In this document: one piece after another, positions 1 to 39,264 of the stretch
Layout: the number at the start of each line of letters is the position of its first letter
Numbering within the stretch: the first letter of the stretch is position 1
Assembly (NCBI GenBank): GCA_002367335.1
Contig: DFBI01000047.1
Location: forward strand, 1-39,264
DNA length: 39,264 nucleotides
From: Syntrophaceae bacterium UBA3084
GTDB taxonomy: Bacteria; Desulfobacterota; Syntrophia; Syntrophales; UBA6807
Direction of reading: 5' to 3'
Translations under genes and position numbers: made by a program
Notes under the pieces: generated by a model
Seen by the model: the letters and a program-made list of their open reading frames with translations, nothing else
Database searches by the model: none
What the model was told of the DNA's origin: nothing

Positions 1-206
1 CCTTATACTTTTTGGATGTACAATTCGGACATTTCTTTGAAAGAATGCTCATATAATCTACCTCTCAAAATTATAGGTGAAATAGGGTAGATTACATATA
101 ATCCATCATGTCAATATTGTCTACTGTTAATAAATCTTAATTAATATTAGCGGGTTACTCTCTATATCAAACTGAACCAGTACCCACGCAAAGGCGATAA
201 AGGGAA

Positions 207-244
207 ATTCAACCGGGGCCTTTTTCTTTTCTATTTCACCGGGG
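207..244. repeat. Two orphan copies of the 12-nt motif ATTYMACCGGGG (207-218 ATTCAACCGGGG; 233-244 ATTTCACCGGGG)
   Basis: The same 12-mers form the 3' arms of the nested hairpin elements at 5604-5652 and 5678-5722. No complementary 5' arm is visible upstream here, so these look like half elements. Confidence 0.6.
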
Positions 245-248
245 TGAC

Positions 249-309
249 CTCTGTCTTCTCTCTTCCCTCTTTTCCTTCCCCTTAATCCGTGTAATCTGCG
301 TAATCTGCG
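249..309. repeat. Degenerate polypyrimidine heptads (about 249-283) followed by 3 x 9-mer TAATCYGYG (283-309)
   Basis: Read directly: ctctgtc ttctctc ttccctc ttttcct tcccctt, then taatccgtg taatctgcg taatctgcg. Lies just downstream of the sqdB-like stop codon. Confidence 0.5.
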
Positions 310-328
310 GATCGTTTTTGGCAGCAAA

Positions 329-1567
329 TCATCCCCATTTAATTCCCTTGAAAATCACATCCCTCCGAATGTTTCCCTTAAACCTCTCAACCACCCGCAT
401 CATCCCTTCCAACACCTCATCCGTCAAATAATGCGGCTTCACTCCAAGCCCAATCAATCCCTGATAAGTAGGATTATAATAATGTTCTTCTGCCTCTTTT
501 CTTGGATTTTCCAAGTGGTCTATCTTTACCTGATATCCCAGCTTCCTTCCAACATCCTGCACCTTTTCAGCAAGTTCATTGGCACTGAAGGTCTCCATGA
601 TCTGGTTGAAAATACGGAGTTGTCCTTTCTTTGCAGGGGTCTCCGCAGCCTTATGCACGCACTGCAGGGTGTCATTGATATTCAAATACCCCCGGGTTTG
701 ACCTCCTTTTCCATAAACTGTCAACGGGTATCCCACAATGGCCTGAACAATGAAACGGTTTAAAATGGTTCCAAAAATCTCATCGTAATTAAATATCGTC
801 CTCAATTCATGGCTGTCGGCTCTTCCTGCTGTCCGACCTCTGACCTCCGACCTCTGACCACTGATCTCCGACTCATCGGTCTCCAACCCATAAACAGGTC
901 CCTGCATCAGGTCCGTAATCCGCAGATCCCACATGCGCACCCCAAACCACATCAGGTCTGTATCCATGATCTTCGTGGTATGGTAAAGGGAACTTGCCTG
1001 CCTCGGGAAAAGAAAGCGATCTTTCCTTCCTTTATGCTCAATATCAAGCCACCCTTCCTCAATATCAATATTAGGGGTTCCATACTCCCCCATGGTCCCC
1101 ACATGAATCACATGGGTATCTCGTGAGAAATCCCGGAGGGCGAACATCAGGTTATTGGTCACTAAAAGATTGTTCTGGAGCGTGATATTTGCGTATTTAT
1201 AATTGATCAGAGAGTAGGGCGCCGAAGGCTGTTCTGCATAGTGGATAACAGTCTCAGGAATACCGGAAAACTTATGATTGATAGACCATGAGTATTCAAA
1301 ATCGCCCTTGAATAGCGACCTCATTATTTCCGGGTCAGTCAGATCCCCAATCACCACCTTAATCTCTTTTCCCGTCAGTTCATTCCAAATCTTGGCCCGC
1401 TGAATCAAAGAGGGAACAGGATATAGCATTCCCACATCCAATTCCGTGCAGGCATTCCGACGGAAATAGTTGTCCACAACGGTTACATCGTAACCGCGCT
1501 TGGAAAAATACATGGCGGTTGGCCAACCAAGATATCCGTCACCGCCGAGAATCAGAATATGGCTCAC
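329..1567 (-). CDS. sqdB: UDP-sulfoquinovose synthase-like NAD-dependent epimerase/dehydratase (SQD1/SqdB family)
   Basis: 412-aa ORF with a GTG start preceded by AGGGGGG and a GGDGYLGW Rossmann N-terminus. Colinear with SQD1/SqdB as I remember the family (PVYG..TDE, FGT.LNRF.VQA.VG.PLTVYGKGGQTRGYL, NPR.EAEEHYYN blocks). Confidence 0.8.
   Translation of the reverse strand: MSHILILGGDGYLGWPTAMYFSKRGYDVTVVDNYFRRNACTELDVGMLYPVPSLIQRAKIWNELTGKEIKVVIGDLTDPEIMRSLFKGDFEYSWSINHKFSGIPETVIHYAEQPSAPYSLINYKYANITLQNNLLVTNNLMFALRDFSRDTHVIHVGTMGEYGTPNIDIEEGWLDIEHKGRKDRFLFPRQASSLYHTTKIMDTDLMWFGVRMWDLRITDLMQGPVYGLETDESEISGQRSEVRGRTAGRADSHELRTIFNYDEIFGTILNRFIVQAIVGYPLTVYGKGGQTRGYLNINDTLQCVHKAAETPAKKGQLRIFNQIMETFSANELAEKVQDVGRKLGYQVKIDHLENPRKEAEEHYYNPTYQGLIGLGVKPHYLTDEVLEGMMRVVERFKGNIRRDVIFKGIKWG
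812..865. repeat. Heptad-type repeat tract embedded in frame inside the sqdB-like CDS (encodes ISGQRSEVRGRTAGRADS)
   Basis: The + strand reads ...ctgtccg acctctg acctccg acctctg accactg atctccg..., the same CYGAYCT-type units as the 5723-6105 array. It corresponds to 18 extra residues between the conserved TDE and HE(E)LR positions of SQD1-like proteins. Confidence 0.65.
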
Positions 1568-1584
1568 TTCGTTCCCCCCTTTTC

Positions 1585-1829
1585 CAGATGACAGTGTCCG
1601 GATGACAGTTTTCAGATGACGGATGACAGACTACAGATGACAGACTACAGACTACAGATGACAGACGGCAGATGACAGATGACAGAAAGCAGACTACAGA
1701 TGACAGACTACAGACTACAGATGACAGACTACAGATGACAGACGGCAGATGACAGATGACAGATGACAGAAAGCAGACTAGAGATGACAGACTATAGATG
1801 ACAGACGGCAGATGATAGATGACAGAAAG
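1585..1829. repeat. Tandem heptanucleotide array, 35 units CAGANNN (CAGATGA, CAGACTA, CAGACGG, CAGAAAG)
   Basis: 245 nt in one unbroken 7-nt register. There is a higher-order 8-12-unit pattern, each block ending in CAGAAAG. It fills the leader between the four-helix-bundle stop (1832) and the sqdB-like start (1567). Confidence 0.95.
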
Positions 1830-1831
1830 CA

Positions 1832-2236
1832 TCAAGTGCTTCGGATAGAACCGTTATGGCGTTTGCAAAAGGATTCGGGATTTGCCATCATTTTGCCCAA
1901 CATTCGACCTATTTGCATGCATTTATTCATCAGATGGTTATGATCGTCGGCAGAAACGTACTTGCATGCCAAGGCTGTATCGAGCCAGTGCTGCGTCTCG
2001 GCTTGCTCGCCATCTGAATCTGAAAGTTTGCTGACAAAATGTGCTTGGTAGCGGCGTTTATGCCAGGCTTCGGCCAAATTAGCCCCGATAGAACGTGAAG
2101 ATCTCCGAATCTGATCCGTAAGAGAGAAAAGCTCTTCTTTCGAAAAACCCTTGGTCATTTCAAAAATCTCTTGCTGCAACGAAAATGCAGCCTGGTAAAC
2201 CTTCAAATCTCTAAAACTGCGAATCTTATCACCCAT
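1832..2236 (-). CDS. Four-helix-bundle protein (23S rRNA intervening-sequence protein family)
   Basis: The track ORF is 210 aa, but residues 1-76 are translated heptad array. ATG at 2234-2236 (M77) gives 134 aa with the family pattern F.DL.VYQ.A ... LTDQIRRSSRSIGANLAEA. Confidence 0.8.
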   Translation of the reverse strand: MGDKIRSFRDLKVYQAAFSLQQEIFEMTKGFSKEELFSLTDQIRRSSRSIGANLAEAWHKRRYQAHFVSKLSDSDGEQAETQHWLDTALACKYVSADDHNHLMNKCMQIGRMLGKMMANPESFCKRHNGSIRST

Positions 2237-2238
2237 GA

Positions 2239-2427
2239 CTGTCTTCCGTCCTCCGTCTTCCGCCCTCCGTCTTCCGTCCTCCGTCCTCTGTCTTCCGTCC
2301 TCCGTCCTCCGTCTTCTGTCTTCCGTCCTCCGTCTTCCGCCCTCCGTCTTCCGTCCTCCGTCCTCTGTCTTCCGTCCTCCGTCCTCCGTCTTCTGTATTC
2401 CGTCCTCCGTCCTCCGTCCTCCGCTCT
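2239..2427. repeat. Tandem heptanucleotide array, 27 units CYGTCYT (CCGTCCT, CCGTCTT, CTGTCTT, CCGCCCT)
   Basis: Strict 7-nt register starting 3 nt upstream of the four-helix-bundle ATG. Units 1-11 (2239-2315) are repeated perfectly as units 12-22 (2316-2392). The last unit contributes the stop codon of the CapD-like gene. Confidence 0.95.
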
Positions 2428-3503
2428 CACTCCGGCCAATACCTTTCAGCCGGATGCTCTTCAACCCGTTGCTGCAATAAGTTGTTTTCTCTCAAAAAGA
2501 GTTTCAATTCTGCCTTGCTCATGAAAGGTCCTTCTTCTGAAACATACGGCCGATTAACCGTTGAAGATAAGATATCCGGATAATCATAATCTATGTTTCG
2601 GTAAATCCCGCGAAAAGCAGGAAGGACAACAAAGTACTTTTTCAGCTCCATGGCCCGTCGCGTCTCTTCCTGGCTCATCAATTCCTCATAGAGTTTTTCC
2701 CCTGATTTCCTCCCCATCCCCACAACCTCAATATCTTCCGGTTTATGACCATAGATCGGAGCCAACTCTTCAACCATTACCATGGCCAGATCCGCAATCC
2801 TGATTATCGGCATCTTGGTAACAAAGACTTCACCACCGCGTGCCAGCTCAGCAGAATTGATCACCAGCTCCACCGCCTGCTCAATACTCATGATAAAGCG
2901 TGTCATATCCCTTTCCGTCAGCGTAAGCGGCCCACCTTTTTTTATCTGCTGTTGAAAAATAGGAATAACCGAGCCGCGCGATCCGAGAACATTGCCAAAA
3001 CGGGTTGATATAAAGATCAGCCCTTCACCTTTAAAGTTTGCATTGGCAGCGGTCATAAGTCGTTCGCCCATTAATTTTGATGTACCCATTACATTGGTCG
3101 GATTAACAGCCTTGTCCGAGCTTGTAAATATGACTCTCTCCACATTGTTTTCACAGGCGGCATAGATAATATTCTGAACACCGACAATATTGGTCCGCAC
3201 CGCCTCAAAAGGGGAACGCTCACACAGGATAACATGCTTAAACGCCGCGCAATGAAAAACAATGTCTACCCCTTTCATTTTGCGGCAAAGCTTATCCCTG
3301 TCGCGCACGTCAGCAAGAAAAAAACTGGCCTGCTTGTAATCTGAAAACCTCTGTTCCAAAAAGAAAAGTTCACTCTCATTATTATCAAGAGCTATCAATT
3401 CGGCTGGCTGACAATGCATCAATAACTGGTGCACCAGCTCTCGTCCCACAGTACCACATGCCCCTGTAACAAGTATCCGCTTGTCAGCAAAAAAATCTCT
3501 CAT
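2427..3503 (-). CDS. CapD/PseB/FlaA1-type polysaccharide biosynthesis protein (UDP-GlcNAc 4,6-dehydratase family, short soluble form)
   Basis: 358 aa with a TGACGTVG Rossmann motif and family-typical blocks (VFHCAAFKHV, FTSSDKAVNPTNVMGTSK, RFGNVLGSRGSVIP). Confidence 0.8.
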   Translation of the reverse strand: MRDFFADKRILVTGACGTVGRELVHQLLMHCQPAELIALDNNESELFFLEQRFSDYKQASFFLADVRDRDKLCRKMKGVDIVFHCAAFKHVILCERSPFEAVRTNIVGVQNIIYAACENNVERVIFTSSDKAVNPTNVMGTSKLMGERLMTAANANFKGEGLIFISTRFGNVLGSRGSVIPIFQQQIKKGGPLTLTERDMTRFIMSIEQAVELVINSAELARGGEVFVTKMPIIRIADLAMVMVEELAPIYGHKPEDIEVVGMGRKSGEKLYEELMSQEETRRAMELKKYFVVLPAFRGIYRNIDYDYPDILSSTVNRPYVSEEGPFMSKAELKLFLRENNLLQQRVEEHPAERYWPE

Positions 3504-3534
3504 TTTTATTTTTTATCCTTTGCTCTTGTCTCCC

Positions 3535-3604
3535 TGCCATCTGCGCTATGCCCCATGCGCTCTGCTCTATACTCTCTGCGCTATGCGCTACGCGTTCTGC
3601 GCTA
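3535..3604. repeat. Tandem heptanucleotide array, 10 units TGCGCTA-type
   Basis: tgccatc tgcgcta tgcccca tgcgctc tgctcta tactctc tgcgcta tgcgcta cgcgttc tgcgcta. Spans the gap between two CDSs and encodes the last residues (LAQNA) and stop codon of the epimerase. Confidence 0.9.
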
Positions 3605-4688
3605 AGAACCACAAAAACGTCTCCTCCAGTCCCTCTTCCAGCCCCCACTTCGGCTCAAACCCCAACATCCTCCTCGCCTTGGAAATATCGGAATAGTTCC
3701 GTTTCACCTCACCCTTCCGTTCGTTCTCATAGACGATCTCGCTTTTTCTCCCCTGATGTTTTTCCGCCAGCCGATTCAAAACCTCTGCCACCTCTCCAAC
3801 CGTATGCTCCCGATGAGTAGCGGTCTGAAATACCTCCCCTCCAATATTCGGCCTTTCCAGGGCCAGCAAAATAGCATCCACCAGATCTTCAATGTAGATA
3901 AAATCCCTTGTCTGGTTCCCGTCACCATAAATGGGCAGCGTCTCCCCAGCCATAATATGCCTGATAAACTTGGCCACCACACTGCCCTTATGGCTCGACC
4001 TCGGCCCATACACGTTCCCAAAACGCAACGCCACAGTCTCAAGACCAAACGACCCGTAGTAAGCCGAGCAATAAGCCTCCCCGCAAAGTTTACTCGCCCC
4101 GTATGGAGATATCGGCCGCGGGACCATCTCCTCATGGATGGGTGGTTCCTGTTCGCCAAGAGGCGCACCCGAAGACGCAAACACAAACCGCTTCGCACCA
4201 TTCTTTCGTGCTGCCTCCAAGAAGTTCACCGTCCCAATGACATTGGCCATGCAGTCTGCCATAGGGTCTTCAATGGACGGCATCACACCTGTATTTGCCG
4301 CAAGATGCACTACAGCATCCATACCACGACAGGCCTTGACCGCCAGGTCCTCATCCCGTATATCTCCCACCACCAGTTCAACTTCAGATGACCGAGGACC
4401 GTGGACAGAAGACGGATCTGCTTTTCTTATTGAATTTTTCGTGGATTGATCTGGTTCTTGTTTATTTGTACATCGGAATTTTGAATTTGTTTCGAGATTC
4501 GGGTTTCGGATTTCGGGTTTGACAGTCTGATCCACTTCACTGAATGTACAGACAGCAGCCAGATCCTCCCTTTTCCCCACCGTGAGATTGTCTATTACTC
4601 TTATTCGGTGTCCATCACCCACATCCATGAGCCGTCTTATGAGGTTAACACCAATAAATCCGCATCCCCCTGTAACCAAAATGTTCAA
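3588..4688 (-). CDS. NAD-dependent epimerase/dehydratase (extended SDR, UDP-hexose 4-epimerase-like) carrying a roughly 48-aa insert
   Basis: 366 aa with a TTG start 9 nt after GGAGG, a GGCGFIG Rossmann motif and the SPYGASK catalytic YxxxK. An insert lies between VIDNL...REDL and VVGDIRD. Confidence 0.8.
   Translation of the reverse strand: MNILVTGGCGFIGVNLIRRLMDVGDGHRIRVIDNLTVGKREDLAAVCTFSEVDQTVKPEIRNPNLETNSKFRCTNKQEPDQSTKNSIRKADPSSVHGPRSSEVELVVGDIRDEDLAVKACRGMDAVVHLAANTGVMPSIEDPMADCMANVIGTVNFLEAARKNGAKRFVFASSGAPLGEQEPPIHEEMVPRPISPYGASKLCGEAYCSAYYGSFGLETVALRFGNVYGPRSSHKGSVVAKFIRHIMAGETLPIYGDGNQTRDFIYIEDLVDAILLALERPNIGGEVFQTATHREHTVGEVAEVLNRLAEKHQGRKSEIVYENERKGEVKRNYSDISKARRMLGFEPKWGLEEGLEETFLWFLAQNA
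4390..4525. repeat. Two heptad tracts inside the epimerase CDS: GACNGNN x4 (4390-4417) and ATTTTGA/TTCGGRT-type (about 4476-4525)
   Basis: gaccgag gaccgtg gacagaa gacggat ... ttcgaga ttcgggt ttcggat ttcgggt ttgacag, separated by an AT-rich spacer. Together they encode the extra loop of the enzyme. Confidence 0.7.
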
Positions 4689-4706
4689 AATGTGAATTAC
4701 CTCCTG

Positions 4707-4748
4707 TAACTATTAACTGATAACCAATAACGATTAACCAATAACCAA
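4707..4748. repeat. Tandem heptanucleotide array, 6 units TAACNNN (TAACTAT TAACTGA TAACCAA TAACGAT TAACCAA TAACCAA)
   Basis: Read directly. Lies immediately upstream of the epimerase RBS and includes one exact TAACTGA unit. Confidence 0.9.
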
Positions 4749-4753
4749 CAACT

Positions 4754-4866
4754 TCACTCCCCCGGCCTAAACAACACCGTCTGCACTGTCTTCAGCAAAA
4801 TAAACAAATCCAAAAAAATAGACTGATTCTGTATATAGAACAATTCATATTCCAGCTTCTCAAAAA
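4754..4866 (-). pseudogene. 3'-terminal remnant (about 37 codons plus stop) of a bacterial sugar transferase / PGT gene
   Basis: The minus-strand translation FEKLEYELFYIQNQSIFLDLFILLKTVQTVLFRPGE* aligns with the C-terminus of the intact PGT (FEKLQYDLYYVQNQSILFDLFIILKTVQTVIFRPGV*). There is no upstream body. Confidence 0.85.
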
Positions 4867-4868
4867 GC

Positions 4869-5111
4869 CTACCTACTGCTTGCATTCAAAATCGTTATTC
4901 CTACAATTTTATCATCATCTGTTCTAATTAACACATCGTCATCCATCTCAACGGTCTTCTTTGCTCTTTGTGGCCTTCGAAAACTCAGATACAGAACATC
5001 CGCCTCTTTATCGTAGTCAACCCAAATATGCTTGACCGAAAGCCTTGCCAATTCTGATGATAGCCCTAAGCAAGAATCGATCATTTCCTTATTTACTGAC
5101 TGCATCGCCAT
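4869..5111 (-). CDS. DUF2283-family small protein (putative antitoxin-like partner)
   Basis: 80 aa with the core VDYDKEADVLYLSF typical of DUF2283. Overlaps the upstream small ORF by 19 nt. Confidence 0.6.
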   Translation of the reverse strand: MAMQSVNKEMIDSCLGLSSELARLSVKHIWVDYDKEADVLYLSFRRPQRAKKTVEMDDDVLIRTDDDKIVGITILNASSR

Positions 5112-5395
5112 ATTGGCACCCCCTTTGGTTTTTTATCCAGAAAATAGGCTGTGATGACAAAGCCATCTTTTTTTGAAATTTCTCTGTAAACGACTACCAG
5201 CCATTTATCTCTCCCTATATTCCTCGTCGCCTTCAGACTACCCTTATTGCCTCTGATTATGAATTCCGGGTTTTCAACCACTTCCATGACTTCGAAATAG
5301 TAGCTGGCTAAGTCATCGTGGTTTTCAGTAATATGGAACCATCTTTCATACGTTAAACGTATCGGTACACCATTAACAGAATAGGCTATCTCCAT
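5093..5395 (-). CDS. DUF4258-like small protein (putative toxin-like partner)
   Basis: About 100 aa from ATG 5395 (the track starts at TTG 5413). The pattern H.TE.H...ENP.F......VVVY......VITAYF resembles DUF4258 proteins, which commonly pair with DUF2283. Confidence 0.45.
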   Translation of the reverse strand: MEIAYSVNGVPIRLTYERWFHITENHDDLASYYFEVMEVVENPEFIIRGNKGSLKATRNIGRDKWLVVVYREISKKDGFVITAYFLDKKPKGVPIWRCSQ

Positions 5396-5444
5396 ATTAA
5401 GTTCTCTTCCCAACTTCTCATCTCATCCTCTTCTTTTCCCACCT

Positions 5445-5499
5445 TCCCTGTCTCGTTGAATTCCGCTTTGCGGACGTCCGAAGGGCTATTCAACTGGGA
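5445..5499. repeat. Nested hairpin element, copy 1
   Basis: Outer stem TCTC-GTTGAAT (5451-5461) pairs with ATTCAAC-t-GGGA (5488-5499). Inner hairpins are TCCGC-ttt-GCGGA (5462-5474) and GTCC-gaa-GGGC (5476-5486). Confidence 0.7.
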
Positions 5500-5505
5500 T
5501 CACGT

Positions 5506-5526
5506 TCTGTCCTCTGTCCTCTATTT
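5506..5526. repeat. Short heptad tract TCTGTCC TCTGTCC TCTATTT
   Basis: Read directly. Follows hairpin copy 1. Confidence 0.6.
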
Positions 5527-5540
5527 CTTTTGTTTTTCAT

Positions 5541-5575
5541 TCGACGTTGGACGTTCGACGTTCGATGTTGGACGT
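5541..5575. repeat. Tandem heptanucleotide array, 5 units TYGAYGT (TCGACGT TGGACGT TCGACGT TCGATGT TGGACGT)
   Basis: Read directly, in strict 7-nt register. Confidence 0.9.
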
Positions 5576-5603
5576 TCATCCTTTTTCTTTCCGTCCTCCT
5601 TGT

Positions 5604-5652
5604 CCCGTTGAATTGCTCCGCCAGGAGCACCCCGAAGGGGATTCAACCGGGG
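5604..5652. repeat. Nested hairpin element, copy 2
   Basis: Outer stem CCC-GTTGAAT (5604-5613) pairs with ATTCAAC-c-GGG(G) (5641-5652). Inner hairpins are TGCTCC-gcca-GGAGCA (5614-5629) and CCCC-gaa-GGGG (5630-5640). Confidence 0.75.
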
Positions 5653-5677
5653 TGTCCTCCGCCCTCTGCCCTCCTTG

Positions 5678-5722
5678 CCCCGTGAAATTCACGAAGTGAC
5701 AGCGTAGTGCATTTCACCGGGG
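5678..5722. repeat. Nested hairpin element, copy 3
   Basis: Outer stem CCCC-GTGAAAT (5678-5688) pairs with ATTTCAC-c-GGGG (5711-5722), with two compensatory changes relative to copies 1 and 2. Inner hairpin is TCAC-gaa-GTGA (5689-5699). Confidence 0.75.
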
Positions 5723-6105
5723 TGTCCTCCGTCCTCCGTCTTCCCGACTTCTGATCTCTGATCTCTGATCTCCGATCTCTGATCCCCGTCATCCGACCTC
5801 TGTCCTCTGTCATCTGACATCTGACCTCTGTCTTTTCCGTCCTCCGTCCTCTGTCTTCCGTCCTCCGTCCTCTGTCCTCTGTGTCTTCCGTCCTCCGTCC
5901 TCTGTCCTCCGTCCTCTGTCCTCCGTCCTCTGTCCTCCGTCCTCTGTCCTCCGTCCTCCGTCCTCTGTCATCCGTCCTCTGATCTCCGTCCTCTGTCCTC
6001 CGTCCTCTGATCTCCGATTTCCGTCCTCTGTCCTCCGTCCTCTGTCCTCTGTCATCCGTCCTCTGATCTCCGTCCTCTGTCCTCTGTCCTCTGACCTCCG
6101 TCCTC
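5723..6105. repeat. Large tandem heptanucleotide array, about 54 units YCYGWYM (CCGTCCT, CTGTCCT, CTGATCT, CCGATCT, CTGACCT ...)
   Basis: About 380 nt with 7-nt periodicity and a few 2-nt phase slips (near 5834 and 5880). Ends 6 nt before the stop codon of the intact PGT. It generates the spurious 101-aa RTEDGG ORF at 5810-6115. Confidence 0.95.
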
Positions 6106-6111
6106 TACGCT

Positions 6112-7494
6112 TCACACCCCCGGCCTGAAAATCACTGTCTGCACTGTCTTAAGGATAATGAACAGATCAAACAAAATAGACTGGTTTTGGACATAATAGA
6201 GGTCATACTGAAGCTTCTCAAATTGACCTTTTTTGGAACCAGCATAATCTCCCCGAACTTGGGCCCAGCCGGTCAGGCCCGGTTTTACGGTAAATCTAAG
6301 TCTATAATAAGGAAATTCCTTTGCCAGCATATCTGCAACTTGTTTACGAATGGGCCGAGGACCAACAAAACTCATGTCCCCTTTTAGTATATTAAAAAAT
6401 TGCGGGAGCTCATCAAGGCGGCTCTTCCGCAGAAATCTGCCGACCTCGGTTATGCGCGGGTCATCCTCGCTTGCCCACTTAGGACCGGTCAGTTTCTCGG
6501 CATTATCGATCATGGTGCGGAACTTGATTAGGGTAAAAGGCCGCTCATTTTGACTTAAACGTTCCTGCTTAAAAAATGCCGGCCCCTTTGAGGTCAGTTT
6601 GATGGCCAGAGCGGCAAGCAACATCAGGGGACAAGAAAGGACTATCCCGATAAGAGCAAAAACCTTGTCAATAATCTTCTTTATCTTTCTATAGACGTCC
6701 GGGTTGAAAATGTCGCCCTGGTTACGGAACAGAAACCAGGAATCCGTAACTCTGGTTACCGGAACCTTGCCAGTCAGCGTCTCATAGAACAGGGGAGCGT
6801 CATAGATAGCTACACCGGCAAATCGTAGGTCTAAAAGCTCCTTCCTCAGTAATGGGAGATTCTTTAGCCGGTCGGCAACAACTAATGTATTAGTTTGACT
6901 CTCTCTCACAAAATCGGACAGGCTTTTGGCTGATTTTGAGCCGTTAATGCAGATAGCTCCGGGGTTCTCGGAATAATCACCAATGGCGGTCATAATACCG
7001 ATATCCGAATTCGGCACAAGCGACTTGAGATCCTCAATAATGGGACTTTCACCAATAAGAAGGATTTTTTGCTGGTTAGCGCCATTTTGCAAAAAGACCC
7101 TGAAGAGAAGTTTTCGCCAGCAGAATAAAAGAGGGATGACAAAAAGGATGTAAAGTAAAATAACCTTTCTTCCAATTACAATATTTGGCAGAAAAAAAAA
7201 GGAAAGAAAGGCAATAATTGCGGCAGTAACTAAAACGGCTAAGGCGATATTTGACAAAAGCCTTACATTGTGTCGCCAACGGCTTTCATTATAGAGTTCA
7301 AATACATAGAAAATAACCGGGCAGGAAAAAAGCCATAAAACAATCACCCAATTGACCCTTGATAGGACAAATTCAAAGCTAAAAAGTTGGGAAGCAATAA
7401 CCTTGATATACACCGCCATAAAAAAGGCACTGAACACCAACAGAACGTCACCAAGCAGAACGAGTATCTTTTTATAGTTGCTATAAATTGCCAT
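6112..7494 (-). CDS. Polyprenyl-phosphate glycosyl-1-phosphate transferase (large bacterial sugar transferase, WbaP/EpsB-like initiating enzyme)
   Basis: 460 aa with N-terminal hydrophobic helices and a central Rossmann-like segment. The C-terminal sugar-transferase domain shows PFTLIKFRTM, DELPQFFNILKGDMSFVGPRP and KPGLTGWAQV. Confidence 0.9.
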   Translation of the reverse strand: MAIYSNYKKILVLLGDVLLVFSAFFMAVYIKVIASQLFSFEFVLSRVNWVIVLWLFSCPVIFYVFELYNESRWRHNVRLLSNIALAVLVTAAIIAFLSFFFLPNIVIGRKVILLYILFVIPLLFCWRKLLFRVFLQNGANQQKILLIGESPIIEDLKSLVPNSDIGIMTAIGDYSENPGAICINGSKSAKSLSDFVRESQTNTLVVADRLKNLPLLRKELLDLRFAGVAIYDAPLFYETLTGKVPVTRVTDSWFLFRNQGDIFNPDVYRKIKKIIDKVFALIGIVLSCPLMLLAALAIKLTSKGPAFFKQERLSQNERPFTLIKFRTMIDNAEKLTGPKWASEDDPRITEVGRFLRKSRLDELPQFFNILKGDMSFVGPRPIRKQVADMLAKEFPYYRLRFTVKPGLTGWAQVRGDYAGSKKGQFEKLQYDLYYVQNQSILFDLFIILKTVQTVIFRPGV

Positions 7495-7539
7495 ATGACA
7501 TTTAACGAATGGAACTTACTTTAATGCACTCGCCATAGG

Positions 7540-7659
7540 TTAAGTTGTGGAGAAAGAAATGGAATACGAGCATACAAACACGGCGAAGACAATTAGCGCA
7601 TCAACCACTAATAACAGGAATTGCTTTTGCTTATTCGGGCTTTTCAGGAAAATGTTCAT
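7540..7659 (-). pseudogene. 5' fragment of a PGT gene (first 34 codons, then out of homology and a stop)
   Basis: 7558-7659 matches 11127-11228 at 95 of 102 positions by my count. It translates to MNIFLKSPNKQKQFLLLVVDALIVFAVFVCSYSI, against MNVFLKSPNKQKQFLLLMIDALIVFAVFVCSYSI in the truncated PGT. Confidence 0.85.
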
Positions 7660-7854
7660 CTTTTCCCAAATAACTTTTCAGGCTCTTGCTGTATTACATT
7701 CATAAAAGGCCTCCACGAATGTATGAAAAGAACACATGCTGAAAAGGCGCCGGTATTTGCTGTGATGATTAAGTGTTGGTCTTTCTTTATAACGTCGGTT
7801 GAGGCGAAATTCACTTCAGCGGATTTTGGAGGTCCCCCCACCGGATTCATCTGA

Positions 7855-8784
7855 TTAGTATACTGCCTCTTTATACCATTGATAGGTTTTTGCTATTCCT
7901 TCACTGAGACCGGTCTTTGCCTCCCAGCCTAAATCTGTTAGCTTACTCACATCAAGTAGTTTCCTCGGGGTACCGTCCGGTTTTGACGTGTCAAATTTCA
8001 ATCCCCCTTCATATCCGGCTATTTCCTTTATCAACAAGGCAAGCTCTCTTATGGAGATATCTTTCCCCGTCCCTACATTGATGACCTGATCCTCATCATA
8101 ATTCTCCATCAAAAAGACGCAGGCATCGGCAAGGTCATCAATATACAAAAACTCCCTTCGAGCGCTCCCTGTTCCCCATATCTTTACGAAGGGTTCTTTG
8201 TTCATTTTAGCTCCATGGAATTTTCTTAAAAGGGCCGGTAAAGCATGTGACGTTTCCAGGTTAAAATTATCGTTAGGGCCATAAAGATTTGTCGGCATGA
8301 CAGAGATAAAATTGGCTCCGTATTGCCTGTTGTAAGACTGGCACATCTTGATTCCGGCAATCTTGGCTATGGCATAGGGTTCATTTGTGGGCTCTAACTT
8401 GCCGTCCAGGAGATACTCTTCCTTCATCGGTTGAGGGGAAAGCCTGGGATAGATGCAGGAACTACCTAAAAACAGTAACTTTTTTACCCCGCAGACATAC
8501 GCGTAATGGATTATATTGCTTTGAATCATGAGATTATCGTAGAGAAATTCAGCAGGGTATGTGTTGTTTGCCAGGATACCACCCACCTTGGCGGCAGCCA
8601 GAAACACATAATCAGGGCGCTCATGCTCGAAAAAGGAATTTACATCCGCCTGGAGGCGCAGATCCAGCTCCTTGCTGGTCCGCGTAACAAGATTGTTATA
8701 CCCCAATGCCCTGAGCTTTCTTGCAATGGCAGAACCAACAAGTCCTCGATGGCCTGCAACATAAATTTTGCTGTTTTGTTCCAT
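7855..8784 (-). CDS. fcl: GDP-L-fucose synthase (GDP-4-keto-6-deoxymannose 3,5-epimerase/4-reductase)
   Basis: 309 aa with family blocks [43 protein letters not shown] and [11 protein letters not shown]. Confidence 0.92.
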
Positions 8785-8829
8785 GCTTTTCTTCTCAGGA
8801 CGTTTAGATCCATTGAAAAATTCTGTTCA

Positions 8830-9885
8830 TCAAAATCCGGCCCCTGAATCGACCAACCTGACCTTATTGTTCATTATCTTCTGTATAACATCTTTTGAGT
8901 TCTTCATCTCCTCCAGCTCTCGCATATCAGCATCCACCATGATCCGTACCAATTCTTTGAAGGTAACCTTCGGTTCCCAGCCCAATTTTTCTTTTGCCTT
9001 ACCGGCATCACCTTGAAGGAGCTCGACCTCGGTAGGACGGAAATATTGCGGATCGATCTCCACATGCTCCTGCCAGTCCAAATCAGCATAGGCAAAAGCC
9101 TCCTCCAGAAATTCTTTTACCGAATGGGTCTCACCTGTTGCAATAACAAAATCTTCAGGTCTTTCCTGCTGCAACATTAACCACATGACCTCCACATACT
9201 CCGGAGCATACCCCCAGTCTCGCTTTGCCTCCAGATTGCCAAGGTAAACCTTGTCCTCCAGGCCGTATTTAATGCGGGCAACAGCGCGGGTAATCTTCCG
9301 TGTGACAAAGGTCTCTCCTCTCCTTGGAGACTCATGATTAAAAAGTATCCCGTTGCAGGCAAACATATTATACCCCTCCCTATAATTTCTGACCATCCAG
9401 AAGGCATATACCTTGGCCGCGGCATAAGGGCTTCTCGGCCTGAAGGGCGTTTCTTCATTCTGAGGATGGGGGGCGTCTCCGAACATTTCACTACTTGATG
9501 CCTGATAAAATCTCGTTTTAATGCCGCTTCTTCTCACGGATTCTAAGAGACGGGTCGTCCCCAAGCCGGTTACATCGCCTGTAAACTCGGGCATATCAAA
9601 ACTGACCCTTACGTGACTCTGGGCGGCCAGATGATAGATTTCTTCGGGTTGAATGTTATAAATCAGATTCGTTAACTGACCTGAATCCGATAGGTCTCCA
9701 TAGTGGGTAAAAAATTTTGCATCAGGGATATGGGGATCAACATAGATATGTTCGATTCTACCTGTATTAAACATACTTGCACGCCGAACTATACCATGGA
9801 CCTCATATCCTTTAGATAACAGAAGCTCTGCCAGATAAGATCCGTCTTGGCCTGTAATGCCGGTAATCAAAGCCCTCTTTGTCAT
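8830..9885 (-). CDS. gmd: GDP-mannose 4,6-dehydratase
   Basis: 351 aa with [37 protein letters not shown] and NHESPRRG blocks. Confidence 0.93.
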
Positions 9886-9918
9886 TAGAATCCTCTCAGT
9901 GAAATATCTTATCTCCTC

Positions 9919-10073
9919 TTATTTTCTGGCAAAAAAGGCCCTGATCTTCGAACAGATGTAAGAGACATCCTCGTCGCTTAAAAAAGAGGAGGAAGGAAGC
10001 CAGAGCCCATGCTTTGCAACATATTCTGCCACAGGAAACTCTCCATTCAGTCTGTAGGGAGCCTGCGGATGGG
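9919..10073 (-). pseudogene. C-terminal tail (about 45-50 codons) of a DegT/DnrJ/EryC1-type sugar aminotransferase
   Basis: A minus-strand frame reads ...HPQAPYRLNGEFPVAEYVAKHGLWLPSSSFLSDEDVSYICSKIRAFFARK*, the typical DegT C-terminus (FP.AE......GL.LPS...L.dedv.yic..i). It has no body or start and abuts the truncated PGT. Confidence 0.75.
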
Positions 10074-11228
10074 CCGGGGACCGATAAGGCTCATCTCCCC
10101 CCTTAGTATGTTTATCAGTTGCGGTATCTCATCAAGCCTGGTTTTTCTCAAAAACCTCCCCACACCGGTAATCCTGGGATCGTCCGAGCTGGACCATTTT
10201 GGTCCGGTCTCTTTCTCGGCCTCATCCACCATGGTCCTGAACTTGAGCAAGGTGAAAGGCCTTTCATTCATGCCCAGTCTTTCCTGCCTGAAAAAAACCG
10301 GTCCCTTAGAAGTGCTCTTTATGGCAAAGGCGATTATCAGCAATAATGGACCTGAGACAATCAGCCCCATTAAAGACAAAGTCAGGTCAAGCAGCCTCTT
10401 CAGCCTTAAATAAAAAGCCGGATGAAAGGATTTTTCCTGATGGGAAAAGAGCATCCAGGCATCGGCCACATGGAGAACAGGCACCTTGCCGGTCAACTGT
10501 TTATAAAAGGTTGGAAAGTCAAAAATTTGAATCCCCTTAAACTTCATGTCAATGAAAAGCTTCTTCAGGCCGGGGGCCCCTTTTAGCTTCTCGGCCACCA
10601 CCACGGTTCTTATCTTGTGCTGTTCTATGTATGAATCAATGCCTGTATCACATTTACTGCCATTGATTGCAAAGCAACCGGGATTCTCTTTATAATCCGA
10701 TATGATGCCGGTTAAATGGTAATTCATCAATGGATACTGATCGAGAAGCCCGGCAATCACTCCAGTTGATGGACTCGAACCTAACAGGAGAAGATTGTTT
10801 TGGAGCATCCTTTTCGAAAAAACCGCATAGAAAAGTCTTCGCCAGAAGTAGATGGCAGCTATCAGTAAGGGCACATGAATGAAGGCCACGATCCTTCCTA
10901 ATTTATCCTTAGGAAAGCCGTAGGAAGCAATGGCTATCAGACCAAAACCCAAAAAGACTGAAACCGTTATAAACAATAGCAGCCTGTCACGGGGACCCTT
11001 CTTTGTGACACTGTATAGCTCAAAGATGTAAAAAGTGACGAGATGGAGCAGGACAGCCACAAGGACCAGCCAGGAGAGCCTATCCCACAATTCAGCTAAG
11101 CTCCCTCCTTCAAATAATATAATTCTAATGGAATACGAGCATACAAACACGGCAAAGACAATTAGCGCATCAATCATTAATAACAGGAATTGCTTTTGCT
11201 TGTTTGGACTTTTCAGGAAAACGTTCAT
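10047..11228 (-). pseudogene. 3'-truncated PGT (bacterial sugar transferase lacking about the last 70-80 residues)
   Basis: 393 aa, colinear with the intact PGT through RLDEIPQLINILRGEMSLIGPRP. It then leaves homology (IRRLPTD*), so the PGLTGWAQV block and C-terminal helix are missing. Confidence 0.7.
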
Positions 11229-11238
11229 TTCTTCAGAA

Positions 11239-12498
11239 CTACGAGGAGCCAGTCTCAGTTATATTATGAAAAAGGGCTTCATATTTCAGGCAGATTTCCT
11301 TAGGGCTGAAATGAGCATCTACATATCTGCGCCCATTCTCTCCCATCATTTTTCTCTCCGTTTCACCACCGTAAAGCCTCAAAATTGCCTTAGCCAATTC
11401 ATCGGGCCTTTCCGGGGGCACACATATTCCACAATTGGCCTCGTCAACCATATTCCAAACCTCGCTGTCTTCATCCACCATAGCAATAATCGGCCGACCA
11501 CTTGCCATGATTGCGAAAGTTTTTGAGGGCACGGAATCGGTTGACAGACCTTTCAGGGAAGTAACGAGTGAGATATCTGCGGATGCCCATATTTGGGGAA
11601 CGATATGTTCCGGCTGTTGTGGTGGGAAAACGACGTTGCTCAAACCTTTGTCCTTACAAAGTTGCACTATCTTATCTTTATATTCACCCCTGGACACGAA
11701 AGCAAACACGATTGTCTTATACTCTCTTAACAGCTCAGCAGATTCCACCACAAATTCTACACCATGAGGCAATCCAATATTACCAGCGTACATAATTACA
11801 AATTTATCATTCAAGCCAAAATTCGATGAAAAATGGTTTTCCTTTTCCATTGGCTTAATAAAATTTGTATCTATGAAATTGGGAATAATCTCAATTTTAT
11901 CGGCTTTGACTTTTTTTTCTATCAAATTCCTTCTCATTGCCCCTGAAAGGACAAGCACATTTCTGGCTTTCTTATAAACAAGATTCTCAATTAATCTCAG
12001 GATCCTGATTATAAACTTATTGTGTAAAACCCCGAGCTTAATCGCCATATCCGGATAAATGTCCTGAACGTTATAAATGAAGGGAATTCTCTTAAAAATT
12101 CCAATAATATACCCACATATGCCGTTCGTCAGAGGCGGGGAGGAGGGGGCAAAAATGAGATCCTGTCTTCCTGCAAAAAATAGTCCTCCGATAAGGCAGG
12201 TGATATTAAAGGAAAGAAAATTTAGGGCTCTGAAAACAAGAGAGGCCCTGCCGTTCTTAAAAACAGGAGCAAACACATAACTACGAATCAGTGTAGCGCC
12301 CTCCCAGGTGGTTCTTTCAAAAAGCTTGCCTCGATACTCGGCCCATGTTTCAGGTCGACCCTGCCGGTAATGCGGAAAAGCTGTGACAATAGTTATTTTG
12401 TGCCCTTTCTTGATAAGGTGCCTGAAGACAGTGCCATATATTGGCATCAGAGGTCCCTCATAGGGATACCAGTACAGCATGATAACCAGGATTTTCAT
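11239..12498 (-). CDS. Glycosyltransferase family 4 (WcaI-like)
   Basis: 419 aa with N-terminus MKILVIMLYWYPYEGP typical of WcaI-type GT4 enzymes. GT-B C-terminal half. ATGA overlap with the upstream gene. Confidence 0.75.
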   Translation of the reverse strand: MKILVIMLYWYPYEGPLMPIYGTVFRHLIKKGHKITIVTAFPHYRQGRPETWAEYRGKLFERTTWEGATLIRSYVFAPVFKNGRASLVFRALNFLSFNITCLIGGLFFAGRQDLIFAPSSPPLTNGICGYIIGIFKRIPFIYNVQDIYPDMAIKLGVLHNKFIIRILRLIENLVYKKARNVLVLSGAMRRNLIEKKVKADKIEIIPNFIDTNFIKPMEKENHFSSNFGLNDKFVIMYAGNIGLPHGVEFVVESAELLREYKTIVFAFVSRGEYKDKIVQLCKDKGLSNVVFPPQQPEHIVPQIWASADISLVTSLKGLSTDSVPSKTFAIMASGRPIIAMVDEDSEVWNMVDEANCGICVPPERPDELAKAILRLYGGETERKMMGENGRRYVDAHFSPKEICLKYEALFHNITETGSS

Positions 12499-14261
12499 TT
12501 TTTATTGTCATCGAGCCTTTGAATGAGAAAGTTGCCCAAGACCAGAACATCCATCCGGGTCCTAAGGAAGCAATCCAGAGCCTCCTGGGGTGTGCACACG
12601 ATAGGTTCGTTCTCATTGAAGGATGTATTTAAAACCACTGGAACACCGGTAAGATTCTCAAACTCCTTAATGAGGCCCCAATATAATGGATTATCCTCTC
12701 TTCGTACTGTTTGTAGCCTTCCAGTGCCGTCCACGTGGGTAACCGCCGGGATCTCAGCCCGTTTTTCCGGCCGGATTGGGTAAACCTTTATCATAAAAGG
12801 ATCAGGATAGTCTCGCTCAAAGTATTCTCCGACCCTTTCCAGAAGAATCGAAGGGGCAAATGGCCGGAAAGGTTCTCTGCGCTTGATACGGGCATTGAGA
12901 ATATCTTTCATCTCTGCCCTTCGGGGATCCACGATGATGCTTCGGTTGCCTAAAGCGCGTGGGCCCCACTCCATTCGCCCCTGAAACCAGCCTATTACTT
13001 TCCCATCGGCAATATACTCTGCCGTCCTCTTACACAACTCATTATTATCCTCGATTTTCCTGATTACACATCCCTGTTTTTCTAACTCTTCATTCTTCAC
13101 TTTTAACTTTTCACTTATTTCGGCTGTGCCGAAATCTGGTCCCCAGTAACTCGAAGTCATCACAAAATCACGAGGCTTTCCCAGGATCTGGTTGTAAACA
13201 CAATAAGCCGCACCCAGAGATGTTCCCGCATCCCCGGCTGCGGACTGAATGTAGATCTCTTCAAAAGGGGTATGGTCAAATATCTTGCCGTTGGCCACGC
13301 TGTTCATTGCAACTCCCCCGGCAAGACAGAGTCTGTTGTCTTGTGTCTTCTTATAGAGATCGTTAAGCAAGGCAAAGATGATTTCCTCTGTGACGGCCTG
13401 AAGCGACGCAGCAAGATCTCTGTGATAGTCCTGGATATTTTCCTCGTATTGCCGGGGGGTTCCGAAATCTTCGACGAACTTTTGAGAATAGACAGTGCCC
13501 ATCGTGGGCTCGCCCCCATCCCAGGTCATGTCGACCCCTTCCGAGTGATGCCGGAAGTAGTCCAGATTGAGTCTATACTGCCCATTGCCCGTATAGGTGA
13601 TCACCTTCCTGAGTTTTGTTTTGAGCGTAGGTTCCCCAAGAGCGGCAAGCCCCATAACCTTGAATTCATCTCCATATTTGGCAAATCCCAGAAATTGGGT
13701 AATCAAGGTATAAAAGAGCCCGATCGAATGAGGGTATAAAACCTTCCCAAGGACCTCCATACTGTTTTCCCGCCCGTAGCCCTGCATAGAGCTCACGAAA
13801 TCTCCAAAACCGTCCAGGGTCAGGATGGAAGCCTCATCAAACGGTGAAACCATAAAGGAGCTTGCCATGTGGGCCAGGTGGTGATCTACGTTTACAATGC
13901 GGCCTTTAATGGTCTCAACAGGCACATCAAAACCCGCCGCAAGCTGGCTCCCAATACCGCCGATACTTCGCCTGTTTTTGAATCTTCCAACAAGCTTTTT
14001 CAGACTCTGGCGGTTCCGCAGAACAAAGCCAAGGCGTTCCTTTAAATTAGCCCTTGGATTTCGTCCCACGGCAATCTTGTCAATTTGATCAAGGGGTACC
14101 CCTGCCTCTGCCAGGCAGTAGCGAATCGCTTTCTCAGGGAAACCTGCCCAGTGTTTAATCCTGGTGAATCGCTCCTCCTCGACTGCCGCCACGATAGCCC
14201 CATCGCGAATCAAAACAGCCGAGCAATCCCCGTGATAGGCCGATATGCCTAATATATACAT
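12495..14261 (-). CDS. Carbamoyltransferase (NodU/CmcH family)
   Basis: About 588 aa from ATG 14261 (the track begins one codon earlier at TTG). Shows ILGISAYHGDCSAVL, EEERFTRIKH, LAGGVAMN and C-terminal DGTGRLQTV blocks. Confidence 0.88.
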   Translation of the reverse strand: MYILGISAYHGDCSAVLIRDGAIVAAVEEERFTRIKHWAGFPEKAIRYCLAEAGVPLDQIDKIAVGRNPRANLKERLGFVLRNRQSLKKLVGRFKNRRSIGGIGSQLAAGFDVPVETIKGRIVNVDHHLAHMASSFMVSPFDEASILTLDGFGDFVSSMQGYGRENSMEVLGKVLYPHSIGLFYTLITQFLGFAKYGDEFKVMGLAALGEPTLKTKLRKVITYTGNGQYRLNLDYFRHHSEGVDMTWDGGEPTMGTVYSQKFVEDFGTPRQYEENIQDYHRDLAASLQAVTEEIIFALLNDLYKKTQDNRLCLAGGVAMNSVANGKIFDHTPFEEIYIQSAAGDAGTSLGAAYCVYNQILGKPRDFVMTSSYWGPDFGTAEISEKLKVKNEELEKQGCVIRKIEDNNELCKRTAEYIADGKVIGWFQGRMEWGPRALGNRSIIVDPRRAEMKDILNARIKRREPFRPFAPSILLERVGEYFERDYPDPFMIKVYPIRPEKRAEIPAVTHVDGTGRLQTVRREDNPLYWGLIKEFENLTGVPVVLNTSFNENEPIVCTPQEALDCFLRTRMDVLVLGNFLIQRLDDNKK

Positions 14262-15412
14262 CAAGATTTCCTTCCAATATCAAGTTTTAAGCATTCTCTA
14301 TAGACTTCTATATGCTTCTTCACCGTGACGTTCAAATCCAGATTCTCAATAGTTACCTCTCGTGCTTTTTTGCCGAATTTTTCACGCAGGACAGGATCTT
14401 CAATTAAAATCCTGATTTTTTCAGCCAAAGCCGTAGCGTCTCCAATCGGAACAACAAATCCGTTCACCCCGTTTTGAATGAAACGGCTCACGTCCCCGAC
14501 ATCTGTAGCAACAATCGCCTTCCCCATGGACATAGCCTCCCAGACGGAAATCGGAGATGCTTCATAAATAGAAGAACATACGTAAATATCGGTGGCTTTA
14601 AGGACGGATTTCACATTGGGAGAAGGCCCATAAAGATAGATATTATTAAGATCCGATGCTTTAGACTTTTCCAAAAGACTGTCATAATAATTACGCTGGC
14701 TCTCCAATGATTCGCCAACAATCCAAAAACTGGCCTCTCCGTTTTTTCGGTTAAAATACGAGGCCGCATCAATGAAATACCGGTAGCCCTTGGCAGGGTT
14801 TATATTCCCAACTGATACAACCTTTACCCCGGGGGAAGCCGCGATGCGTTGGTCTGCATAAACCAGATCAGGATCAAAAACGGATGTATCAACCGGCGCC
14901 TGGATGATTTTGACCGGCTTTCGATTCAGAGGAAACCGTCCGAGATAGTATTCACGCACCCTTTCACCTGCCGCGATGAAATGGTCCACCAGAAATGACG
15001 CGGCAAAAAAAAATGCCCTGATAATTAGGGGATTCCAGGTATCCTGAAGATGCCAGATCACCTTTTTGCGAGCGAGCCATCCCGCAACAACCCCTTTGAA
15101 CTGCCTGGCGCTGTTGCAATGGACGATATCAATGTTTTCTTTTTTTAGTAGTTGGTAGAGAAAGTATACTTCCTTTGGAAAAGTTATAAAATAGCGAAAA
15201 ATGGCCAGAGGATTCCTGCTCAATCTGTGCATGGGAACCCGTAGCATTTCCACCTTTCTTTTTACAGCCTCGGTATAAAACTGCTCTGATTCCTGTTTGG
15301 GGCATATAACAACGGTGTCTATCCCCTCGACCTTGATCCGCTCTGCTACCCCCAGTATCCGGGCCTGCGGTCCTCCGTATCGGCCCTCTTCAATGATGTT
15401 GGCAATTTTCAT
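14261..15412 (-). CDS. Glycosyltransferase family 4 (GT-B)
   Basis: 383 aa with the EX7E-type region VCSSIYEASPISVWEAMSMGKAIVATDVGD. Confidence 0.8.
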   Translation of the reverse strand: MKIANIIEEGRYGGPQARILGVAERIKVEGIDTVVICPKQESEQFYTEAVKRKVEMLRVPMHRLSRNPLAIFRYFITFPKEVYFLYQLLKKENIDIVHCNSARQFKGVVAGWLARKKVIWHLQDTWNPLIIRAFFFAASFLVDHFIAAGERVREYYLGRFPLNRKPVKIIQAPVDTSVFDPDLVYADQRIAASPGVKVVSVGNINPAKGYRYFIDAASYFNRKNGEASFWIVGESLESQRNYYDSLLEKSKASDLNNIYLYGPSPNVKSVLKATDIYVCSSIYEASPISVWEAMSMGKAIVATDVGDVSRFIQNGVNGFVVPIGDATALAEKIRILIEDPVLREKFGKKAREVTIENLDLNVTVKKHIEVYRECLKLDIGRKS

Positions 15413-15575
15413 GAACTTCCCTTCCTAAACACCAATCCGCCTGTCCTAACAAAAAAGGCCTTCAGGTGCATAGGACGGGACAAGCATCTAAAACCATTGC
15501 TTCCAAACCATAAAATAGCGTCATGCGGGTCAATACTGTTTACTTCCGTGAAATTATTTTTCCCGATGCGCTACT

Positions 15576-17063
15576 TCAATATGAAGGTTTTGCAACAACT
15601 TCTCTAATTTTATAGATAGGTTCTTTTCGCCTTCTCATCTTATAAAAGTTTTTGAACAAACCAACAGTTATAAATATACTAATTAGATCGAGCACCATCC
15701 AATCCATCCCAAAACTATTTATCCACAACCAAAAAACGTAAAGTATGAGTGCTCTGTATAAATAAAATAAAAAAGCATCTTTGCTTTTCACAGATAAATA
15801 AAGCTTTTTAAATATGTGTGAAAATATGAAAAATATAATTAGAGCAGAATAACCCCCAAAAAGAACATAATACTCACCATATATGGTAAGCATACTTGAG
15901 TGATATGCTGCCTTAATATCTTTGTGTATAGGGCTGGAATAAATAGTATAACCATAAATATATCTAAGAGCATTAGCAGCCTTTGGTGTATCAAAAATAT
16001 TAAAACCAGGCGTTAAACCATTATCTATGGCGCTCTTAAAATAATAAATTATGTTTATAACATTATGATACTGTTCCTTGTTTCTTATCATATCCGCTGG
16101 ATTATCTAAAAAACCCCCCCTATCAAATATGGAGCGACATAAAATCTTAACATCTTTTGAGCCAATACTATAATTTTTTAAGGTAGTAAGTTGTTTTTTG
16201 GAACCAATAATTCGTTTTGTATCAACTTTTCGAATATATGTTGCTGCATCAAAAATGAAAAAGGAAAGCAGAATAACTAGCGGGCTTATTAAAATTAATT
16301 TTTTGTTTATTTTAATTCTACCTTTCACCGACAGAAATCCAATCAATAAGAGATAACCCACTGTTAATAATCCGGATCGACTGCCCGATAATGTAGCAAA
16401 TATAATAAAAGTTACAGTTAGAATTAAAAGAGTGACTAGGTTTCTGTTTGAAGTTTTTCTAAAATTCACAGCTACGTATATAAATGTGAATAACAGAATC
16501 AAATGCAATTGGATAAAAACGCCTGTTATATAGCCCGCAAATCTACCAATAATATCACTTGAAAGGCGTATATAAAAACCTATTACAATTGTAGCTACTA
16601 ATATTAGCATAACGTTCCGTGGATTTGCAGGATAGGCATCGGTAAGTACATTTTGTTTATTAAGATTCTTTCCGCCTCCAGTACTAAGACCTAAAACAAT
16701 TGAAGCATTAGAAAGCATTATAAATATTAGTGAATAATTTAGATCGTAGGATGTAAATGGATATCTAGTCAATATTGACGACCATGGATCATATAATAAA
16801 GTGACTACTCGCCCCATGTAAAATATCACAGCAATTATCATTAAAATCAAAACAAAGGGATCTGTTCTTTTCTTTTCGTATGAAAGTATTAGGAGATTTT
16901 GTATACAGAATATGCATAATATAATTATTGTATATTCATTCACATACTGATTACTTCCCAGCTTATAATAAAGATATATGCCTATTGCACAAATAATAAT
17001 ATTGGCAATTTTTAATAAGGAATTTAGATCATAACCGGTTTTATTTCTAATGTTACAAATCAT
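15576..17063 (-). CDS. Multi-pass membrane protein, O-antigen/EPS polymerase (Wzy)-like
   Basis: 495 aa and very AT-rich, with many hydrophobic helices and one larger loop. Its position between glycosyltransferases in a locus that has a Wzx supports the call. I can name no diagnostic motif. Confidence 0.55.
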   Translation of the reverse strand: MICNIRNKTGYDLNSLLKIANIIICAIGIYLYYKLGSNQYVNEYTIIILCIFCIQNLLILSYEKKRTDPFVLILMIIAVIFYMGRVVTLLYDPWSSILTRYPFTSYDLNYSLIFIMLSNASIVLGLSTGGGKNLNKQNVLTDAYPANPRNVMLILVATIVIGFYIRLSSDIIGRFAGYITGVFIQLHLILLFTFIYVAVNFRKTSNRNLVTLLILTVTFIIFATLSGSRSGLLTVGYLLLIGFLSVKGRIKINKKLILISPLVILLSFFIFDAATYIRKVDTKRIIGSKKQLTTLKNYSIGSKDVKILCRSIFDRGGFLDNPADMIRNKEQYHNVINIIYYFKSAIDNGLTPGFNIFDTPKAANALRYIYGYTIYSSPIHKDIKAAYHSSMLTIYGEYYVLFGGYSALIIFFIFSHIFKKLYLSVKSKDAFLFYLYRALILYVFWLWINSFGMDWMVLDLISIFITVGLFKNFYKMRRRKEPIYKIREVVAKPSY

Positions 17064-17201
17064 TGCGCACGGAATCCTTTTTCACAGGAACTATAGAACT
17101 TAACTCTTGAAATTTGCCGGCAAAAAAGCTCATTTCCTGTACATCAATCCCAACCCGTCTTCAATAATAACAGCCACGTCCAGGCGAGTCATCACCCCGT
17201 A

Positions 17202-18467
17202 TCAACCGTCAGTAACTAGGTTGAATACCTTGGATAAGCGCATTGTAAGTTTTTTTCTGCTGAAGCGTTTGATAAACGCATCCGACACATTTTTATCGAT
17301 CCTGTCGGCTACCAAAAATGCCTGCAGTTTTTGAATCTGGATATCCTCGGATTCATCGTAGAAAAGGATGAGCCCATTTCCATATTGTTCCAGGACTCGA
17401 ACAACCTCGCTATCACGAGACGCAAGGCATATGATTCGACATTTATTGCCCATATAATCATATAGCCTGGCTGGAATCCATGACGTAGTATCAATATCGG
17501 AAGGCATACATAGCATGACGTATGCCATACAACGTATGAGTTGATAAAAGCTTGGATGCTCAAGATAACCATGTATTATTACCTTATATTTAATACCAAT
17601 TCCTGCTTGATTACAAAGGTCTATAAATGTTTTTCCCTCATTGCCTGCATAATGCAATTCCCGGGGTTCATTTAAATGACTGTTTTCTTCTAATTTGGAT
17701 AGTAATTTTAATATAGGTAACGGGGTATAATTACTCTTGCAATCAATTGATCCACCATAAAAAAATGAGTTTGGAATCGAACTATTTTTATTATTTGTAT
17801 GGATATCATCCAGGTCAAAGCCGTTAGGAATAACCCAAATTTTGTCTTTTAAAAATGGGTGCTTCTCTATCATTCTGGCCTGACTAACTTCCGTGTTAAC
17901 AATTAGAGCATTACAATATCTAAGATAATAACGTTCAAGGATATTTGAGATAAGATTATAGTATGATTTTAAAAATCTCCTATGCATTGGATTGAGAGTC
18001 CAAAGATCACGAAAATCGGTCACCCATGGCAGTTTATATTTAAATTTTATCCAGGCGCCTATTAGATTGATACTGAATGGACTACATGTAGTATAAACTA
18101 TATCAGGTTTATATTTTATGATTTCTTTACCTATGCGATTAAGTACTAATAAGCTCCAAAAAATATGACCATCAGGTGGTATTATATTGTTCATAAAATA
18201 ACCCATATATCTTGCCAATCGATGTACATACTTACGATCTTGAAGGTAGCAGAATGTATCGTGACACATAGGAGAAACTGTGATAGCTGAGCACAACTGA
18301 TTCATTAGTTGTTGGCTGGTTTTTGTGTGTCTGCTGATCTCCTTTGGACAAATAACCACGGCCTCCCAACCGAACCGTGGTAAATATTTAAGAAACTTTA
18401 CATTACGTTTTGTAGCCACATTGACTCGTGGAGGAAAGCAAGAAGTAATCCAGAGCACCTTTTTCAC
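17202..18467 (-). CDS. Glycosyltransferase (GT-B fold, GT4-like)
   Basis: 421 aa with a GTG start. N-terminus KKVLWITSCFPP is typical of GT4-like enzymes. The context is AT-rich. Confidence 0.6.
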   Translation of the reverse strand: MKKVLWITSCFPPRVNVATKRNVKFLKYLPRFGWEAVVICPKEISRHTKTSQQLMNQLCSAITVSPMCHDTFCYLQDRKYVHRLARYMGYFMNNIIPPDGHIFWSLLVLNRIGKEIIKYKPDIVYTTCSPFSINLIGAWIKFKYKLPWVTDFRDLWTLNPMHRRFLKSYYNLISNILERYYLRYCNALIVNTEVSQARMIEKHPFLKDKIWVIPNGFDLDDIHTNNKNSSIPNSFFYGGSIDCKSNYTPLPILKLLSKLEENSHLNEPRELHYAGNEGKTFIDLCNQAGIGIKYKVIIHGYLEHPSFYQLIRCMAYVMLCMPSDIDTTSWIPARLYDYMGNKCRIICLASRDSEVVRVLEQYGNGLILFYDESEDIQIQKLQAFLVADRIDKNVSDAFIKRFSRKKLTMRLSKVFNLVTDG

Positions 18468-18515
18468 AGTTTGATATTCTCTTCGCGTTTATATATCTTC
18501 AAAATGAGAATAAGA

Positions 18516-20378
18516 TCAACCATCACTAGCCTTTTTCAGTATCGTTCTGACTGGTTGATTTAAATCCACTAACGTGAAAACGCTCAGGTGAAATGCCGGT
18601 GATGATTCTCCGTATCGAGCGCACCTTGACGCGTGTGTTATCATTTGTTGAACAGGATATCCCAAAGCGTGTATGGCAAACTCCAGTGGACCATCTAAAG
18701 ATTTTATTAAAGTCAGATTATTCATAAAATCGTATTCTGAGACTATATACCAATTGTTTGCATAATCAATATTTTTTGTTTTTGAATTGGCTTTCTTTAC
18801 TGTATCCTCAATTATCACCGCATCGTCGTTCAAAGCTATTTGTCTGTTCAATCTTATTTGTCTGTCAAAAGACAGCAAAACATAATTGATTGCATTATCT
18901 GTTAATTCAACAACATCACATCTCGAACTAAATCTATCTGTTTTAAATAAAGAAGATGGAGAAAAATCAAAAAACAAATCGTCAATCATGGGAATATTAT
19001 GTGCTTCCTGTGAACGCTGGAAAATATTTCGGGAATCCTTGGTATAATTGTATCTACCAAGATCAATTAGGATCGGATTTCCATTATTGAAGATAACTAT
19101 TGATCCATTATCGGCATGGCCATGAGACACGCCATTATGCTTCTTGGCGTATATCCATACCTCAAAGTTTCTATTCGATAGATAATGCCACTTATTTATA
19201 ATATCATTATCAACAGTTGCCATTTGTTGTTGGGCAATGTGATCAATAAACCCTTCCATTCTAAATAGTTTCTGCCATGGAGAATTTTTTTTACTATGGC
19301 GTGAAAATGGCCGGCCCAACATCCATTCAGGAAAAACATCAGGAGAGACGTCGCCGAAAAGCGGGTATTCGCCAGTTTCAAATTTACTTTGAAGCAAGTC
19401 ACATACTTCCAGCATCTGAGATACTCTCGGGCTTAACCATGCTATCATTTCATAATCATTGGAGATTTTAGCTACATATAACATTTCAAGATAGGACCGT
19501 GTCAACAACATCTGATAATGGCTTGATTCTTCCTGAAGGACTCCATTTTTTATCATCTTATCTGTTTCGACAAAGAGGATTTCCTGCCCAATCTTTTTCA
19601 CCTGTTTAATGTTCAGTAGCGCACCGCATATGTACAAACAGCACGCGTTATTCAGGATATGATTGTTTGTATTTCGCCAGTGATATTCAAGATTATTTAT
19701 CAAGTGATTCAGTTGAAACTCATATGAGCGCGACAGATTTTCCCAGAAAATATCTCCTTTTTTTGAATATTCTTTTGTGAAAATTATAAAGAAAAGCCAG
19801 TTTAACAAACGATCAGAAATCGAGTACGATTCGAATATCTTAGGATCTGAAACTTCCCTGAAGCTCTCAAGCCATAACTCAATAGAATTATAGCCGAGAT
19901 TAACGGCATTTTGAACAGGGCTTTCCTGGATTAAAATCAGAAGCCACTTAAAACGGTGTACAGAAAATGTATCTTCATTGTCAGCAAATTTTTTACAAAA
20001 CAAATCATCAGAATATGGAAGATAGCGGGATGCAAACTTAATTTTAAGGTCTTGGTGGCGGCTGGAACATAATTCTATTTCCCGTGTTGGGATATGATCC
20101 CATTTCGACCGATCAAGTATAAACTCACTGCGGCCACCCTGTATTAAGCTCAAAAGATACCGATTATTCTTAAACTGAACGGCTTTAAACCATTTTTTGT
20201 ATTTAAAGCGACCCTCGAGTTTGAAATAGATAAGCTTTACAGACAAATCATAAAAAGTAATGACGAAAATACGGAAACTTGTAACAGATAAAAGCGAATT
20301 TCTAAGGAGATACTGAAAATGATGGTCACCAAAGAGACAACGTATTTTAGAAAATAGACGCATAATGACGCCCTTCAA
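18516..20378 (-). CDS. Heparinase II/III-like protein
   Basis: 620 aa with the C-terminal block HGHADNGSIVIFNNGNPILIDLGRYNY, typical of the heparinase II/III family. The start is uncertain (M1 or M6) and overlaps the asnB-like 3' end. Confidence 0.65.
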   Translation of the reverse strand: MKGVIMRLFSKIRCLFGDHHFQYLLRNSLLSVTSFRIFVITFYDLSVKLIYFKLEGRFKYKKWFKAVQFKNNRYLLSLIQGGRSEFILDRSKWDHIPTREIELCSSRHQDLKIKFASRYLPYSDDLFCKKFADNEDTFSVHRFKWLLILIQESPVQNAVNLGYNSIELWLESFREVSDPKIFESYSISDRLLNWLFFIIFTKEYSKKGDIFWENLSRSYEFQLNHLINNLEYHWRNTNNHILNNACCLYICGALLNIKQVKKIGQEILFVETDKMIKNGVLQEESSHYQMLLTRSYLEMLYVAKISNDYEMIAWLSPRVSQMLEVCDLLQSKFETGEYPLFGDVSPDVFPEWMLGRPFSRHSKKNSPWQKLFRMEGFIDHIAQQQMATVDNDIINKWHYLSNRNFEVWIYAKKHNGVSHGHADNGSIVIFNNGNPILIDLGRYNYTKDSRNIFQRSQEAHNIPMIDDLFFDFSPSSLFKTDRFSSRCDVVELTDNAINYVLLSFDRQIRLNRQIALNDDAVIIEDTVKKANSKTKNIDYANNWYIVSEYDFMNNLTLIKSLDGPLEFAIHALGYPVQQMITHASRCARYGESSPAFHLSVFTLVDLNQPVRTILKKASDG

Positions 20379-22137
20379 TATATAACTGCATCCAAACGTC
20401 CAAGATCAAGATTTTCCAATATTGCCACGCTTCGTTAATACTCAAATTCTGTTTTCTGATTAGTGGAAACAGCATCGAGCTATTAATCATTTCTTTACGC
20501 ATCAAGTACCCGTTTTGCAAAACCCTGTCAAAGTATACCGATTTATAAGTGTTTACCCACAATCCAATGGGTGCGCCAAAACCTTCTTTAGGCCTATAAA
20601 GCACTTCATTGGGCAAATATTTTTCCATAAGTTTTTTGAAGATATACTTTTTTTCACCTTTGTTGACCTTAAGATCTGACGATATAGCGATACTGACCTC
20701 AACAATACGATGATCAAGCAAAGGAACACGGCACTCTAACGATACTGCCATTGTCATTTTATCATTCAAAAATAAAATATCATCTTGAAGGTACCACCTC
20801 AAATCACTCAGCATAATTGCATTAAGCATATCTTTCGATCTATTGATTTTGTATAATTCATCAAATTCAGTACGATATACAGAAGGTCTAAACCAGTCAA
20901 AAAAACCTCTCCACCTTTTTGAGTCCCGCGGTTTCCATTTGTCATAATAAGAGTATTTTGGATTTTTGTCATAAATAAATTTGCCAATTATCGACTTTAA
21001 CAATGGATATTCCACATGATGTGAATATCCACCAAACAGCTCATCACCGCCAGCACCACTCAGGATTACCTTGACATGTTTTGCGGCTTCCTTAGCAAGA
21101 CCATAAGTAAAAACAAGTGCCCCATCTGCAAATGGCTCTTCCAAATGCCATATTAGTTTTGGCAGATCTGTTATTAGCTCTTTATCAAATACATTTTTTA
21201 CAAAATGACGAGTTCCATATTGGCGAGACACCATAATAGCTTGTTCGGTTTCATCAAATTTGCCTTCAGCATTTCCCCAGCTAATATGAAATGTGCTCAA
21301 AGGTGTCTCAGTCTGTATAGCTGCTATGGCAGTCACTGCTGAACTGTCGATACCACCGCTCAAAAAACTGCCTACCGGCACGTCACTACGCATCTCAATA
21401 CGCATGCTATCCATTAGCACTGTTTTAAGCTGCTGCATTGCATTTTCTTCATTGTGGATAGTATTGTAGGGCAACGATAGCTGCCAGTAATGTCTTATCT
21501 CATAATTACCATTACTCCATTTAAGATAACTGCCAGAAGGAAGTTTTGATATACTGCGAAAAGGTGACATTGGAGCAGGAATATACATCAATTCCAGATA
21601 AGTGCTAAGTGCATCAAAATTAATTTCTTTTGAAACACGATCTGTTACAAAAATCGATTTAAGCTCTGATGAAAATATTAAATTATTATCTACAACAGCG
21701 TAATAGAGCGGTTTGATCCCAAGACGATCACGGATCAAGAAAACCTTTTCTTCTTTTTTGTCATAGAGTGCTATGGAATACATGCCATTTAGTTTATTAA
21801 TAAAATCTATGCCGTATTCATCGTAGAGATAGGGCAATACTTCAACATCAGAATGGGTCTTAAATATATGGCCTTTCTTCACCAACTCTTCGCGCAACTC
21901 TATATAATTGTATATTTCCCCATTGCATATAACAACAACCGTCCTGTCCAGATTATAAAAGGGTTGCTGACCATGCTCAATATCAATAATACTTAGTCGG
22001 CGCATTCCTAATGAGACAGTATCGTCAACATAATAACCATCGCCATCAGGGCCACGATGCTGCTGCGTTTCTCCCATCTTTTTTAACAGAGACAACGGAT
22101 CGTTATCTCTGAATGTGAATCCAAAAATCCCACACAT
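20347..22137 (-). CDS. Asparagine synthase (glutamine-hydrolysing)-type amidotransferase
   Basis: 596 aa with the MCGI Ntn nucleophile start and the SGGIDSS PP-loop. Confidence 0.9.
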   Translation of the reverse strand: MCGIFGFTFRDNDPLSLLKKMGETQQHRGPDGDGYYVDDTVSLGMRRLSIIDIEHGQQPFYNLDRTVVVICNGEIYNYIELREELVKKGHIFKTHSDVEVLPYLYDEYGIDFINKLNGMYSIALYDKKEEKVFLIRDRLGIKPLYYAVVDNNLIFSSELKSIFVTDRVSKEINFDALSTYLELMYIPAPMSPFRSISKLPSGSYLKWSNGNYEIRHYWQLSLPYNTIHNEENAMQQLKTVLMDSMRIEMRSDVPVGSFLSGGIDSSAVTAIAAIQTETPLSTFHISWGNAEGKFDETEQAIMVSRQYGTRHFVKNVFDKELITDLPKLIWHLEEPFADGALVFTYGLAKEAAKHVKVILSGAGGDELFGGYSHHVEYPLLKSIIGKFIYDKNPKYSYYDKWKPRDSKRWRGFFDWFRPSVYRTEFDELYKINRSKDMLNAIMLSDLRWYLQDDILFLNDKMTMAVSLECRVPLLDHRIVEVSIAISSDLKVNKGEKKYIFKKLMEKYLPNEVLYRPKEGFGAPIGLWVNTYKSVYFDRVLQNGYLMRKEMINSSMLFPLIRKQNLSINEAWQYWKILILDVWMQLYIEGRHYASIF

Positions 22138-22239
22138 AAAACCCCTTACAAGTCAAACTGTTCTATATATTTCTCTTCTGTCACTTCCTTAGGTATAATT
22201 ACGATCTTTCAAATTTTGATCAGAAGCAGTATTATCAGA

Positions 22240-22977
22240 TCAGGTTATGGATAAATCGAGTTTTTCTAATTCTGATAGAGGATACTTTGCAAGAACGAAT
22301 TTACTGGCAATATTAACATTAACGCAAAATTTATTTTGATTTGTTAGTAAATATGTATTTGAATTCTGAAAAGGCTTTGCCAATATTTTGTTTGATGCGG
22401 GCGTACTATCTACAAGTCGTTTATAGCAATTCTTAAGAAACGTTTTAGTTCTCGAATCCATGTTACTAATATGCTTAAATTGATAATTGAGTGATATAAA
22501 AAGCATGTTAAAAATATCAAACCCAAAATACACTTTCTCATCAAAGTGAAAATGCTCCCAATCAACTATATTTAAATCGTTTCCGCCTTCGATAATGTTA
22601 TTACAAAGAGCCAAATCCCCATGAATTGCGAAGTCCTTTGCTCTCAGCCATTTTTCGCTATAATACTCAATAATCATTTCGATTTCATTCTCGTTTCCGC
22701 TAATTGGCGCACTGCGCGGAAATGTTTTTCCTGCAAATTCAGGAATCTCAATTTCAAGAAAATTCTTTCCTGTTAAATTTACTTCATAATCCTTTTCTGC
22801 AATGCGGCAAAACCAATCATACCCTCTTTTTTCATTTTCAATCAGCCGGTTAGCTTGTTCTGAAAAAGCAACCTTTTTGTAAAAACGCTCTCTACCTTTC
22901 CAGCATTTATAGAGTGCAACATTATTGTTATGAGTTTCCGAACTCAGCAATTCGTATGTGGTTTTCTCCTCATGCAT
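22240..22977 (-). CDS. Aminoglycoside-phosphotransferase/choline-kinase-like kinase
   Basis: Shows HGDLALCNNII....NIVDWEHF...D (Brenner-type catalytic loop plus DWE). I moved the start to ATG 22977 (MHEEK); the first 17 residues of the track ORF are a poly-Leu read-through that overlaps the upstream gene. Confidence 0.6.
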   Translation of the reverse strand: MHEEKTTYELLSSETHNNNVALYKCWKGRERFYKKVAFSEQANRLIENEKRGYDWFCRIAEKDYEVNLTGKNFLEIEIPEFAGKTFPRSAPISGNENEIEMIIEYYSEKWLRAKDFAIHGDLALCNNIIEGGNDLNIVDWEHFHFDEKVYFGFDIFNMLFISLNYQFKHISNMDSRTKTFLKNCYKRLVDSTPASNKILAKPFQNSNTYLLTNQNKFCVNVNIASKFVLAKYPLSELEKLDLSIT

Positions 22978-24031
22978 CTCTAACTTGGCCTTTTTTTGCC
23001 ACAACAATAAAAGAAGGAGCAAGCTCAAATAGGCGTAGTCTTTTGTACACTAGCCAATCAAGGTTTCTTCTCATTTTTCGAAACGCTTTCTTAACAACGT
23101 TTCGCGTTTTTCTCGTCCGATACACTGGTTCATAATTCTCTTGCATTTTTTTTCTGAAGGGAAGAATCTTCTGCGGAAATCTGTAATCAGGGAAAACTGC
23201 ATATGTTTCAACCGCTTCGAATCCGGCCCGCTTGATTAATCTCTCCAATTCCCTACGTGAATATATGTAGTTAACATAGGGCCTACCATACCAAATACTA
23301 GAAATGATATTTGCAATTTTCCTTGGAAGAAAAGCAGTATAAAAAAGGCCGACATGAACATCTTTTTTCCATAGAAAATGCTGGTAATCATACCTATTTT
23401 CTATAGCCAAATAGAGCCTGCCACGTGGCCTTAGACCACGACAAACCCTCTCTAAAAATTCAAATTGGAGAAGCATAGGATCATAACTTGGTTTTGTAAC
23501 GCGAAATTTTTCCCTTTTCAGAAATTTGTTAAGTTCCACCTCGTTCTCAACAGGTATCCATTCCAACACACCATTAACTATTGAAAAATCAAATGTTCCT
23601 TCGAGATGTAAATTGTTTCTTAAATTGGCATTCAATAAGTAACAATTATCAATATTTTCTTCTTTTAAGCGATACTTGACGAATTCCAATGAGTCTCTTG
23701 TTTGGTCAATGCCAAGTATTGCTTTGCAATTTTTTGCGCAATAAATAAGTAAATTGCCCCACATGCAACCATAATCAGCGCCAACGTCGCTTTTCTTTAT
23801 ATCCAGCAGCCTCAAACCGACCGACCTCATCGAGTCGAATATAATATTTTCTAGATTTGGAAATAACTTTTGGACCGTATCGCGAGTAGTAGCACTTCTT
23901 AAGTGACTAAATAAAACTGCTTGCTCTTTTCTGCTAAGATTACTCCAATACCCCTCTTGAGATGATGTGTCATAGTAAATGCCATCAACATTTTTATATA
24001 ATTGATCTAATTTGGAACATAGTTTGTTCAT
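22970..24031 (-). CDS. Class I SAM-dependent methyltransferase
   Basis: 353 aa with a motif I-like DVGADYGCMWG and a later FDFSIVNGVLEWIP block. Confidence 0.7.
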   Translation of the reverse strand: MNKLCSKLDQLYKNVDGIYYDTSSQEGYWSNLSRKEQAVLFSHLRSATTRDTVQKLFPNLENIIFDSMRSVGLRLLDIKKSDVGADYGCMWGNLLIYCAKNCKAILGIDQTRDSLEFVKYRLKEENIDNCYLLNANLRNNLHLEGTFDFSIVNGVLEWIPVENEVELNKFLKREKFRVTKPSYDPMLLQFEFLERVCRGLRPRGRLYLAIENRYDYQHFLWKKDVHVGLFYTAFLPRKIANIISSIWYGRPYVNYIYSRRELERLIKRAGFEAVETYAVFPDYRFPQKILPFRKKMQENYEPVYRTRKTRNVVKKAFRKMRRNLDWLVYKRLRLFELAPSFIVVAKKGQVRDA

Positions 24032-24117
24032 ATATCAGTTAATTACCTTTCATTTTGAGAACAGGGAGATGAGATAAAATTTAATATTGAACTTCCAAAA
24101 ATTGGTCACATGTTTCT

Positions 24118-24283
24118 CATACCAGGTAACCGTTCACACTCCCTGGCAGCCGACAAGCTTTTGCAGGGTTTCAACCGCGGACAAGGTTGCACCAAAAGGC
24201 GTATTCTCAACGGATTGTGCTTTGAAACCCGAAAAAGGCTGTTGGCTGTCAGGGGGGGGGGAAGTGAATGATTACATACCAGG
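24118..24283. mobile_element. MITE-like palindromic element (148 bp, 24127-24274) flanked by 9-bp direct repeats CATACCAGG (24118-24126 and 24275-24283)
   Basis: The left arm TAACCGTTCACACTCCCTGGCAGCCGACAAGCTTTTGCAGGGTTTCAA aligns with the reverse complement of the right arm TAATCATTCACTTCCCCCCCCCCTGACAGCCAACAGCCTTTTTCGGGTTTCAA. A 47-nt centre separates the arms. No ORF. Confidence 0.75.
24252..24261. repeat. Homopolymeric G10 tract (C10 on the transcribed strand) inside the right arm of the MITE-like element
   Basis: Counted directly (tca ggg ggg ggg gaa in the + frame of the track ORF). The equivalent position in the left arm has only CCC. Confidence 0.9.
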
Positions 24284-24298
24284 ATATGCATTAGCAAT

Positions 24299-25834
24299 TC
24301 ACTCCAGATTCAATTTCCTTCTCACCGACTTGACCACAAATTTTATATCTTGCCTTTTCAGCCCGAAAAAAATGGGTTGATAATAAGACAACACCATGAC
24401 CATAATTGTGTATAAAACTCCGGCAAGAAAAAAACTGTAAAAGACCTTATTCTGTAAAGCCAAGCCCCGATCTACACAGACCATTGCAATCAATGCAATC
24501 CCTAACAGGCATCCGACACTCATTACTTGATGTCCCATATATCGCCAAAAATGAAGCTTCAGCAGCCGGGCATTAAACCAGAGCTGAACATTTACTCCTA
24601 TAAATTGCAGGACTACCATCTTTATTGCCAGCCCTGTTGCTCCGGCATCCAATCCGAATCTTTCCTGTGGAGCTATAAGAAAATAGGTTACAGGCAGACC
24701 GATGAGCATAAATGTCACCCCAATATTTCTATAAAGAGCGGTTTGCCCTGTAGCATAGAAAACAGATCCGCTCAACTGCCCATAGGTCTGGTGGATGGGA
24801 TAAAAGGCCATGATGGCCACGGCCAGGGTTGCTTGATGAAATTTTGCTCCTCCCATAATAAGGGTGACTTTGTCAGCCTCCACCGCAATAAAACATGCGA
24901 AGTAAGCAGCAATGGCATACAGCATAGGAATATACCGGCGAAAAAGTCGAGCCATTTCCCGAAGATCTTTTTCACCAAAAGCAATTGAAAATTCACGAAT
25001 GATGAGAGGGGTCATGGCAGAGGTAAAAAGGAAACAGACCGCACCAATCTGATATGAAAGCCCGTAAAACCCCTGTTCCACGCTTCCGGCAAATTTCTGC
25101 AGCATCCATCTATCCAGAATGCCTACAATCAGCCCAACCAGCGCATAAACAAAGAGGGGATGGCTATAATGGTAAAACTCCTTCGCGTATGCCCTGATTT
25201 GAGCATGGGAAAGTTTCCATCTTTGCTTTAGCGAATACCCTTTGCGCTCCATTACCCAGATAAAAGCCAAGGCAAGAAACATTAAGATAAAATAATGATA
25301 GAAAAAAAAATTGACCAGATTCAACTGACTTGTAAAAAAAAGGACCAGAATAATGGCAAGCGCCAACCCCCTTTGAATAATCCTGGCAATCTCTGTGGAT
25401 ACCGTCACACCATACGCATCGGCCATTTTGTTTATAATCCGAACAAACCAGGTAAGGATTCCCCATACTGCCGCAAGATAGATGTAAAAAAGCTTCTGAT
25501 CTGGCAAAAAAGTGGTGTAAGAATCTGTTACATGGATACATCCCACAAATATGATCAAGAAAAAAGAAACCAGGCACGCAAATGAAAGGTAAAACGAAAC
25601 AAGCCCAAAATTTCGCTGTCGCTGGGAAAGCTTGGTATAAAACCCGATGGAGGAGCCCATATCCAAGAAATTCACGACTTGGACAAAAAAATTGGAGAGA
25701 AAGCTAAAATCTCCATACGCTCGCGGTCCCAGCCCGCGAGGAATAATGGCCTGAGTAACAACACTGATAACTAAGCCAATTAGGTTGGCAGAAAGCTTAG
25801 CAAGGTAGCGTTTTTTGAGGGAGTCAGTAGGCAT
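24299..25834 (-). CDS. wzx: Oligosaccharide flippase (Wzx, MOP superfamily polysaccharide biosynthesis protein)
   Basis: 511 aa with about 12-14 hydrophobic helices. The N-terminus (KLSANLIGLVISVVTQAIIPRGLGPRAYGDF) is typical of Wzx-type flippases. Confidence 0.8.
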   Translation of the reverse strand: MPTDSLKKRYLAKLSANLIGLVISVVTQAIIPRGLGPRAYGDFSFLSNFFVQVVNFLDMGSSIGFYTKLSQRQRNFGLVSFYLSFACLVSFFLIIFVGCIHVTDSYTTFLPDQKLFYIYLAAVWGILTWFVRIINKMADAYGVTVSTEIARIIQRGLALAIILVLFFTSQLNLVNFFFYHYFILMFLALAFIWVMERKGYSLKQRWKLSHAQIRAYAKEFYHYSHPLFVYALVGLIVGILDRWMLQKFAGSVEQGFYGLSYQIGAVCFLFTSAMTPLIIREFSIAFGEKDLREMARLFRRYIPMLYAIAAYFACFIAVEADKVTLIMGGAKFHQATLAVAIMAFYPIHQTYGQLSGSVFYATGQTALYRNIGVTFMLIGLPVTYFLIAPQERFGLDAGATGLAIKMVVLQFIGVNVQLWFNARLLKLHFWRYMGHQVMSVGCLLGIALIAMVCVDRGLALQNKVFYSFFLAGVLYTIMVMVLSYYQPIFFGLKRQDIKFVVKSVRRKLNLE

Positions 25835-25846
25835 AAGAGAGAATCT

Positions 25847-27013
25847 TTAGATATTCAATTCCTTTATTTTATTGCTAATCACCTGCCAGAAAAGAAGTTC
25901 TTCAGTTCCCTCCATTTTAATAAAGTCTTGTTTGTATTTGGCATATCCTTCTTCATAAACATAAAACTCCTTTTCCAAGTCGATACTTACATTTCTGCTG
26001 ATATTAATTGGCGTCTTTCTAAAATAGGATGCGAATTTTGAAATGTACCCTCCATACATGGTCTTCTCAATTCTGTCCGTCGTGACGAAAATCATGGGCT
26101 TTTTGTACAGCACAGGGAAATTTATAGAAGTACTGTTTTGTAAAATAACGAGTTTTGCTTTTTTAACTAATTCAGCAGTTTTGCCTCGAATCACCTTTCT
26201 TCCTTGAAAATAATCCGGCAGTTCTTCATAGTGTGAACGGGGATGAGCAGCAATCACGACCTCTAAATCCAATTTTGTTTCTATGTAATCAAAGAAGTTG
26301 CAGAGGAAAGGAAAGTACTCTTCGGCACTTGTTAGAGCAGGTATTCCTAAGGATGTATAATCAGAATGAAAAACGTAATCCTCATCCAAAAAAACCGCAA
26401 TGTCTTCTTCCTTTTTCTCACTATTTTTATCCTCCAAATAAATATCATAGTCCAATGTATGGATCCAAATCGTTTTTGTCTTATGGTCTATAGTAGGCCT
26501 ATTAGGAGTTTTTTTTCCACTGGCGAGAAAAAAAGTAGCAGAATTTATCTTCAAAAACCCAGGGGGAATTCGTGTAAACAAAAACTGCATATGCTTAATG
26601 AACTTTCGAGGAGTCAAAGATATTATTTTTCGCGCCGTAACGTGTATCTGCCTATTCGGGCGAGGGATTGCTGGAACAGCAAAAACAGCGTAAGGAACGT
26701 CATGTCTCGATATTGATTTGAATATACTAAAGGTTTTTACGTTATACGCTATTATGCTAATAATAAAGCAATCTCTTCCTTGTTTGTTTATTGCGGCAAT
26801 CGCATCTCTTCTGCGTTTGAATTTAATTACGCCTTTATAATTGCTTGGTTCATTTATCCTTGATGCATCAACCTGCGGACGCAAAAATGGTGTGAAGTCG
26901 TAAATAAAGACATGGAAGCCATTGTTAAGAAAAACTTCAACGCCAAATCTTTTATAGTCCCTTTGACTAAAAGGGGATTCGACGAGATATATTATTTTAG
27001 TTATTTTACTCAT
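25847..27013 (-). CDS. Uncharacterised surface-carbohydrate biosynthesis protein; candidate nonulosonate transferase
   Basis: 388 aa, soluble and AT-rich, lying between wzx and the nonulosonate cassette. It contains FLDEDY and AAHPRS, loosely reminiscent of the D/E-D/E-G and HP motifs of bacterial sialyltransferases. Confidence 0.35.
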   Translation of the reverse strand: MSKITKIIYLVESPFSQRDYKRFGVEVFLNNGFHVFIYDFTPFLRPQVDASRINEPSNYKGVIKFKRRRDAIAAINKQGRDCFIISIIAYNVKTFSIFKSISRHDVPYAVFAVPAIPRPNRQIHVTARKIISLTPRKFIKHMQFLFTRIPPGFLKINSATFFLASGKKTPNRPTIDHKTKTIWIHTLDYDIYLEDKNSEKKEEDIAVFLDEDYVFHSDYTSLGIPALTSAEEYFPFLCNFFDYIETKLDLEVVIAAHPRSHYEELPDYFQGRKVIRGKTAELVKKAKLVILQNSTSINFPVLYKKPMIFVTTDRIEKTMYGGYISKFASYFRKTPINISRNVSIDLEKEFYVYEEGYAKYKQDFIKMEGTEELLFWQVISNKIKELNI

Positions 27014-27047
27014 ATAATGACAGTTTCAACTCAAGCTAAACTGTCTA

Positions 27048-29123
27048 TCAGGTGAGTCTCCTGAATCCAGAATGAATGACATCTCCCTTGAGATATTTTT
27101 TTGTATCGCCTGACTCCAACGCTTCTTTGATTAACCCAAAAACAGAATCTGAATCAGCAATAAACTGATCAATAATGTGGTCAGAATAGGCATAGGTAGC
27201 GTACACTGCCGCGCCCAGAAGGTAACCTTTTTTCAGCATTTCCTGGGTATAGAGAGTTTGGACCGCCAAAGGGTTTTCAGCTTCGAAAGAAATGTGCGTC
27301 AGCGGCGGAATGCCGTTGATATGAACACGCAGATCATGTTTTTGAGCCAGCTTGCGCCAGCCATCATTGATTCTTTCACCATAGCGGACAAGGAATTCCG
27401 GCACATTGTTTTCTTCCATTTTTTTGATGGTTGCCAGCGCCGCGACAAAACCAATACGTTCTGTCCACATGGTAGAGCTGATAAAACTGTTCTGAGCGCA
27501 ATCCATGATGTTTCTTCGTCCAATAACGGCCGATATGGGAAAGCCGTTGCCAAAGGCCTTGCCAAAGACTGCGATGTCCGGCTCGATTCCGTAAGTCAGA
27601 TGAATGCCGCCCAAATTGATCCTGAAACCAGAGGTCACCTCATCAAAAATGAGAACTGCTCCGATTCTGTCAGCAATTTCTCTGATACCTTCAAGAAATC
27701 CGGGAGCAGGACCTTGCTCCCGCCGAGGTTCCATGATGATGACACCAATTTCATCAGGATATTTGTCCACCAATACCTCAAGTTCATTAAGTTTGTTGTA
27801 GTTGAATGGCAATGCAGTATCTTTGAGTTCCCGCGGAACACCAAGAGGATCAAGTCCGGGCAGGAGCTGGCCATCAAGATTAGACGCGTCTCCGATATTG
27901 GCAGACAGATACCAGTCATGCCAGCCATGATAACCGCAAAAAGCTACCCTGCTCTTTCCTGAAGCTGCACGGGCAATGCGAACAGCAACGGCACAGGCTT
28001 CGCCACCGGTTCTTGCAAAACGCGCCATATCAGCCCAGGGATGCAGATCGATAAGCCGCTCGGCCAGTTCCACTTCCTCATAGCAGCTCAGGGAACACAT
28101 TGCCCCTTTTTGAATGGCCTCAATCACGGCCGCATTCACATCTTCATCAGCATACCCAAGGATGCATGATCCTACGCCCATTTGAGCAAAATCATAATAA
28201 TGATTCCCGTCCATATCCCAGACTTCACAACCTTTTGCTTTTGAGTAATAGGCAGGCCAAAGATCAGGGAGAAATTTTTCAGCCCTCTTGGAAAGGAGTT
28301 GATTGCCACCGGGGATTAGTGTTTTTGCTTTATTCCATAAGGCTGGGCCTTTCATCATTTCTTTCATTCCTTGCTTTTCTTTTTCCTGAATTTTATGAAA
28401 ATTCTCCCAATACTTTTTGGCAATTGGTTCCGTGATACGATATAGTTCTTTATCTATCACGAACTTCACGATTTCTTCATCTTGAGCTGTAACTATGTCA
28501 TCTCCGAATGCTTCAATAACTGCTTTGAAAAATTGGTAATCCTCATCGTAGTCAAGTGTAAATCTCAAAGCATTGTCATAAACGGGAAAAGGGATATGAA
28601 TATCCGCGAGCTGTGCTTGATTAAATATGCGTCCCCATCCTGTCTCCAAAATATCCCCAAAGTGACCCTTTAAGGATGATTCTAAAAAACCCTTAGAATA
28701 TCCACTGGAATTCATACCAAAGGGCAGATTTGAAGTTTTAACATACGATGCGCCATGAAGCAGGGCATTATAAACGGCTCTTATTCCTTTTACCGAACAC
28801 AGGATGTCATCGCCATCAATGGAAACAATAGCATCAAGGGAATGCGCCTTTGCCGCCTGAAGATGTCGAAGAGGAATATTGTTAATTGAGCCATAAAAAA
28901 CTGCTGCCTTATCTTTCGCAAAACGTTCTAACTCCCTGTTTTCTCGTTCGTCAGAAGTAGCAATGATAATATTGACTTTTCCATCAATCAGTTCAGTCTG
29001 AAATTCTTCTGCTACTCTTTCAATAAGGAAGTGTAAGATGGGATGGCCATTAACCGGTAACAGATGTTTCTTTTTAAGCCTTGTTGATCCGAGTCTTGCG
29101 GTGATAAATATCCCTATTTTCAT
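27048..29123 (-). CDS. Fusion protein: N-terminal cytidylyltransferase (CTP_transf_3, SpsF/NeuA-like) plus C-terminal class-III PLP aminotransferase (glutamate-1-semialdehyde aminomutase-like)
   Basis: The start is set at ATG 29123 (MKIGIFITARLGSTRLKKKHL), giving an ATGA overlap with the upstream stop. From about residue 262 of the track ORF the sequence matches class-III aminotransferases: LIPGGNQLLSK, DEVTSGFR and FGKAFGNGFP (PLP-binding Lys). Confidence 0.8.
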   Translation of the reverse strand: MKIGIFITARLGSTRLKKKHLLPVNGHPILHFLIERVAEEFQTELIDGKVNIIIATSDERENRELERFAKDKAAVFYGSINNIPLRHLQAAKAHSLDAIVSIDGDDILCSVKGIRAVYNALLHGASYVKTSNLPFGMNSSGYSKGFLESSLKGHFGDILETGWGRIFNQAQLADIHIPFPVYDNALRFTLDYDEDYQFFKAVIEAFGDDIVTAQDEEIVKFVIDKELYRITEPIAKKYWENFHKIQEKEKQGMKEMMKGPALWNKAKTLIPGGNQLLSKRAEKFLPDLWPAYYSKAKGCEVWDMDGNHYYDFAQMGVGSCILGYADEDVNAAVIEAIQKGAMCSLSCYEEVELAERLIDLHPWADMARFARTGGEACAVAVRIARAASGKSRVAFCGYHGWHDWYLSANIGDASNLDGQLLPGLDPLGVPRELKDTALPFNYNKLNELEVLVDKYPDEIGVIIMEPRREQGPAPGFLEGIREIADRIGAVLIFDEVTSGFRINLGGIHLTYGIEPDIAVFGKAFGNGFPISAVIGRRNIMDCAQNSFISSTMWTERIGFVAALATIKKMEENNVPEFLVRYGERINDGWRKLAQKHDLRVHINGIPPLTHISFEAENPLAVQTLYTQEMLKKGYLLGAAVYATYAYSDHIIDQFIADSDSVFGLIKEALESGDTKKYLKGDVIHSGFRRLT

Positions 29124-30142
29124 CCCTGAAACTCGATATAGGTTGAACATTTATCAGACTCTTCGATGGCATACAGCAATTTTAAAACCTTATGGTCGTT
29201 TTCCATGGAATTGATAAAAAGGGTTTTTTCTTCTATGGCCTGTATAAAAGCCTCCAACTCGTCAATATACATGTTTTCGCCTATATTCGGATTATAATCC
29301 CCCTCGGCTGGTTTCATTTCATAGGGCATGCTTTTCCATTCATTCATTTTTGGATCATATACCTGTATTTGATTTTGATTCCAATCCCACTGCAATTGCT
29401 TTTTATCTCCATTTATAAGGAGTCTCCTTGTAGCATAACGGGACACTACATCAATTGTCATTGTGGCCATAAAATCTTTGTAATCAAGGAGAAAATTATA
29501 AGTATCGTCAATTTCTTCCGCCCCTTTTATATCAATAGTCTTCCTGACATTTCCGCATACCCGTTTTGGAAATCCGAACAGATGTGTCAACCAGGTTAGT
29601 TCAAAGGGCACAATTTCCCGTGCCCCTCCAGTTGCGTGGTTGGAGACATAGTAGTCGGACACCTTTTCATAAGTATGCCAGTCAGGGAGATATTGCCCAG
29701 AATGAAAAATGATATTTGATACCTTGCCCAATACTTTTGATTTTAAAATATCGGATATTCTTTGTATCGCCGGATGAAAAAGAAGGGTTGATGAAGGAGC
29801 GGCCACTATGTCTGTATTTCTCAGTTTCTCCTTAATAATATCCATGTTTGTATCCACTACACTAGCCTCCACAAAAAAATGGATACCTTTTTCAATAGCA
29901 ATTTCCATATAAAGATGGTGAAAATCTGGAGGGACTGAGATAATAAGAGCGGAAGGCTTCTCGCTGTCCAGGGCTGTTCCTATATTGGAATAGCTTCTTA
30001 TCCCATACTTTTCCTCTGCTTCCTTTCGCCTGCCTTCTCTTACATCAAACCCCGCAATATCGTTAGTTTTATAACCTAAGGCCTTCAGACACCGAACCCT
30101 TCTTTTCCCCATGGATCCAAGACCAACTATTAAAAATCTCAT
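29120..30142 (-). CDS. Gfo/Idh/MocA-family NAD(P)-dependent oxidoreductase
   Basis: 340 aa with N-terminal MRFLIVGLGSMGKRR Rossmann motif and family length. Confidence 0.75.
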   Translation of the reverse strand: MRFLIVGLGSMGKRRVRCLKALGYKTNDIAGFDVREGRRKEAEEKYGIRSYSNIGTALDSEKPSALIISVPPDFHHLYMEIAIEKGIHFFVEASVVDTNMDIIKEKLRNTDIVAAPSSTLLFHPAIQRISDILKSKVLGKVSNIIFHSGQYLPDWHTYEKVSDYYVSNHATGGAREIVPFELTWLTHLFGFPKRVCGNVRKTIDIKGAEEIDDTYNFLLDYKDFMATMTIDVVSRYATRRLLINGDKKQLQWDWNQNQIQVYDPKMNEWKSMPYEMKPAEGDYNPNIGENMYIDELEAFIQAIEEKTLFINSMENDHKVLKLLYAIEESDKCSTYIEFQG

Positions 30143-30215
30143 TTCTTATCCTCCGACGGATCTTTGAAACAAATAGTTATGAGTTGGTACGCTCTTGAGT
30201 TCAGAAGTTCATAGC

Positions 30216-30247
30216 CTCAACAGCTTAACAGCTCATCAACTCAAATC
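30216..30247. repeat. Short 8-nt periodic tract CTCAACAG CTTAACAG CTCATCAA CTCAAATC
   Basis: Read directly. It runs into the stop codon of the PtmE-like gene. A degenerate AGTT-containing periodicity precedes it (30175-30210). Confidence 0.45.
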
Positions 30248-31299
30248 CCCTCAATCACTTTCAACGTCTTGCGATACTCCGCCCACTGGCCTATGTCGAT
30301 CCAGGCTTTTTCACTGACGGGGTAAACACCTATTGTGCCGTTTTTTTCTCTTACTTTATCCATCAGATGGGTGATGTGGAACAATTTATTGTCCGGAATC
30401 AGGTCTATTACGTTTGGATTCAGAACATACAGCCCTGTATTCACCAGAAAACTGTACTCCGGTTTTTCCTGAATCCGTTCCAGGCTGCAGCTAGTGTTCA
30501 ATTCACATATCCCGTACGGGATGTTAAACTGCTTAGTTGACGCCACCAATGTAATGTCGTAGCTGTTTTTTGTATGAAAGCGATAAAGATGAGCATAGTC
30601 GGCTTCGATAATGATATCGCAGTTGGACACAAAGAATGGCCTGTCCAGCTTGTCCTTGAGCAGTTTGAGACTGCCGGCAGTGCCTCTTGGCTCATCTTCT
30701 TCAGCAAAGCCTATGGAATAGTCCGGTTTTTTTTCTTCAAAATAGGCGCGCAGGATTTTGGACATGTGATGTATTGTAAGATAAAACTCGCACACGCCAT
30801 AGGCCCTGAATCTGTCTATGATATGATCGATTACGGGTTTGTCGCCAACAGGGATAAGGGGCTTGGGCAAAACTTTTGTAAAAGGTTCTAGGCGGGTTCC
30901 CCTGCCGCCGGCCATAATCACAACCGGGGCGTCCAGTTTTTGATCTCCTGATCTTCTGTTATTCCCGAATACCTTTTCCCAGGTTATGAAGTCTACTACT
31001 TTGCGATTCTGATCCAGGATGGGAACCAGATCAATTTTATTTTCTGTGAAAATCTTTTTAATTTTTTCCGGATCAAAATCTTCCTGGAATACAAAAATTG
31101 GTTTTTTGTTGTAGGCATTTTCAATGGCGCCGATCAGATCCTGCTCTTTGAGAATGTAACGTCTGATATCGCCGTCAGTCAAAGCGCCGATCAGGGCCTG
31201 GCTCTCGTCAACTACGAGCAGAACCTTCTCCGCTGTTTTATCCAAGGCTTCCATGGCCTCTTTGATGGTGGCTTTGGGATGTATGGTTATGTCTTTCAT
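30241..31299 (-). CDS. CBS-domain sugar-phosphate nucleotidyltransferase (PtmE-like)
   Basis: 352 aa with an N-terminal CBS pair region (ALTDGDIRRYI) followed by VIMAGGRGTRLEPFTKVLPKPLIPV, the nucleotidyltransferase signature. Confidence 0.8.
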   Translation of the reverse strand: MKDITIHPKATIKEAMEALDKTAEKVLLVVDESQALIGALTDGDIRRYILKEQDLIGAIENAYNKKPIFVFQEDFDPEKIKKIFTENKIDLVPILDQNRKVVDFITWEKVFGNNRRSGDQKLDAPVVIMAGGRGTRLEPFTKVLPKPLIPVGDKPVIDHIIDRFRAYGVCEFYLTIHHMSKILRAYFEEKKPDYSIGFAEEDEPRGTAGSLKLLKDKLDRPFFVSNCDIIIEADYAHLYRFHTKNSYDITLVASTKQFNIPYGICELNTSCSLERIQEKPEYSFLVNTGLYVLNPNVIDLIPDNKLFHITHLMDKVREKNGTIGVYPVSEKAWIDIGQWAEYRKTLKVIEGI

Positions 31300-31327
31300 A
31301 ACGGCCTTATTTTTTTATTTCACAAGA

Positions 31328-32497
31328 TTAACTATCCATTTTAATATCGTAAAATTCTTTCTTCAGAATATTTTTCAGATCAAAATGTCTGATGGTTTCC
31401 TTGATAGTCTTTGCTGTGTTTTCTCCCTCATAGGGATTCCGTAAGTTCTGGAGGCTTTGTCTAAATTCGGTGGAGAGCGCTTGCTTAATCGATTTAACAA
31501 TTGCTTCCTTTGCTGGTGAGCAGTTAATGACACTTTTGGTCTGAATACGCCCTTTTTGCCTGTCGCCTATGTTAACAGTAGGGACCTTAAAGCTTGGCGC
31601 CTCTACGATTCCACTTGATGAATTGCCAACTACGGCTTCTACATGTTTCATGGCGCTCAAATACCGGAGCTGACCCATTGATGTAAACGAAATGGCAGCG
31701 TTTGTCTCTGTTGTCACATATTCATCAATCATCTGGTTAATAATCCGGCCTTCAGTGTCCGCATTGGATTTTGTAAAAATCACACGTAAACCGTCAATTG
31801 TATCTATGGCATCAAGAAGATTTTGGAATTGCGTCTGAGCAGTCGCTTGTTCGAGAGTTACAGGGTGATAAGTGACAAGAATGTATTGCTGTCCAAGAGA
31901 GAAACCGATTTCTTTTTCCAGATCCTCTCGCGACAGAAGCGGCAGTTTTCGAATATTTTCGATTCCGAGGGCACCCACATTAAAGACCCTGTCCGGCGAT
32001 TCACCCAGTTGAATGACCCGTTTTCTATATTCATCTGTAGCGGTAAAATGGAGATGACTCATCTTGGTAATTGAATGCCGGAAGGCTTCGTCAACTGCTC
32101 CCCGCGTGGTTTCCCCGCCGTGTATATGGCCAATTGGGATGCGAGAGACACAAGCCGCACCGGCAGCGCAAAAGATCTCAAACCGGTCACCCAAGAGGAC
32201 CAGAATATCAGGTTTCAACTCATCATAGGCCTCTGCAAAACCGATCATGCCAAGGCCCATCGATTTTGAAATGCCTACTGGTGTATCTGAAGAGAGGAGC
32301 ATCTCAATTTTTTTATTAATCTTAAAGCCGTCTTCTTCTATCTGCCTATATGTCAGTCCAAACTCTGGCGAAAGATGCATACCCGTTGCGATAATCTGGA
32401 GTTCAAGGTCAGAATCCGCCTGGATTGCCTTCATCAGCCAGTAAAACAGGCCGTATTCCGCGCGGGTTCCGGTGACAATGCAGATTTTGCGTCTCAT
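31328..32497 (-). CDS. neuC: Hydrolysing UDP/GDP-N-acetylhexosamine 2-epimerase (NeuC/LegG family)
   Basis: Start moved to ATG 32495-32497 (MRRKICIVTGTRAEYG, the canonical NeuC N-terminus). The 11 extra residues in the track ORF come from a TTG inside the heptad tract. Confidence 0.88.
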   Translation of the reverse strand: MRRKICIVTGTRAEYGLFYWLMKAIQADSDLELQIIATGMHLSPEFGLTYRQIEEDGFKINKKIEMLLSSDTPVGISKSMGLGMIGFAEAYDELKPDILVLLGDRFEIFCAAGAACVSRIPIGHIHGGETTRGAVDEAFRHSITKMSHLHFTATDEYRKRVIQLGESPDRVFNVGALGIENIRKLPLLSREDLEKEIGFSLGQQYILVTYHPVTLEQATAQTQFQNLLDAIDTIDGLRVIFTKSNADTEGRIINQMIDEYVTTETNAAISFTSMGQLRYLSAMKHVEAVVGNSSSGIVEAPSFKVPTVNIGDRQKGRIQTKSVINCSPAKEAIVKSIKQALSTEFRQSLQNLRNPYEGENTAKTIKETIRHFDLKNILKKEFYDIKMDS

Positions 32498-32501
32498 TTC
32501 G

Positions 32502-33533
32502 TTAGCTTGTGGTTCGTAGTTGGTAACCAATCAGCTCGTCAACTTTGTAATCTCTGTCTGCCTTCCGCCCAATCACCTCATCCCATCGCATTGGACTGAT
32601 GCCTGTTCCGGGCCGCTTTGTGGTCAGATTTTCCTCGGTGAATTCTTCGCCTTCTTTAATGTCTCTTGCTGCCACAATGCTCTTTCGAGCGACGGGTTTG
32701 TTTTTCAGTTCCGAAGGCGACGGCTTTTTTATTTCGCTGCCAAGAGCTTTTTCGATATTGTGGATAGCCCGAACCATGGCTTTGAGTTCATCCGGTTCAA
32801 GAGAGGCTTTGTGATCCGGGCCTTCCATATTCTTGCTCAGAGTGAAATGCTTTTCGATGATCGAAGCTCCCATGGCAACGGCTGCAACAGGGACCTCAAT
32901 GCCTAATGTATGATCAGAATAACCGACTCGAATGCCGGGGGAGGCGGCCTTGATTGTGAGCATAGCCCTTAGATTTACATCCTGCATGGGTGTTGGATAC
33001 TCAGTATTGCAATGCAGGACTGCGATCTTATTAAGCGTAGTTCCAGCAGTAACCAATATATCAAGAGCAGCTTCGATCTCGCCTAAATCCGCCATGCCGG
33101 TGGAAAGAATTATCTCTTTTTTGAGAATGCCGATTTTTCGCAGATAGGGCAGGTTAGTAATCTCGCCTGATGGAATCTTGAAGGTCTCCAACCCCAGATT
33201 GTGCAAGAGGTCGATACTTTCCAGATCAAACGGACTGGAGAGAAACTGTATATCTTTCTGTCTGCAATAGGCGATGAGTTCCCTGTGAGCATCAGCATCC
33301 AGTTCAAGCCTTTTGATCATCTCGTACTGTGATTCGGCTCTGTCAGTAGTCTGTCTCTGATAATCAGCCTTTTGGGCCGACTTGCATACTACTTTGTCCG
33401 CCAAAAACGTCTGGAATTTTACGGCATCTGATCCAGCATCTACGGCAGCATCAATCATTTTTTTAGCCAGCTCCAGGCTTCCATTGTGATTTACGCCTGC
33501 TTCGGCAATGATGAAGGTTCTTTTATAGTTCAT
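32502..33533 (-). CDS. neuB: Nonulosonate (N-acetylneuraminate/legionaminate) synthase, NeuB/LegI family
   Basis: 343 aa with FIIAEAGVNHNGS, KFQTF and the C-terminal SAF/antifreeze-like domain (FTEENLTTKRPGTGISP). Confidence 0.92.
   Translation of the reverse strand: MNYKRTFIIAEAGVNHNGSLELAKKMIDAAVDAGSDAVKFQTFLADKVVCKSAQKADYQRQTTDRAESQYEMIKRLELDADAHRELIAYCRQKDIQFLSSPFDLESIDLLHNLGLETFKIPSGEITNLPYLRKIGILKKEIILSTGMADLGEIEAALDILVTAGTTLNKIAVLHCNTEYPTPMQDVNLRAMLTIKAASPGIRVGYSDHTLGIEVPVAAVAMGASIIEKHFTLSKNMEGPDHKASLEPDELKAMVRAIHNIEKALGSEIKKPSPSELKNKPVARKSIVAARDIKEGEEFTEENLTTKRPGTGISPMRWDEVIGRKADRDYKVDELIGYQLRTTS
32504..32531. repeat. Heptad tract AGCTTGT GGTTCGT AGTTGGT AACCAAT between neuB and neuC
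   Basis: Read directly. The units are related to the 33534-33554 tract. It encodes the last residues (YQLRTTS) of NeuB. Confidence 0.7.
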
Positions 33534-33596
33534 AGCTGGTAGCTCGTAGTTGGTAGCAAAAGAAGTGAAAGCTCAAAGATGAAAGATAGAAGAATT
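33534..33596. repeat. Nine heptads in one register: AGCTGGT AGCTCGT AGTTGGT AGCAAAA GAAGTGA AAGCTCA AAGATGA AAGATAG AAGAATT
   Basis: Read directly. It begins the nucleotide after the neuB start codon and runs into the acetyltransferase CDS, encoding its last residues (SSIFHL) and stop codon. Confidence 0.85.
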
Positions 33597-34187
33597 TGGG
33601 GGAGCATTCTTGATAATCTTTGCCCCGCAACCAATTATAGAATTTTCACCGATTTCAATATATTCCCGTGTTACCGCATTGCTGCCGAAAAAAGTCCCTC
33701 GACCAACCTTAACCCCACCGTTGATTACAGCGTCTGTGGCGATGTGGCAATGATCTTCGATGACGGCATCATGTTCGATAAGTGCCCTGGTATTGATGAT
33801 GCAGTTTTCCCCGATTTTTGCTCCAGCATTCACCAGTGCATAGTGCATGACGATAGTTCCCTCTTCAAGCCGGGCATGTCTCGAAACATAAGCCAGCGGC
33901 GATATAATTACAGGCAGCCTGCCGCCAAGTTTTTTTACTTTCTCGAAAAGCCTTATCCGCTTTTCCGGACTCTTGATCTGACCCAGAGTAACTAGGCAAT
34001 TCTTATGTTCCTTGACCAGATCAGGCAGATCATCATCTGTGGCGATGATTTCATAGCCCAGAATCTTCTGATGCAGCTTTTCCGGCACATCCACAATGCC
34101 CGCGATCTGAAACGTTCCAGCCTGTTCGATTACGTCAACGCAGGATTTACAGTGACCGCCTCCTCCTATGAGAATTATTTTATGCAT
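33573..34187 (-). CDS. NeuD/PglD/LegH-family sugar N-acetyltransferase (left-handed beta-helix)
   Basis: 204 aa with a KIILIGGGGHCKS N-terminal Rossmann-like domain and hexapeptide repeats in the C-terminal half. Confidence 0.85.
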   Translation of the reverse strand: MHKIILIGGGGHCKSCVDVIEQAGTFQIAGIVDVPEKLHQKILGYEIIATDDDLPDLVKEHKNCLVTLGQIKSPEKRIRLFEKVKKLGGRLPVIISPLAYVSRHARLEEGTIVMHYALVNAGAKIGENCIINTRALIEHDAVIEDHCHIATDAVINGGVKVGRGTFFGSNAVTREYIEIGENSIIGCGAKIIKNAPPNSSIFHL

Positions 34188-35811
34188 TTTGAAAAAATTT
34201 AATAATATAGTCTATTTCAGGCTCTTTTAAATTTACAGAACATGGAATATTAATAGTTTTGTCAATCAAATCATTTGCTTTTTCGATTTGATAAAATTGA
34301 CAACTCCTATAGGGCTTTTGCATATGGTTAAGGTACCATACAGGGCGTGTCTGAATATTGTTTTCAGTAAGGTAGGTCATTAACTGTTCTCTGTCTTTTC
34401 CGTATGCGCTTTTATCAATTTGCAATGCGTACATCCAATGATTGTTTTCCGCATATTCCGGAGTTTTCGCAATATGTAATCCTGAAATTTCATCAATTTC
34501 GTTTTTATAACGTCGATAGTTCCGCTTCTTTGTCTTTAAATATCCTGGAAGTTGTTCCAACTGTGCAACACCCATTGCCGCCTGAATATTTGTTAATCTG
34601 TAATTATAACCAATCTCATTATGAATATAACGAATTCCATCATCTTTGGCCTGTGTGGTCAGATATCTCGCTTTTTCCGCCAGCGCCGGATCATCGGTTA
34701 AGATCATCCCGCCGCCGCCGGTAGTGATTAACTTGTTCCCATTAAAGGAAAGACAGCCAAGTGTCCCCACAGTGCCGCAATGCCTGCCCTTATGTTTCCC
34801 GCTGATATACCGCGTGCCGAGACTTTCTGTGGCATCTTCAATGATTTTGATATTACGCTTGAGGCAGATATCGGTTAGTTCATCAAGGAATACGGCATTG
34901 CCAAATACATGGACAGGAATAATTGCGGAAATTCGCCTGCCGGTTAAACGGTTGTACGTGGATCCACTTCGAAATTCCGTCTCCTTTTCCAGAAAGCGGA
35001 TTACCTTGCCGGCATCAATGTTATAATATCGATCACAGTCCATAAACACCGGATCTGCCGATAAATATATAACAACATTTATCGGCGAGATAAAGGTTAA
35101 GGTCGGCACAATCACTTCATCCCCGGGCTGCACACCCGCCAGATTTAAGGCAATATGCAGAGCGGCAGTGCCGTTCATGCAGGCCACGGCATGCTTTGCG
35201 CCGGTGTATTCAGCAATCCTTTGCTCAAAGAGGTCCACATACTTTCCCACAGAGGAGACCCACTCGGTATCAAGACACTCCTTGATGTACTTCCATTCGT
35301 TGCCTTGAATAGATGGAACTGAAAGTGGAATAACTTTGCTATATTCTTTCTTTTCCGCTCCTTTGTTTTCTTCGCCGGAAAAAGGGTTAATTACATCAAA
35401 AAAATCGTATTTTTTAAAATCCTTGTCGTTTGCGGTAATAAATTTCTTGATATTGTTATGCTTACATAGATTTGCAATTAAATGATCATAGATTTCATAT
35501 TTTCGGACGTTATGATTTGCGGCACTTTCAAAAGTAACCTCCAAAATATCTATATTTGTTTCCAATACCTCTATTTTTTTATTAAGTAAGATATTCTTAA
35601 TAATTCCATAGGATTTATCCGGTGAAATTGGGTCGCTAACCACCTTATCATTAGTAATGATCTGATAAAATTCAATCAAACTTATATCAGCAATAGCAAA
35701 TCCATCTGCCCGGATCAGGTCTTCAAGGACTGCTTCTGCCTTATCATTAAACTGTGACTGGGCATTAAAAGCATATATAAGGATATTGCTATCTATACAA
35801 ATATCCATCAT
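34180..35811 (-). CDS. PIN-domain (VapC-like) protein fused in frame to a DegT/DnrJ/EryC1-type (LegC-like) sugar aminotransferase
   Basis: Residues 1-144 have the PIN acidic set (IDSNILIY, LIEFY, EIYDHL, ITANDKDF). From about residue 159 the sequence matches the aminotransferase family: IPLSVPSIQGNEWKYIKECLDTEWVSSVG, NGTAALHIAL. There is no stop codon and no ATG/GTG/TTG in the 15-residue linker. Confidence 0.8.
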   Translation of the reverse strand: MMDICIDSNILIYAFNAQSQFNDKAEAVLEDLIRADGFAIADISLIEFYQIITNDKVVSDPISPDKSYGIIKNILLNKKIEVLETNIDILEVTFESAANHNVRKYEIYDHLIANLCKHNNIKKFITANDKDFKKYDFFDVINPFSGEENKGAEKKEYSKVIPLSVPSIQGNEWKYIKECLDTEWVSSVGKYVDLFEQRIAEYTGAKHAVACMNGTAALHIALNLAGVQPGDEVIVPTLTFISPINVVIYLSADPVFMDCDRYYNIDAGKVIRFLEKETEFRSGSTYNRLTGRRISAIIPVHVFGNAVFLDELTDICLKRNIKIIEDATESLGTRYISGKHKGRHCGTVGTLGCLSFNGNKLITTGGGGMILTDDPALAEKARYLTTQAKDDGIRYIHNEIGYNYRLTNIQAAMGVAQLEQLPGYLKTKKRNYRRYKNEIDEISGLHIAKTPEYAENNHWMYALQIDKSAYGKDREQLMTYLTENNIQTRPVWYLNHMQKPYRSCQFYQIEKANDLIDKTINIPCSVNLKEPEIDYIIKFFQNA

Positions 35812-36031
35812 CGTCTCTTCTATGCAGAAATTCTCTTGTTAAATTATCCTCTTTTAATTTTATTTTTGGTCCTTTTCTCAACAGCTCAATAAAATCTTTT
35901 GCGTCTTTAGTCTTATCTTCCTTTTCAATATCATAAATAATTTTTAGTTGCTTACCTGTTAATTTTTTCAGTAAATCAGGACTAATATCCAAAACTCCAT
36001 TGGATTTCATTTTGGTAATTATATGCTGCAT
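35789..36031 (-). CDS. Small protein, putative VapB-type antitoxin
   Basis: 80 aa, immediately upstream of and overlapping the PIN ORF. The N-terminal SNGVLDISPDLLKKL resembles an AbrB/SpoVT-like swapped-hairpin segment. The assignment rests mainly on position. Confidence 0.45.
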   Translation of the reverse strand: MQHIITKMKSNGVLDISPDLLKKLTGKQLKIIYDIEKEDKTKDAKDFIELLRKGPKIKLKEDNLTREFLHRRDDDGYLYR

Positions 36032-36057
36032 GTTGCCTCCTTAAACCGCCTCTCTTT

Positions 36058-37050
36058 TCAAATATTGTAGATATCAAACTTATATTTCTGCAAATTTTCA
36101 GGGTTCGTAAACCAGTTGATCGTCTTTTCAAGTCCTTCTCTTATTGAATACTTCGGCTCAAAACCGGTTAATTCCCTTATTTTTGTATTGTCGCACCACA
36201 AGCGATATACCTCTGATTTCTCGGGACGAAGGCGTGTATTATCTGTGATTACTTCTACATCGGAATTCATGATTTCTTTGATTTTATCAACTACGTCTCC
36301 TATGGAAATCTCAAAGTTGGAACCAATATTTACCGTCTCACCGATTGCCTTTTCGCATTCAGCAAGGGCAATAAATCCACGGCATATATCCTCAACGTAG
36401 CTGAGATCGCGCGTTGGGGTTAGATCACCAAGATTTATTACCCTTTTGCCACTTACAATCTGGGTAATAATGGTCGGGATAACCGCTCGAGCTGACTGGC
36501 GCGGCCCATAAGTATTAAATGGGCGTGCAATAATCAAAGGCAAGTTAAACGCATTGTGAAAACTTTTGGCCATTGCATCCGCGCAGATTTTTGAAGCACT
36601 GTAAGGTGACTGCGGCTGTAATGGGTGTTTTTCGTTAATAGGAACATACTGGGCTGTGCCATAGACTTCGGATGTGGATGTATGGATCACACGTTCACAC
36701 CCATTTTCAAGCGCCCCCTGGCAGATATTTAGTGTCCCTTTGATATTTGTATCCGCATAGCTGTCAGGCGCAACATAAGAATACGGTATCGCAATAAGAG
36801 CCGCCAGATGGAATATCACATCTACACCTTTGGTTATATGCTTGCAATAATGGGGATCGCGCACATCACCGGTTAGCACTTCAATATCATCCAGACAATC
36901 TATATCCTCCAGCCATCCCCAATAGTTGAAGGAATTATAGCAGCTTAATGCCTTGACGTCGGCACCGTGCTCCACCAGCATCTCAGTAAGATGCGAGCCA
37001 ATGAAGCCATCAGCACCGGTTACGAGAATGCGCTTATTTTTCAAATACAA
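36058..37050 (-). CDS. NAD-dependent nucleotide-sugar 4,6-dehydratase (LegB-like)
   Basis: 330 aa with a TTG start 6 nt after AAGGAG. Shows VTGADGFIGSHL, YNSFNYWGWL and SPYSASK (YxxxK). It is the first gene of the nonulosonate cassette. Confidence 0.8.
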   Translation of the reverse strand: MYLKNKRILVTGADGFIGSHLTEMLVEHGADVKALSCYNSFNYWGWLEDIDCLDDIEVLTGDVRDPHYCKHITKGVDVIFHLAALIAIPYSYVAPDSYADTNIKGTLNICQGALENGCERVIHTSTSEVYGTAQYVPINEKHPLQPQSPYSASKICADAMAKSFHNAFNLPLIIARPFNTYGPRQSARAVIPTIITQIVSGKRVINLGDLTPTRDLSYVEDICRGFIALAECEKAIGETVNIGSNFEISIGDVVDKIKEIMNSDVEVITDNTRLRPEKSEVYRLWCDNTKIRELTGFEPKYSIREGLEKTINWFTNPENLQKYKFDIYNI

Positions 37051-37071
37051 TCTTTACTCCTTATTGTTATT

Positions 37072-37090
37072 ACTAATGGGGGACGTTGGT
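37072..37090. repeat. 19-bp direct repeat ACTAATGGGGGACGTTGGT, copy 1
   Basis: Identical to 37327-37345. Lies just upstream of the legB-like RBS. Confidence 0.9.
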
Positions 37091-37326
37091 GCAAAGCTGC
37101 GTAAAGTTCGCTCGAGCCCACAGAGGCACAGAGGAATTATGAATAGGAAAGGAGGGCATGATTCTATGCGTCCCTTCTATCGCATCTCGTTTTTAATCAG
37201 CAGCTCCTATCGGCAGTCTCCGAACTCTGATACGTTTCTCCTCAAAGACAACGACCGCACCACCTCTTAACTCGTCCTCAATAGCAGAAAGATTAGCCAC
37301 AAGCAAAGAAACCTGCCTTTCGAATC

Positions 37327-37345
37327 ACTAATGGGGGACGTTGGT
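37327..37345. repeat. 19-bp direct repeat ACTAATGGGGGACGTTGGT, copy 2
   Basis: Identical to 37072-37090. The two copies bracket 236 bp. Confidence 0.9.
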
Positions 37346-37357
37346 AGTTTTGTCAGT

Positions 37358-37600
37358 TTATGCAAGTATATCCCTCAACTTTGGGTCATTGTCAACTATC
37401 ATTTTTCCCCTATACACGCATTGACCGACACTTACCCGCCCAATACTCAGTGCCTCGGCAACCTCCGAAGCACTGTATCCGTTATCGCTTACAGCTAGGA
37501 ATGATATTATAGCTCGAGCCATACTAACTTCCCTTCTTCGGCTAGAAGAAATGATAGAGTTCGTTTTTAGATCAAGGTGGGAAGCGACTTTATCAATTAA
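37358..37600 (-). pseudogene. Start-less C-terminal HTH fragment (DnaA-C-like tail seen on some IS200/REP-associated Y1 transposase-like proteins)
   Basis: The minus frame reads LIDKVASHLDLKTNSIISSSRRREVSMARAIISFLAVSDNGYSASEVAEALSIGRVSVGQCVYRGKMIV...*. It is preceded by an in-frame TAA at 37601-37603. The family assignment is from memory only. Confidence 0.35.
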
Positions 37601-37684
37601 TTAATCTCTTAAACCTTCAGCTATGCTGATGGTCCTAGTTTTGCTATGCGGGTAAGTGGGAGTATTTTTTCACCGCCCGCTTCG

Positions 37685-37905
37685 CTCAAGACGCAAAGTT
37701 CGCAAAGAAAAGATATATTTTTTCTGCTGAGAGGGCAGAAAAGAATACGCTTACGCAAAAACCATAGCATAATCATTCAAAGCACATATATACCGACGAA
37801 TAGAATTGTATAGTTGCCATAAGGCTTGTAGCTTTTGTTTTCCTTTCTTTCAAAGGAAAACAAAAAGGAAGTAAACTTGGCGTTCTTTGCGTCTTTGCGG
37901 TAAAA
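37685..37905. repeat. REP/MITE-like unit: imperfect inverted repeats carrying AAGACGCAAAG (37688-37698) and CTTTGCGTCTT (37885-37895) around a 14-bp hairpin (37833-37865)
   Basis: The 11-nt cores are perfect reverse complements, with partial matches in their flanks. Each arm is internally reiterated (CGCAAAG x2; TCTTTGCG x2). The central stem is TTTTGTTTTCCTTT / AAAGGAAAACAAAA. Confidence 0.5.
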
Positions 37906-38214
37906 TAGATGCCAGGAATCATCAGCCTTGTCACTCTGCGGTGTCTTGCACCAAGTTAATCCTCGACTTAAACCTGGCGAAAGGAAGAAACTGCCCCACG
38001 GGTTCGAGACCCAAGGCAGGGACCTTCTCTTCCGCTAGAATGGCTGGTTTTACCGATAAAAGAAAGCTTTTCATTTTTTTAACTTTGAACATACAAGGCA
38101 AAATCACCACTGCCCAAAATTCTTTCATCTCCCTTTTCCCATTCTTCCTTCTTTCTCCCCAATAGATTCCTTTTGTTCCCGCCCGCGCTTCGGACCAATC
38201 CACCACCCGATAAA

Positions 38215-38249
38215 GCTCAAAGCTGAATGCTGAATGCTCAAAGCAACTA
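38215..38249. repeat. Heptad tract GCTCAAA GCTGAAT GCTGAAT GCTCAAA GCAACTA
   Basis: Read directly. The last unit contains the stop codon of the four-helix-bundle pseudogene. Confidence 0.8.
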
Positions 38250-38450
38250 AGATGAAGAGATCGAATTTATGAGACCCTTTATCATGGACACTATTTCTTT
38301 ACCATGCATTTCGAGTTGAGAATAACGATCATCAGATATCCATTTCTTTCTCCGGAAAATTTCGAGCAAGGTCATTGTTTCATATAATGACCCCCTTGAT
38401 ATGTACAAATATTGCACAAACTCCTTTTTTGAAAAACGACCTTGCCCTCT
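38247..38450 (-). pseudogene. Four-helix-bundle (23S rRNA IVS protein family) gene, C-terminal half
   Basis: The minus frame reads RGQGRFSKKEFVQYLYISRGSLYETMTLLEIFRRKKWISDDRYSQLEMHGKEIVSMIKGLINSISSS*, matching the family from the (NIAE)GQGR motif onward. It starts directly after the GIY-YIG stop codon. Confidence 0.75.
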
Positions 38451-38705
38451 TTACCCGGTTAAATAAGATTTGAGTCGCTTTTTTAGAAACATTCTGCCAT
38501 GATATGTCTTTAGATATTTTTCACGTCTTGTTGCATCTTCTCTACTAAGACAGGCTTCATAATAGATCAAATTGAAAGGTGCTCTTTTTTTAGTAGAATC
38601 CACAAGGCCCTTGTTATGTCGCTCAAATCTTAACTTGAGTTCTTTTGTGAATCCAATATAGAATTTTCCATCCTTTTGGCTTTGCAAGACATAAGTGTAA
38701 TACAT
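38451..38705 (-). CDS. Small GIY-YIG nuclease-family protein (UPF0213/YhbQ-like)
   Basis: 84 aa from ATG 38705. Shows YYTYVLQSQKDGKFYIGFT (GIY...YIG) plus the R...H.N and E..L motif positions. Confidence 0.85.
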   Translation of the reverse strand: MYYTYVLQSQKDGKFYIGFTKELKLRFERHNKGLVDSTKKRAPFNLIYYEACLSREDATRREKYLKTYHGRMFLKKRLKSYLTG

Positions 38706-38717
38706 CACATATTCAAG

Positions 38718-38878
38718 CTATTTAACTGGGCAGGTATTCATAGATACGCTGGTGGAACTCGCTTCTATTTGCTCCAAGACGCTGTATCTGGGGGACGGAG
38801 TTAGTTTAATAGTTTAATATGTAACGTCCATCATTTTCTTTTATATTTAATACGTTGAAATAATTCATACCGTTCCAT
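38718..38878 (-). pseudogene. Four-helix-bundle gene, decayed N-terminal half
   Basis: One frame reads ...KLTPSPRYSVLEQIEASSTSVSMNT, then leaves homology (CPVK*). Compare FSLTDQIRRSSRSIGANLAEA in the intact copy. Upstream there is an 8-bp tandem duplication (AGTTTAAT x2, 38803-38818) that shifts the frame, and an in-frame TGA. Confidence 0.6.
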
Positions 38879-39136
38879 TTATCTCAATGCTCTTCTGATT
38901 TTCTTCGGATCTTGACGGAGATCCAGAACTCTCTTAACTAAGATAAGATCCTGATTTTCCATGGTGTAGTAGATGGCATACGGGAATCTTTTTGAAAGTA
39001 ACCGATGATAACCAGCGACTTTCCGATGAATTCCGCTATACAGAACCAACGAGTCAATGTCAGAAAACAATGAATCAAAGAAGTAATCCCCTACCCCCAC
39101 ACCTCTATAATAACGAAATCCAGATGATTTTATCAA
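38879..39136 (-). CDS. RelE/ParE-family toxin, probably N-terminally shortened
   Basis: 85 aa with the C-terminal pattern FPYAIYYTMENQDLILVKRVLDLRQDP typical of ParE-type toxins. No antitoxin-like ORF is visible upstream in the remaining 128 nt. Confidence 0.6.
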   Translation of the reverse strand: MIKSSGFRYYRGVGVGDYFFDSLFSDIDSLVLYSGIHRKVAGYHRLLSKRFPYAIYYTMENQDLILVKRVLDLRQDPKKIRRALR

Positions 39137-39264
39137 TCGGCTGATTATGTTAAACAGCCCAATATCTATAACCTTGCTAAATAATTGGATCTTTCATTAT
39201 GGTATAGTATAAATTAGCTTTCACCAAAATAATTAATACTATATCATAATAGAGCATTTTTTGT

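Follow-up and report, generated by a model that had tools for sequence, protein, structure and literature searches.

The window analysed here, the whole stretch of 39,264 nucleotides from what is likely a deltaproteobacterial MAG, carries all of its genes on the minus strand, and arrays of tandem heptanucleotide units lie at the boundaries of these genes (Table 1).

Table 1. Heptamer arrays and associated features of the window, with the corresponding arrays reported by Tandem Repeats Finder (TRF)
Feature	Positions	Strand	TRF period-7 arrays	Units and context	Basis
Region downstream of gene 329..1567	190..310	-		9-mer repeat 283-309; purine-rich tract (mRNA sense) 249-280; two hairpin-motif half-sites, 208-217 and 235-244	TRF, motif search, sequence
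In-frame 16-aa insertion	814..872	-	835-872 (absent from the earlier note's list)	GGTCAGA/GGTCGGA units; in SQD1-like epimerase gene 329..1567, relative to a 396-aa sister orthologue	TRF, BLASTP
Downstream arm	1585..1829	-	1585-1826 (34.6 copies)	TCTGTCA/TCTGCCG/TCTGTAG in mRNA sense, pyrimidine-rich, ~35 units; 63-nt higher-order period; stops just short of the next gene's Shine-Dalgarno sequence and GTG start (1567)	
Four-helix-bundle ORF	1832..2236	-		S23p / 23S_rRNA_IVP family; between the arms, in the predicted loop	
Upstream arm	2239..2427	-	2241-2423 (13.1 x 14 nt)	ARGACRG in mRNA sense, purine-rich, ~27 units; begins a few nt past the stop codon of CapD-like gene 2427..3503	TRF, pattern matches
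TAGCGCA-type array	3535..3604	-	3542-3604 (9 copies)	~10 units; overlaps the last codons of gene 3588..4688; followed by the CapD-like gene start at 3503	TRF
In-frame 39-aa insertion	4380..4532	-	4489-4520	In epimerase gene 3588..4688, relative to a 327-aa sister orthologue; CCGAAAY tract (4489-4520) and TCYGTCY-type tract (4385-4416); inverted-repeat pairs I11-I18	BLASTP
TTGGTTA/TCAGTTA array	4707..4752	-	4707-4752	6 units; 5' leader, ~20 nt upstream of TTG start 4688	TRF
Spacer with three palindromic hairpin elements	5425..5722	-	5506-5522; 5540-5577; 5656-5674	Hairpins ~5440-5500, 5604-5650, 5679-5720; short arrays GGACAGA x3 (5506-5526), ACGTCSA x5 (5540-5577) and 5656-5674	
Largest array	5723..6106	-	5723-6106 (27.1 x 14 nt, ~54 heptamers)	ARGAYRG family in mRNA sense, ~54 units, 384 nt; directly after the stop of sugar transferase gene 6112..7494	TRF
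CTACNAR-type heptamers	32497..32531	-		Overlap the last NeuB codons; end where the UDP-GlcNAc 2-epimerase gene (Pfam) likely has its true ATG (32496)	Sequence
Short arrays at NeuB ATG (33533)	33533..33596	-	33533-33557; 33566-33587	TTCTTCT/ATCTTTC, then CTACCAA CTACGAG CTACCAG	
Second four-helix-bundle gene, degenerate, GIY-YIG-split	38212..38807	-	38212-38244	N-terminal fragment 38721-38807; GIY-YIG 38451-38708; C-terminal fragment 38250-38447; GCTTTGA/GCATTCA array (38212-38244) directly after the stop	tblastn, Pfam GIY-YIG, sequence

No tandem period except 7 is over-represented in the window, where TRF reports arrays of period 7 or of its multiples (14, 21 or 63). A period scan of our own returned 11 period-7 tracts totalling 806 nt, none appeared in first-order Markov random sequences matched for dinucleotide frequencies, and periods 2-20 without multiples of 7 yielded nothing in the window except one 9-mer. 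An earlier note on this DNA had described heptamer tracts at these sites, a specific excess of period 7 and an AT-rich block (~15.4-27 kb) free of them, and all three descriptions agree with our results, which show no period-7 array in that block. Two of the described tracts are readable directly from the sequence, namely the one at 32504-32531 (TTACCAA CTACGAA CCACAAG CTAACGA), which falls under the TRF score, and the GACNGNN units at ~4385-4416. The accompanying claim of many unrelated units holds only in part. Several distinct families are present, but the tracts described as CAGANNN (1585-1829), CYGTCYT (2239-2427) and YCYGWYM (5723-6105) are a single family, ARGACRG and its complement, which in its two orientations accounts for roughly five-sixths of all bases lying in heptamers between 249 and 6105. 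This family occurs on more than 120 MAG contigs from more than 15 phyla. Assembly error, a concern that had also been raised, does not explain arrays of this kind, because they are present in long-read MAG contigs, in one complete chromosome and in plasmids that were finished from cyanobacterial cultures. The exact number of copies in the window's long arrays is uncertain: independent short-read contigs covering this locus show 100% identity across the short arrays and break or misjoin within the long ones.

The arrays at 1585-1829 and 2239-2427 are mutually inverted around a gene whose product matches PF05635 (E=1e-32) and TIGR02436 (103 bits), as well as PDB entries 2RLD and 2GSC. Its ATG at 2236 agrees with the N-termini of homologues; the mechanical ORF at 1832..2464 (210 aa) is an artefact extended through the stop-free array. 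Avd of diversity-generating retroelements belongs to the same four-helix-bundle fold family, but matches of the protein to PF22296 and NF033474 are weak and under both Avd family cut-offs (32.6 against 40 bits, and 35 against 80 bits), and neither a reverse transcriptase nor a template/variable repeat pair is present in the window. Arms and gene together occupy exactly the gap between a stop codon and the next ribosome-binding site, co-oriented with both operon genes. The sense RNA of 1560-2470 folds at -369 kcal/mol, versus -294 +/- 8 for shuffled sequences (z -9.3), and the antisense strand reaches only -265 kcal/mol. In the predicted fold the upstream arm pairs with 1585-1769, and the 152 arm-to-arm pairs include 22 G.U pairs, versus a single A.C mismatch. 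The arms are predicted to form a stem of ~150 bp with the ORF in its loop. Neither the gene between the arrays nor their complementarity figured in the earlier note.

The same layout recurs at other loci. Among 60 metagenomic loci with distinct ORF sequences, which are not phylogenetically independent, 40 carry period-7 tracts on both sides of the ORF, and in 29 of these 40 the upstream tract is purine-rich and the downstream tract pyrimidine-rich. Once the downstream unit is reverse-complemented, it agrees with the upstream unit at 5.2 of 7 positions, compared with 3.15 of 7 when the two are compared directly. The mean flank-flank duplex energy is -91 kcal/mol and weakens to -64 when the downstream flank is shuffled and to -71 when it is reversed. 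Of 73 callable flanking genes, 67 share the orientation of the cassette, and its host genes are diverse, including MutS, DnaE, ThiC and glycan genes. Whole arms covary: divergent four-helix-bundle genes are flanked by different units, and yet each pair is complementary (GGAGTGA / TCACTCC, GAATGTC / GACATTC, GGTCATG / CCYATRA, GAAATCC / GGATTTC, GTTATTG / CAATAAC, GGGTGTA / TACACCC and GGAGCAG / CTGCTCC). In a plasmid collection, 26 of 27 matches to the four-helix-bundle protein are cyanobacterial, with heptamer arrays in their flanks; 7 of 12 cyanobacterial plasmid loci have reverse-complement arrays, two (L226 and L234) have direct, non-complementary arrays on both sides, and one plasmid case has 8-nt units. 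Close homologues of the cassette protein (70-96% identity) populate several thousand metagenomic clusters, and homologues occur in other phyla (Fermentibacteria, 87%; Verrucomicrobia, 68%). When 120 genome loci were picked solely for at least four CYGTCYT units, with at most 8 kb fetched for each, only three had a four-helix-bundle gene within the fetched sequence, 22 had short purine-to-pyrimidine hairpins without an ORF and the remainder were solo arrays. The repeat family is therefore far more widespread than the gene.

Comparison of closely related loci reveals that arm, ORF and arm are exchanged as one unit. The sister genome L218 and locus L126 share flanking genes with 99.4% and 99.0% protein identity, and the four-helix-bundle genes between these flanks are unrelated, each with its own matching arms; the breakpoints lie 7 nt past a stop codon and ~25 nt into the next gene, in the flanking genes' own sequence. 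The earlier note had favoured a period-specific process over the spread of one repeat family, a view that overlooks arrays travelling with a cassette in this manner. Its picture of intergenic space built from arrays is likewise overstated, in that all four heptamer arrays in 17.4 kb of L218 flank four-helix-bundle genes and 8.8 kb of non-glycan genes there is without heptamer arrays. The variation in array length that it proposed to test for does occur between near-identical strains, with a 68-nt higher-order unit present six, three, one and one times between flanks that are 99.9-100% identical, and an upstream arm of 20-270 nt in another group of loci sharing 97-99% identity.

RNase III excises S23p-carrying intervening sequences (IVSs) from 23S rRNA, and these have the same arm-ORF-arm layout as the cassette in the window. 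The IVS ORFs of Coxiella burnetii, Leptospira, Xanthomonas and Azospirillum lipoferum 4B belong to the same PF05635/TIGR02436 family, and in both settings a sense-oriented ORF occupies the loop that closes a stem formed by complementary termini, with an AG-rich 5' arm. For example, the Coxiella S23p ORF resides in the loop of a terminal-inverted-repeat stem that is cut by RNase III (PMC4990558). In A. lipoferum 4B (L233, a case identified in this analysis), a four-helix-bundle ORF is located inside 23S rRNA (Rfam LSU, 514 bits), in a hairpin loop at model position ~1218, with the arms GAGGACG GATGACA GAGGACG GAGGACA and TCCGTCC TCTGTCT TCTGTCA TCCGTCT; these arms are of the window's heptamer family. 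The two systems differ in host RNA, which is a protein-coding operon transcript in the window and helix 45 of 23S rRNA for IVSs, and in arm length (~190-245 nt of tandem heptamers versus ~28-35 bp). In addition, the window stem, unlike those of IVSs, is mismatched every 7 nt, and its cleavage by RNase III is putative.

On balance, we consider it reasonably probable that the dominant heptamer family (ARGACRG; CYGTCYT/CTGTCAT) forms the arms of an IVS-type cassette that lives in an operon transcript. In the mRNA sense, the cassette consists of a purine-rich tandem-heptamer arm, a small S23p / 23S_rRNA_IVP gene and a complementary pyrimidine-rich arm. Folding of the polycistronic RNA is predicted to bring the arms together in a long, imperfect stem, modelled as helices of ~6 bp split by single purine-purine mismatches, with the ORF in its loop. 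RNase III probably cuts this stem; the cut would part the operon RNA upstream of the cassette from that downstream of it and would free or silence the cassette's own RNA, so that the insertion would be tolerated inside the operon. Because they are tandem repeats, the arms can pair in many registers, and they grow or shrink by slippage or unequal exchange, which accounts both for the higher-order periods and for arms whose length differs from strain to strain. The best reading is a small selfish gene cassette, kin to those that interrupt rRNA, residing inside a sugar-coat operon, and it would give the long-puzzling heptamer repeats of bacteria a concrete, testable role.

A rather unlikely alternative is that the arms are DNA-level terminal inverted repeats of a mobile cassette of the foldback type, with transposition, hairpin-dependent recombination or template switching as its means of movement, such that complementarity serves or arises from mobility and the RNA stem is a by-product. 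We know of no transposase for a cassette of this type, a point of difference from foldback elements, MITEs and REP/BIME sequences, and the cassette itself carries neither transposase nor integrase. Its arms also flank a conserved non-transposase gene and its orientation follows the host transcription unit, unlike those elements, although foldback elements likewise have inverted arms built of short tandem repeats and the whole group resembles the window's family in having ORF-less derivatives (the 22 of 120 loci above) and in lying intergenically within operons. Mobility would fit the presence of close homologues in thousands of clusters and in different phyla, the replacement of the cassette as a unit between 99%-identical flanks, and the two invasions of the four-helix-bundle gene by a GIY-YIG homing-type ORF, as expected for a multicopy mobile target. 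However, the L218/L126 breakpoints, which fall within the flanking genes' own sequence, look more like homologous exchange than like precise insertion. A constraint at the RNA level would be expected to produce strand asymmetry, of which the 60 loci show only a modest degree (the sense fold is more stable at 39 of 60, p=0.006; 679 versus 550 G.U pairs), which leaves room for a DNA-level inverted repeat. The co-orientation of flanking genes, the way the cassette fills precisely the gap from stop codon to ribosome-binding site, and the ratio of G.U pairs to A.C mismatches in the window would nonetheless be unexpected for an element acting only as DNA. A transposon origin has also been considered in the IVS literature (PMC4990558).

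We regard as doubtful the proposal that the arrays are putative single-stranded RNA or DNA platforms for a protein that reads ~7 nt per subunit, such as a cold-shock or S1-type protein or the pentameric four-helix-bundle protein, and that they tune the translation or stability of adjacent genes. Similar roles have been suggested for the TAACTGA repeats of Beggiatoaceae (PMC4679880) and for heptamers at Nostoc recF/recO (bioRxiv 10.1101/2022.06.06.494920); short arrays in the window do abut start codons (4707-4752, 33533-33560 and 32497-32531), and the direct arrays of L226 and L234 would fit a gene product that recognizes the repeats. Nevertheless, the units vary too much in sequence for a single sequence-specific binder to read them all, and the long arrays are predicted to pair with each other as duplexes.

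It is improbable that the tracts are ordinary long simple-sequence repeats, neutral or weakly deleterious, that arose by replication slippage with an intrinsic bias to 7-nt units, an origin proposed for many bacterial genomes, and adjoin four-helix-bundle genes incidentally. Slippage or unequal exchange typically leaves higher-order periods and copy-number differences, most CYGTCYT arrays elsewhere have no such gene nearby, and PMC4679880 summarises a report by Mrazek et al. (2007) of excess heptanucleotide repeats across many genomes. Yet slippage predicts neither reverse-complement arrays about one gene family (~30 of 40 metagenomic and 7 of 12 plasmid loci) nor the joint change of units on both sides, the recurrence of a single unit family in more than 15 phyla or the array-free state of other intergenic spacers in the sister genome. 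Contingency switching, in which array copy number would alter glycan-gene expression or the frame of the two genes with internal tracts, is very improbable: the locus is a surface-glycan locus, array length is polymorphic and a one-unit change in either internal tract would shift the frame, but the same cassettes adjoin mutS, dnaE, thiC and cas genes, the internal tracts are degenerate and identical in four independent assemblies, and the arrays that vary in length lie between cistrons, where gaining or losing 7 nt leaves the reading frame untouched.

Under the favoured reading of an IVS-type cassette, the arrays at 5723-6106 and 4707-4752 are best interpreted as solo or remnant arms. The former has no equal-length partner nearby and is partly complementary to 1585-1829 and 4385-4416 (inverted-repeat pairs I1-I11); the family of the latter pairs as GTTATTG / CAATAAC around a four-helix-bundle gene in L218. 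That arrays reach into coding sequence, as previously claimed, is confirmed by the 39-aa and 16-aa insertions, both in-frame and lineage-specific relative to the sister genome. These would represent arm sequence trapped in coding loops; for the 39-aa insertion with its CCGAAAY tract, this is in line with GAAATCC being an arm unit in L126. The tracts at 33.5 kb and 32.5 kb may belong to a class of their own, very short arrays in leaders that abut start codons. A family search found no complementary partner for 3535..3604, and for the TAGCGCA, ACGTCSA and CTACCAR leader arrays of the window neither partner nor cassette was found.

The link drawn earlier to cyanobacterial STRR and Beggiatoaceae TAACTGA repeats was a fair lead, but the window's arrays fall into neither family. 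Like STRR of heterocyst-forming cyanobacteria, they are tandem 7-nt units of several families and mostly intergenic. The STRR units, which we take to be CCCCAGT, TTGGTCA and CAACAGT, differ from those of the window, with TTGGTTA lying one base from TTGGTCA. In the searchable literature, STRR repeats are not linked to four-helix-bundle genes or IVS elements, and some form hairpins between co-transcribed genes, as in the window, an example being cyanobacterial hupS-hupL (PMC2670836). TAACTGA direct repeats of marine Beggiatoaceae lie just upstream of start codons, are suspected of horizontal spread (MacGregor 2015, PMC4679880) and, as in the window, form short heptamer arrays that in some genomes are mixed with other heptamers. 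In contrast, the window has one exact TAACTGA only, within a TAACNNN array and on the strand opposite to the gene, and its dominant family is another, arranged in complementary pairs.

The hairpins of the spacer at 5425..5722 have ends of the CCGGTKRAAT...ATTYMACSGG type, as identified by a motif search of the window and related loci, and the fold of the whole spacer is not significant (z -1.65). The second four-helix-bundle gene, split by GIY-YIG, was recovered by tblastn with divergent four-helix-bundle proteins.

Tandem Repeats Finder recovered the heptanucleotide tracts where the earlier note had placed them (those between 835 and 6106 as period-7 arrays or as 14-, 21- or 63-nt higher orders), and their locations are compiled in the table. 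In a self-match scan of the window, 11 period-7 tracts accounted for 806 nt in total and all other periods from 2 to 20 yielded one 9-mer only, which agrees with the suspected excess peculiar to period 7 within the window. The same scan detected no period-7 tracts in first-order Markov random sequences matched for dinucleotide frequency. The AT-rich block from about 15.4 to 27 kb (GC 0.30-0.39) is indeed free of such arrays. All genes of this surface-glycan / nonulosonic-acid locus reside on the minus strand. The arrays are therefore situated between genes of one direction, and the units first recorded have to be reverse-complemented to give the mRNA sense. The impression of many unrelated units holds only in part: most of the heptamer sequence belongs to one family, and the ARGACRG kind contributes about 0.95 kb out of the approximately 1.15 kb that heptamers occupy in 249-6105. 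As judged from the window and its gene map, the units run head to tail, form several families and are mostly intergenic, and thus have the organization of STRR-type repeats.

Two arrays, the upstream and downstream arms, bracket a 134-aa ORF that shares its coding strand with every neighbouring gene. This ORF matches PF05635 (E=1e-32; 112.6 bits, cut-off 33.8) and TIGR02436 (103 bits, cut-off 24), and its structural matches are the four-helix bundles PDB 2RLD and 2GSC. The upstream arm starts a few nucleotides past the stop codon of the CapD-like gene, and the downstream arm extends to the ribosome-binding site that precedes the next gene. One strand of the upstream arm contains no T and the other no A, and the array is therefore open in all six frames. 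As a consequence, automatic calls stretch the protein to 210 aa, a mechanical extension through the stop-free array, whereas homologues indicate the ATG at 2236 as the start. Many metagenomic homologues are likewise over-extended and called at 140-182 aa, and stop-free arrays can thus lead gene callers to extend or fuse ORFs. Heptamer arrays also break short-read assemblies. Independent short-read contigs of the locus stop within long arrays (L001 1-71; the ends of L002 and L003), and L133 (1-500) fuses the upstream arm to the array at 5723-6106, such that the copy numbers of long arrays in the window are uncertain.

The sense RNA of 1560-2470 is predicted to fold with -369 kcal/mol, compared with -294 +/- 8 kcal/mol in shuffles (z -9.3) and just -265 kcal/mol for the antisense strand. 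The predicted structure contains 152 arm-to-arm base pairs, arranged as helices of approximately 6 bp split by single purine-purine mismatches, and includes 22 G.U pairs versus one A.C mismatch. A similar anatomy characterizes the intervening sequences (IVS) of Coxiella, Leptospira and others, in which an S23p ORF in the sense orientation occupies the loop of a terminal-inverted-repeat stem, an AG-rich (AGAAGA) stretch precedes the start codon of the ORF, and the element is removed by RNase III (PMC4990558). The window cassette likewise carries an S23p / 23S_rRNA_IVP four-helix-bundle ORF with the orientation of its host transcript, and its complementary termini are predicted to form a stem that encloses this ORF. 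The two differ in their location: rRNA IVS are sited in a hairpin loop of 23S rRNA (helix 9, 25 or 45), whereas the window cassette lies between CapD-like and SQD1-like genes, and no rRNA was found in the window by Rfam. We regard the window cassette as an IVS-type element outside rRNA whose arms are built from repeats.

This arm-ORF-arm anatomy is conserved in other loci. Relatives of the window protein number more than 4,700 at E <= 1e-10, and identity to it is 71-96% among the 120 listed. Of 80 metagenomic loci with relatives of the protein, we analysed the 60 whose ORF sequences are distinct and whose flanks extend for 150 nt on either side. Period-7 tracts are present on both sides of the gene in 40 of these 60 loci, and in 29 of the 40 the upstream tract is purine-rich and the downstream tract pyrimidine-rich. 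When the downstream unit is reverse-complemented, it agrees with the upstream unit at 5.2 of 7 positions, against 3.15 of 7 in a direct comparison. The mean flank-to-flank duplex energy is -91 kcal/mol, against -64 kcal/mol with a shuffled and -71 kcal/mol with a reversed downstream flank. Cassettes are co-oriented with the flanking genes in 67 of 73 callable cases, and these neighbours are varied (MutS, DnaE, ThiC and many glycan genes). In six loci with divergent members of the gene family, the arms employ different units but retain their complementarity (see table), and the arms therefore covary as wholes.

Pairing within RNA is the more probable reading of these complementary arms. In the transcript of the operon, the two arms would form a stem that RNase III would cut, which would detach the cassette RNA from its neighbouring cistrons and allow the insertion to be tolerated. 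Slippage or unequal exchange in the tandem arms would produce length variation and higher-order periods, and solo arrays and in-CDS tracts would be remnants. The inverted arms may instead have a role at the level of DNA, as is consistent with the sense RNA being just modestly more stable than the antisense RNA (39 of 60 loci, p=0.006). Counts of G.U pairs versus A.C mismatches were rejected as proof of RNA-level selection, since an antisense control attributed much of the across-loci excess to the folding algorithm. Within the window the contrast is strong, and a modest asymmetry is left across loci after this control.

Searches of a plasmid collection returned 27 records that match the protein, 26 of which are cyanobacterial (Nostoc, Calothrix and others, the classical STRR taxa). 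Complementary arms were found in 7 of the 12 plasmid records inspected (e.g. Calothrix GGGTGTA / TACACCC and Nostoc GGAGCAG / CTGCTCC), two have direct arrays on both sides, and the remaining three have partial arms or none. The sole non-cyanobacterial match, from Azospirillum lipoferum 4B, resides inside a 23S rRNA gene (Rfam LSU_rRNA_bacteria, 514 bits), where it is inserted in a hairpin loop near model position ~1218, and represents a true IVS that carries a four-helix-bundle ORF (fold z -9.8). Its upstream arm (GAGGACG GATGACA GAGGACG GAGGACA) and downstream arm (TCCGTCC TCTGTCT TCTGTCA TCCGTCT) are of the same heptamer family as the two window arms.

An exception to the inverted-arm rule is plasmid pPg_01 of Pseudanabaena galeata (46268-46627), in which the four-helix-bundle gene lies between cas6 and cas4 and is flanked by direct, non-complementary arrays (GCTAAAA x15 upstream, GCCAAAA x12 downstream). 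Genes for 23S_rRNA_IVP occur inside cas operons, and an association with cas loci has been reported (PMC3936711). This association may reflect mere insertion of cassettes between operon genes, of which pPg_01 would be an example.

The source organism is probably an uncultured deltaproteobacterium (Desulfobacterota), given that a housekeeping-type gene, for a GDP-mannose dehydratase, has 97% identity with its counterpart in a MAG of that kind. Comparison of close relatives reveals that the cassette is exchanged as a unit. In L126 and the sister genome L218, both from relatives of the source organism, the CapD-like proteins are 99.4% and the SQD1-like proteins 99.0% identical. No similarity is detectable, however, between the two enclosed four-helix-bundle genes, each of which is flanked by matching arms of its own. 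Identity between the two loci breaks 7 nt past the upstream stop codon, and the second breakpoint lies approximately 25 nt into the downstream gene. The variability of array length among close strains that had been suspected is also evident. The upstream arm carries a 68-nt higher-order unit six, three, one and one times in four assemblies with flanks that are 99.9-100% identical. In a second set of loci (97-99% identity) its length varies between 20 and 270 nt, although short-read collapse may contribute to the variation in both sets. The 17.4 kb of L218 contain two four-helix-bundle genes, at whose flanks all four heptamer arrays of this stretch are located, and none was found in 8.8 kb of its cobalamin and transport genes.

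One genome per species was scanned for four consecutive CYGTCYT units, which yielded at least 120 contigs. The matches listed derive from Bacteroidota, Planctomycetota, Verrucomicrobiota, Omnitrophota, Desulfobacterota, Actinomycetota, Atribacterota and others, as well as from Gammaproteobacteria, including the Betaproteobacteria-type lineages Accumulibacter and Gallionella. Long-read MAG contigs and one complete chromosome are among these matches, and therefore the family is widespread and is not the assembly artefact that the earlier note had considered. A four-helix-bundle gene resides nearby in 3 of the 120 loci listed, as determined by single-pass searches from clean seeds because an iterated HMM drifted onto array translations. 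The repeat family is thus broader than the gene, and derivation of every array from a nearby four-helix-bundle gene is ruled out. Short ORF-less hairpins, purine-rich then pyrimidine-rich, are present in 22 of the 120 loci listed, and the rest are solo arrays; neighbouring array pairs in these loci include 23 with R->Y and 5 with Y->R order. A strict rule for CYGTCYT orientation relative to neighbouring genes was rejected, given the weak bias among the 120 loci listed (sense/sense 20, anti/anti 6) and the many uncallable flanks. Enterobacteria have ORF-less intervening sequences, which the ORF-less heptamer hairpins would parallel.

Heptamer repeats, hairpin-forming STRRs between co-transcribed genes (PMC2670836), S23p-bearing rRNA IVS and 23S_rRNA_IVP genes in cas operons are all known already. 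No paper in the literature searched describes complementary tandem-heptamer arms around four-helix-bundle genes, or one arm family common to rRNA IVS and operon-borne cassettes. STRR-type heptamer repeats have been known since about 1990 and, to our knowledge, have been used only as fingerprinting targets. We tentatively put forward a broader proposal, which we consider rather unlikely to be correct as a whole. S23p cassettes with tandem-heptamer arms might be pan-bacterial selfish 'operon intervening sequences': the element known to fragment 23S rRNA would also settle between the cistrons of mRNA operons (glycan, cas, mutS, dnaE and others), where excision by RNase III would make it tolerable. 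Arms, ORF-less hairpins and solo remnants would then be the source of a large share of STRR-type heptamers in cyanobacteria, Desulfobacterota and other phyla, and the repeats may themselves be a target of the pentameric protein. Two puzzles, the role of STRR-type heptamers and the nature and spread of S23p-carrying 23S rRNA IVS, merge into one testable question. If IVS-type cassettes in ordinary operons are removed at the RNA level, they would represent a bacterial counterpart of the intron without ligation and a hidden layer of operon processing.

Other repeat and element classes were compared with the window. The canonical STRR units of heterocystous cyanobacteria are CCCCAGT, TTGGTCA and CAACAGT; none of these forms an array in the window, and the TTGGTTA array is one base off TTGGTCA. 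The TAACTGA type of Beggiatoaceae, which involves at least two tandem exact forward units within a few nucleotides of a start codon, had also been mentioned. However, the window has one exact TAACTGA, located on the plus strand with the gene on the minus strand, and its neighbours are TAACCAA, TAACGAT and TAACTAT. With regard to contingency loci, in which altered copy number switches the expression or reading frame of a gene, in-CDS tracts are present and are identical in four assemblies, and the arrays that vary are intercistronic. A diversity-generating retroelement, in which an Avd gene neighbours a reverse transcriptase and template/variable repeats, is dismissed, as the ORF scores 35 bits with NF033474 (Avd; cut-off 80) and the scanned window ORFs include no RT domain.

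Features of the window and of related loci (coordinates refer to the window unless a locus is named; TRF, Tandem Repeats Finder)
Feature	Coordinates	TRF	Unit or ends	Remark
Palindromic elements	~5440-5500, 5604-5650, 5679-5720, 208-244		CCGGTKRAAT...ATTYMACSGG	also in L125, L126, L128 (3 identical copies), L132, L134, L136, L142, L151
Small tract	249-280		ARGACRG kind
In-CDS tract	814-872	835-872	GGTCRGA; 835-872 of ARGACRG kind	in-frame, 16 aa
Downstream arm	1585-1829	1585-1826	TCTGTCA/TCTGCCG	complement type of ARGACRG
Four-helix-bundle ORF	1832..2236			134 aa
Over-extended call	1832-2464; L001 3708-4340			210 aa
Upstream arm	2239-2427	2241-2423	ARGACRG
Array	3535-3604	3542-3604	TAGCGCA	no cassette
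In-CDS tracts	4380-4532	4489-4520	CCGAAAY + TCYGTCY	in-frame, 39 aa
Small tract	4385-4416		ARGACRG kind
Solo arm	4707-4752	4707-4752	TTGGTTA	5' leader
Sugar transferase (Bac_transf) 3'-end copy	4753-4884			compared with 6110-6235
Toxin-antitoxin-like pair	4869..5413
Small tract	5506-5526	5506-5522	ARGACRG kind
Array	5540-5577	5540-5577	ACGTCSA	no cassette
Terminator-like site	5548-5590			+ strand (antisense)
Small tract	5656-5674	5656-5674	ARGACRG kind
Very long solo arm	5723-6106	5723-6106	ARGAYRG
Low-GC block	15400-27000			GC 0.30-0.39 vs ~0.45
Array at start codon	32496		CTACCAR	no cassette
Array at start codon	33533	33533-33587	CTACCAR	no cassette
PIN/DegT ORF	34180-35811			543 aa
Small ORF	35789-36031			80 aa
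Array		38212-38244		after stop of second four-helix-bundle gene
Four-helix-bundle gene split by GIY-YIG ORF	38250-38807; L218 2186-2857
Divergent cassette	L138		GGAGTGA / TCACTCC	arm units
Divergent cassette	L160		GAATGTC / GACATTC	arm units
Divergent cassette	L172		GGTCATG / CCYATRA	arm units
Divergent cassette	L126		GAAATCC / GGATTTC	arm units
Divergent cassette	L022		ACAGAGG / CCTCTGT	arm units
Divergent cassette	L218		GTTATTG / CAATAAC	arm units

Several window tracts are found apart from the cassette. The TTGGTTA family is paired complementarily around a four-helix-bundle gene in L218, and is present here as a solo arm. The extension of heptamers into coding sequence was confirmed by the two in-frame insertions, both of which the sister orthologues lack. 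The TAGCGCA, ACGTCSA and CTACCAR arrays have no complementary partners in the window or related loci, and resemble the leader arrays of Beggiatoaceae (PMC4679880) and Nostoc (bioRxiv 10.1101/2022.06.06.494920).

The very long solo arm is followed by three palindromic elements, short arrays and the toxin-antitoxin-like pair. The palindromes (34-69 nt) often reside directly after a heptamer array, have variable interiors that include UUCG-type tetraloop mini-hairpins, and have no Rfam match. Integron attC sites were rejected as their identity, since GTTGAAT...ATTCAAC presents core-like heptamers in the opposite order to RYYYAAC...GTTRRRY, with the AAC/GTT ends loop-proximal. The spacer that carries these hairpins and short arrays (5425-5735) is not significantly more stable than its shuffles (z -1.65), and a permissive Rfam scan of 5380-5760 gave a chance-level match only. 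The whole window contains no known RNA family at the Rfam gathering score and no tRNA by ARAGORN. Promoters and terminators in 1-8000 do not exceed their count in shuffles, and thus there is no sign that arrays mark transcription-unit boundaries. The terminator-like site, in which the TYGAYGT array leads into a 14-bp hairpin and T-run, may be due to chance, because the regional count of such sites is likewise not above shuffles.

The degenerate copy of the sugar transferase 3' end (~75% identical) lies downstream of the toxin-antitoxin-like pair, and the two turn up together (~94% nucleotide identity) in varied gene contexts in L125, L128 and L130-L132, which suggests cassette exchange by recombination in the 3' end of the gene. 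A PIN-domain toxin ORF is in frame with a DegT-family aminotransferase, and a small ORF sits just upstream; these form another toxin-antitoxin pair between operon genes, with the fusion possibly mis-called. In both the window and L218, a GIY-YIG endonuclease ORF splits a four-helix-bundle gene at the same place, just past the conserved S-x-x-x-N motif, and in each case the N-terminal fragment terminates in ...CPVK*. The insertion resembles a homing-type element aimed at four-helix-bundle genes. The low-GC block, which encodes a Wzx-like flippase, glycosyltransferases, asparagine synthase and a heparinase-like gene, looks like the horizontally acquired, serotype-specific core of a glycan locus.

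Follow-up and report, generated by a model that had tools for sequence, protein, structure and literature searches.

The locus described here raises the question of why a small protein gene should be enclosed, almost without spacer, by two inverted arrays of heptanucleotides between two sugar-nucleotide genes, and whether gene and arrays constitute a single element. It was analysed in a window of 39,264 nt, positions 1-39,264 of contig DFBI01000047.1 of Syntrophaceae bacterium UBA3084. Positions 1585-2423 may be read as one insertion module of the type known from the intervening sequences (IVSs) of 23S rRNA, made up of a PF05635 gene and complementary GACRGA arms in a polysaccharide-operon spacer, with a stem that would be processed by RNase III; we regard this reading as evenly balanced between right and wrong. 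The locus brings two puzzles, the nature and persistence of rRNA IVS/S23p elements and the heptanucleotide arrays that fill some bacteria, together in one testable question.

Results

Organization of the locus

The features of the region around the gene are:

329..1567, minus strand: downstream host gene, sqdB-like NAD-dependent epimerase/dehydratase (profile match)
1585..1829, minus strand: array A, the downstream (3′) arm, about 35 heptads (TRF and string checks)
1832..2236, minus strand: intact four-helix-bundle (4HB) gene of 134 aa, PF05635/TIGR02436, also known as S23p or 23S rRNA-IVS protein
2239..2423, minus strand: array B, the upstream (5′) arm, about 26 heptads
2239..2392, minus strand: exact 77-bp tandem duplication (11 units) inside array B (string identity)
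2427..3503, minus strand: upstream host gene, capD-like (PF02719, Polysacc_synt_2)

The original prediction of an intact 4HB gene wedged between two sugar-nucleotide genes holds on both counts. The gene product matches PF05635 (E = 1.3e-32, 112.6 bits against a cut-off of 33.8, residues 9-114 of 134) as well as TIGR02436 (103 bits, cut-off 24) and carries the family motif RxxxSxxxNxxE (QIRRSSRSIGANLAEA), and the neighbours are capD-like and sqdB-like. Its relatives in the PDB are 2rld (E = 2e-9) and 2gsc (E = 8e-5), with five chains in each entry, and the window protein may likewise form a pentameric four-helix bundle. The protein is retained under purifying selection, with dN/dS values of 0.07-0.16 (about 0.1) between the window gene and its relatives, and none of the PADLOC defence models matched it at E ≤ 0.01. 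Synonymous divergence (dS) is 0.5-0.9 for the 4HB gene versus saturation for the adjacent sqdB gene, and a 96%-identical copy is known from a different upstream context; the two observations together may be counted as a sign of recent exchange. An exact look-up gave no recorded protein identical to that of the window. The loci nearest to the window are found in metagenome-assembled genomes labelled WOR-3 and Fermentibacteria and in a 699-bp contig of GCA_001263465.1. An in-frame heptad array is also present inside the sqdB-like gene, at 832-872.

Arrays were identified with TRF, since units with 2-3 variable positions escape a strict detector (≥80% self-match in 28 nt). On the plus strand array A consists of about 35 heptads of the form nnnCAGA (nnn being TGA, CTA, CGG or AAG), and on the coding (minus) strand these read as the reverse complements TCATCTG, TAGTCTG, CCGTCTG and CTTTCTG. 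TRF reports a period of 7 with 34.6 copies and a score of 195, and in addition a higher-order period of 63 (3.4 copies, 87% match). The three blocks that had been predicted are present, each closed by AAGCAGA/CAGAAAG. The array lies 17 nt from the start codon of the sqdB-like gene and, exactly as foreseen, 2 nt from the stop codon of the 4HB gene (1832-1834). Array B makes up the whole spacer between the capD-like and 4HB genes, from the capD-like stop codon (2427-2429) to 2 nt before the ATG (2234-2236); its adjacency to the start codon had been predicted correctly, the distance of 3 nt given for it had not, which is immaterial. Read on the minus strand its units are CGGAGGA, CGGAAGA, CAGAGGA, CAGAAGA and CGGAGGG, confirming that the purine-rich strand is opposite to that of array A, and they provide a GGAGG-like ribosome-binding sequence for the 4HB gene. 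GACRGA-type units are present in the arms (TGACAGA, GGACGGA, AGACGGA), and the arms differ from each other at one position in each heptad. In dinucleotide-preserving shuffles of the whole window (n = 30), weak rows whose period was divisible by 7 numbered 1.2 on average and scored 42 at most, against 195-346 for the real arrays.

String comparison verified the predicted 77-bp duplication, positions 2239-2315 being identical to 2316-2392, and related loci have only about 5-7 units against about 35 in the window. The arms turn over fast through local duplication, in agreement with the recent expansion originally proposed. Between samples of one population (L168-L173) no array-length polymorphism was seen at the 4HB flanks.

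In the predicted fold of the minus strand from 1575 to 2435, all of array B is paired with all of array A at -355.9 kcal/mol, compared with -275.4 ± 9.2 kcal/mol for shuffles (z = -8.8). Flanks of 70 nt form duplexes with a mean energy of -43 kcal/mol; with shuffled partners the mean is -31, and at other genes it is -28. Cognate arms pair slightly better than non-cognate arms (-43 versus -37 kcal/mol), and the unit make-up of the two arms is weakly correlated (r = 0.2-0.55, n = 18). Because G-U pairs are used, pairing in the window is far better for the sense RNA than for the antisense (duplex energy -65.7 versus -41.2); tested across loci, a general G-U-compatible excess of the sense strand was not found, the sense strand being the more stable in 41/73.

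Three further features of the window concern arrays or 4HB genes elsewhere:

5506..6106, minus strand: array of about 600 bp, GACRGA unit family, sense orientation, no 4HB gene adjoining
38212..38244, minus strand: heptad tract of GCTTTGA/GCATTCA type, immediately 3′ of the stop codon in the second 4HB gene
38262..38819, minus strand: second 4HB gene, split (N-terminal part 38733-38819, C-terminal part 38262-38435)

That a second, decayed 4HB gene lies beside a heptad tract had also been noticed at the outset, and is corroborated by the match of its C-terminal fragment to TIGR02436 (E = 5.8e-10). The N-terminal fragment shares the frame of the C-terminal one, and between the two lies a GIY-YIG ORF (38451-38708). 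The long array at 5506-6106 lies on the upstream side of two paired genes, DUF4258-like and DUF2283 (4869-5413); such a pair is also found beside arrays in L154 and L003. Other spacers in the region 1-6.1 kb carry heptad arrays of unrelated units (3542-3604, 4707-4752 and 5540-5577), which the original prediction had not noted. Altogether the 39-kb window holds at least six unit types, with one intact and one broken 4HB gene.

The cassette is an insertion at the capD-sqdB junction

A control set of 80 metagenome loci was picked by the sqdB-like neighbour only. In most of these the capD-sqdB spacer is 15-100 nt long and free of arrays (17 nt in L088, 22 nt in L093, 15 nt in L092), which is the empty site that relatives had been expected to show; against most orthologous junctions of capD and sqdB the cassette stands out as an insertion. 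Comparison with these three empty junctions revealed no duplicated target site. A 4HB gene was present in three spacers (L154, L136, L091), and arrays in 3/3 of them; the case named beforehand as counting against a link, a gene at this site without arrays, was not encountered. The association of arrays with the presence of the gene in these spacers is significant (Fisher p about 3e-4), and arrays take up 22 bp/kb where a locus contains a 4HB gene but 2.9 bp/kb where it does not, a density about 8 times higher in the former. Three 4HB subfamilies occupy this one spacer, each with its own unit (GACRGA, TTAGTGA or CGAAATC). Two spacers (L087, L089) contain arrays and no 4HB gene.

The gene family is associated with arrays across phyla

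The association between 4HB genes and heptad arrays that the original prediction proposed is borne out in a sample of 79 loci from many phyla, in which arrays were counted within 60 bp of the 4HB gene and other ORFs served as control. A period-7 array lies ≤60 bp upstream of 48/75 4HB genes (64%) versus 10% of other ORFs, and ≤60 bp downstream of 47/76 (62%) versus 13%; arrays on both sides accompany 43% of 4HB genes versus 2% of other ORFs. Arrays are thus enriched 6-fold on a single side and about 20-fold on the two sides together, and the link between gene and array is not chance. The sense (purine-rich) array is 5′ of the ORF and the reverse complement 3′ in 63/67 cases. Flanking arrays are inverted in 57 cases versus direct in 15, and in the direct, non-inverted arrangement, found at about one locus in five (L154, L082 and L085 among them), a stem is not possible. 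Short-period arrays also adjoined all of the annotated plasmid copies inspected (14/14, four phyla), and the plasmid matches came almost entirely from Nostoc, Calothrix and related cyanobacteria.

Within this build, the period of the arms is 8 or 9 nt at some loci, each 4HB subfamily is characterised at many loci by a unit type of its own, and close relatives differ in arm length (3 to 35 units) without having lost the gene. The gene-plus-arms build is conserved across phyla. Cassettes are also located within polysaccharide and cas operons, and the 4HB gene is co-directional with both neighbours in 50/67 cases. Culturable carriers include Anabaena sp. 90 (cas6-4HB-cas4 on pANA02), Nostoc punctiforme (NPUN_RS36250 on pNPUN02) and Azospirillum lipoferum 4B. 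Contigs bearing 4HB genes are mostly very short, plausibly because assemblies tend to break at tandem repeats.

Arrays of the same unit also occur with no 4HB gene adjoining (299/422 arrays in the loci, besides 5506-6106 in the window), and ORF-less inverted pairs built from the gene-flank unit, with loops of 55-235 bp, were found in L014, in L003 and on plasmids of cyanobacteria. Four 20-kb loci (L030, L036, L078, L049) have only 2-3 arrays, and those flank the 4HB gene.

Likeness to the 23S rRNA intervening sequence

On plasmid AZO_p2 of Azospirillum lipoferum a 4HB ORF is contained in a 23S rRNA gene that is complete and scores 2692 bits against the LSU model of Rfam. The ORF is flanked by TCAGAGGACGGATGACAGAGGACGGAGGACAGAAAGG and CTATCCGTCCTCTGTCTTCTGTCATCCGTCTTCTGA, which fold to a stem of about 35 bp. 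The arms of the Azospirillum 23S IVS, at 3337-3373 and 3770-3805 of L182, are GACRGA heptads. In the Coxiella IVS the ATG is preceded by AGAAGA, three copies of GACAGAT and one GACAGAA; the copy number of these heptads differs between strains, and RNase III cuts at the first heptad (PMC4990558).

The IVSs of Leptospira, Coxiella, Brucella and alphaproteobacteria resemble the window locus in having a PF05635 ORF inside inverted repeats that pair as a stem, which in the window is a property of the predicted fold (z = -8.8). They resemble it further in the GACRGA-type heptads of the repeats, seen directly in Azospirillum and described for Coxiella (PMC4990558), and in being without a transposase; IVSs are regarded as selfish. 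Since a true 23S IVS has the same GACRGA heptads and the same inverted build, the window locus can be read as an IVS-type cassette outside rRNA, a likeness that the original prediction had not pointed out. The differences lie in position, size and state of the ORF. IVSs are situated in helix 25 or 45 of 23S rRNA whereas the window cassette is between two protein genes of an operon, and no Rfam family, rRNA included, reached its gathering score in the window. The arms have 26-35 units (183-245 bp) in the window and 4-5 units (28-35 bp) in IVSs. The window ORF is intact and under purifying selection, in contrast to that of Coxiella, which is reportedly in decay and not translated.

Discussion

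If the segment is an IVS-type module, it would be transcribed together with the operon; a simple scan of the minus strand from 1570 to 2440 found no promoter-like or terminator-like sites, with totals at shuffle level. The purine-rich 5′ arm and the pyrimidine-rich 3′ arm would then pair over about 180 nt each, in a stem that surrounds the ORF and hides its ribosome-binding site. RNase III may cut the double-stranded arm RNA, as it does in the IVSs of rRNA; this would release the cassette RNA and separate the flanking messages, and the 4HB protein would be translated only until the 3′ arm has been transcribed. The arms are expected to lengthen and shorten by replication slippage or unequal exchange, and independent growth and shrinkage of each arm would explain the different unit make-up of the two in the window. 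One may speculate further that the 4HB protein, a homologue of the Avd pentamer, binds arm nucleic acid. For the spread of the module, homologous exchange via the arms would be the simplest possibility. The unit length of 7 (sometimes 8-9) is not accounted for by the stem, and the constant polarity of the arms could be inheritance from a common ancestor rather than selection.

The arrays might instead be pre-existing landing sites, into which 4HB genes home or are captured through homologous exchange where arrays share a unit. We find this rather unlikely. Array-only capD-sqdB spacers (L087, L089), ORF-less inverted pairs with the gene-flank unit (cyanobacterial plasmids, L014, L003), and the many arrays remote from any 4HB gene are in its favour, and direct flanks (L154, L085, L082) are expected from insertion into a single array. 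Most empty spacers, however, have no array at all, and array-only spacers read equally well as scars of deletion between direct arms. Where 20-kb loci have 2-3 arrays (L030, L036, L078, L049), these flank the gene, and the presence of three subfamilies in one spacer, each with its own unit, is simpler if gene and arms arrive together. Such pairing of unit and subfamily over many loci would also be expected if the 4HB protein makes or maintains the arrays, recognising its own unit as DNA or RNA and adding to it by templated or slipped synthesis, in cis beside the 4HB gene and in trans at other sites, much as REP/REPIN sequences are maintained by RAYT transposases. This we consider unlikely: the pairing is expected from simple linkage too, the helical protein of 134 aa lacks a catalytic motif, the module has no polymerase or reverse transcriptase, and at least six unit types in 39 kb stand against one intact and one broken gene. 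On the other side are the same-unit ORF-less inverted pairs dispersed on the same replicons, the roughly eightfold array density in loci with the gene, the purifying selection on the protein, and the homology of the family to Avd, partner of a reverse transcriptase. On either side of the gene the G-rich strand also points towards it in the 5′ to 3′ direction, as expected for addition of units at 3′ ends. Extended to bacteria at large, PF05635 proteins would be the missing agent of heptanucleotide arrays (STRR, Xanthomonas GGGAATC and similar), each protein lineage recognising a particular unit of 7-9 nt and promoting its addition or maintenance, a proposal that we hold to be just as doubtful. 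If it were true, copies with gene and two arms, including the rRNA IVS, would be autonomous and ORF-less hairpin pairs non-autonomous, like RAYTs and REPINs, and the polarity rule would be a record of 3′-end unit addition, possibly by recruitment of a polymerase or, as with Avd, of a reverse transcriptase.

It is very unlikely that the arrays are operator-like sites through which the 4HB protein, as a small DNA-binding regulator or insulator, acts on itself and on neighbouring genes. The arrays do abut start and stop codons, the unit varies by subfamily, and cassettes lie within polysaccharide and cas operons, but no DNA-binding domain is recognised in the protein, unit number ranges from 3 to 35 between close relatives while the gene is kept, and the same build exists inside rRNA, a setting in which control over the transcription of neighbours would be meaningless. 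Coincidence, that is, a genome rich in slippage-made spacer heptads and a short gene that happens to have two such spacers nearby, might be suspected from the unrelated-unit arrays in other spacers at 1-6.1 kb. It is highly improbable and was rejected, being contradicted by the 6-fold and about 20-fold enrichment, the orientation rule (63/67), the arrays at 14/14 plasmid copies from four phyla and the empty-site contrast (p about 3e-4). It is less likely still that the gene encodes the Avd of a diversity-generating retroelement (DGR). Its matches to bAvd (PF22296, 32.6 bits) and to Avd (NCBIfam NF033474, 35.3 bits) are weak and both fall under the curated cut-offs (40 and 80, respectively), and next to the gene, between its capD-like and sqdB-like neighbours, there is neither a reverse transcriptase nor a template/variable repeat pair; this identity was rejected. 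Rejected as well was an insertion sequence or MITE, there being no transposase, no duplicated target in the comparison with L088, L092 and L093, and arms that are tandem arrays of variable length.

Among known systems, the intergenic tandem heptamers with lineage-specific units, i.e. STRR, GGGAATC of Xanthomonas and TAACTGA of Beggiatoaceae, often form convergent (inverted) pairs that change rapidly in length and have no known origin or function (PMC4692102, PMC4679880). These two papers make no mention of a linked gene (4HB/S23), and literature searches on 4HB/S23p genes and heptamer repeats found no description of a family-wide link between 4HB genes and heptad arrays, the Coxiella IVS note aside. 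It was in Calothrix that STRR heptanucleotides were originally described, and Nostoc is known for an excess of heptamers. The window arrays are likewise tandem, intergenic and paired in inverted orientation, and nearly all plasmid matches of the 4HB gene come from Nostoc, Calothrix and their cyanobacterial relatives. Unlike STRR as described, a specific gene family stands between the arms here, and some arms have a period of 8 or 9 nt.

REP/REPIN elements with their RAYTs are similar to 4HB cassettes in that a gene lies within inverted short repeats which are also dispersed in spacers of that replicon, often as gene-less inverted pairs. RAYTs carry HUH/Y1 motifs, whereas the 4HB protein is small, helical and without these motifs or evidence of catalysis, and REPs are single palindromes of 20-35 nt where the 4HB arms are tandem arrays of 7-9-nt units. 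A REP/RAYT (REPIN) identity was rejected, the enclosed gene being PF05635 with no match to a transposase family. Avd is a basic, nucleic-acid-binding pentamer, and the window protein belongs to a homologous four-helix-bundle fold family, but it scores below the Avd cut-offs and, in contrast to DGRs, its gene has no reverse transcriptase or template/variable repeats beside it. If the gene-plus-arms build is general, as the 79 loci, the 80 control loci and the 14 plasmid copies suggest, the "Cas-associated" label of 4HB genes may reflect insertion and not function, the arms would represent a natural module that may cut operon transcripts, and the rRNA IVS would be the best-known site of a wider family of cassettes.

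The cassette and its gene

As the original prediction had it, a four-helix-bundle gene (4HB; PF05635/TIGR02436, or S23p) lies almost spacer-free between two heptad arrays. The gap from array A to its stop codon is two bases, and likewise that from array B to its ATG.

329-1567, minus strand: sqdB-like gene, start 17 nt from the end of array A
1585-1829: array A, nnnCAGA on the plus strand (nnn = TGA, CTA, CGG or AAG), ~35 units
1832-2236, minus strand: 4HB gene, 134 aa, PF05635 and TIGR02436 matches
2239-2423: array B, minus-strand units CGGAGGA, CGGAAGA, CAGAGGA, CAGAAGA and CGGAGGG
2427-3503, minus strand: capD-like gene, array B occupying the entire spacer up to its stop codon

Direct reading and heptad splitting of 1-3600 confirmed both arrays, together with the 77-bp duplication in array B (2239-2315 identical to 2316-2392), as first described. 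By tandem-repeat detection (TRF) array A has a period of 7 (34.6 copies, score 195) and a higher-order period of 63 bp (3.4 copies, 87% match); in 30 dinucleotide-preserving shuffles of the window period-7 rows never scored above 42, compared to 195-346 for the real arrays. The protein scores 112.6 bits against PF05635 (cut-off 33.8) and 103 bits against TIGR02436 (cut-off 24), and its relatives include the solved structures 2rld and 2gsc, with five chains in each deposition. Its dN/dS of 0.07-0.16 against L001, L002, L003 and L154 (L numbers denote comparison loci) indicates a protein in use. Since all window genes are on the minus strand, the order of transcription is capD, purine-rich arm, 4HB gene, pyrimidine-rich arm, sqdB.

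The second, decayed 4HB gene, predicted to adjoin a heptad tract, is also real, given its TIGR02436 match, two same-frame fragments and the tract itself.

38212-38244: heptad tract after the stop codon
38262-38435, minus strand: C-terminal half, TIGR02436 E = 5.8e-10
38451-38708, minus strand: GIY-YIG nuclease ORF, PF01541 E = 1e-15, exactly between the fragments
38733-38819, minus strand: N-terminal fragment, in the frame of the C-terminal half

The GIY-YIG ORF is in frame with both fragments and sited at the conserved NIAEG motif; judged from the sequence, the second 4HB gene (38262-38819) seems to have been interrupted by a nuclease gene of homing type.

Association of 4HB genes with arrays

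The null hypothesis was that the window spacers are simply full of heptads, and TRF did find further heptad arrays at 832-872, 3542-3604, 4489-4520, 4707-4752, 5506-6106 and 33533-33593. This hypothesis was rejected by three independent samples (4HB relatives, loci chosen by sqdB, plasmids), which bear out the expectation that 4HB genes lie near period-7 arrays more often than by chance. The relatives of the window protein, one genome per species, gave 79 loci (47-88% identity) from MAGs labelled WOR-3, Fermentibacteria, Desulfobacterota, Planctomycetota, Verrucomicrobiota, Lentisphaerota, Gemmatimonadota and others; as the loci are mostly MAGs, the labels may be wrong. Full-length 4HB genes were counted with an HMM built from the relatives' proteins, ORFs in comparison loci are crude gene calls (longest ORFs), and the TRF threshold score of 30 misses degenerate arms and admits noise. 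An array lay within 60 bp upstream of 48/75 4HB genes, downstream of 47/76 and on both sides of 32/75, compared to 10%, 13% and 2% for the other ORFs (≥100 aa) of these loci. Several 20-kb loci (L030, L036, L078, L049) hold just two or three arrays, all flanking the 4HB gene.

The sample blind to 4HB comprised 80 metagenome loci picked by their sqdB-like neighbour (57-81% identity). Seven 4HB genes were present in six of these, all seven with an array within 150 nt, and array density was 22 bp/kb in 4HB-bearing loci versus 2.9 bp/kb in the other 74. Two tblastn searches of annotated plasmids yielded 27 and 28 records, cyanobacterial with few exceptions. Short-period arrays adjoin 14/14 inspected plasmid copies (hosts Nostoc, Leptolyngbya, Oscillatoria, Calothrix, Pseudanabaena, Geminocystis, Stanieria, Anabaena, Picosynechococcus, Riemerella, Azospirillum and Gemmatirosa), as an inverted pair (11), direct flanks (2) or a downstream-side array only (1). 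On four complete plasmids, three 4HB genes lie directly between an inverted pair and the fourth has a remnant only.

Grammar of the arms

Read in coding orientation, the upstream arm consists of (n-GAC-R-GA)n and continues to the ATG itself, and the downstream arm, immediately 3′ of the stop codon, is its reverse complement. Flanks compared by shared 6-mers were inverted in 57 loci versus direct in 15. Among 86 GACRGA-type arrays between co-directional genes, 35 were sense before 4HB, 28 antisense after it, four broke the rule and 19 did not adjoin 4HB. Distant paralogues show the same arrangement with other units, so the unit is lineage-specific, with a period of 7 and at times 8-9.

L002: AGGAGTG with CACTCCT
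L136: TTAGTGA with TCACAAA
L091: CGAAATC with GATTTCG
Anabaena: GGTGACA with TGTCACC
Riemerella: AGGTTYA with TRAACCT
Nostoc: GCAGGGGA with TCCCCTGC, period 8

Since the window units differ between upstream (A/G-GAC-GGA) and downstream (T-GAC-AGA) arms, each arm expanded separately from different founder units, consistent with the 77-bp duplication as well as with the blocks of 63 bp. Unit number is 5-7 in related loci versus ~35 in the window.

Insertion and probable exchange

The capD-then-sqdB adjacency is conserved among relatives, and the empty site that was to be looked for was found: most spacers are short and without arrays (L088 17 nt, L093 22 nt, L092 15 nt, L090 64 nt). One 4HB subfamily fills the spacer in the window as well as in L001 and L154; L136 and L091 have two further subfamilies there, with a separate unit for each; and L087 and L089 hold arrays only (arrays versus 4HB presence, Fisher p ~3e-4). 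By this comparison the window cassette, located between the capD stop codon and the sqdB ribosome-binding site, is an insertion. No target duplication was seen at the site, and no recombinase, transposase or reverse transcriptase lies within the module. The dS of the 4HB gene is 0.5-0.9, while that of adjacent sqdB is saturated (nucleotide identity 62-76%), and a 96%-identical 4HB copy has a different upstream context with arrays again on both sides; these sequence data suggest 4HB exchange more recent than host-gene divergence.

Other arrays and small elements

~205-250: hairpin motif CCCCGGTTGAAT ... ATTCAAC(C/T)GGGG
832-872: in-frame heptad array, GGTCRGA type, inside the sqdB-like ORF 329-1567, adding ~17 aa
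3542-3604, 4707-4752, 5540-5577, 33533-33593: intergenic arrays of unrelated units TGCGCTA, TAACYNN (including TAACTGA), TTCGACG and TAGCTGG, none beside a 4HB gene
4489-4520: in-frame CGAAATC-type array inside the second epimerase ORF 3588-4688, within a ~55-aa extra segment
4869-5413: gene pair DUF4258-like (weak match)/DUF2283, with a sense GACRGA array of 600 bp upstream of it (5506-6106)

Window arrays crowd the first 6 kb, with almost none at 7-33 kb. The sqdB-like gene has 1236 nt (412 codons), most orthologues match over 1137-1188 nt, and that of L086 carries a GACGGAG array at the position of 832-872. The CGAAATC unit also forms the arms of the distant 4HB gene in L091, and repeat-derived insertions in coding genes occur in L002 and L047. 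The DUF4258-like/DUF2283 genes, probably a toxin-antitoxin pair, recur at 81-85% identity in L154, between capD and the 4HB gene, and in L003, where they adjoin arrays, indicating that other small cassettes share GACRGA-type arrays. The hairpin motif adjoins heptad arrays in the window and the two closest loci (L001 upstream of the 4HB gene; L168 446-1021 and 1846-2794) and may constitute a small repeat element of its own.

A predicted stem in the transcript

In the predicted fold of minus-strand RNA 1575-2435, array B pairs with array A from end to end, with the ORF enclosed (-355.9 kcal/mol versus -275.4 +/- 9.2 for shuffles, z = -8.8). Pairing of 70-nt flanks averages -43 kcal/mol over loci, compared to -31 for shuffled partners and -28 for other genes' flanks. 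Both neighbours share the direction of the 4HB gene in 50/67 cases (median gaps 100-120 nt), and no promoter-like or terminator-like site was found within the cassette. Together these observations suggest that the cassette would be co-transcribed with the surrounding operon, that the arms would form a long imperfect double-stranded stem burying the GGAGG-rich leader, and that RNase III would cut this stem, as in rRNA. Against this model, sense pairs better than antisense in the window (-65.7 versus -41.2 kcal/mol) but not generally (41/73 loci); cognate arms pair only slightly better than non-cognate ones (-43 versus -37 kcal/mol); the composition of paired arms co-varies only weakly; flanks are direct in about a fifth of loci; and the window arms, each expanded separately, differ in their units.

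Relation to known elements

Known already are the IVS (intervening sequence) with S23p ORF and terminal stem, and the heptamers upstream of the Coxiella ORF. Heptamers of Nostoc and Xanthomonas, many in convergent pairs, were reported as over-represented without explanation (PMC4692102), TAACTGA repeats have been described (PMC4679880), and rRNA insertions of CPR bacteria contain 4HB ORFs (bioRxiv 2024.02.27.582315). In full-text literature covering few subscription journals, we found no paper on general bracketing of PF05635 genes by inverted 7-9-nt arrays, or on the IVS stem as a short version of such arrays. 4HB genes in cas loci have been interpreted as Cas-associated (PMC3936711), a reading that may reflect cassette insertion into operons. 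On cyanobacterial plasmids, 4HB genes with their own arrays lie between cas genes (cas6-4HB-cas4 in L085 and L177; cmr2-4HB-cmr3 in L178).

Most contigs with close 4HB homologues are just 0.5-3 kb, and that of L167 stops within one array, while its other array contains a stretch of N. Short-read assembly probably breaks at the arms, which would leave the cassette family under-assembled in metagenomes.

Cyanobacterial plasmids and locus L014 also carry ORF-less inverted array pairs with loops of 55-235 bp and the unit of the 4HB arms there (L183 9589-9721; L186 3015-3226, 4889-5075 and 16896-17195; L014 just 3′ of its 4HB gene). In build they are similar to IVSs that lack an ORF or to non-autonomous copies, and recall MITEs or REPINs relative to autonomous partners.

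The Coxiella IVS reads AGAAGA, GACAGAT three times and GACAGAA before the ATG of its S23p ORF; heptad copy number varies among strains, the terminal stem has 28 bp, and RNase III cuts at the first heptad (PMC4990558). A tblastn match without annotated CDS on Azospirillum lipoferum plasmid AZO_p2 proved to be a 4HB ORF (3318-3749) inside a complete 23S rRNA gene (Rfam; L182 2184-5382, 2692 bits), between TCAGAGGACGGATGACAGAGGACGGAGGACAGAAAGG and CTATCCGTCCTCTGTCTTCTGTCATCCGTCTTCTGA, which fold into a stem of ~35 bp. These arms consist of the same heptads as those of the window, so that the window element has the build of an IVS, outside rRNA. It differs in that its arms are five to seven times longer than IVS arms, and in that its ORF is in use while that of the Coxiella IVS is decaying.

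Follow-up and report, generated by a model that had tools for sequence, protein, structure and literature searches.

A VapC-type PIN domain joined in frame to the LegC aminotransferase of a nonulosonate operon

Type II toxins are normally small, free proteins, and to our knowledge the few long ones (PhoH2, EzeT) are fused to RNA-handling or antitoxin domains. What, then, is to be made of a gene in which a toxin-type nuclease domain runs on, without a stop codon, into an enzyme of surface-sugar biosynthesis? The question is raised by a 39,264-nucleotide stretch of Syntrophaceae bacterium UBA3084 (contig DFBI01000047.1; this whole stretch is called the window), in which a first-pass annotation had proposed that a PIN domain is translationally fused to the aminotransferase of a nonulosonate pathway. 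The fusion is real at the level of the reading frame. On the minus strand, which carries all features described here, positions 34180-35811 encode a single protein of 543 aa with no internal stop codons, composed of a VapC-type PIN domain, a 15-aa linker and a complete LegC, and Pfam recognizes both PIN and DegT_DnrJ_EryC1 within it. No stop codon follows the end of the PIN domain at INPF, and the frame continues into LegC. Genes of this kind are currently labelled as an aminotransferase or a hypothetical protein only, and a literature search found no description of a PIN-aminotransferase fusion, of VapC together with legionaminic acid, or of a toxin-antitoxin system together with pseudaminic acid.

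The C-terminal part is a LegC-family (DegT-type) PLP aminotransferase that occupies 34180-35334, stop codon included. Residues 161-525 match the NCBIfam LegC model TIGR04181 over all of its 359 positions (1-359) at 492 bits (cutoff 420), and residues 167-539 match Pfam DegT_DnrJ_EryC1 with an E value of 1e-95; the PseC model gives 215.5 bits, under its cutoff of 423.5. An alignment of 18 sequences shows the motifs S355-F-N-G-N-K360 and E325-D326-A327 to be invariant, K360 being the residue that we take, from what is known of the DegT family, to be the Schiff-base lysine. The dN/dS ratio of the domain is 0.09-0.16, and no second DegT gene was found in the window. The setting is that of a nonulosonate operon. 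Upstream lies legB (36058-37050), an NAD-dependent 4,6-dehydratase gene whose product scores 512 bits against TIGR04180 (cutoff 475). Downstream, an N-acetyltransferase of the NeuD/PglD type (LegH-like, 33573-34187; TIGR03570, 199 bits, cutoff 160.8) overlaps the fusion stop by 8 nt and is 58-77% identical to its counterparts at other loci. Genes for NeuB, NeuC and a CBS-nucleotidyltransferase also lie next to these on the same strand. Neither Rfam nor tRNA scans gave a match in the window.

The PIN domain (35380-35811, aa 1-144) matches Pfam PF01850 over residues 4-137 with an E value of 2.8e-12 and 47.8 bits (gathering cutoff 23.6). Its first ATG is at 35811, while the second, at 35808 (MDICID), is the start used by PIN relatives. 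The four acidic positions that the first-pass annotation had judged intact are indeed present as D7, E47, D109 and D131, (nearly) invariant over 20 family members, and this D/E/D/D tetrad is retained in all fused lineages except P0249, a PseC-type lineage that has lost two catalytic residues. With a profile of this PIN subfamily, the closest solved structure is VapC43 of M. tuberculosis (PDB 7vwo, E 5e-11). Scores against the NCBIfam VapC subfamily model TIGR00028 (49.9 bits, cutoff 73.6) and against NF047959 (18.6 bits, cutoff 80) both remain under threshold; by its sequence, the domain is of VapC type and falls outside the curated NCBIfam subfamily thresholds. Its GC content is 0.31, and its dN/dS of 0.18-0.25 indicates purifying selection. 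The nearest PINs, at 42-55% identity, are standalone proteins of 143 aa that end at INPF plus 0-1 residue, exactly where the fused domain gives way to the linker. In the two standalone loci inspected (L011 and L013), each PIN is accompanied by a homologous, overlapping upstream ORF. The idea of a domesticated nuclease, one of three put forward at first pass, is not favoured, because the domain still has both its catalytic residues and its partner ORF.

This partner is an 80-aa small ORF (35789-36031) preceded by a GGAGG ribosome-binding site, a putative antitoxin gene that overlaps the conserved PIN start (35808) by 20 nt and the first ATG (35811) by 23 nt. Every close fused locus has it at 86-94% identity, and in the more distant L002 the identity is 65%. 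Homologues precede the standalone PINs of L011 and L013 as well as the PseC-type fusions of L015, L037, L040 and L041, giving 13 loci, fused and standalone together, with a small-ORF homologue upstream. A small partner ORF had been noted at first pass, and its co-conservation bears this out; the accompanying term VapB-like is justified by position and co-conservation but not by family, as no known antitoxin family was matched. Searches of Pfam, NCBIfam, PADLOC and PDB profiles returned no credible match for the small protein and detected no AbrB, RHH, PHD/YefM or HTH domain in it, and its AlphaFold2 model (pLDDT 48) is uninformative. Only 26 nt separate the legB stop from the small ORF, and a scan of 33400-38400 for promoters and terminators found sites no more numerous than in shuffled sequence.

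How is the aminotransferase translated? From codon 90 to codon 186 of the fusion ORF there is no in-frame ATG, GTG or TTG, and no start codon for LegC alone was found. The first in-frame start past codon 186 is a GTG at residue 187 (numbered from MDICID), which lies 28 residues into the invariant N-terminus of the aminotransferase. Since LegC has no start codon of its own, its translation depends on the PIN start. Both points had been made at first pass, and the dependence gains support from a natural experiment. In loci L003-L005 (at least seven contigs), exactly 450 nt have been lost at a 7-nt microhomology, ATAGCAA; this in-frame PIN deletion keeps the small ORF, the PIN start and the first six PIN codons, and joins MDICID directly to SKVIPLS.

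Between the two domains lies a Lys/Glu-rich linker of 15 aa, SGEENKGAEKKEYSK (35335-35379, aa 145-159), which is probably a former intergenic spacer. It contains AAAGGAG (35364-35358) and AAG (35352-35350) at the positions first reported, and the AAG, encoding Lys154, had been read as a fossil start codon. Alignment does not support that choice. Standalone LegCs mostly begin M-S-[EKD]-x-IPLS, and their start falls on Tyr157 (TAT, 35343-35341) in Y-S-K-V-IPLS; AAG was rejected as the best candidate and TAT, the likely fossil start, preferred. The AAAGGAG motif is not conserved and reads AAAGAAG in L001, L006 and L007. Linker dN/dS is relaxed, mostly 0.15-0.77 between close loci, and across fusions the linkers span 13-35 aa, evolve fast and are unrelated in sequence and length. 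The segment is probably disordered, with a pLDDT of 22-29 within an otherwise poor AlphaFold2 model: that of the whole fusion has a pLDDT of 48 and a pTM of 0.39, too poor to show any interdomain interface. As a separate observation, the standalone PINs P0168, P0171 and P0175 carry linker-like C-terminal tails.

The same fusion, with the same upstream ORF, recurs in at least ten database protein clusters (clustered at 90% identity) that are 64-93% identical. They come from JGI, ENA, Logan and NCBI assemblies, comprising independent metagenomes and the MAG Desulfobacteraceae Eth-SRB1, and include proteins P0001, P0003 and P0005-P0011 and loci L001, L002, L006, L007, L010, L031, L032 and L034. 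A very recent read-through mutation, another of the original options, is refuted: the PIN-LegC fusion is still present at 62% nucleotide identity (L002), the PIN retains its low dN/dS, and sister PINs are fused to PseC. The fusion is thus a maintained design, neither a sequencing slip nor a fresh mutation. That the linker owes its open frame to a sequencing or assembly error which erased a stop codon or frameshift is hardly credible. Nothing specific speaks for such an artefact, although some related contigs are frameshifted (Eth-SRB1 at a run of A residues, and L009, a contig of low coverage, in the PIN N-terminus); against it, the same open linker, with synonymous differences, is found in independent assemblies from different projects and assemblers.

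PIN-DegT architectures thus turned out to be repeated in databases, and not with LegC alone. A profile of the PIN subfamily searched against 1.84 billion proteins gave 4479 matches. From the best 150 of these, ten proteins longer than 170 aa were scanned; seven are PIN+PseC fusions, two are frameshifted PIN+PseC fusions and the tenth, P0292 (171 aa), is PIN only, so that no partner other than a PseC-type aminotransferase was found in the long members scanned among the best 150 of 4479. Uninterrupted PIN+PseC ORFs with a homologous upstream ORF occur in L037, L040 and L041, and a Sumerlaeota MAG provides a further case (L015). In L037 and L040, a pseB-like dehydratase gene comes before the upstream ORF; L015, L037 and L040 share with the LegC-type loci a position at the dehydratase/aminotransferase junction. 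In some relatives the linker itself holds an in-frame start, namely GTG at aa 146 (L002), ATG at aa 151 (L037) or TTG at aa 156 (L040).

The fusion belongs to a low-GC segment at 35300-36045 that comprises the ribosome-binding site, the small ORF, the PIN, the linker and the first ~10-25 legC codons. Between loci, this cassette is 89-97% identical at the nucleotide level despite divergent flanks. For the aminotransferase domain, identity between three allele groups is 63-76%, and legB is 63-83% identical among loci whose cassettes are 90-97% identical; for instance, the window and L031 share 97.0% of the cassette and 68.9% of the aminotransferase domain. Because flanks at 63-83% surround a cassette at 89-97%, the cassette is a mosaic element common to different leg alleles. 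Its left edge lies ~15 nt upstream of the small-ORF ATG, where the upstream context differs. Cassette GC is 0.25-0.37 in the window, against 0.42-0.54 in the flanks, and 0.30 at every locus, with 0.34-0.47 in the aminotransferase domain. Fused LegCs fall in at least four LegC allele groups, interleaved with standalone LegCs. Two histories would fit this pattern: transfer of the cassette from allele to allele, or exchange of the neighbouring glycan genes around a cassette that stayed in place. Concerted evolution of several copies per genome was considered and rejected, there being one copy in the window and one matching locus in Eth-SRB1, as was assembly collapse, since the copies differ by 3-11%, mostly through synonymous changes. 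Decayed copies are known from L033, L035, L036, P0121-P0123 and, through a frameshift, Eth-SRB1, so that breakage or loss of the cassette is not obviously lethal.

With moderate confidence, we favour the view that a VapBC-like cassette was captured in frame and that LegC exists solely as part of a toxin fusion. A cassette of two genes resembling a type II toxin-antitoxin pair, with an uncharacterised ~80-aa partner and a ~143-aa VapC-family PIN RNase, would have inserted between legB and legC of a legionaminic-acid or surface-polysaccharide operon. Loss of the stop codon of the PIN and of the start codon of legC would have followed, turning a spacer of ~45 nt into a flexible 15-aa linker, and the operon would now yield LegC only as the C-terminal domain of PIN::LegC, with translation beginning at the PIN start and coupled to the small ORF through the 20-nt overlap. 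The LegC domain presumably still performs C4 transamination, and the PIN may still be a Mg-dependent RNase kept inactive by the small protein. The cassette may persist and spread among leg loci when homologous recombination takes place in the conserved 3' end of legB and 5' end of legC. It would resist removal because LegC would no longer be expressed after any loss other than an exactly in-frame deletion, and because loss of the partner gene could free the toxin. As the same PIN subfamily is fused to PseC elsewhere, the cassette family could be a specialised passenger of nonulosonate (Leg/Pse) clusters. The PIN may be toxic and the small protein may neutralise it, and the pair may have a role beyond cassette persistence. 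The addiction device suggested at first pass would fit the mosaic pattern; an addiction or anti-replacement effect as such is something that we infer.

In-frame capture is supported by the standalone relatives that stop at INPF and carry an overlapping upstream ORF (L011, L013), by the constraint on the PIN and its tetrad (P0249 excepted), by the mosaic identity pattern and low GC, by the deletion that retains the PIN start, and by the recurrence of the fusion with PseC. Against it stand a small protein with no recognisable antitoxin or DNA-binding fold, the sub-threshold TIGR00028 score, an apparent lack of room for a promoter or operator in the 26 nt after legB, unlike in classical autoregulated type II modules, and the several decayed copies whose loss brings no obvious lethality. 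Moreover, a pure selfish accident poorly accounts for fusion partners that are always Pse/Leg aminotransferases. One rival reading is selected coupling of the two domains. The PIN would then have been recruited to work with the aminotransferase as a sensor-effector or regulator: the substrate of the enzyme, PLP or the oligomeric state might gate the RNase, or a complex of small protein and PIN might regulate the glycan operon, tying nonulosonate synthesis to growth arrest, phage defence or operon mRNA turnover. The partners are two homologous pathway enzymes, LegC here and PseC in several deeper PIN lineages, with no other in the long proteins scanned within the best 150 matches; they share the same junction in the LegC-type loci, L015, L037 and L040, and purifying selection maintains the fusion. 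PIN toxins and DegT enzymes are both dimers, which makes the fusion sterically plausible. We nevertheless consider selected coupling fairly unlikely, given unrelated and fast-evolving linkers that argue against a tight interdomain interface, the clean natural removal of the PIN in L003-L005, close LegC relatives that work without a PIN, an absence of PADLOC matches for the fusion or the small ORF, and a structure model too poor for any interface. Its most specific form, in which a VapC-type RNase is gated by the catalytic, substrate or oligomeric state of the Leg/Pse aminotransferase and the small protein serves as a brake, seems distinctly unlikely. If true, disturbed nonulosonate glycan synthesis (by phage takeover, allele replacement or precursor starvation) would lead to RNA cleavage and growth arrest, the independent LegC and PseC fusions would be convergent solutions, and we would have here the first known case of a toxin-antitoxin system coupled directly to a pathway for cell-surface sugars.

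It is also unlikely that the PIN is a neutral frozen accident, kept solely as ribosome-binding site, start codon and tolerated N-terminal extension for LegC after chance loss of a stop codon, with an inactive or irrelevant nuclease and a small ORF retained only for translational coupling. LegC does lack its own start, the deletion variant makes do with six PIN codons and the small ORF, P0249 is short of two catalytic residues and many copies are decaying. A tolerated leader would not, however, give a dN/dS of ~0.2 across 133 codons, nor would the complete catalytic tetrad survive in almost every lineage at 30-60% identity, and the repeated association with Pse/Leg aminotransferases would be left unexplained. 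Finally, internal initiation at a non-canonical codon within or close to the linker, or proteolysis of the linker, could yield a free PIN and a free LegC, which we regard as very unlikely. A near-cognate GTT, ATT or CTT does occur where the shortest standalone LegCs (P0013, P0014, P0016) start, some relatives (L002, L037, L040) have in-frame linker starts and the linker is probably disordered. The clade of the window, by contrast, has no in-frame ATG, GTG or TTG in codons 90-186, the Shine-Dalgarno-like AAAGGAG is not conserved and lies 23 nt from the GTT and 14 nt from the TAT, and the deletion variant re-uses the PIN start and not an internal one.

In-frame capture of a toxin-type cassette would matter beyond this operon: a toxin-type RNase is joined to an enzyme required by a surface-glycan pathway, repeatedly (LegC, PseC) and in uncultured bacteria. 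If the PIN is active, this is perhaps a selfish cassette made hard to lose by having become the translation start of a useful gene, or alternatively a regulatory connection that ties RNA cleavage directly to nonulosonate glycan synthesis. Nature supplies a ready experimental set in the full fusions, a clean PIN deletion, a lineage with a dead active site and the standalone relatives.

Among known systems, mycobacterial PhoH2 (PhoAT) combines an N-terminal VapC-like PIN with a PhoH RNA-helicase domain and has an adjacent upstream antitoxin gene (PMC4826407). Here too, a PIN toxin domain of VapC type stands at the N-terminus in covalent linkage with a second enzymatic domain, a small adjacent co-transcribed ORF is taken as the antitoxin, and the product would be a "long" type II toxin of 50-60 kDa. 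The likeness stops at the architecture: DegT/LegC, not PhoH, makes up the C-terminal domain, the small protein is unrelated to any described antitoxin and the fusion sits within a glycan operon. Whereas the partner in PhoH2 acts on the same substrate, RNA, the partner here is a PLP-dependent sugar aminotransferase with no known RNA link. Classical VapBC modules (VapBC43 of M. tuberculosis, 7vwo; the TIGR00028 group) share with the cassette the PIN fold and D/E/D/D tetrad, a small upstream gene overlapping the toxin start, standalone toxins of 143 aa as the nearest relatives, and AT-rich, horizontally mobile, often decaying copies. They differ in that the present toxin is stop-less and carries a 384-aa enzyme, its partner has no detectable AbrB, RHH, PHD or HTH domain, the conserved cassette appears to leave no promoter/operator space and the TIGR00028 score is below cutoff.

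Seen from its other end, the protein resembles LegC/PseC: the C-terminal 384 aa are a full-length LegC (TIGR04181) with the PLP lysine motif and with legB, N-acetyltransferase, neuB and neuC neighbours. Canonical members are standalone proteins of ~385 aa with their own start (M-S-x-x-IPLS or M..IPYGRQ), which is replaced here by a 159-aa extension of PIN and linker. EzeT and other fused toxins demonstrate that type II toxin domains can become multidomain by fusion of neighbouring cistrons (PMC4826407), and the RelE/ParE multidomain toxins are reported as further cases (PMC11980606). In the fusions described there, the toxin is combined with antitoxin, sensing or defence domains; here, it is combined with a housekeeping-type biosynthetic enzyme needed by its pathway.

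The window's PIN::LegC gene (34180..35811, minus strand) is an uninterrupted 543-aa open reading frame (ORF) in which a PIN domain, a VapC-type RNase domain (Pfam match at residues 4-137, E 2.8e-12, gathering score exceeded), precedes an aminotransferase (Pfam DegT_DnrJ_EryC1, residues 167-539, E 1e-95). Among NCBIfam models, the C-terminal part is assigned to LegC (TIGR04181, 492 bits vs cutoff 420), the PseC model reaching only 215 bits. The four acidic PIN residues are all kept (D7, E47, D109 and D131 in the 543-aa numbering), and no stop codon separates the domains, as the first-pass annotation had observed on both counts. It had also seen no independent start for the aminotransferase; indeed, in-frame ATG, GTG and TTG are all absent from codon 90 to 186. 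Its description of the linker SGEENKGAEKKEYSK (35379-35335), the AAAGGAG within it (35364-35358) and an AAG codon (35352-35350), all on the minus strand, is exactly right. An 80-aa small ORF (35789..36031, minus strand), encoding a putative antitoxin, overlaps the PIN start by 20 nt. Same-strand neighbours encode LegB (TIGR04180, cutoff passed), a NeuD/PglD-type acetyltransferase, NeuB, NeuC and a CBS-nucleotidyltransferase. A large surface-polysaccharide locus, likewise on the minus strand, fills the rest of the window; no further DegT gene, PIN or small-ORF copy was found anywhere else in the window.

Among 5.8 billion proteins searched, the same PIN+DegT architecture recurs at 93% (P0001), 81% (P0003), 76-78% (P0005-P0009) and 64% identity (P0010), as well as in P0011, from the MAG Desulfobacteraceae bacterium Eth-SRB1. 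In all eight fused loci fetched for comparison (L001, L002, L006, L007, L010, L031, L032 and L034; taxonomy is absent for most related contigs), the linker is open and a homologous 80-85-aa ORF overlaps the PIN start by 20 nt. legB lies 5' of this ORF in most of them, and an acetyltransferase gene lies 3' of the fusion in L001, L002 and L010, the exceptions being L007, whose contig ends there, and L006 (Eth-SRB1). Between close fused loci, dN/dS (Nei-Gojobori) is 0.18-0.25 for PIN and 0.09-0.16 for the aminotransferase, and higher and noisier for the linker than for either. Conserved open linkers, low dN/dS and the retained acidic tetrad rule out the very recent read-through mutation proposed earlier as one option. 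A sequencing artefact is rejected on the same grounds.

Outside the fused clade, the closest PINs (42-55% identity) are ~143-aa standalone proteins. They stop at ...INPF or one residue later, exactly at the point from which the linker runs in the window. Two of them (at L011 and L013) have an overlapping upstream small ORF homologous to the window's, with the common motif DFIxLLxxGPKIxLxxDNxTRE[FW][LI]H...LYR, so that, judged by homology, small ORF and PIN are a genuine two-gene module family. In most standalone LegCs the N-terminus reads M-S-[EKD]-x-IPLS, which matches the old legC start to Tyr157 (TAT, 35343-35341) of Y-S-K-V-IPLS. The linker therefore looks to be the stretch that once separated a vapC-like stop from the start of legC. 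Given this usual LegC N-terminus, the fossil start previously placed at the AAG (Lys154) is less parsimonious. AAAGGAG is replaced by AAAGAAG in L001, L006 and L007.

A profile of the PIN subfamily found 4479 hits among 1.84 billion representative proteins, gene contexts covering only a handful of them, and ten proteins >170 aa from the best 150 were scanned for domains. Three are full-length PIN+DegT fusions (P0166, 548 aa; P0176, 573 aa; P0181, 559 aa), four are partial (P0186, P0170, P0197, P0249) and two frameshifted (P0167, P0173), while P0292 (171 aa) is PIN alone. The aminotransferase domains of these fusions score as PseC, the full-length ones at 482-553 bits (TIGR03588, cutoff 423.5). 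All PIN+PseC junctions read ...INPF, then an unrelated Pro/Ala/Ser/Arg-rich linker of 13-35 aa, then the extreme PseC N-terminus IPY[GA]RQSI. In L037, L040 and L041 the fusion ORF is uninterrupted at the DNA level and overlapped by an upstream ORF of the window's small-ORF family, which a pseB-like dehydratase gene precedes in L037 and L040. In L015 (Candidatus Sumerlaeota MAG PWGE01000131.1) the order is pseB, a 23S-rRNA-IVP gene, small ORF and PIN::PseC; the linker derives from a GC-rich repeat, and the in-frame fusion appears to be the work of a dispersed repeat. Several copies of this short repeat (1984-5551, translating as ...GPRT[TP]D[HP]G...) are present; besides forming the linker, they lengthen the pseB 3' end and interrupt the PseC domain. 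In a neighbour-joining PIN tree without support values, all fused PINs share one sub-branch with standalone PINs interleaved, the LegC-type clade being nested among the latter. The tetrad is kept in every fused lineage but P0249 (E to Q, D to T). Recurrent PseC fusions and the interleaved tree argue that PIN did not become associated with Leg/Pse aminotransferases at random, and that this probably happened more than once.

Across the window, L001, L006, L007, L010, L031 and L032, identity in the cassette (small ORF, PIN and linker) lies at 89-97%, whereas the aminotransferase domains form three allele groups of only 63-76% mutual identity. For instance, the window and L031 share 97.0% identity in the cassette vs 68.9% in the aminotransferase domain. 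Synonymous divergence is ~0.2 in PIN vs 1 to saturation in the aminotransferase domain, and flank identity between fused loci is 63-83% for legB and 58-77% for the acetyltransferase. GC content is 0.30 in the cassette of every locus vs 0.34-0.47 in the aminotransferase domain and 0.42 in the window. These differences in identity and GC point to different histories of cassette and flanks. In the aminotransferase-domain tree, fused proteins are spread over four or more LegC allele groups, with standalone LegCs interleaved. The shared segment begins ~15 nt 5' of the small-ORF ATG, judged where upstream context differs, and ends ~30-80 nt into legC for L001 and L006 or ~600 nt into it for L007 and L003. 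Either the cassette moves between leg alleles by homologous recombination through the conserved 3' end of legB and 5' end of legC, or glycan genes swap around a resident cassette. Directly 5' of the cassette ribosome-binding site, a tract of 90-190 nt with many TTTGAGCTT-like tandem units separates legB from the small ORF in L010 (~440-530), L006 (~5600-5770), L031 (914-1057) and L032-L035; it is absent in the window, where legB is 26 nt away.

P0012, a 392-aa 'standalone' LegC on at least seven contigs (L003-L005), begins with MDICID joined to SKVIPLS. Compared with fused L007, its DNA lacks exactly 450 nt (150 codons), and the junction is a 7-nt microhomology, ATAGCAA, of which one copy follows PIN codon 6 and the other closes the linker. 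The small ORF is kept in these loci, as are the start of PIN and its ribosome-binding site. The variant shows that translation of LegC begins at the PIN start, that a LegC can be made without the PIN domain, and that the way out of the cassette is an in-frame deletion.

Our preferred reading, in which we place about even confidence, is that a VapBC-like cassette was captured in frame. The glycan operon would supply transcription, as the conserved segment leaves too little space for a promoter of its own, and PIN::LegC translation, coupled to that of the small ORF, would begin at the PIN start. Transamination would be the task of the LegC domain, and the PIN domain would still be an RNase, held back by the small protein. 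The cassette would persist because its simple loss would abolish LegC and could free the toxin. Structure models are poor. Decayed cassette copies (L033, L035, L036, P0121-P0123) argue against a strongly addictive module. So does Eth-SRB1 (L006, RPGP01000040.1, 7200-7720), in which a single frameshift at a lysine-rich poly-A run (...LKTKK...) splits the fusion gene, leaving the remaining LegC intact in another frame, and a second legB-legC pair lies ~4.5 kb downstream. This frameshift may reflect an assembly error in the homopolymer, mark a pseudogene or lie at a site prone to slippage.

A selected sensor-effector coupling of PIN and aminotransferase seems unlikely; the recurrence of such fusions with PseC speaks for it, and the clean natural deletion of PIN against it. 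That the fusion is a neutral frozen accident, with PIN as a leader only, seems quite unlikely; the deletion variant speaks for it, and the low dN/dS of PIN and its nearly always retained tetrad against it. Separate proteins, arising by processing or internal initiation, seem very unlikely; the usual start codons are missing in frame around the junction.

The same glycan locus contains another enzyme fusion, a 700-aa ORF (27048-29150, minus strand) with CTP_transf_3 (CMP-nonulosonate synthetase type, aa 15-146) and class-III aminotransferase (aa 300-645) domains. The operon is also dotted with small selfish-type genes, all on the minus strand. Two SDR genes flank a 23S-rRNA-IVP (bAvd-like) gene at 1832-2464; a further, truncated IVP gene spans 38247-38417 and a GIY-YIG gene 38451-38708. 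The ORF at 5093-5413 gives weak RelE/BECR-like hits, and the one at 38879-39136 is ParE-like by eye only, with no Pfam hit. IVP genes lie directly 5' of the small ORF in L010, L015 and L037. For a Bac_transf (initiating sugar transferase) ORF (10047-11228, minus strand), the match covers just positions 1-111 of the 179 in the profile, so the ORF may be truncated. In an epimerase ORF (3588-4688, minus strand) the profile match does not start until aa 92, which leaves ~90 aa as an N-terminal extension. In L035 (2056-2820), the PIN ORF is cut at ~aa 126 and followed by an inverted legB copy (window 36290-37052 reversed), either a rearrangement or an assembly chimera.

The fusion's PIN domain is of VapC type, yet below the NCBIfam VapC subfamily cutoff, and M. 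tuberculosis VapC43 is the nearest solved structure among PIN proteins. The small protein matches no described antitoxin family. A PIN-DegT fusion is described neither in the aminotransferase-mentioning passages of a comprehensive PIN classification (PMC5499597) and a type II comparative-genomics survey (PMC2701414) nor in anything found by further literature searching. The closest described system is PhoH2/PhoAT, in which an N-terminal VapC-like PIN domain is fused to a PhoH helicase with the antitoxin adjacent (PMC4826407); the likeness is architectural only. From its sequence, we rate PIN::LegC as a putative multidomain type II toxin with a biosynthetic enzyme as its partner domain.

Follow-up and report, generated by a model that had tools for sequence, protein, structure and literature searches.

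The window, by which we mean the whole 39,264-nucleotide stretch of DNA that was analysed, carries on its minus strand an intact GIY-YIG open reading frame (ORF) that splits a four-helix-bundle (FHB) gene at its N-I-A-E-G motif. The ORF lies within a 285-bp cassette whose two arms are the strands of a helix designated P1 and which contains two further helices, P2 and P3. The features of this region are listed below.

38211..38246, minus strand: simple-repeat 3' flank of the FHB cassette (GCTTTGAGC/ATTCAGC units), conserved with loci L082 and L083 past the stop codon
38247..38450, minus strand: FHB C-terminal half, RGQGRFSKKEF…SSS-stop (PF05635 positions 49-106, TIGR02436 positions 45-108)
38450..38734, minus strand: whole cassette, 285 bp, CCTG-CCCAGTTAAATA … TATTTAACCGGG-TAAA
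38450..38465, minus strand: right arm, the 3' strand of P1; codes for the terminal Y-L-T-G, the stop codon and one more A
38451..38705, minus strand: intact GIY-YIG ORF of 84 codons, ATG at 38705, stop TAA at 38453-38451
38464..38474, minus strand: 3' strand of P3, CTCAAATCTTA, codons 78-81 (inverted repeat I4)
38622..38632, minus strand: 5' strand of P3, TAAGATTTGAG, codons 25-28 (I4, a perfect 11-nt inverted repeat)
38633..38640, minus strand: 3' strand of P2, ACTCAAGT, within codons 22-25 (from helix comparison and folding)
38711..38718, minus strand: 5' strand of P2, GCTTGAAT (from the comparison of helix 2)
38719..38734, minus strand: left arm, the 5' strand of P1 (inverted repeat I5)
38735..38791, minus strand: FHB N-half remnant, 19 codons (…RYSVLEQIEASSTSVSMN + A); the local alignment to L082 begins here

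The cassette and its host gene

The edges of the cassette are seen in a comparison of 78 loci, in which conservation climbs 4 nt ahead of CCC and falls to zero directly past TRAA, and both the MFE and the centroid folds of 38450..38734 are closed by an end-to-end helix. The arms can be written as CCCNGTTAAAT. Between the host-gene halves the ORF is accompanied only by 27 nt on its 5' side and by none on its 3' side. A TAG in the left arm (38721-38719) terminates the reading frame of the host N-half (…NTCPVK-stop) shortly 5' of the cassette's own Shine-Dalgarno (SD) sequence and ATG. The 5' strand of P2 is GCTTGAGG in most non-CPR copies and contains the SD; in the window copy the SD is degenerate.

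The flanks had been read in the initial annotation as the two halves of an FHB gene, and the profile searches agree. The C-half matches PF05635 at profile positions 49-106 (E=1.6e-12), the upstream piece (…RYSVLEQIEASSTSVSMNT) stops at 38733/38735, and the halves when joined match PF05635 without a gap at positions 25-106 (E=1e-16). A search for uninterrupted alleles returned P0121-P0125, which are 120 aa long, have 87-88% protein identity and read …SSTSVSMNIAEGKGRFSKKEF…, together with the empty site of L082, ATGAATA/TCGC/AGAGGGAAAAGG. The C-half and its 3' flank are ~97% identical in DNA to the intact FHB gene of L082, and the reconstructed empty FHB site is ATGAATATCGCAGAGGGAAAAGG. The host gene in the window is incomplete even leaving the insertion aside; its first ~37 codons (MTFAYENLEVWNKAVDF…, profile positions 1-24) are absent and homology starts at ~38791.

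The decay of the host gene had been attributed to an 8-bp duplication and an in-frame stop. The tandem duplication at 38803-38818 is real, but no FHB homology was detectable in that stretch or in the reading that ends in MERYELFQRIKYKRK and a stop (MERYELF…); as both lie outside the FHB homology, they were not the host gene's route of decay. Near the start of the C-half there is a 1-nt deletion (GGGAAAAGG to GGG-CAAGG), and it is because of this deletion that the C-half, which begins directly past the GIY-YIG stop, follows in frame in the window copy. L212 has the identical junction and its C-half in a different frame. Intact FHB copies have, 5' of the gene, an inverted array that mirrors the 3' repeat flank. 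The insertion in the window destroyed an FHB gene that was itself an inserted cassette, and it is an old event, as judged from the truncated host N-half, the deletion in the C-half and the degenerate SD of the cassette.

The minus-strand ORF of 84 codons was correctly assigned to the GIY-YIG nucleases, with 58.2 bits to PF01541 in a profile search (cut-off 22.6, E=1e-15). The window protein has all of the residues that are invariant in the family, including Y5, D12, Y16, G18, R26, H30, S37, P43, R61 and E62; the catalytic Y5, Y16, R26, H30 and E62 show no variation among 73 copies, and they align to the structures 1zg2 and 1ywl. These two UPF0213 proteins are the best solved-structure matches (E~1e-6), with a weak match to SLX1, and the earlier designation as UPF0213-type holds with UPF0213 as the closest solved relative. 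The ORF is under strong purifying selection. Profile searches of the 84-residue protein found no second domain and no C-terminal DNA-binding region, and TIGR01453 (GIY-YIG homing endonucleases) scored 21.4 bits, below its cut-off of 56. The homologues form 3860 clusters, nearly all of the 120 listed being exactly 84 aa long, and thousands of 84-aa homologues are located on short contigs. By exact-sequence look-up the ATG-start protein is recorded only on the JGI contig of the window, and the GTG-start version gave no record. A phage origin was rejected, as single-sequence patterns found no relative in IMG/VR, and an anti-phage defence system was rejected, as PADLOC models matched neither the GIY-YIG protein nor the FHB protein.

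Helices P1, P2 and P3

Of 79 further loci, 73 carry intact copies, and in these the two ends of the cassette form a helix of 15-16 bp (P1). In P2 the leader, SD included, pairs with codons 22-25, and in P3 codons 25-28 pair with codons 78-81, so that the three helices close a three-way junction and the two halves of the ORF occupy its two hairpin domains. Over all three helices 91.6% of the cells are paired, as against 26-52% after a shift of the partner by 1-3 columns, and both-sided changes are found at 16 of the 36 helix pairs. The covariation is 0.203 compared with 0.114 after shuffling, and none of 500 shuffles was as high. Pairing in P1 amounts to 91%, and 5 of its pairs have changed in a compensatory way; in its core, Watson-Crick pairing across the 73 copies is 95%. 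P3 is 96.6% paired with 4 compensated pairs. P2 has both-sided changes in 7 of 11 pairs, a covariation that is partly one CPR/non-CPR lineage split and therefore represents few independent events. The compensated variants that arose independently include AGTTTGAG/CTCAAACT, TGTTTGAGG/CCTCAAACA, ACCTTGAGG/CCTCAAGGT, AATTTCAAAT/ATTTGAAATT, TACGATTTGAG/CTCAAATCGTA and GTGAAAT/ATTTCAC.

Frozen synonymous sites are confined to codons 26-28 and 78-84. The fold energy of the whole cassette is ordinary (z=-0.67), and the support is limited to the three closing helices. The requirement that a coding sequence and its flanks fold into one three-way DNA junction makes this an unusual case of overlapping codes.

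Full cassettes and ORF-less mini-elements

Copies with 70-86% protein identity are spread over Desulfobacterota, CPR/Patescibacteria, Planctomycetes, Thermotogae, Aminicenantes, Elusimicrobia, Bacteroidales and one archaeal MAG, and multiple copies can be present within one MAG. The cassette is not specific to FHB genes. It lies in an FHB gene at 23 of 79 GTDB loci, in a GxxExxY/PDDEXK_3 gene at 11 and in an ORF6N gene at 3; further hosts are MazE-like genes, IS200-like and IS5-like transposase genes, another GIY-YIG gene and intergenic DNA. Beyond FHB, at least 8 other gene families as well as intergenic DNA host cassettes. At L032 a Y1_Tnp-like gene is the insertion target and lies outside the element, the cassette itself having no Y1_Tnp.

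Within FHB, GxxExxY, ORF6N and transposase genes the same exact positions are hit repeatedly, nearly always in the sense orientation; an antisense insertion is found in IS5-like genes. A search for interruptions at the same site covered 27 FHB insertions (the FHB loci of the GTDB set and L209-L212), and 23 of them share the left junction AAY A/CYYGCCC. The copies closest to that of the window (83-86% amino acid identity) are distributed over three FHB subfamilies; a by-eye estimate from the flank sequences puts the identity between these at <40%. Near-identical cassettes in subfamilies that are apparently this divergent indicate that the insertions arose independently, and the initial description of a mobile nuclease cassette that occupies the best-conserved motif of a multi-copy family is upheld. 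The GIY lineages cluster partly by insertion site. The enrichment in dispensable, selfish genes could in part reflect the survival of insertions and not targeting.

There is no target-site duplication, in that no direct repeat of 2-9 bp was found at any boundary offset tried. Removal of CCC…TRAA gives the exact frame of GxxExxY genes (e.g. EKVY/ENGMAHRL; an example site is GAAAAAGTTTACGAGAAT), and the joined proteins match PF13366 contiguously. After simple excision the frame at FHB sites is out by 1-2 nt, and a TAG or TAA stays behind at ORF6N sites; as the outcome differs by site the insertion chemistry is not uniform. RNA splicing or an intron-like restoration of the frame was rejected because the frame is restored at GxxExxY sites only. 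Neither a filled/empty pair at near-100% identity nor an excised form was found.

The window also carries three ORF-less mini-palindromes with related arms (CCCNGTGAAAT or CCCNGTTGAAT … complement).

5678-5722, minus strand: ORF-less mini-palindrome
5604-5651, minus strand: ORF-less mini-palindrome
5452-5498, minus strand: ORF-less mini-palindrome

Their GTGAAAT arm variants are also present in the full cassettes L056, L066, L072 and L075. A group I intron or known RNA family was rejected, as Rfam gave zero matches in 37800-39264 around the cassette (E≤10) and none around the mini-palindromes. A metagenome scan found ORF-less mini-elements with cassette arms in at least 120 contigs. Among the matches listed, 66 of the 124 folded mini-elements are perfect three-way junctions, 36 more consist of P1 and one hairpin, and the loops have a mean z of -2.7. 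The flanking 4-mers are the same as those of the full cassettes. No FHB gene was found within 330 nt of the mini-elements at the 120 metagenome loci listed, using a rather narrow HMM. An rRNA intervening sequence was rejected, as the window copy is in a protein-coding gene and the mini-elements of the rRNA-bearing loci L143, L178 and L195 are not within the rRNA genes.

Proposed mobility and comparison with known systems

We consider the insert to be a compact, promoterless, self-mobilising and structure-defined DNA element of ~285 bp that is driven by its SLX1/UPF0213-like nuclease and is not a classical homing endonuclease gene, and we give this reading a probability of roughly 0.55. SLX1 is a structure-specific nuclease. 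In the proposed mechanism, a single strand or an extruded cruciform would fold so that both ends of the element meet at the base of P1, and the minimal nuclease would cut at that point, within the CCCNG/CNGGG boxes or close to them. It would also cut targets that resemble the element end, TTYA or TTG followed by C, an example being ATY-GC in the N-I-A codons of FHB genes. The cassette would then be moved or copied into the cut target, and host repair would produce a left junction that is fixed and a right junction that is slightly variable. For its expression the cassette would depend on transcription that reads through it and on translation coupled to that of the host gene. We know of no strand-transfer or ligation activity of an 84-aa GIY-YIG domain, and insertion would therefore rely on host functions or on repair copying.

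Possibly the cassette is mobile DNA of a new, very small kind. A more ambitious proposal, which we hold tentatively and at somewhat less than even odds, is that it represents a mobile element of a new class in prokaryotes, smaller at ~285 bp than any other autonomous one. The 84-aa GIY-YIG protein would act as a structure-specific 'transposase' on the T-shaped fold formed by the element's own ends and coding sequence, and the abundant 40-65-bp mini-elements of CPR, Desulfobacterota and other phyla would be non-autonomous derivatives. The 285-bp family is apparently undescribed so far; a search of open-access full text gave no account of a GIY-YIG element in prokaryotes that has inverted repeats or mini-derivatives. 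If the nuclease does drive its own spread, it would add a sixth catalytic type of prokaryotic transposition to DDE, HUH, serine, tyrosine and Cas1. The lower size limit for autonomous elements would then be reset, and explanations would be at hand for the thousands of 84-aa "GIY-YIG nuclease family proteins" strewn over short metagenome contigs, for the frequent splitting of small "IVS-type" genes (four-helix-bundle, GxxExxY, ORF6N) and for the origin of a widespread family of structured palindromic repeats. A minimal nuclease that reads DNA structure together with a short sequence could also be of practical use.

It is rather unlikely that the cassette is passive cargo, that is, a palindromic three-way-junction module moved by an enzyme from elsewhere (such as a host tyrosine recombinase/Xer or an HUH enzyme) or by replication slippage at hairpins, with the GIY-YIG ORF as a passenger serving repair, defence or addiction. 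The ORF-less mini-elements are common and have arms identical in type, and rejoining DNA is beyond a lone GIY-YIG domain, both of which would fit such a module. The arm motif TGTTAAAT resembles 8 nt of the XerD arm of dif, and the arms fit the degenerate integron attC core motifs GTTRRRY/RYYYAAC. However, an Xer/dif-like site was rejected, as the likeness is restricted to these 8 nt and the second arm that an att/dif-type site would have outside the element is not conserved, and attC was rejected, as the order of the core motifs is reversed (GTTAAAT … ORF … ATTTAAC) and past the cassette there is no second core site. In addition, P2 and P3 lie inside a coding sequence that is under purifying selection and retains invariant catalytic residues, the loci examined have no further conserved gene alongside the cassette, the presence in very distant phyla would demand a universally present helper enzyme, and PADLOC defence families gave no match.

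The initial annotation had named a homing-type or some other site-specific mobile nuclease. A classical free-standing homing endonuclease gene, whose product would cut intact FHB genes at the NIAEG codons and which would be copied by homologous double-strand-break repair while the paired ends and internal helices only control expression, is distinctly unlikely. The type of target in question is ATGAATATCGCAGAGGG. The GIY-YIG domain itself, a weak match to a PHROG homing endonuclease family, the single left junction of 23 of the 27 FHB insertions at the family's most conserved motif, the fact that GIY lineages group in part according to insertion site, the promoterless design and the sense orientation all agree with homing, and a fixed left with a variable right junction agrees with microhomology repair. 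The protein, on the other hand, has no DNA-binding domain and is far under the TIGR01453 cut-off (21 vs 56), and the FHB subfamilies with near-identical cassettes (<40% identical by eye) lack the flanking homology that homing requires. The many unrelated contexts, including intergenic DNA and the antisense position in IS5-like genes, also argue against it, as do the ORF-less mini-elements with the same arms at unrelated sites that are FHB-free within 330 nt (loci listed) and the paired arms, which are part of the element down to their outermost 4 nt.

A role at the RNA level, with transcript helices that control translation of a toxic nuclease or form an RNase III-type processing site like that of a 23S rRNA intervening sequence, and with mobility incidental or ancient, has the SD within P2, the host stop codon within P1, the tolerated G·U pairs and the GIY-YIG and 23S_rRNA_IVP ORFs of non-intron CPR rRNA insertions (PMC11270868) in its favour and is nevertheless very improbable, since coding-strand G·T and A·C mismatches are near equal (13:9 in the P1 core, 7:10 in P3), which argues for DNA pairing over sense-RNA pairing, the ORF is found in both orientations relative to the asymmetric TTTA/TTCA ends, the fold is kept in mini-elements that have nothing to regulate, Rfam families are unmatched, the mini-elements checked lie outside rRNA genes, and the host gene would not be rescued by an RNA that is cut and left unjoined.

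Among known systems, the GIY-YIG homing genes include those of the phage T4 Seg proteins, the I-TevI-type enzymes and mobE, which splits nrdA of Aeromonas phage Aeh1. Like these, the cassette is a selfish nuclease gene that splits a conserved host motif into two ORFs, is promoterless and in sense, and has an insertion site that recurs across genomes. Unlike them, it encodes an 84-aa bare catalytic domain without NUMOD, zinc-finger or HTH, it is found in many unrelated genes and intergenic DNA and was not found in phage contigs (single-sequence patterns in IMG/VR), and only the cassette has paired ends of 15-16 bp, a three-way-junction fold and ORF-less derivatives. UPF0213/YhbQ (1zg2, 1ywl) and SLX1 also amount to a minimal catalytic domain and share the conserved residues Y…Y…R…H…E, but the 84-aa family of the cassette is shorter and has spread horizontally across phyla; neither mobility nor flanking inverted repeats are known for UPF0213 genes.

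The IS200/IS605 and REP/RAYT systems share with the cassette the lack of target duplication, a dependence on DNA hairpins, short palindromic non-autonomous relatives, palindrome halves that flank the gene and insertion beside a specific tetranucleotide (TTYA for the cassette, TTAC for IS608). Their enzyme is an HUH/Y1 transposase and not a GIY-YIG nuclease, their ends each form a hairpin whereas those of the cassette pair mutually, and the cassette is 2-5 times smaller. MITEs and TIR insertion sequences resemble it in their terminal inverted repeats (15-16 bp here), multiple copies and ORF-less miniatures. The cassette has neither a target-site duplication nor a DDE or other recognised transposase, its only ORF being the GIY-YIG one. 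In contrast to MITE/TIR ends, its internal helices covary, and it is therefore the structure that is conserved, beyond a protein-binding sequence. The T-shaped termini of parvoviruses and AAV are the ends of linear ssDNA viruses and are recognised and nicked by an element-encoded HUH Rep protein. They offer an analogy, with a long palindromic stem around two short hairpins and a junction without unpaired bases, and have no sequence or evolutionary link to the cassette.

Lastly, CPR rRNA genes contain non-intron insertions that code for GIY-YIG or 23S_rRNA_IVP ORFs (PMC11270868), and the GIY-YIG inserts were judged by the authors to be outside a homing context. These insertions and the 23S rRNA intervening sequences resemble the cassette in having a small ORF in a stem formed by the ends of the insert, and the same two protein families are involved (PMC11270868). 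The host in the window is a protein-coding gene, and an rRNA context was not seen in the loci checked. On the more ambitious proposal above, the same class of element may lie behind the non-intron rRNA insertions that code for GIY-YIG proteins.

The split host gene and its neighbourhood

On the minus strand of 38247-38791 a four-helix-bundle (FHB) gene is read in two pieces around an insert that carries the nuclease gene:

from ~38791, minus strand: remnant of the FHB N-half, 19 codons, …PRYSVLEQIEASSTSVSMN
between the two FHB pieces, minus strand: 285-bp insert
38705 (ATG) to 38453-38451 (TAA), minus strand: intact GIY-YIG ORF of 84 codons (domain match, E=1e-15)
ending at 38247, minus strand: FHB C-half, RGQGRFSKKEFVQYLYISRGSLYE…SSS(stop)

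Profile searches determined that the C-half downstream of the insert covers PF05635 positions 49-106 and TIGR02436 positions 45-108, and that both flanks joined give an unbroken match to PF05635 positions 25-106. The initial annotation, which had read an 84-codon nuclease ORF inside one split FHB gene, is confirmed in this respect. Uninterrupted alleles were also found: with the joined halves as query, proteins of 120 aa containing …SSTSVSMNIAEGKGRFSKKEF… are 87-88% identical, and the gene encoding one of these (locus L082) shares ~97% DNA identity with the C-half, extending into the 3' flank. From this comparison the empty site is ATGAATA^TCGC^AGAGGGAAAAGG (^ marks a junction) and the filled site in the window is ATGAATA[CCTGCCC…GGGTAA]AGAGGG-CAAGG.

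On the left side the match to FHB starts only at ~38791, and the family's first ~37 codons are missing. Decay of the host through an 8-bp duplication and a stop, as proposed earlier, does not hold: the tandem duplication (ATTAAACT, 38803-38818) is real, but it lies with the "MERYELF…" reading in non-FHB sequence beside a weak ParE-like ORF. The duplication itself is in the spacer 38792-38878, probably the place where the FHB N-terminus was lost. The in-frame C-half after the GIY-YIG stop, also described earlier, is present in the window because of a 1-nt deletion in this copy; at a locus with the identical junction (L212) the C-half is in a different frame. The window copy is an old insertion, possibly no longer active, inside an FHB pseudogene at the margin of a cluster for polysaccharide biosynthesis. 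The genome is probably one of Desulfobacterota, judging from 42% GC, from relatives labelled Deltaproteobacteria and from the presence of this contig in JGI sample 3300001749. The ParE-toxin-like ORF (85 aa, E=0.014; 38879-39136) abuts the FHB remnant across the spacer.

The FHB gene appears to be an inserted cassette in its own right. Inverted arrays of simple repeats of the GCTGAAA/GCTCAAA type lie on both sides of its ORF (window 38211-38246; L082 ~185-300 and 668-720; L083 ~2950-3000 and 3364-3410) and are kept along with the gene across unrelated metagenomes (~97% nt identity). At loci L083-L088 the gene separates the znuC-like from the znuB-like gene of an ABC transporter operon.

Other small modules in the window include:

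1832-2464, minus strand: second FHB gene, uninterrupted, SIGANLAEA type (PF05635, E=4e-32)
4869-5413, minus strand: DUF2283 ORF (80 aa) overlapping a DUF4258/PBECR2-like ORF (106 aa)
5452-5722, minus strand: three palindromes of 45-48 bp, CCCNGTGAAAT or CCCNGTTGAAT … complement, with related arms (GTGAAAT, GTTGAAT)
34180-35811, minus strand: 543-aa ORF, PIN domain (residues 4-137) plus complete DegT/DnrJ aminotransferase (167-539)
35789-36031: 80-aa ORF with no family match, overlapping and preceding the 543-aa ORF

Upstream of its likely ATG (2236) the second FHB gene stays open for 75 codons, and this extension overlaps the adjacent Polysacc_synt_2 gene (2427-3503) at the latter's 3' end. 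The DUF2283 and DUF4258/PBECR2-like ORFs form a toxin-antitoxin-like pair within the polysaccharide gene cluster; together with the FHB genes and the palindromes, this pair makes the cluster rich in small selfish modules. The 80-aa and 543-aa ORFs are possibly a VapBC-like pair that has fused with, or runs into, a sugar aminotransferase gene. The palindromes lie amid purine-rich simple repeats (GGAGGAC, CAGAGAT and CGAACGT units) between small ORFs, and half-sites occur at 207-217 and 233-243.

Distribution, ends and fold of the cassette

The GIY-YIG protein has 3860 homologue clusters; among the 120 listed, nearly all are exactly 84 aa and 76-86% identical, on mostly short contigs. Species-representative genomes hold 212 relatives. 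The best 80 of these, at 69-82% protein identity, come from Desulfobacterales and other "Deltaproteobacteria", many CPR/Patescibacteria lineages, Brocadiaceae, Thermotogaceae, Aminicenantes, Elusimicrobia, Bdellovibrionales, Bacteroidales and one Bathyarchaeia MAG, with two or three copies per genome in several MAGs. The nearest solved relatives of the domain are UPF0213 proteins and, weakly, SLX1.

In all copies TTYRCCCNGTTAAATA is located 23-38 nt 5' of the start codon, and the ORF ends in its reverse complement (…TAT TTA ACN GGG TRA A). Sequence conservation sets in 4 nt ahead of CCC and is zero directly past TRAA, which gives a cassette length of ~283-297 bp. No target-site duplication of 2-9 bp was found, whichever boundary definition was used. 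Within the window, the two cassette ends are the only places with the exact arm sequence. The arm holds CCCNG with N free, which has the form of CNNNG, the cleavage motif of the I-TevI nuclease domain.

Along the ORF, synonymous positions are free to change, with the exception of codons 26-28 (AGA TTT GAG) and 78-84 (CTC AAA TCT TAT TTA ACN GGG). Three helices are formed: P1 pairs the left with the right arm; P2 pairs the leader directly 3' of the left arm with codons 22-25 (GCTTGAGG with CCTCAAGC in most non-CPR copies, AATTTTAAATT with AATTTAAAATT in CPR copies); and P3 pairs TAAGATTTGAG (codons 25-28) with CTCAAATCTTA (codons 78-81). As they abut with hardly any unpaired bases, the fold is a three-way junction. 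In an alignment of 73 copies (A1), 91.6% of cells are paired vs 26-52% when the partner is slid 1-3 columns, both sides change in 16 of 36 pairs, and the covariation score is 0.203 vs 0.114 in shuffles (0/500 as high). Covariation in P2 is largely one split between two lineages; several independent compensated variants occur across P1, P2 and P3. The window copy adopts the fold in its MFE and centroid structures, with an ordinary whole-fold energy (z=-0.67).

The outer four P1 pairs have a fixed asymmetry, TTTA with TGAA and TTCA with TAAA (A1 columns 3-6 and 301-304; mini-elements L089-L208), so each element has one TTTACCC and one TTCACCC end. A non-Watson-Crick pair (T·G or C·A) is conserved third from the base of P1, and fully complementary outer 4-mers are rare (6 TTTA/TAAA and 0 TTCA/TGAA vs 40 asymmetric). 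The ORF is oriented either way relative to this asymmetry. In FHB-type copies the left end carries C[CT][TC]G in place of TTTA/TTCA.

Insertion sites and miniature relatives

Host contexts of 79 GTDB loci, the remainder being intergenic

FHB gene, after N(I/Y) of the NIAEG/GANYxEA motif: 19 loci
FHB gene, three other positions: 4 loci
GxxExxY/PDDEXK_3 gene, after E-x-V-Y: 7 loci
GxxExxY/PDDEXK_3 gene, after P-[IV]-Y: 3 loci
GxxExxY/PDDEXK_3 gene, elsewhere: 1 locus
ORF6N gene, after V-N-I: 3 loci
MazE/AbrB-like small genes of CPR, inside or just upstream: 7 loci
IS200-like Y1 transposase gene, immediately before the HUH motif: 1 locus (L032, cassette 126-404)
UPF0213-type GIY-YIG gene, inside: 1 locus (L057)
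IS5-like (DUF772) transposase genes, antisense: 2 loci in different MAGs (L009 and L022; cassette ~1976-2256)
Intergenic, cassette end 6 nt upstream of a tRNA gene: L053

The cassette runs in the sense direction in all ~40 in-gene insertions other than the IS5-like cases. The host reading frame continues as …(Y/C)PVK up to a TAG within the left arm, a few bases 5' of the cassette SD and ATG, which suggests that the cassette lacks a promoter and depends on translational coupling to the host gene. Read-through fusions do arise where this TAG is lost, as in P0027 (146 aa, on an ENA contig of 576 bp), a single called protein comprising an FHB N-half, the cassette leader (…ANTCPVKQLELIV…) and the GIY-YIG ORF. 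Removal of CCC…TRAA exactly restores GxxExxY genes, whose joined proteins give a contiguous PF13366 match; at ORF6N sites removal turns the junction codon into TAG or TAA. The left FHB junction is constant (AAY A^CYYGCCC) and the right one variable (TAAA^CAGAGG, ^GAGGGA, ^AAGGGA, ^AGGGG). Over a few bases, targets resemble the left end of the element: ATY-GC in N-I-A (FHB and ORF6N), GTT-TAC in V-Y (GxxExxY) and ATT-YA in CPR intergenic DNA.

The four metagenome copies closest to that of the window among the matches listed (83-86% aa) are all at the N(I/Y) FHB site, in three FHB subfamilies that look <40% identical to one another (by eye, from flank sequences). One site has thus been struck repeatedly and independently. 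GIY-YIG lineages cluster only partially by insertion site. The earlier view, that a mobile nuclease cassette had entered a conserved motif, was right in spirit, and other FHB genes are indeed interrupted there, but it undershoots. FHB genes are only the commonest target of a structured, pan-phylum element that has ends and miniature relatives of its own.

These relatives are short ORF-less palindromes. At least 120 metagenome contigs match CCCTGTTAAAT-N5-35-ATTTAACNGGG, vs a roughly estimated chance expectation of about ten. Of 124 foldable mini-elements, 66 form P1 plus two hairpins with zero unpaired junction bases and 36 form P1 plus one hairpin. Compared with shuffles, the loops have more structure (mean z=-2.7), and hairpin sequence varies freely while pairing is kept. 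One set of flanking 4-mers is common to mini-elements and full cassettes, and 11 mini-elements lie near full cassettes at 10 GTDB loci. The three window palindromes (5452-5722) are likewise mini-elements, and their arm variants GTGAAAT/GTTGAAT also occur, compensated on both sides, in four full cassettes (L056, L066, L072, L075). One window palindrome loop (…GCTCCTGGCGGAGCA) resembles a mini-element loop in Parcubacteria loci L066 and L075.

Proposed mobility and comparison with known systems

Insertion is site-specific, mostly orientation-specific and recurrent, occurs without duplication, and is accompanied by horizontal spread across phyla. We favor, at slightly better than even odds (about 0.55), a self-mobilizing element driven by its own nuclease. 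The element would fold as a single strand or cruciform that brings both ends together, the GIY-YIG nuclease would cut after recognizing this structure as well as targets that resemble the ends, and host repair or copying would finish the move.

It is unlikely that the cassette is passive cargo moved by another enzyme; the minimal GIY-YIG domain is catalytically complete and under purifying selection. Classical homing is quite improbable, since the protein has no DNA-binding domain and does not reach the homing-endonuclease model score. A purely RNA-level role for the fold is very improbable, as coding-strand G·T mismatches are about as frequent as A·C, which fits DNA pairing on either strand and not sense-RNA folding.

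No description of such an element, arm sequence included, was found in open-access full text; the sole related remark found there concerns CPR rRNA genes (PMC11270868).

The cassette resembles a free-standing homing endonuclease gene as a selfish nuclease that targets a conserved motif and splits its host gene, but differs in the protein features that argue against homing. It is like rRNA intervening sequences in topology but has no rRNA context. From IS200/IS605 elements and REP-RAYT systems it differs in having no HUH or DDE enzyme, but it shares with them hairpins, the absence of duplication, tetranucleotide-adjacent insertion and palindromic derivatives.
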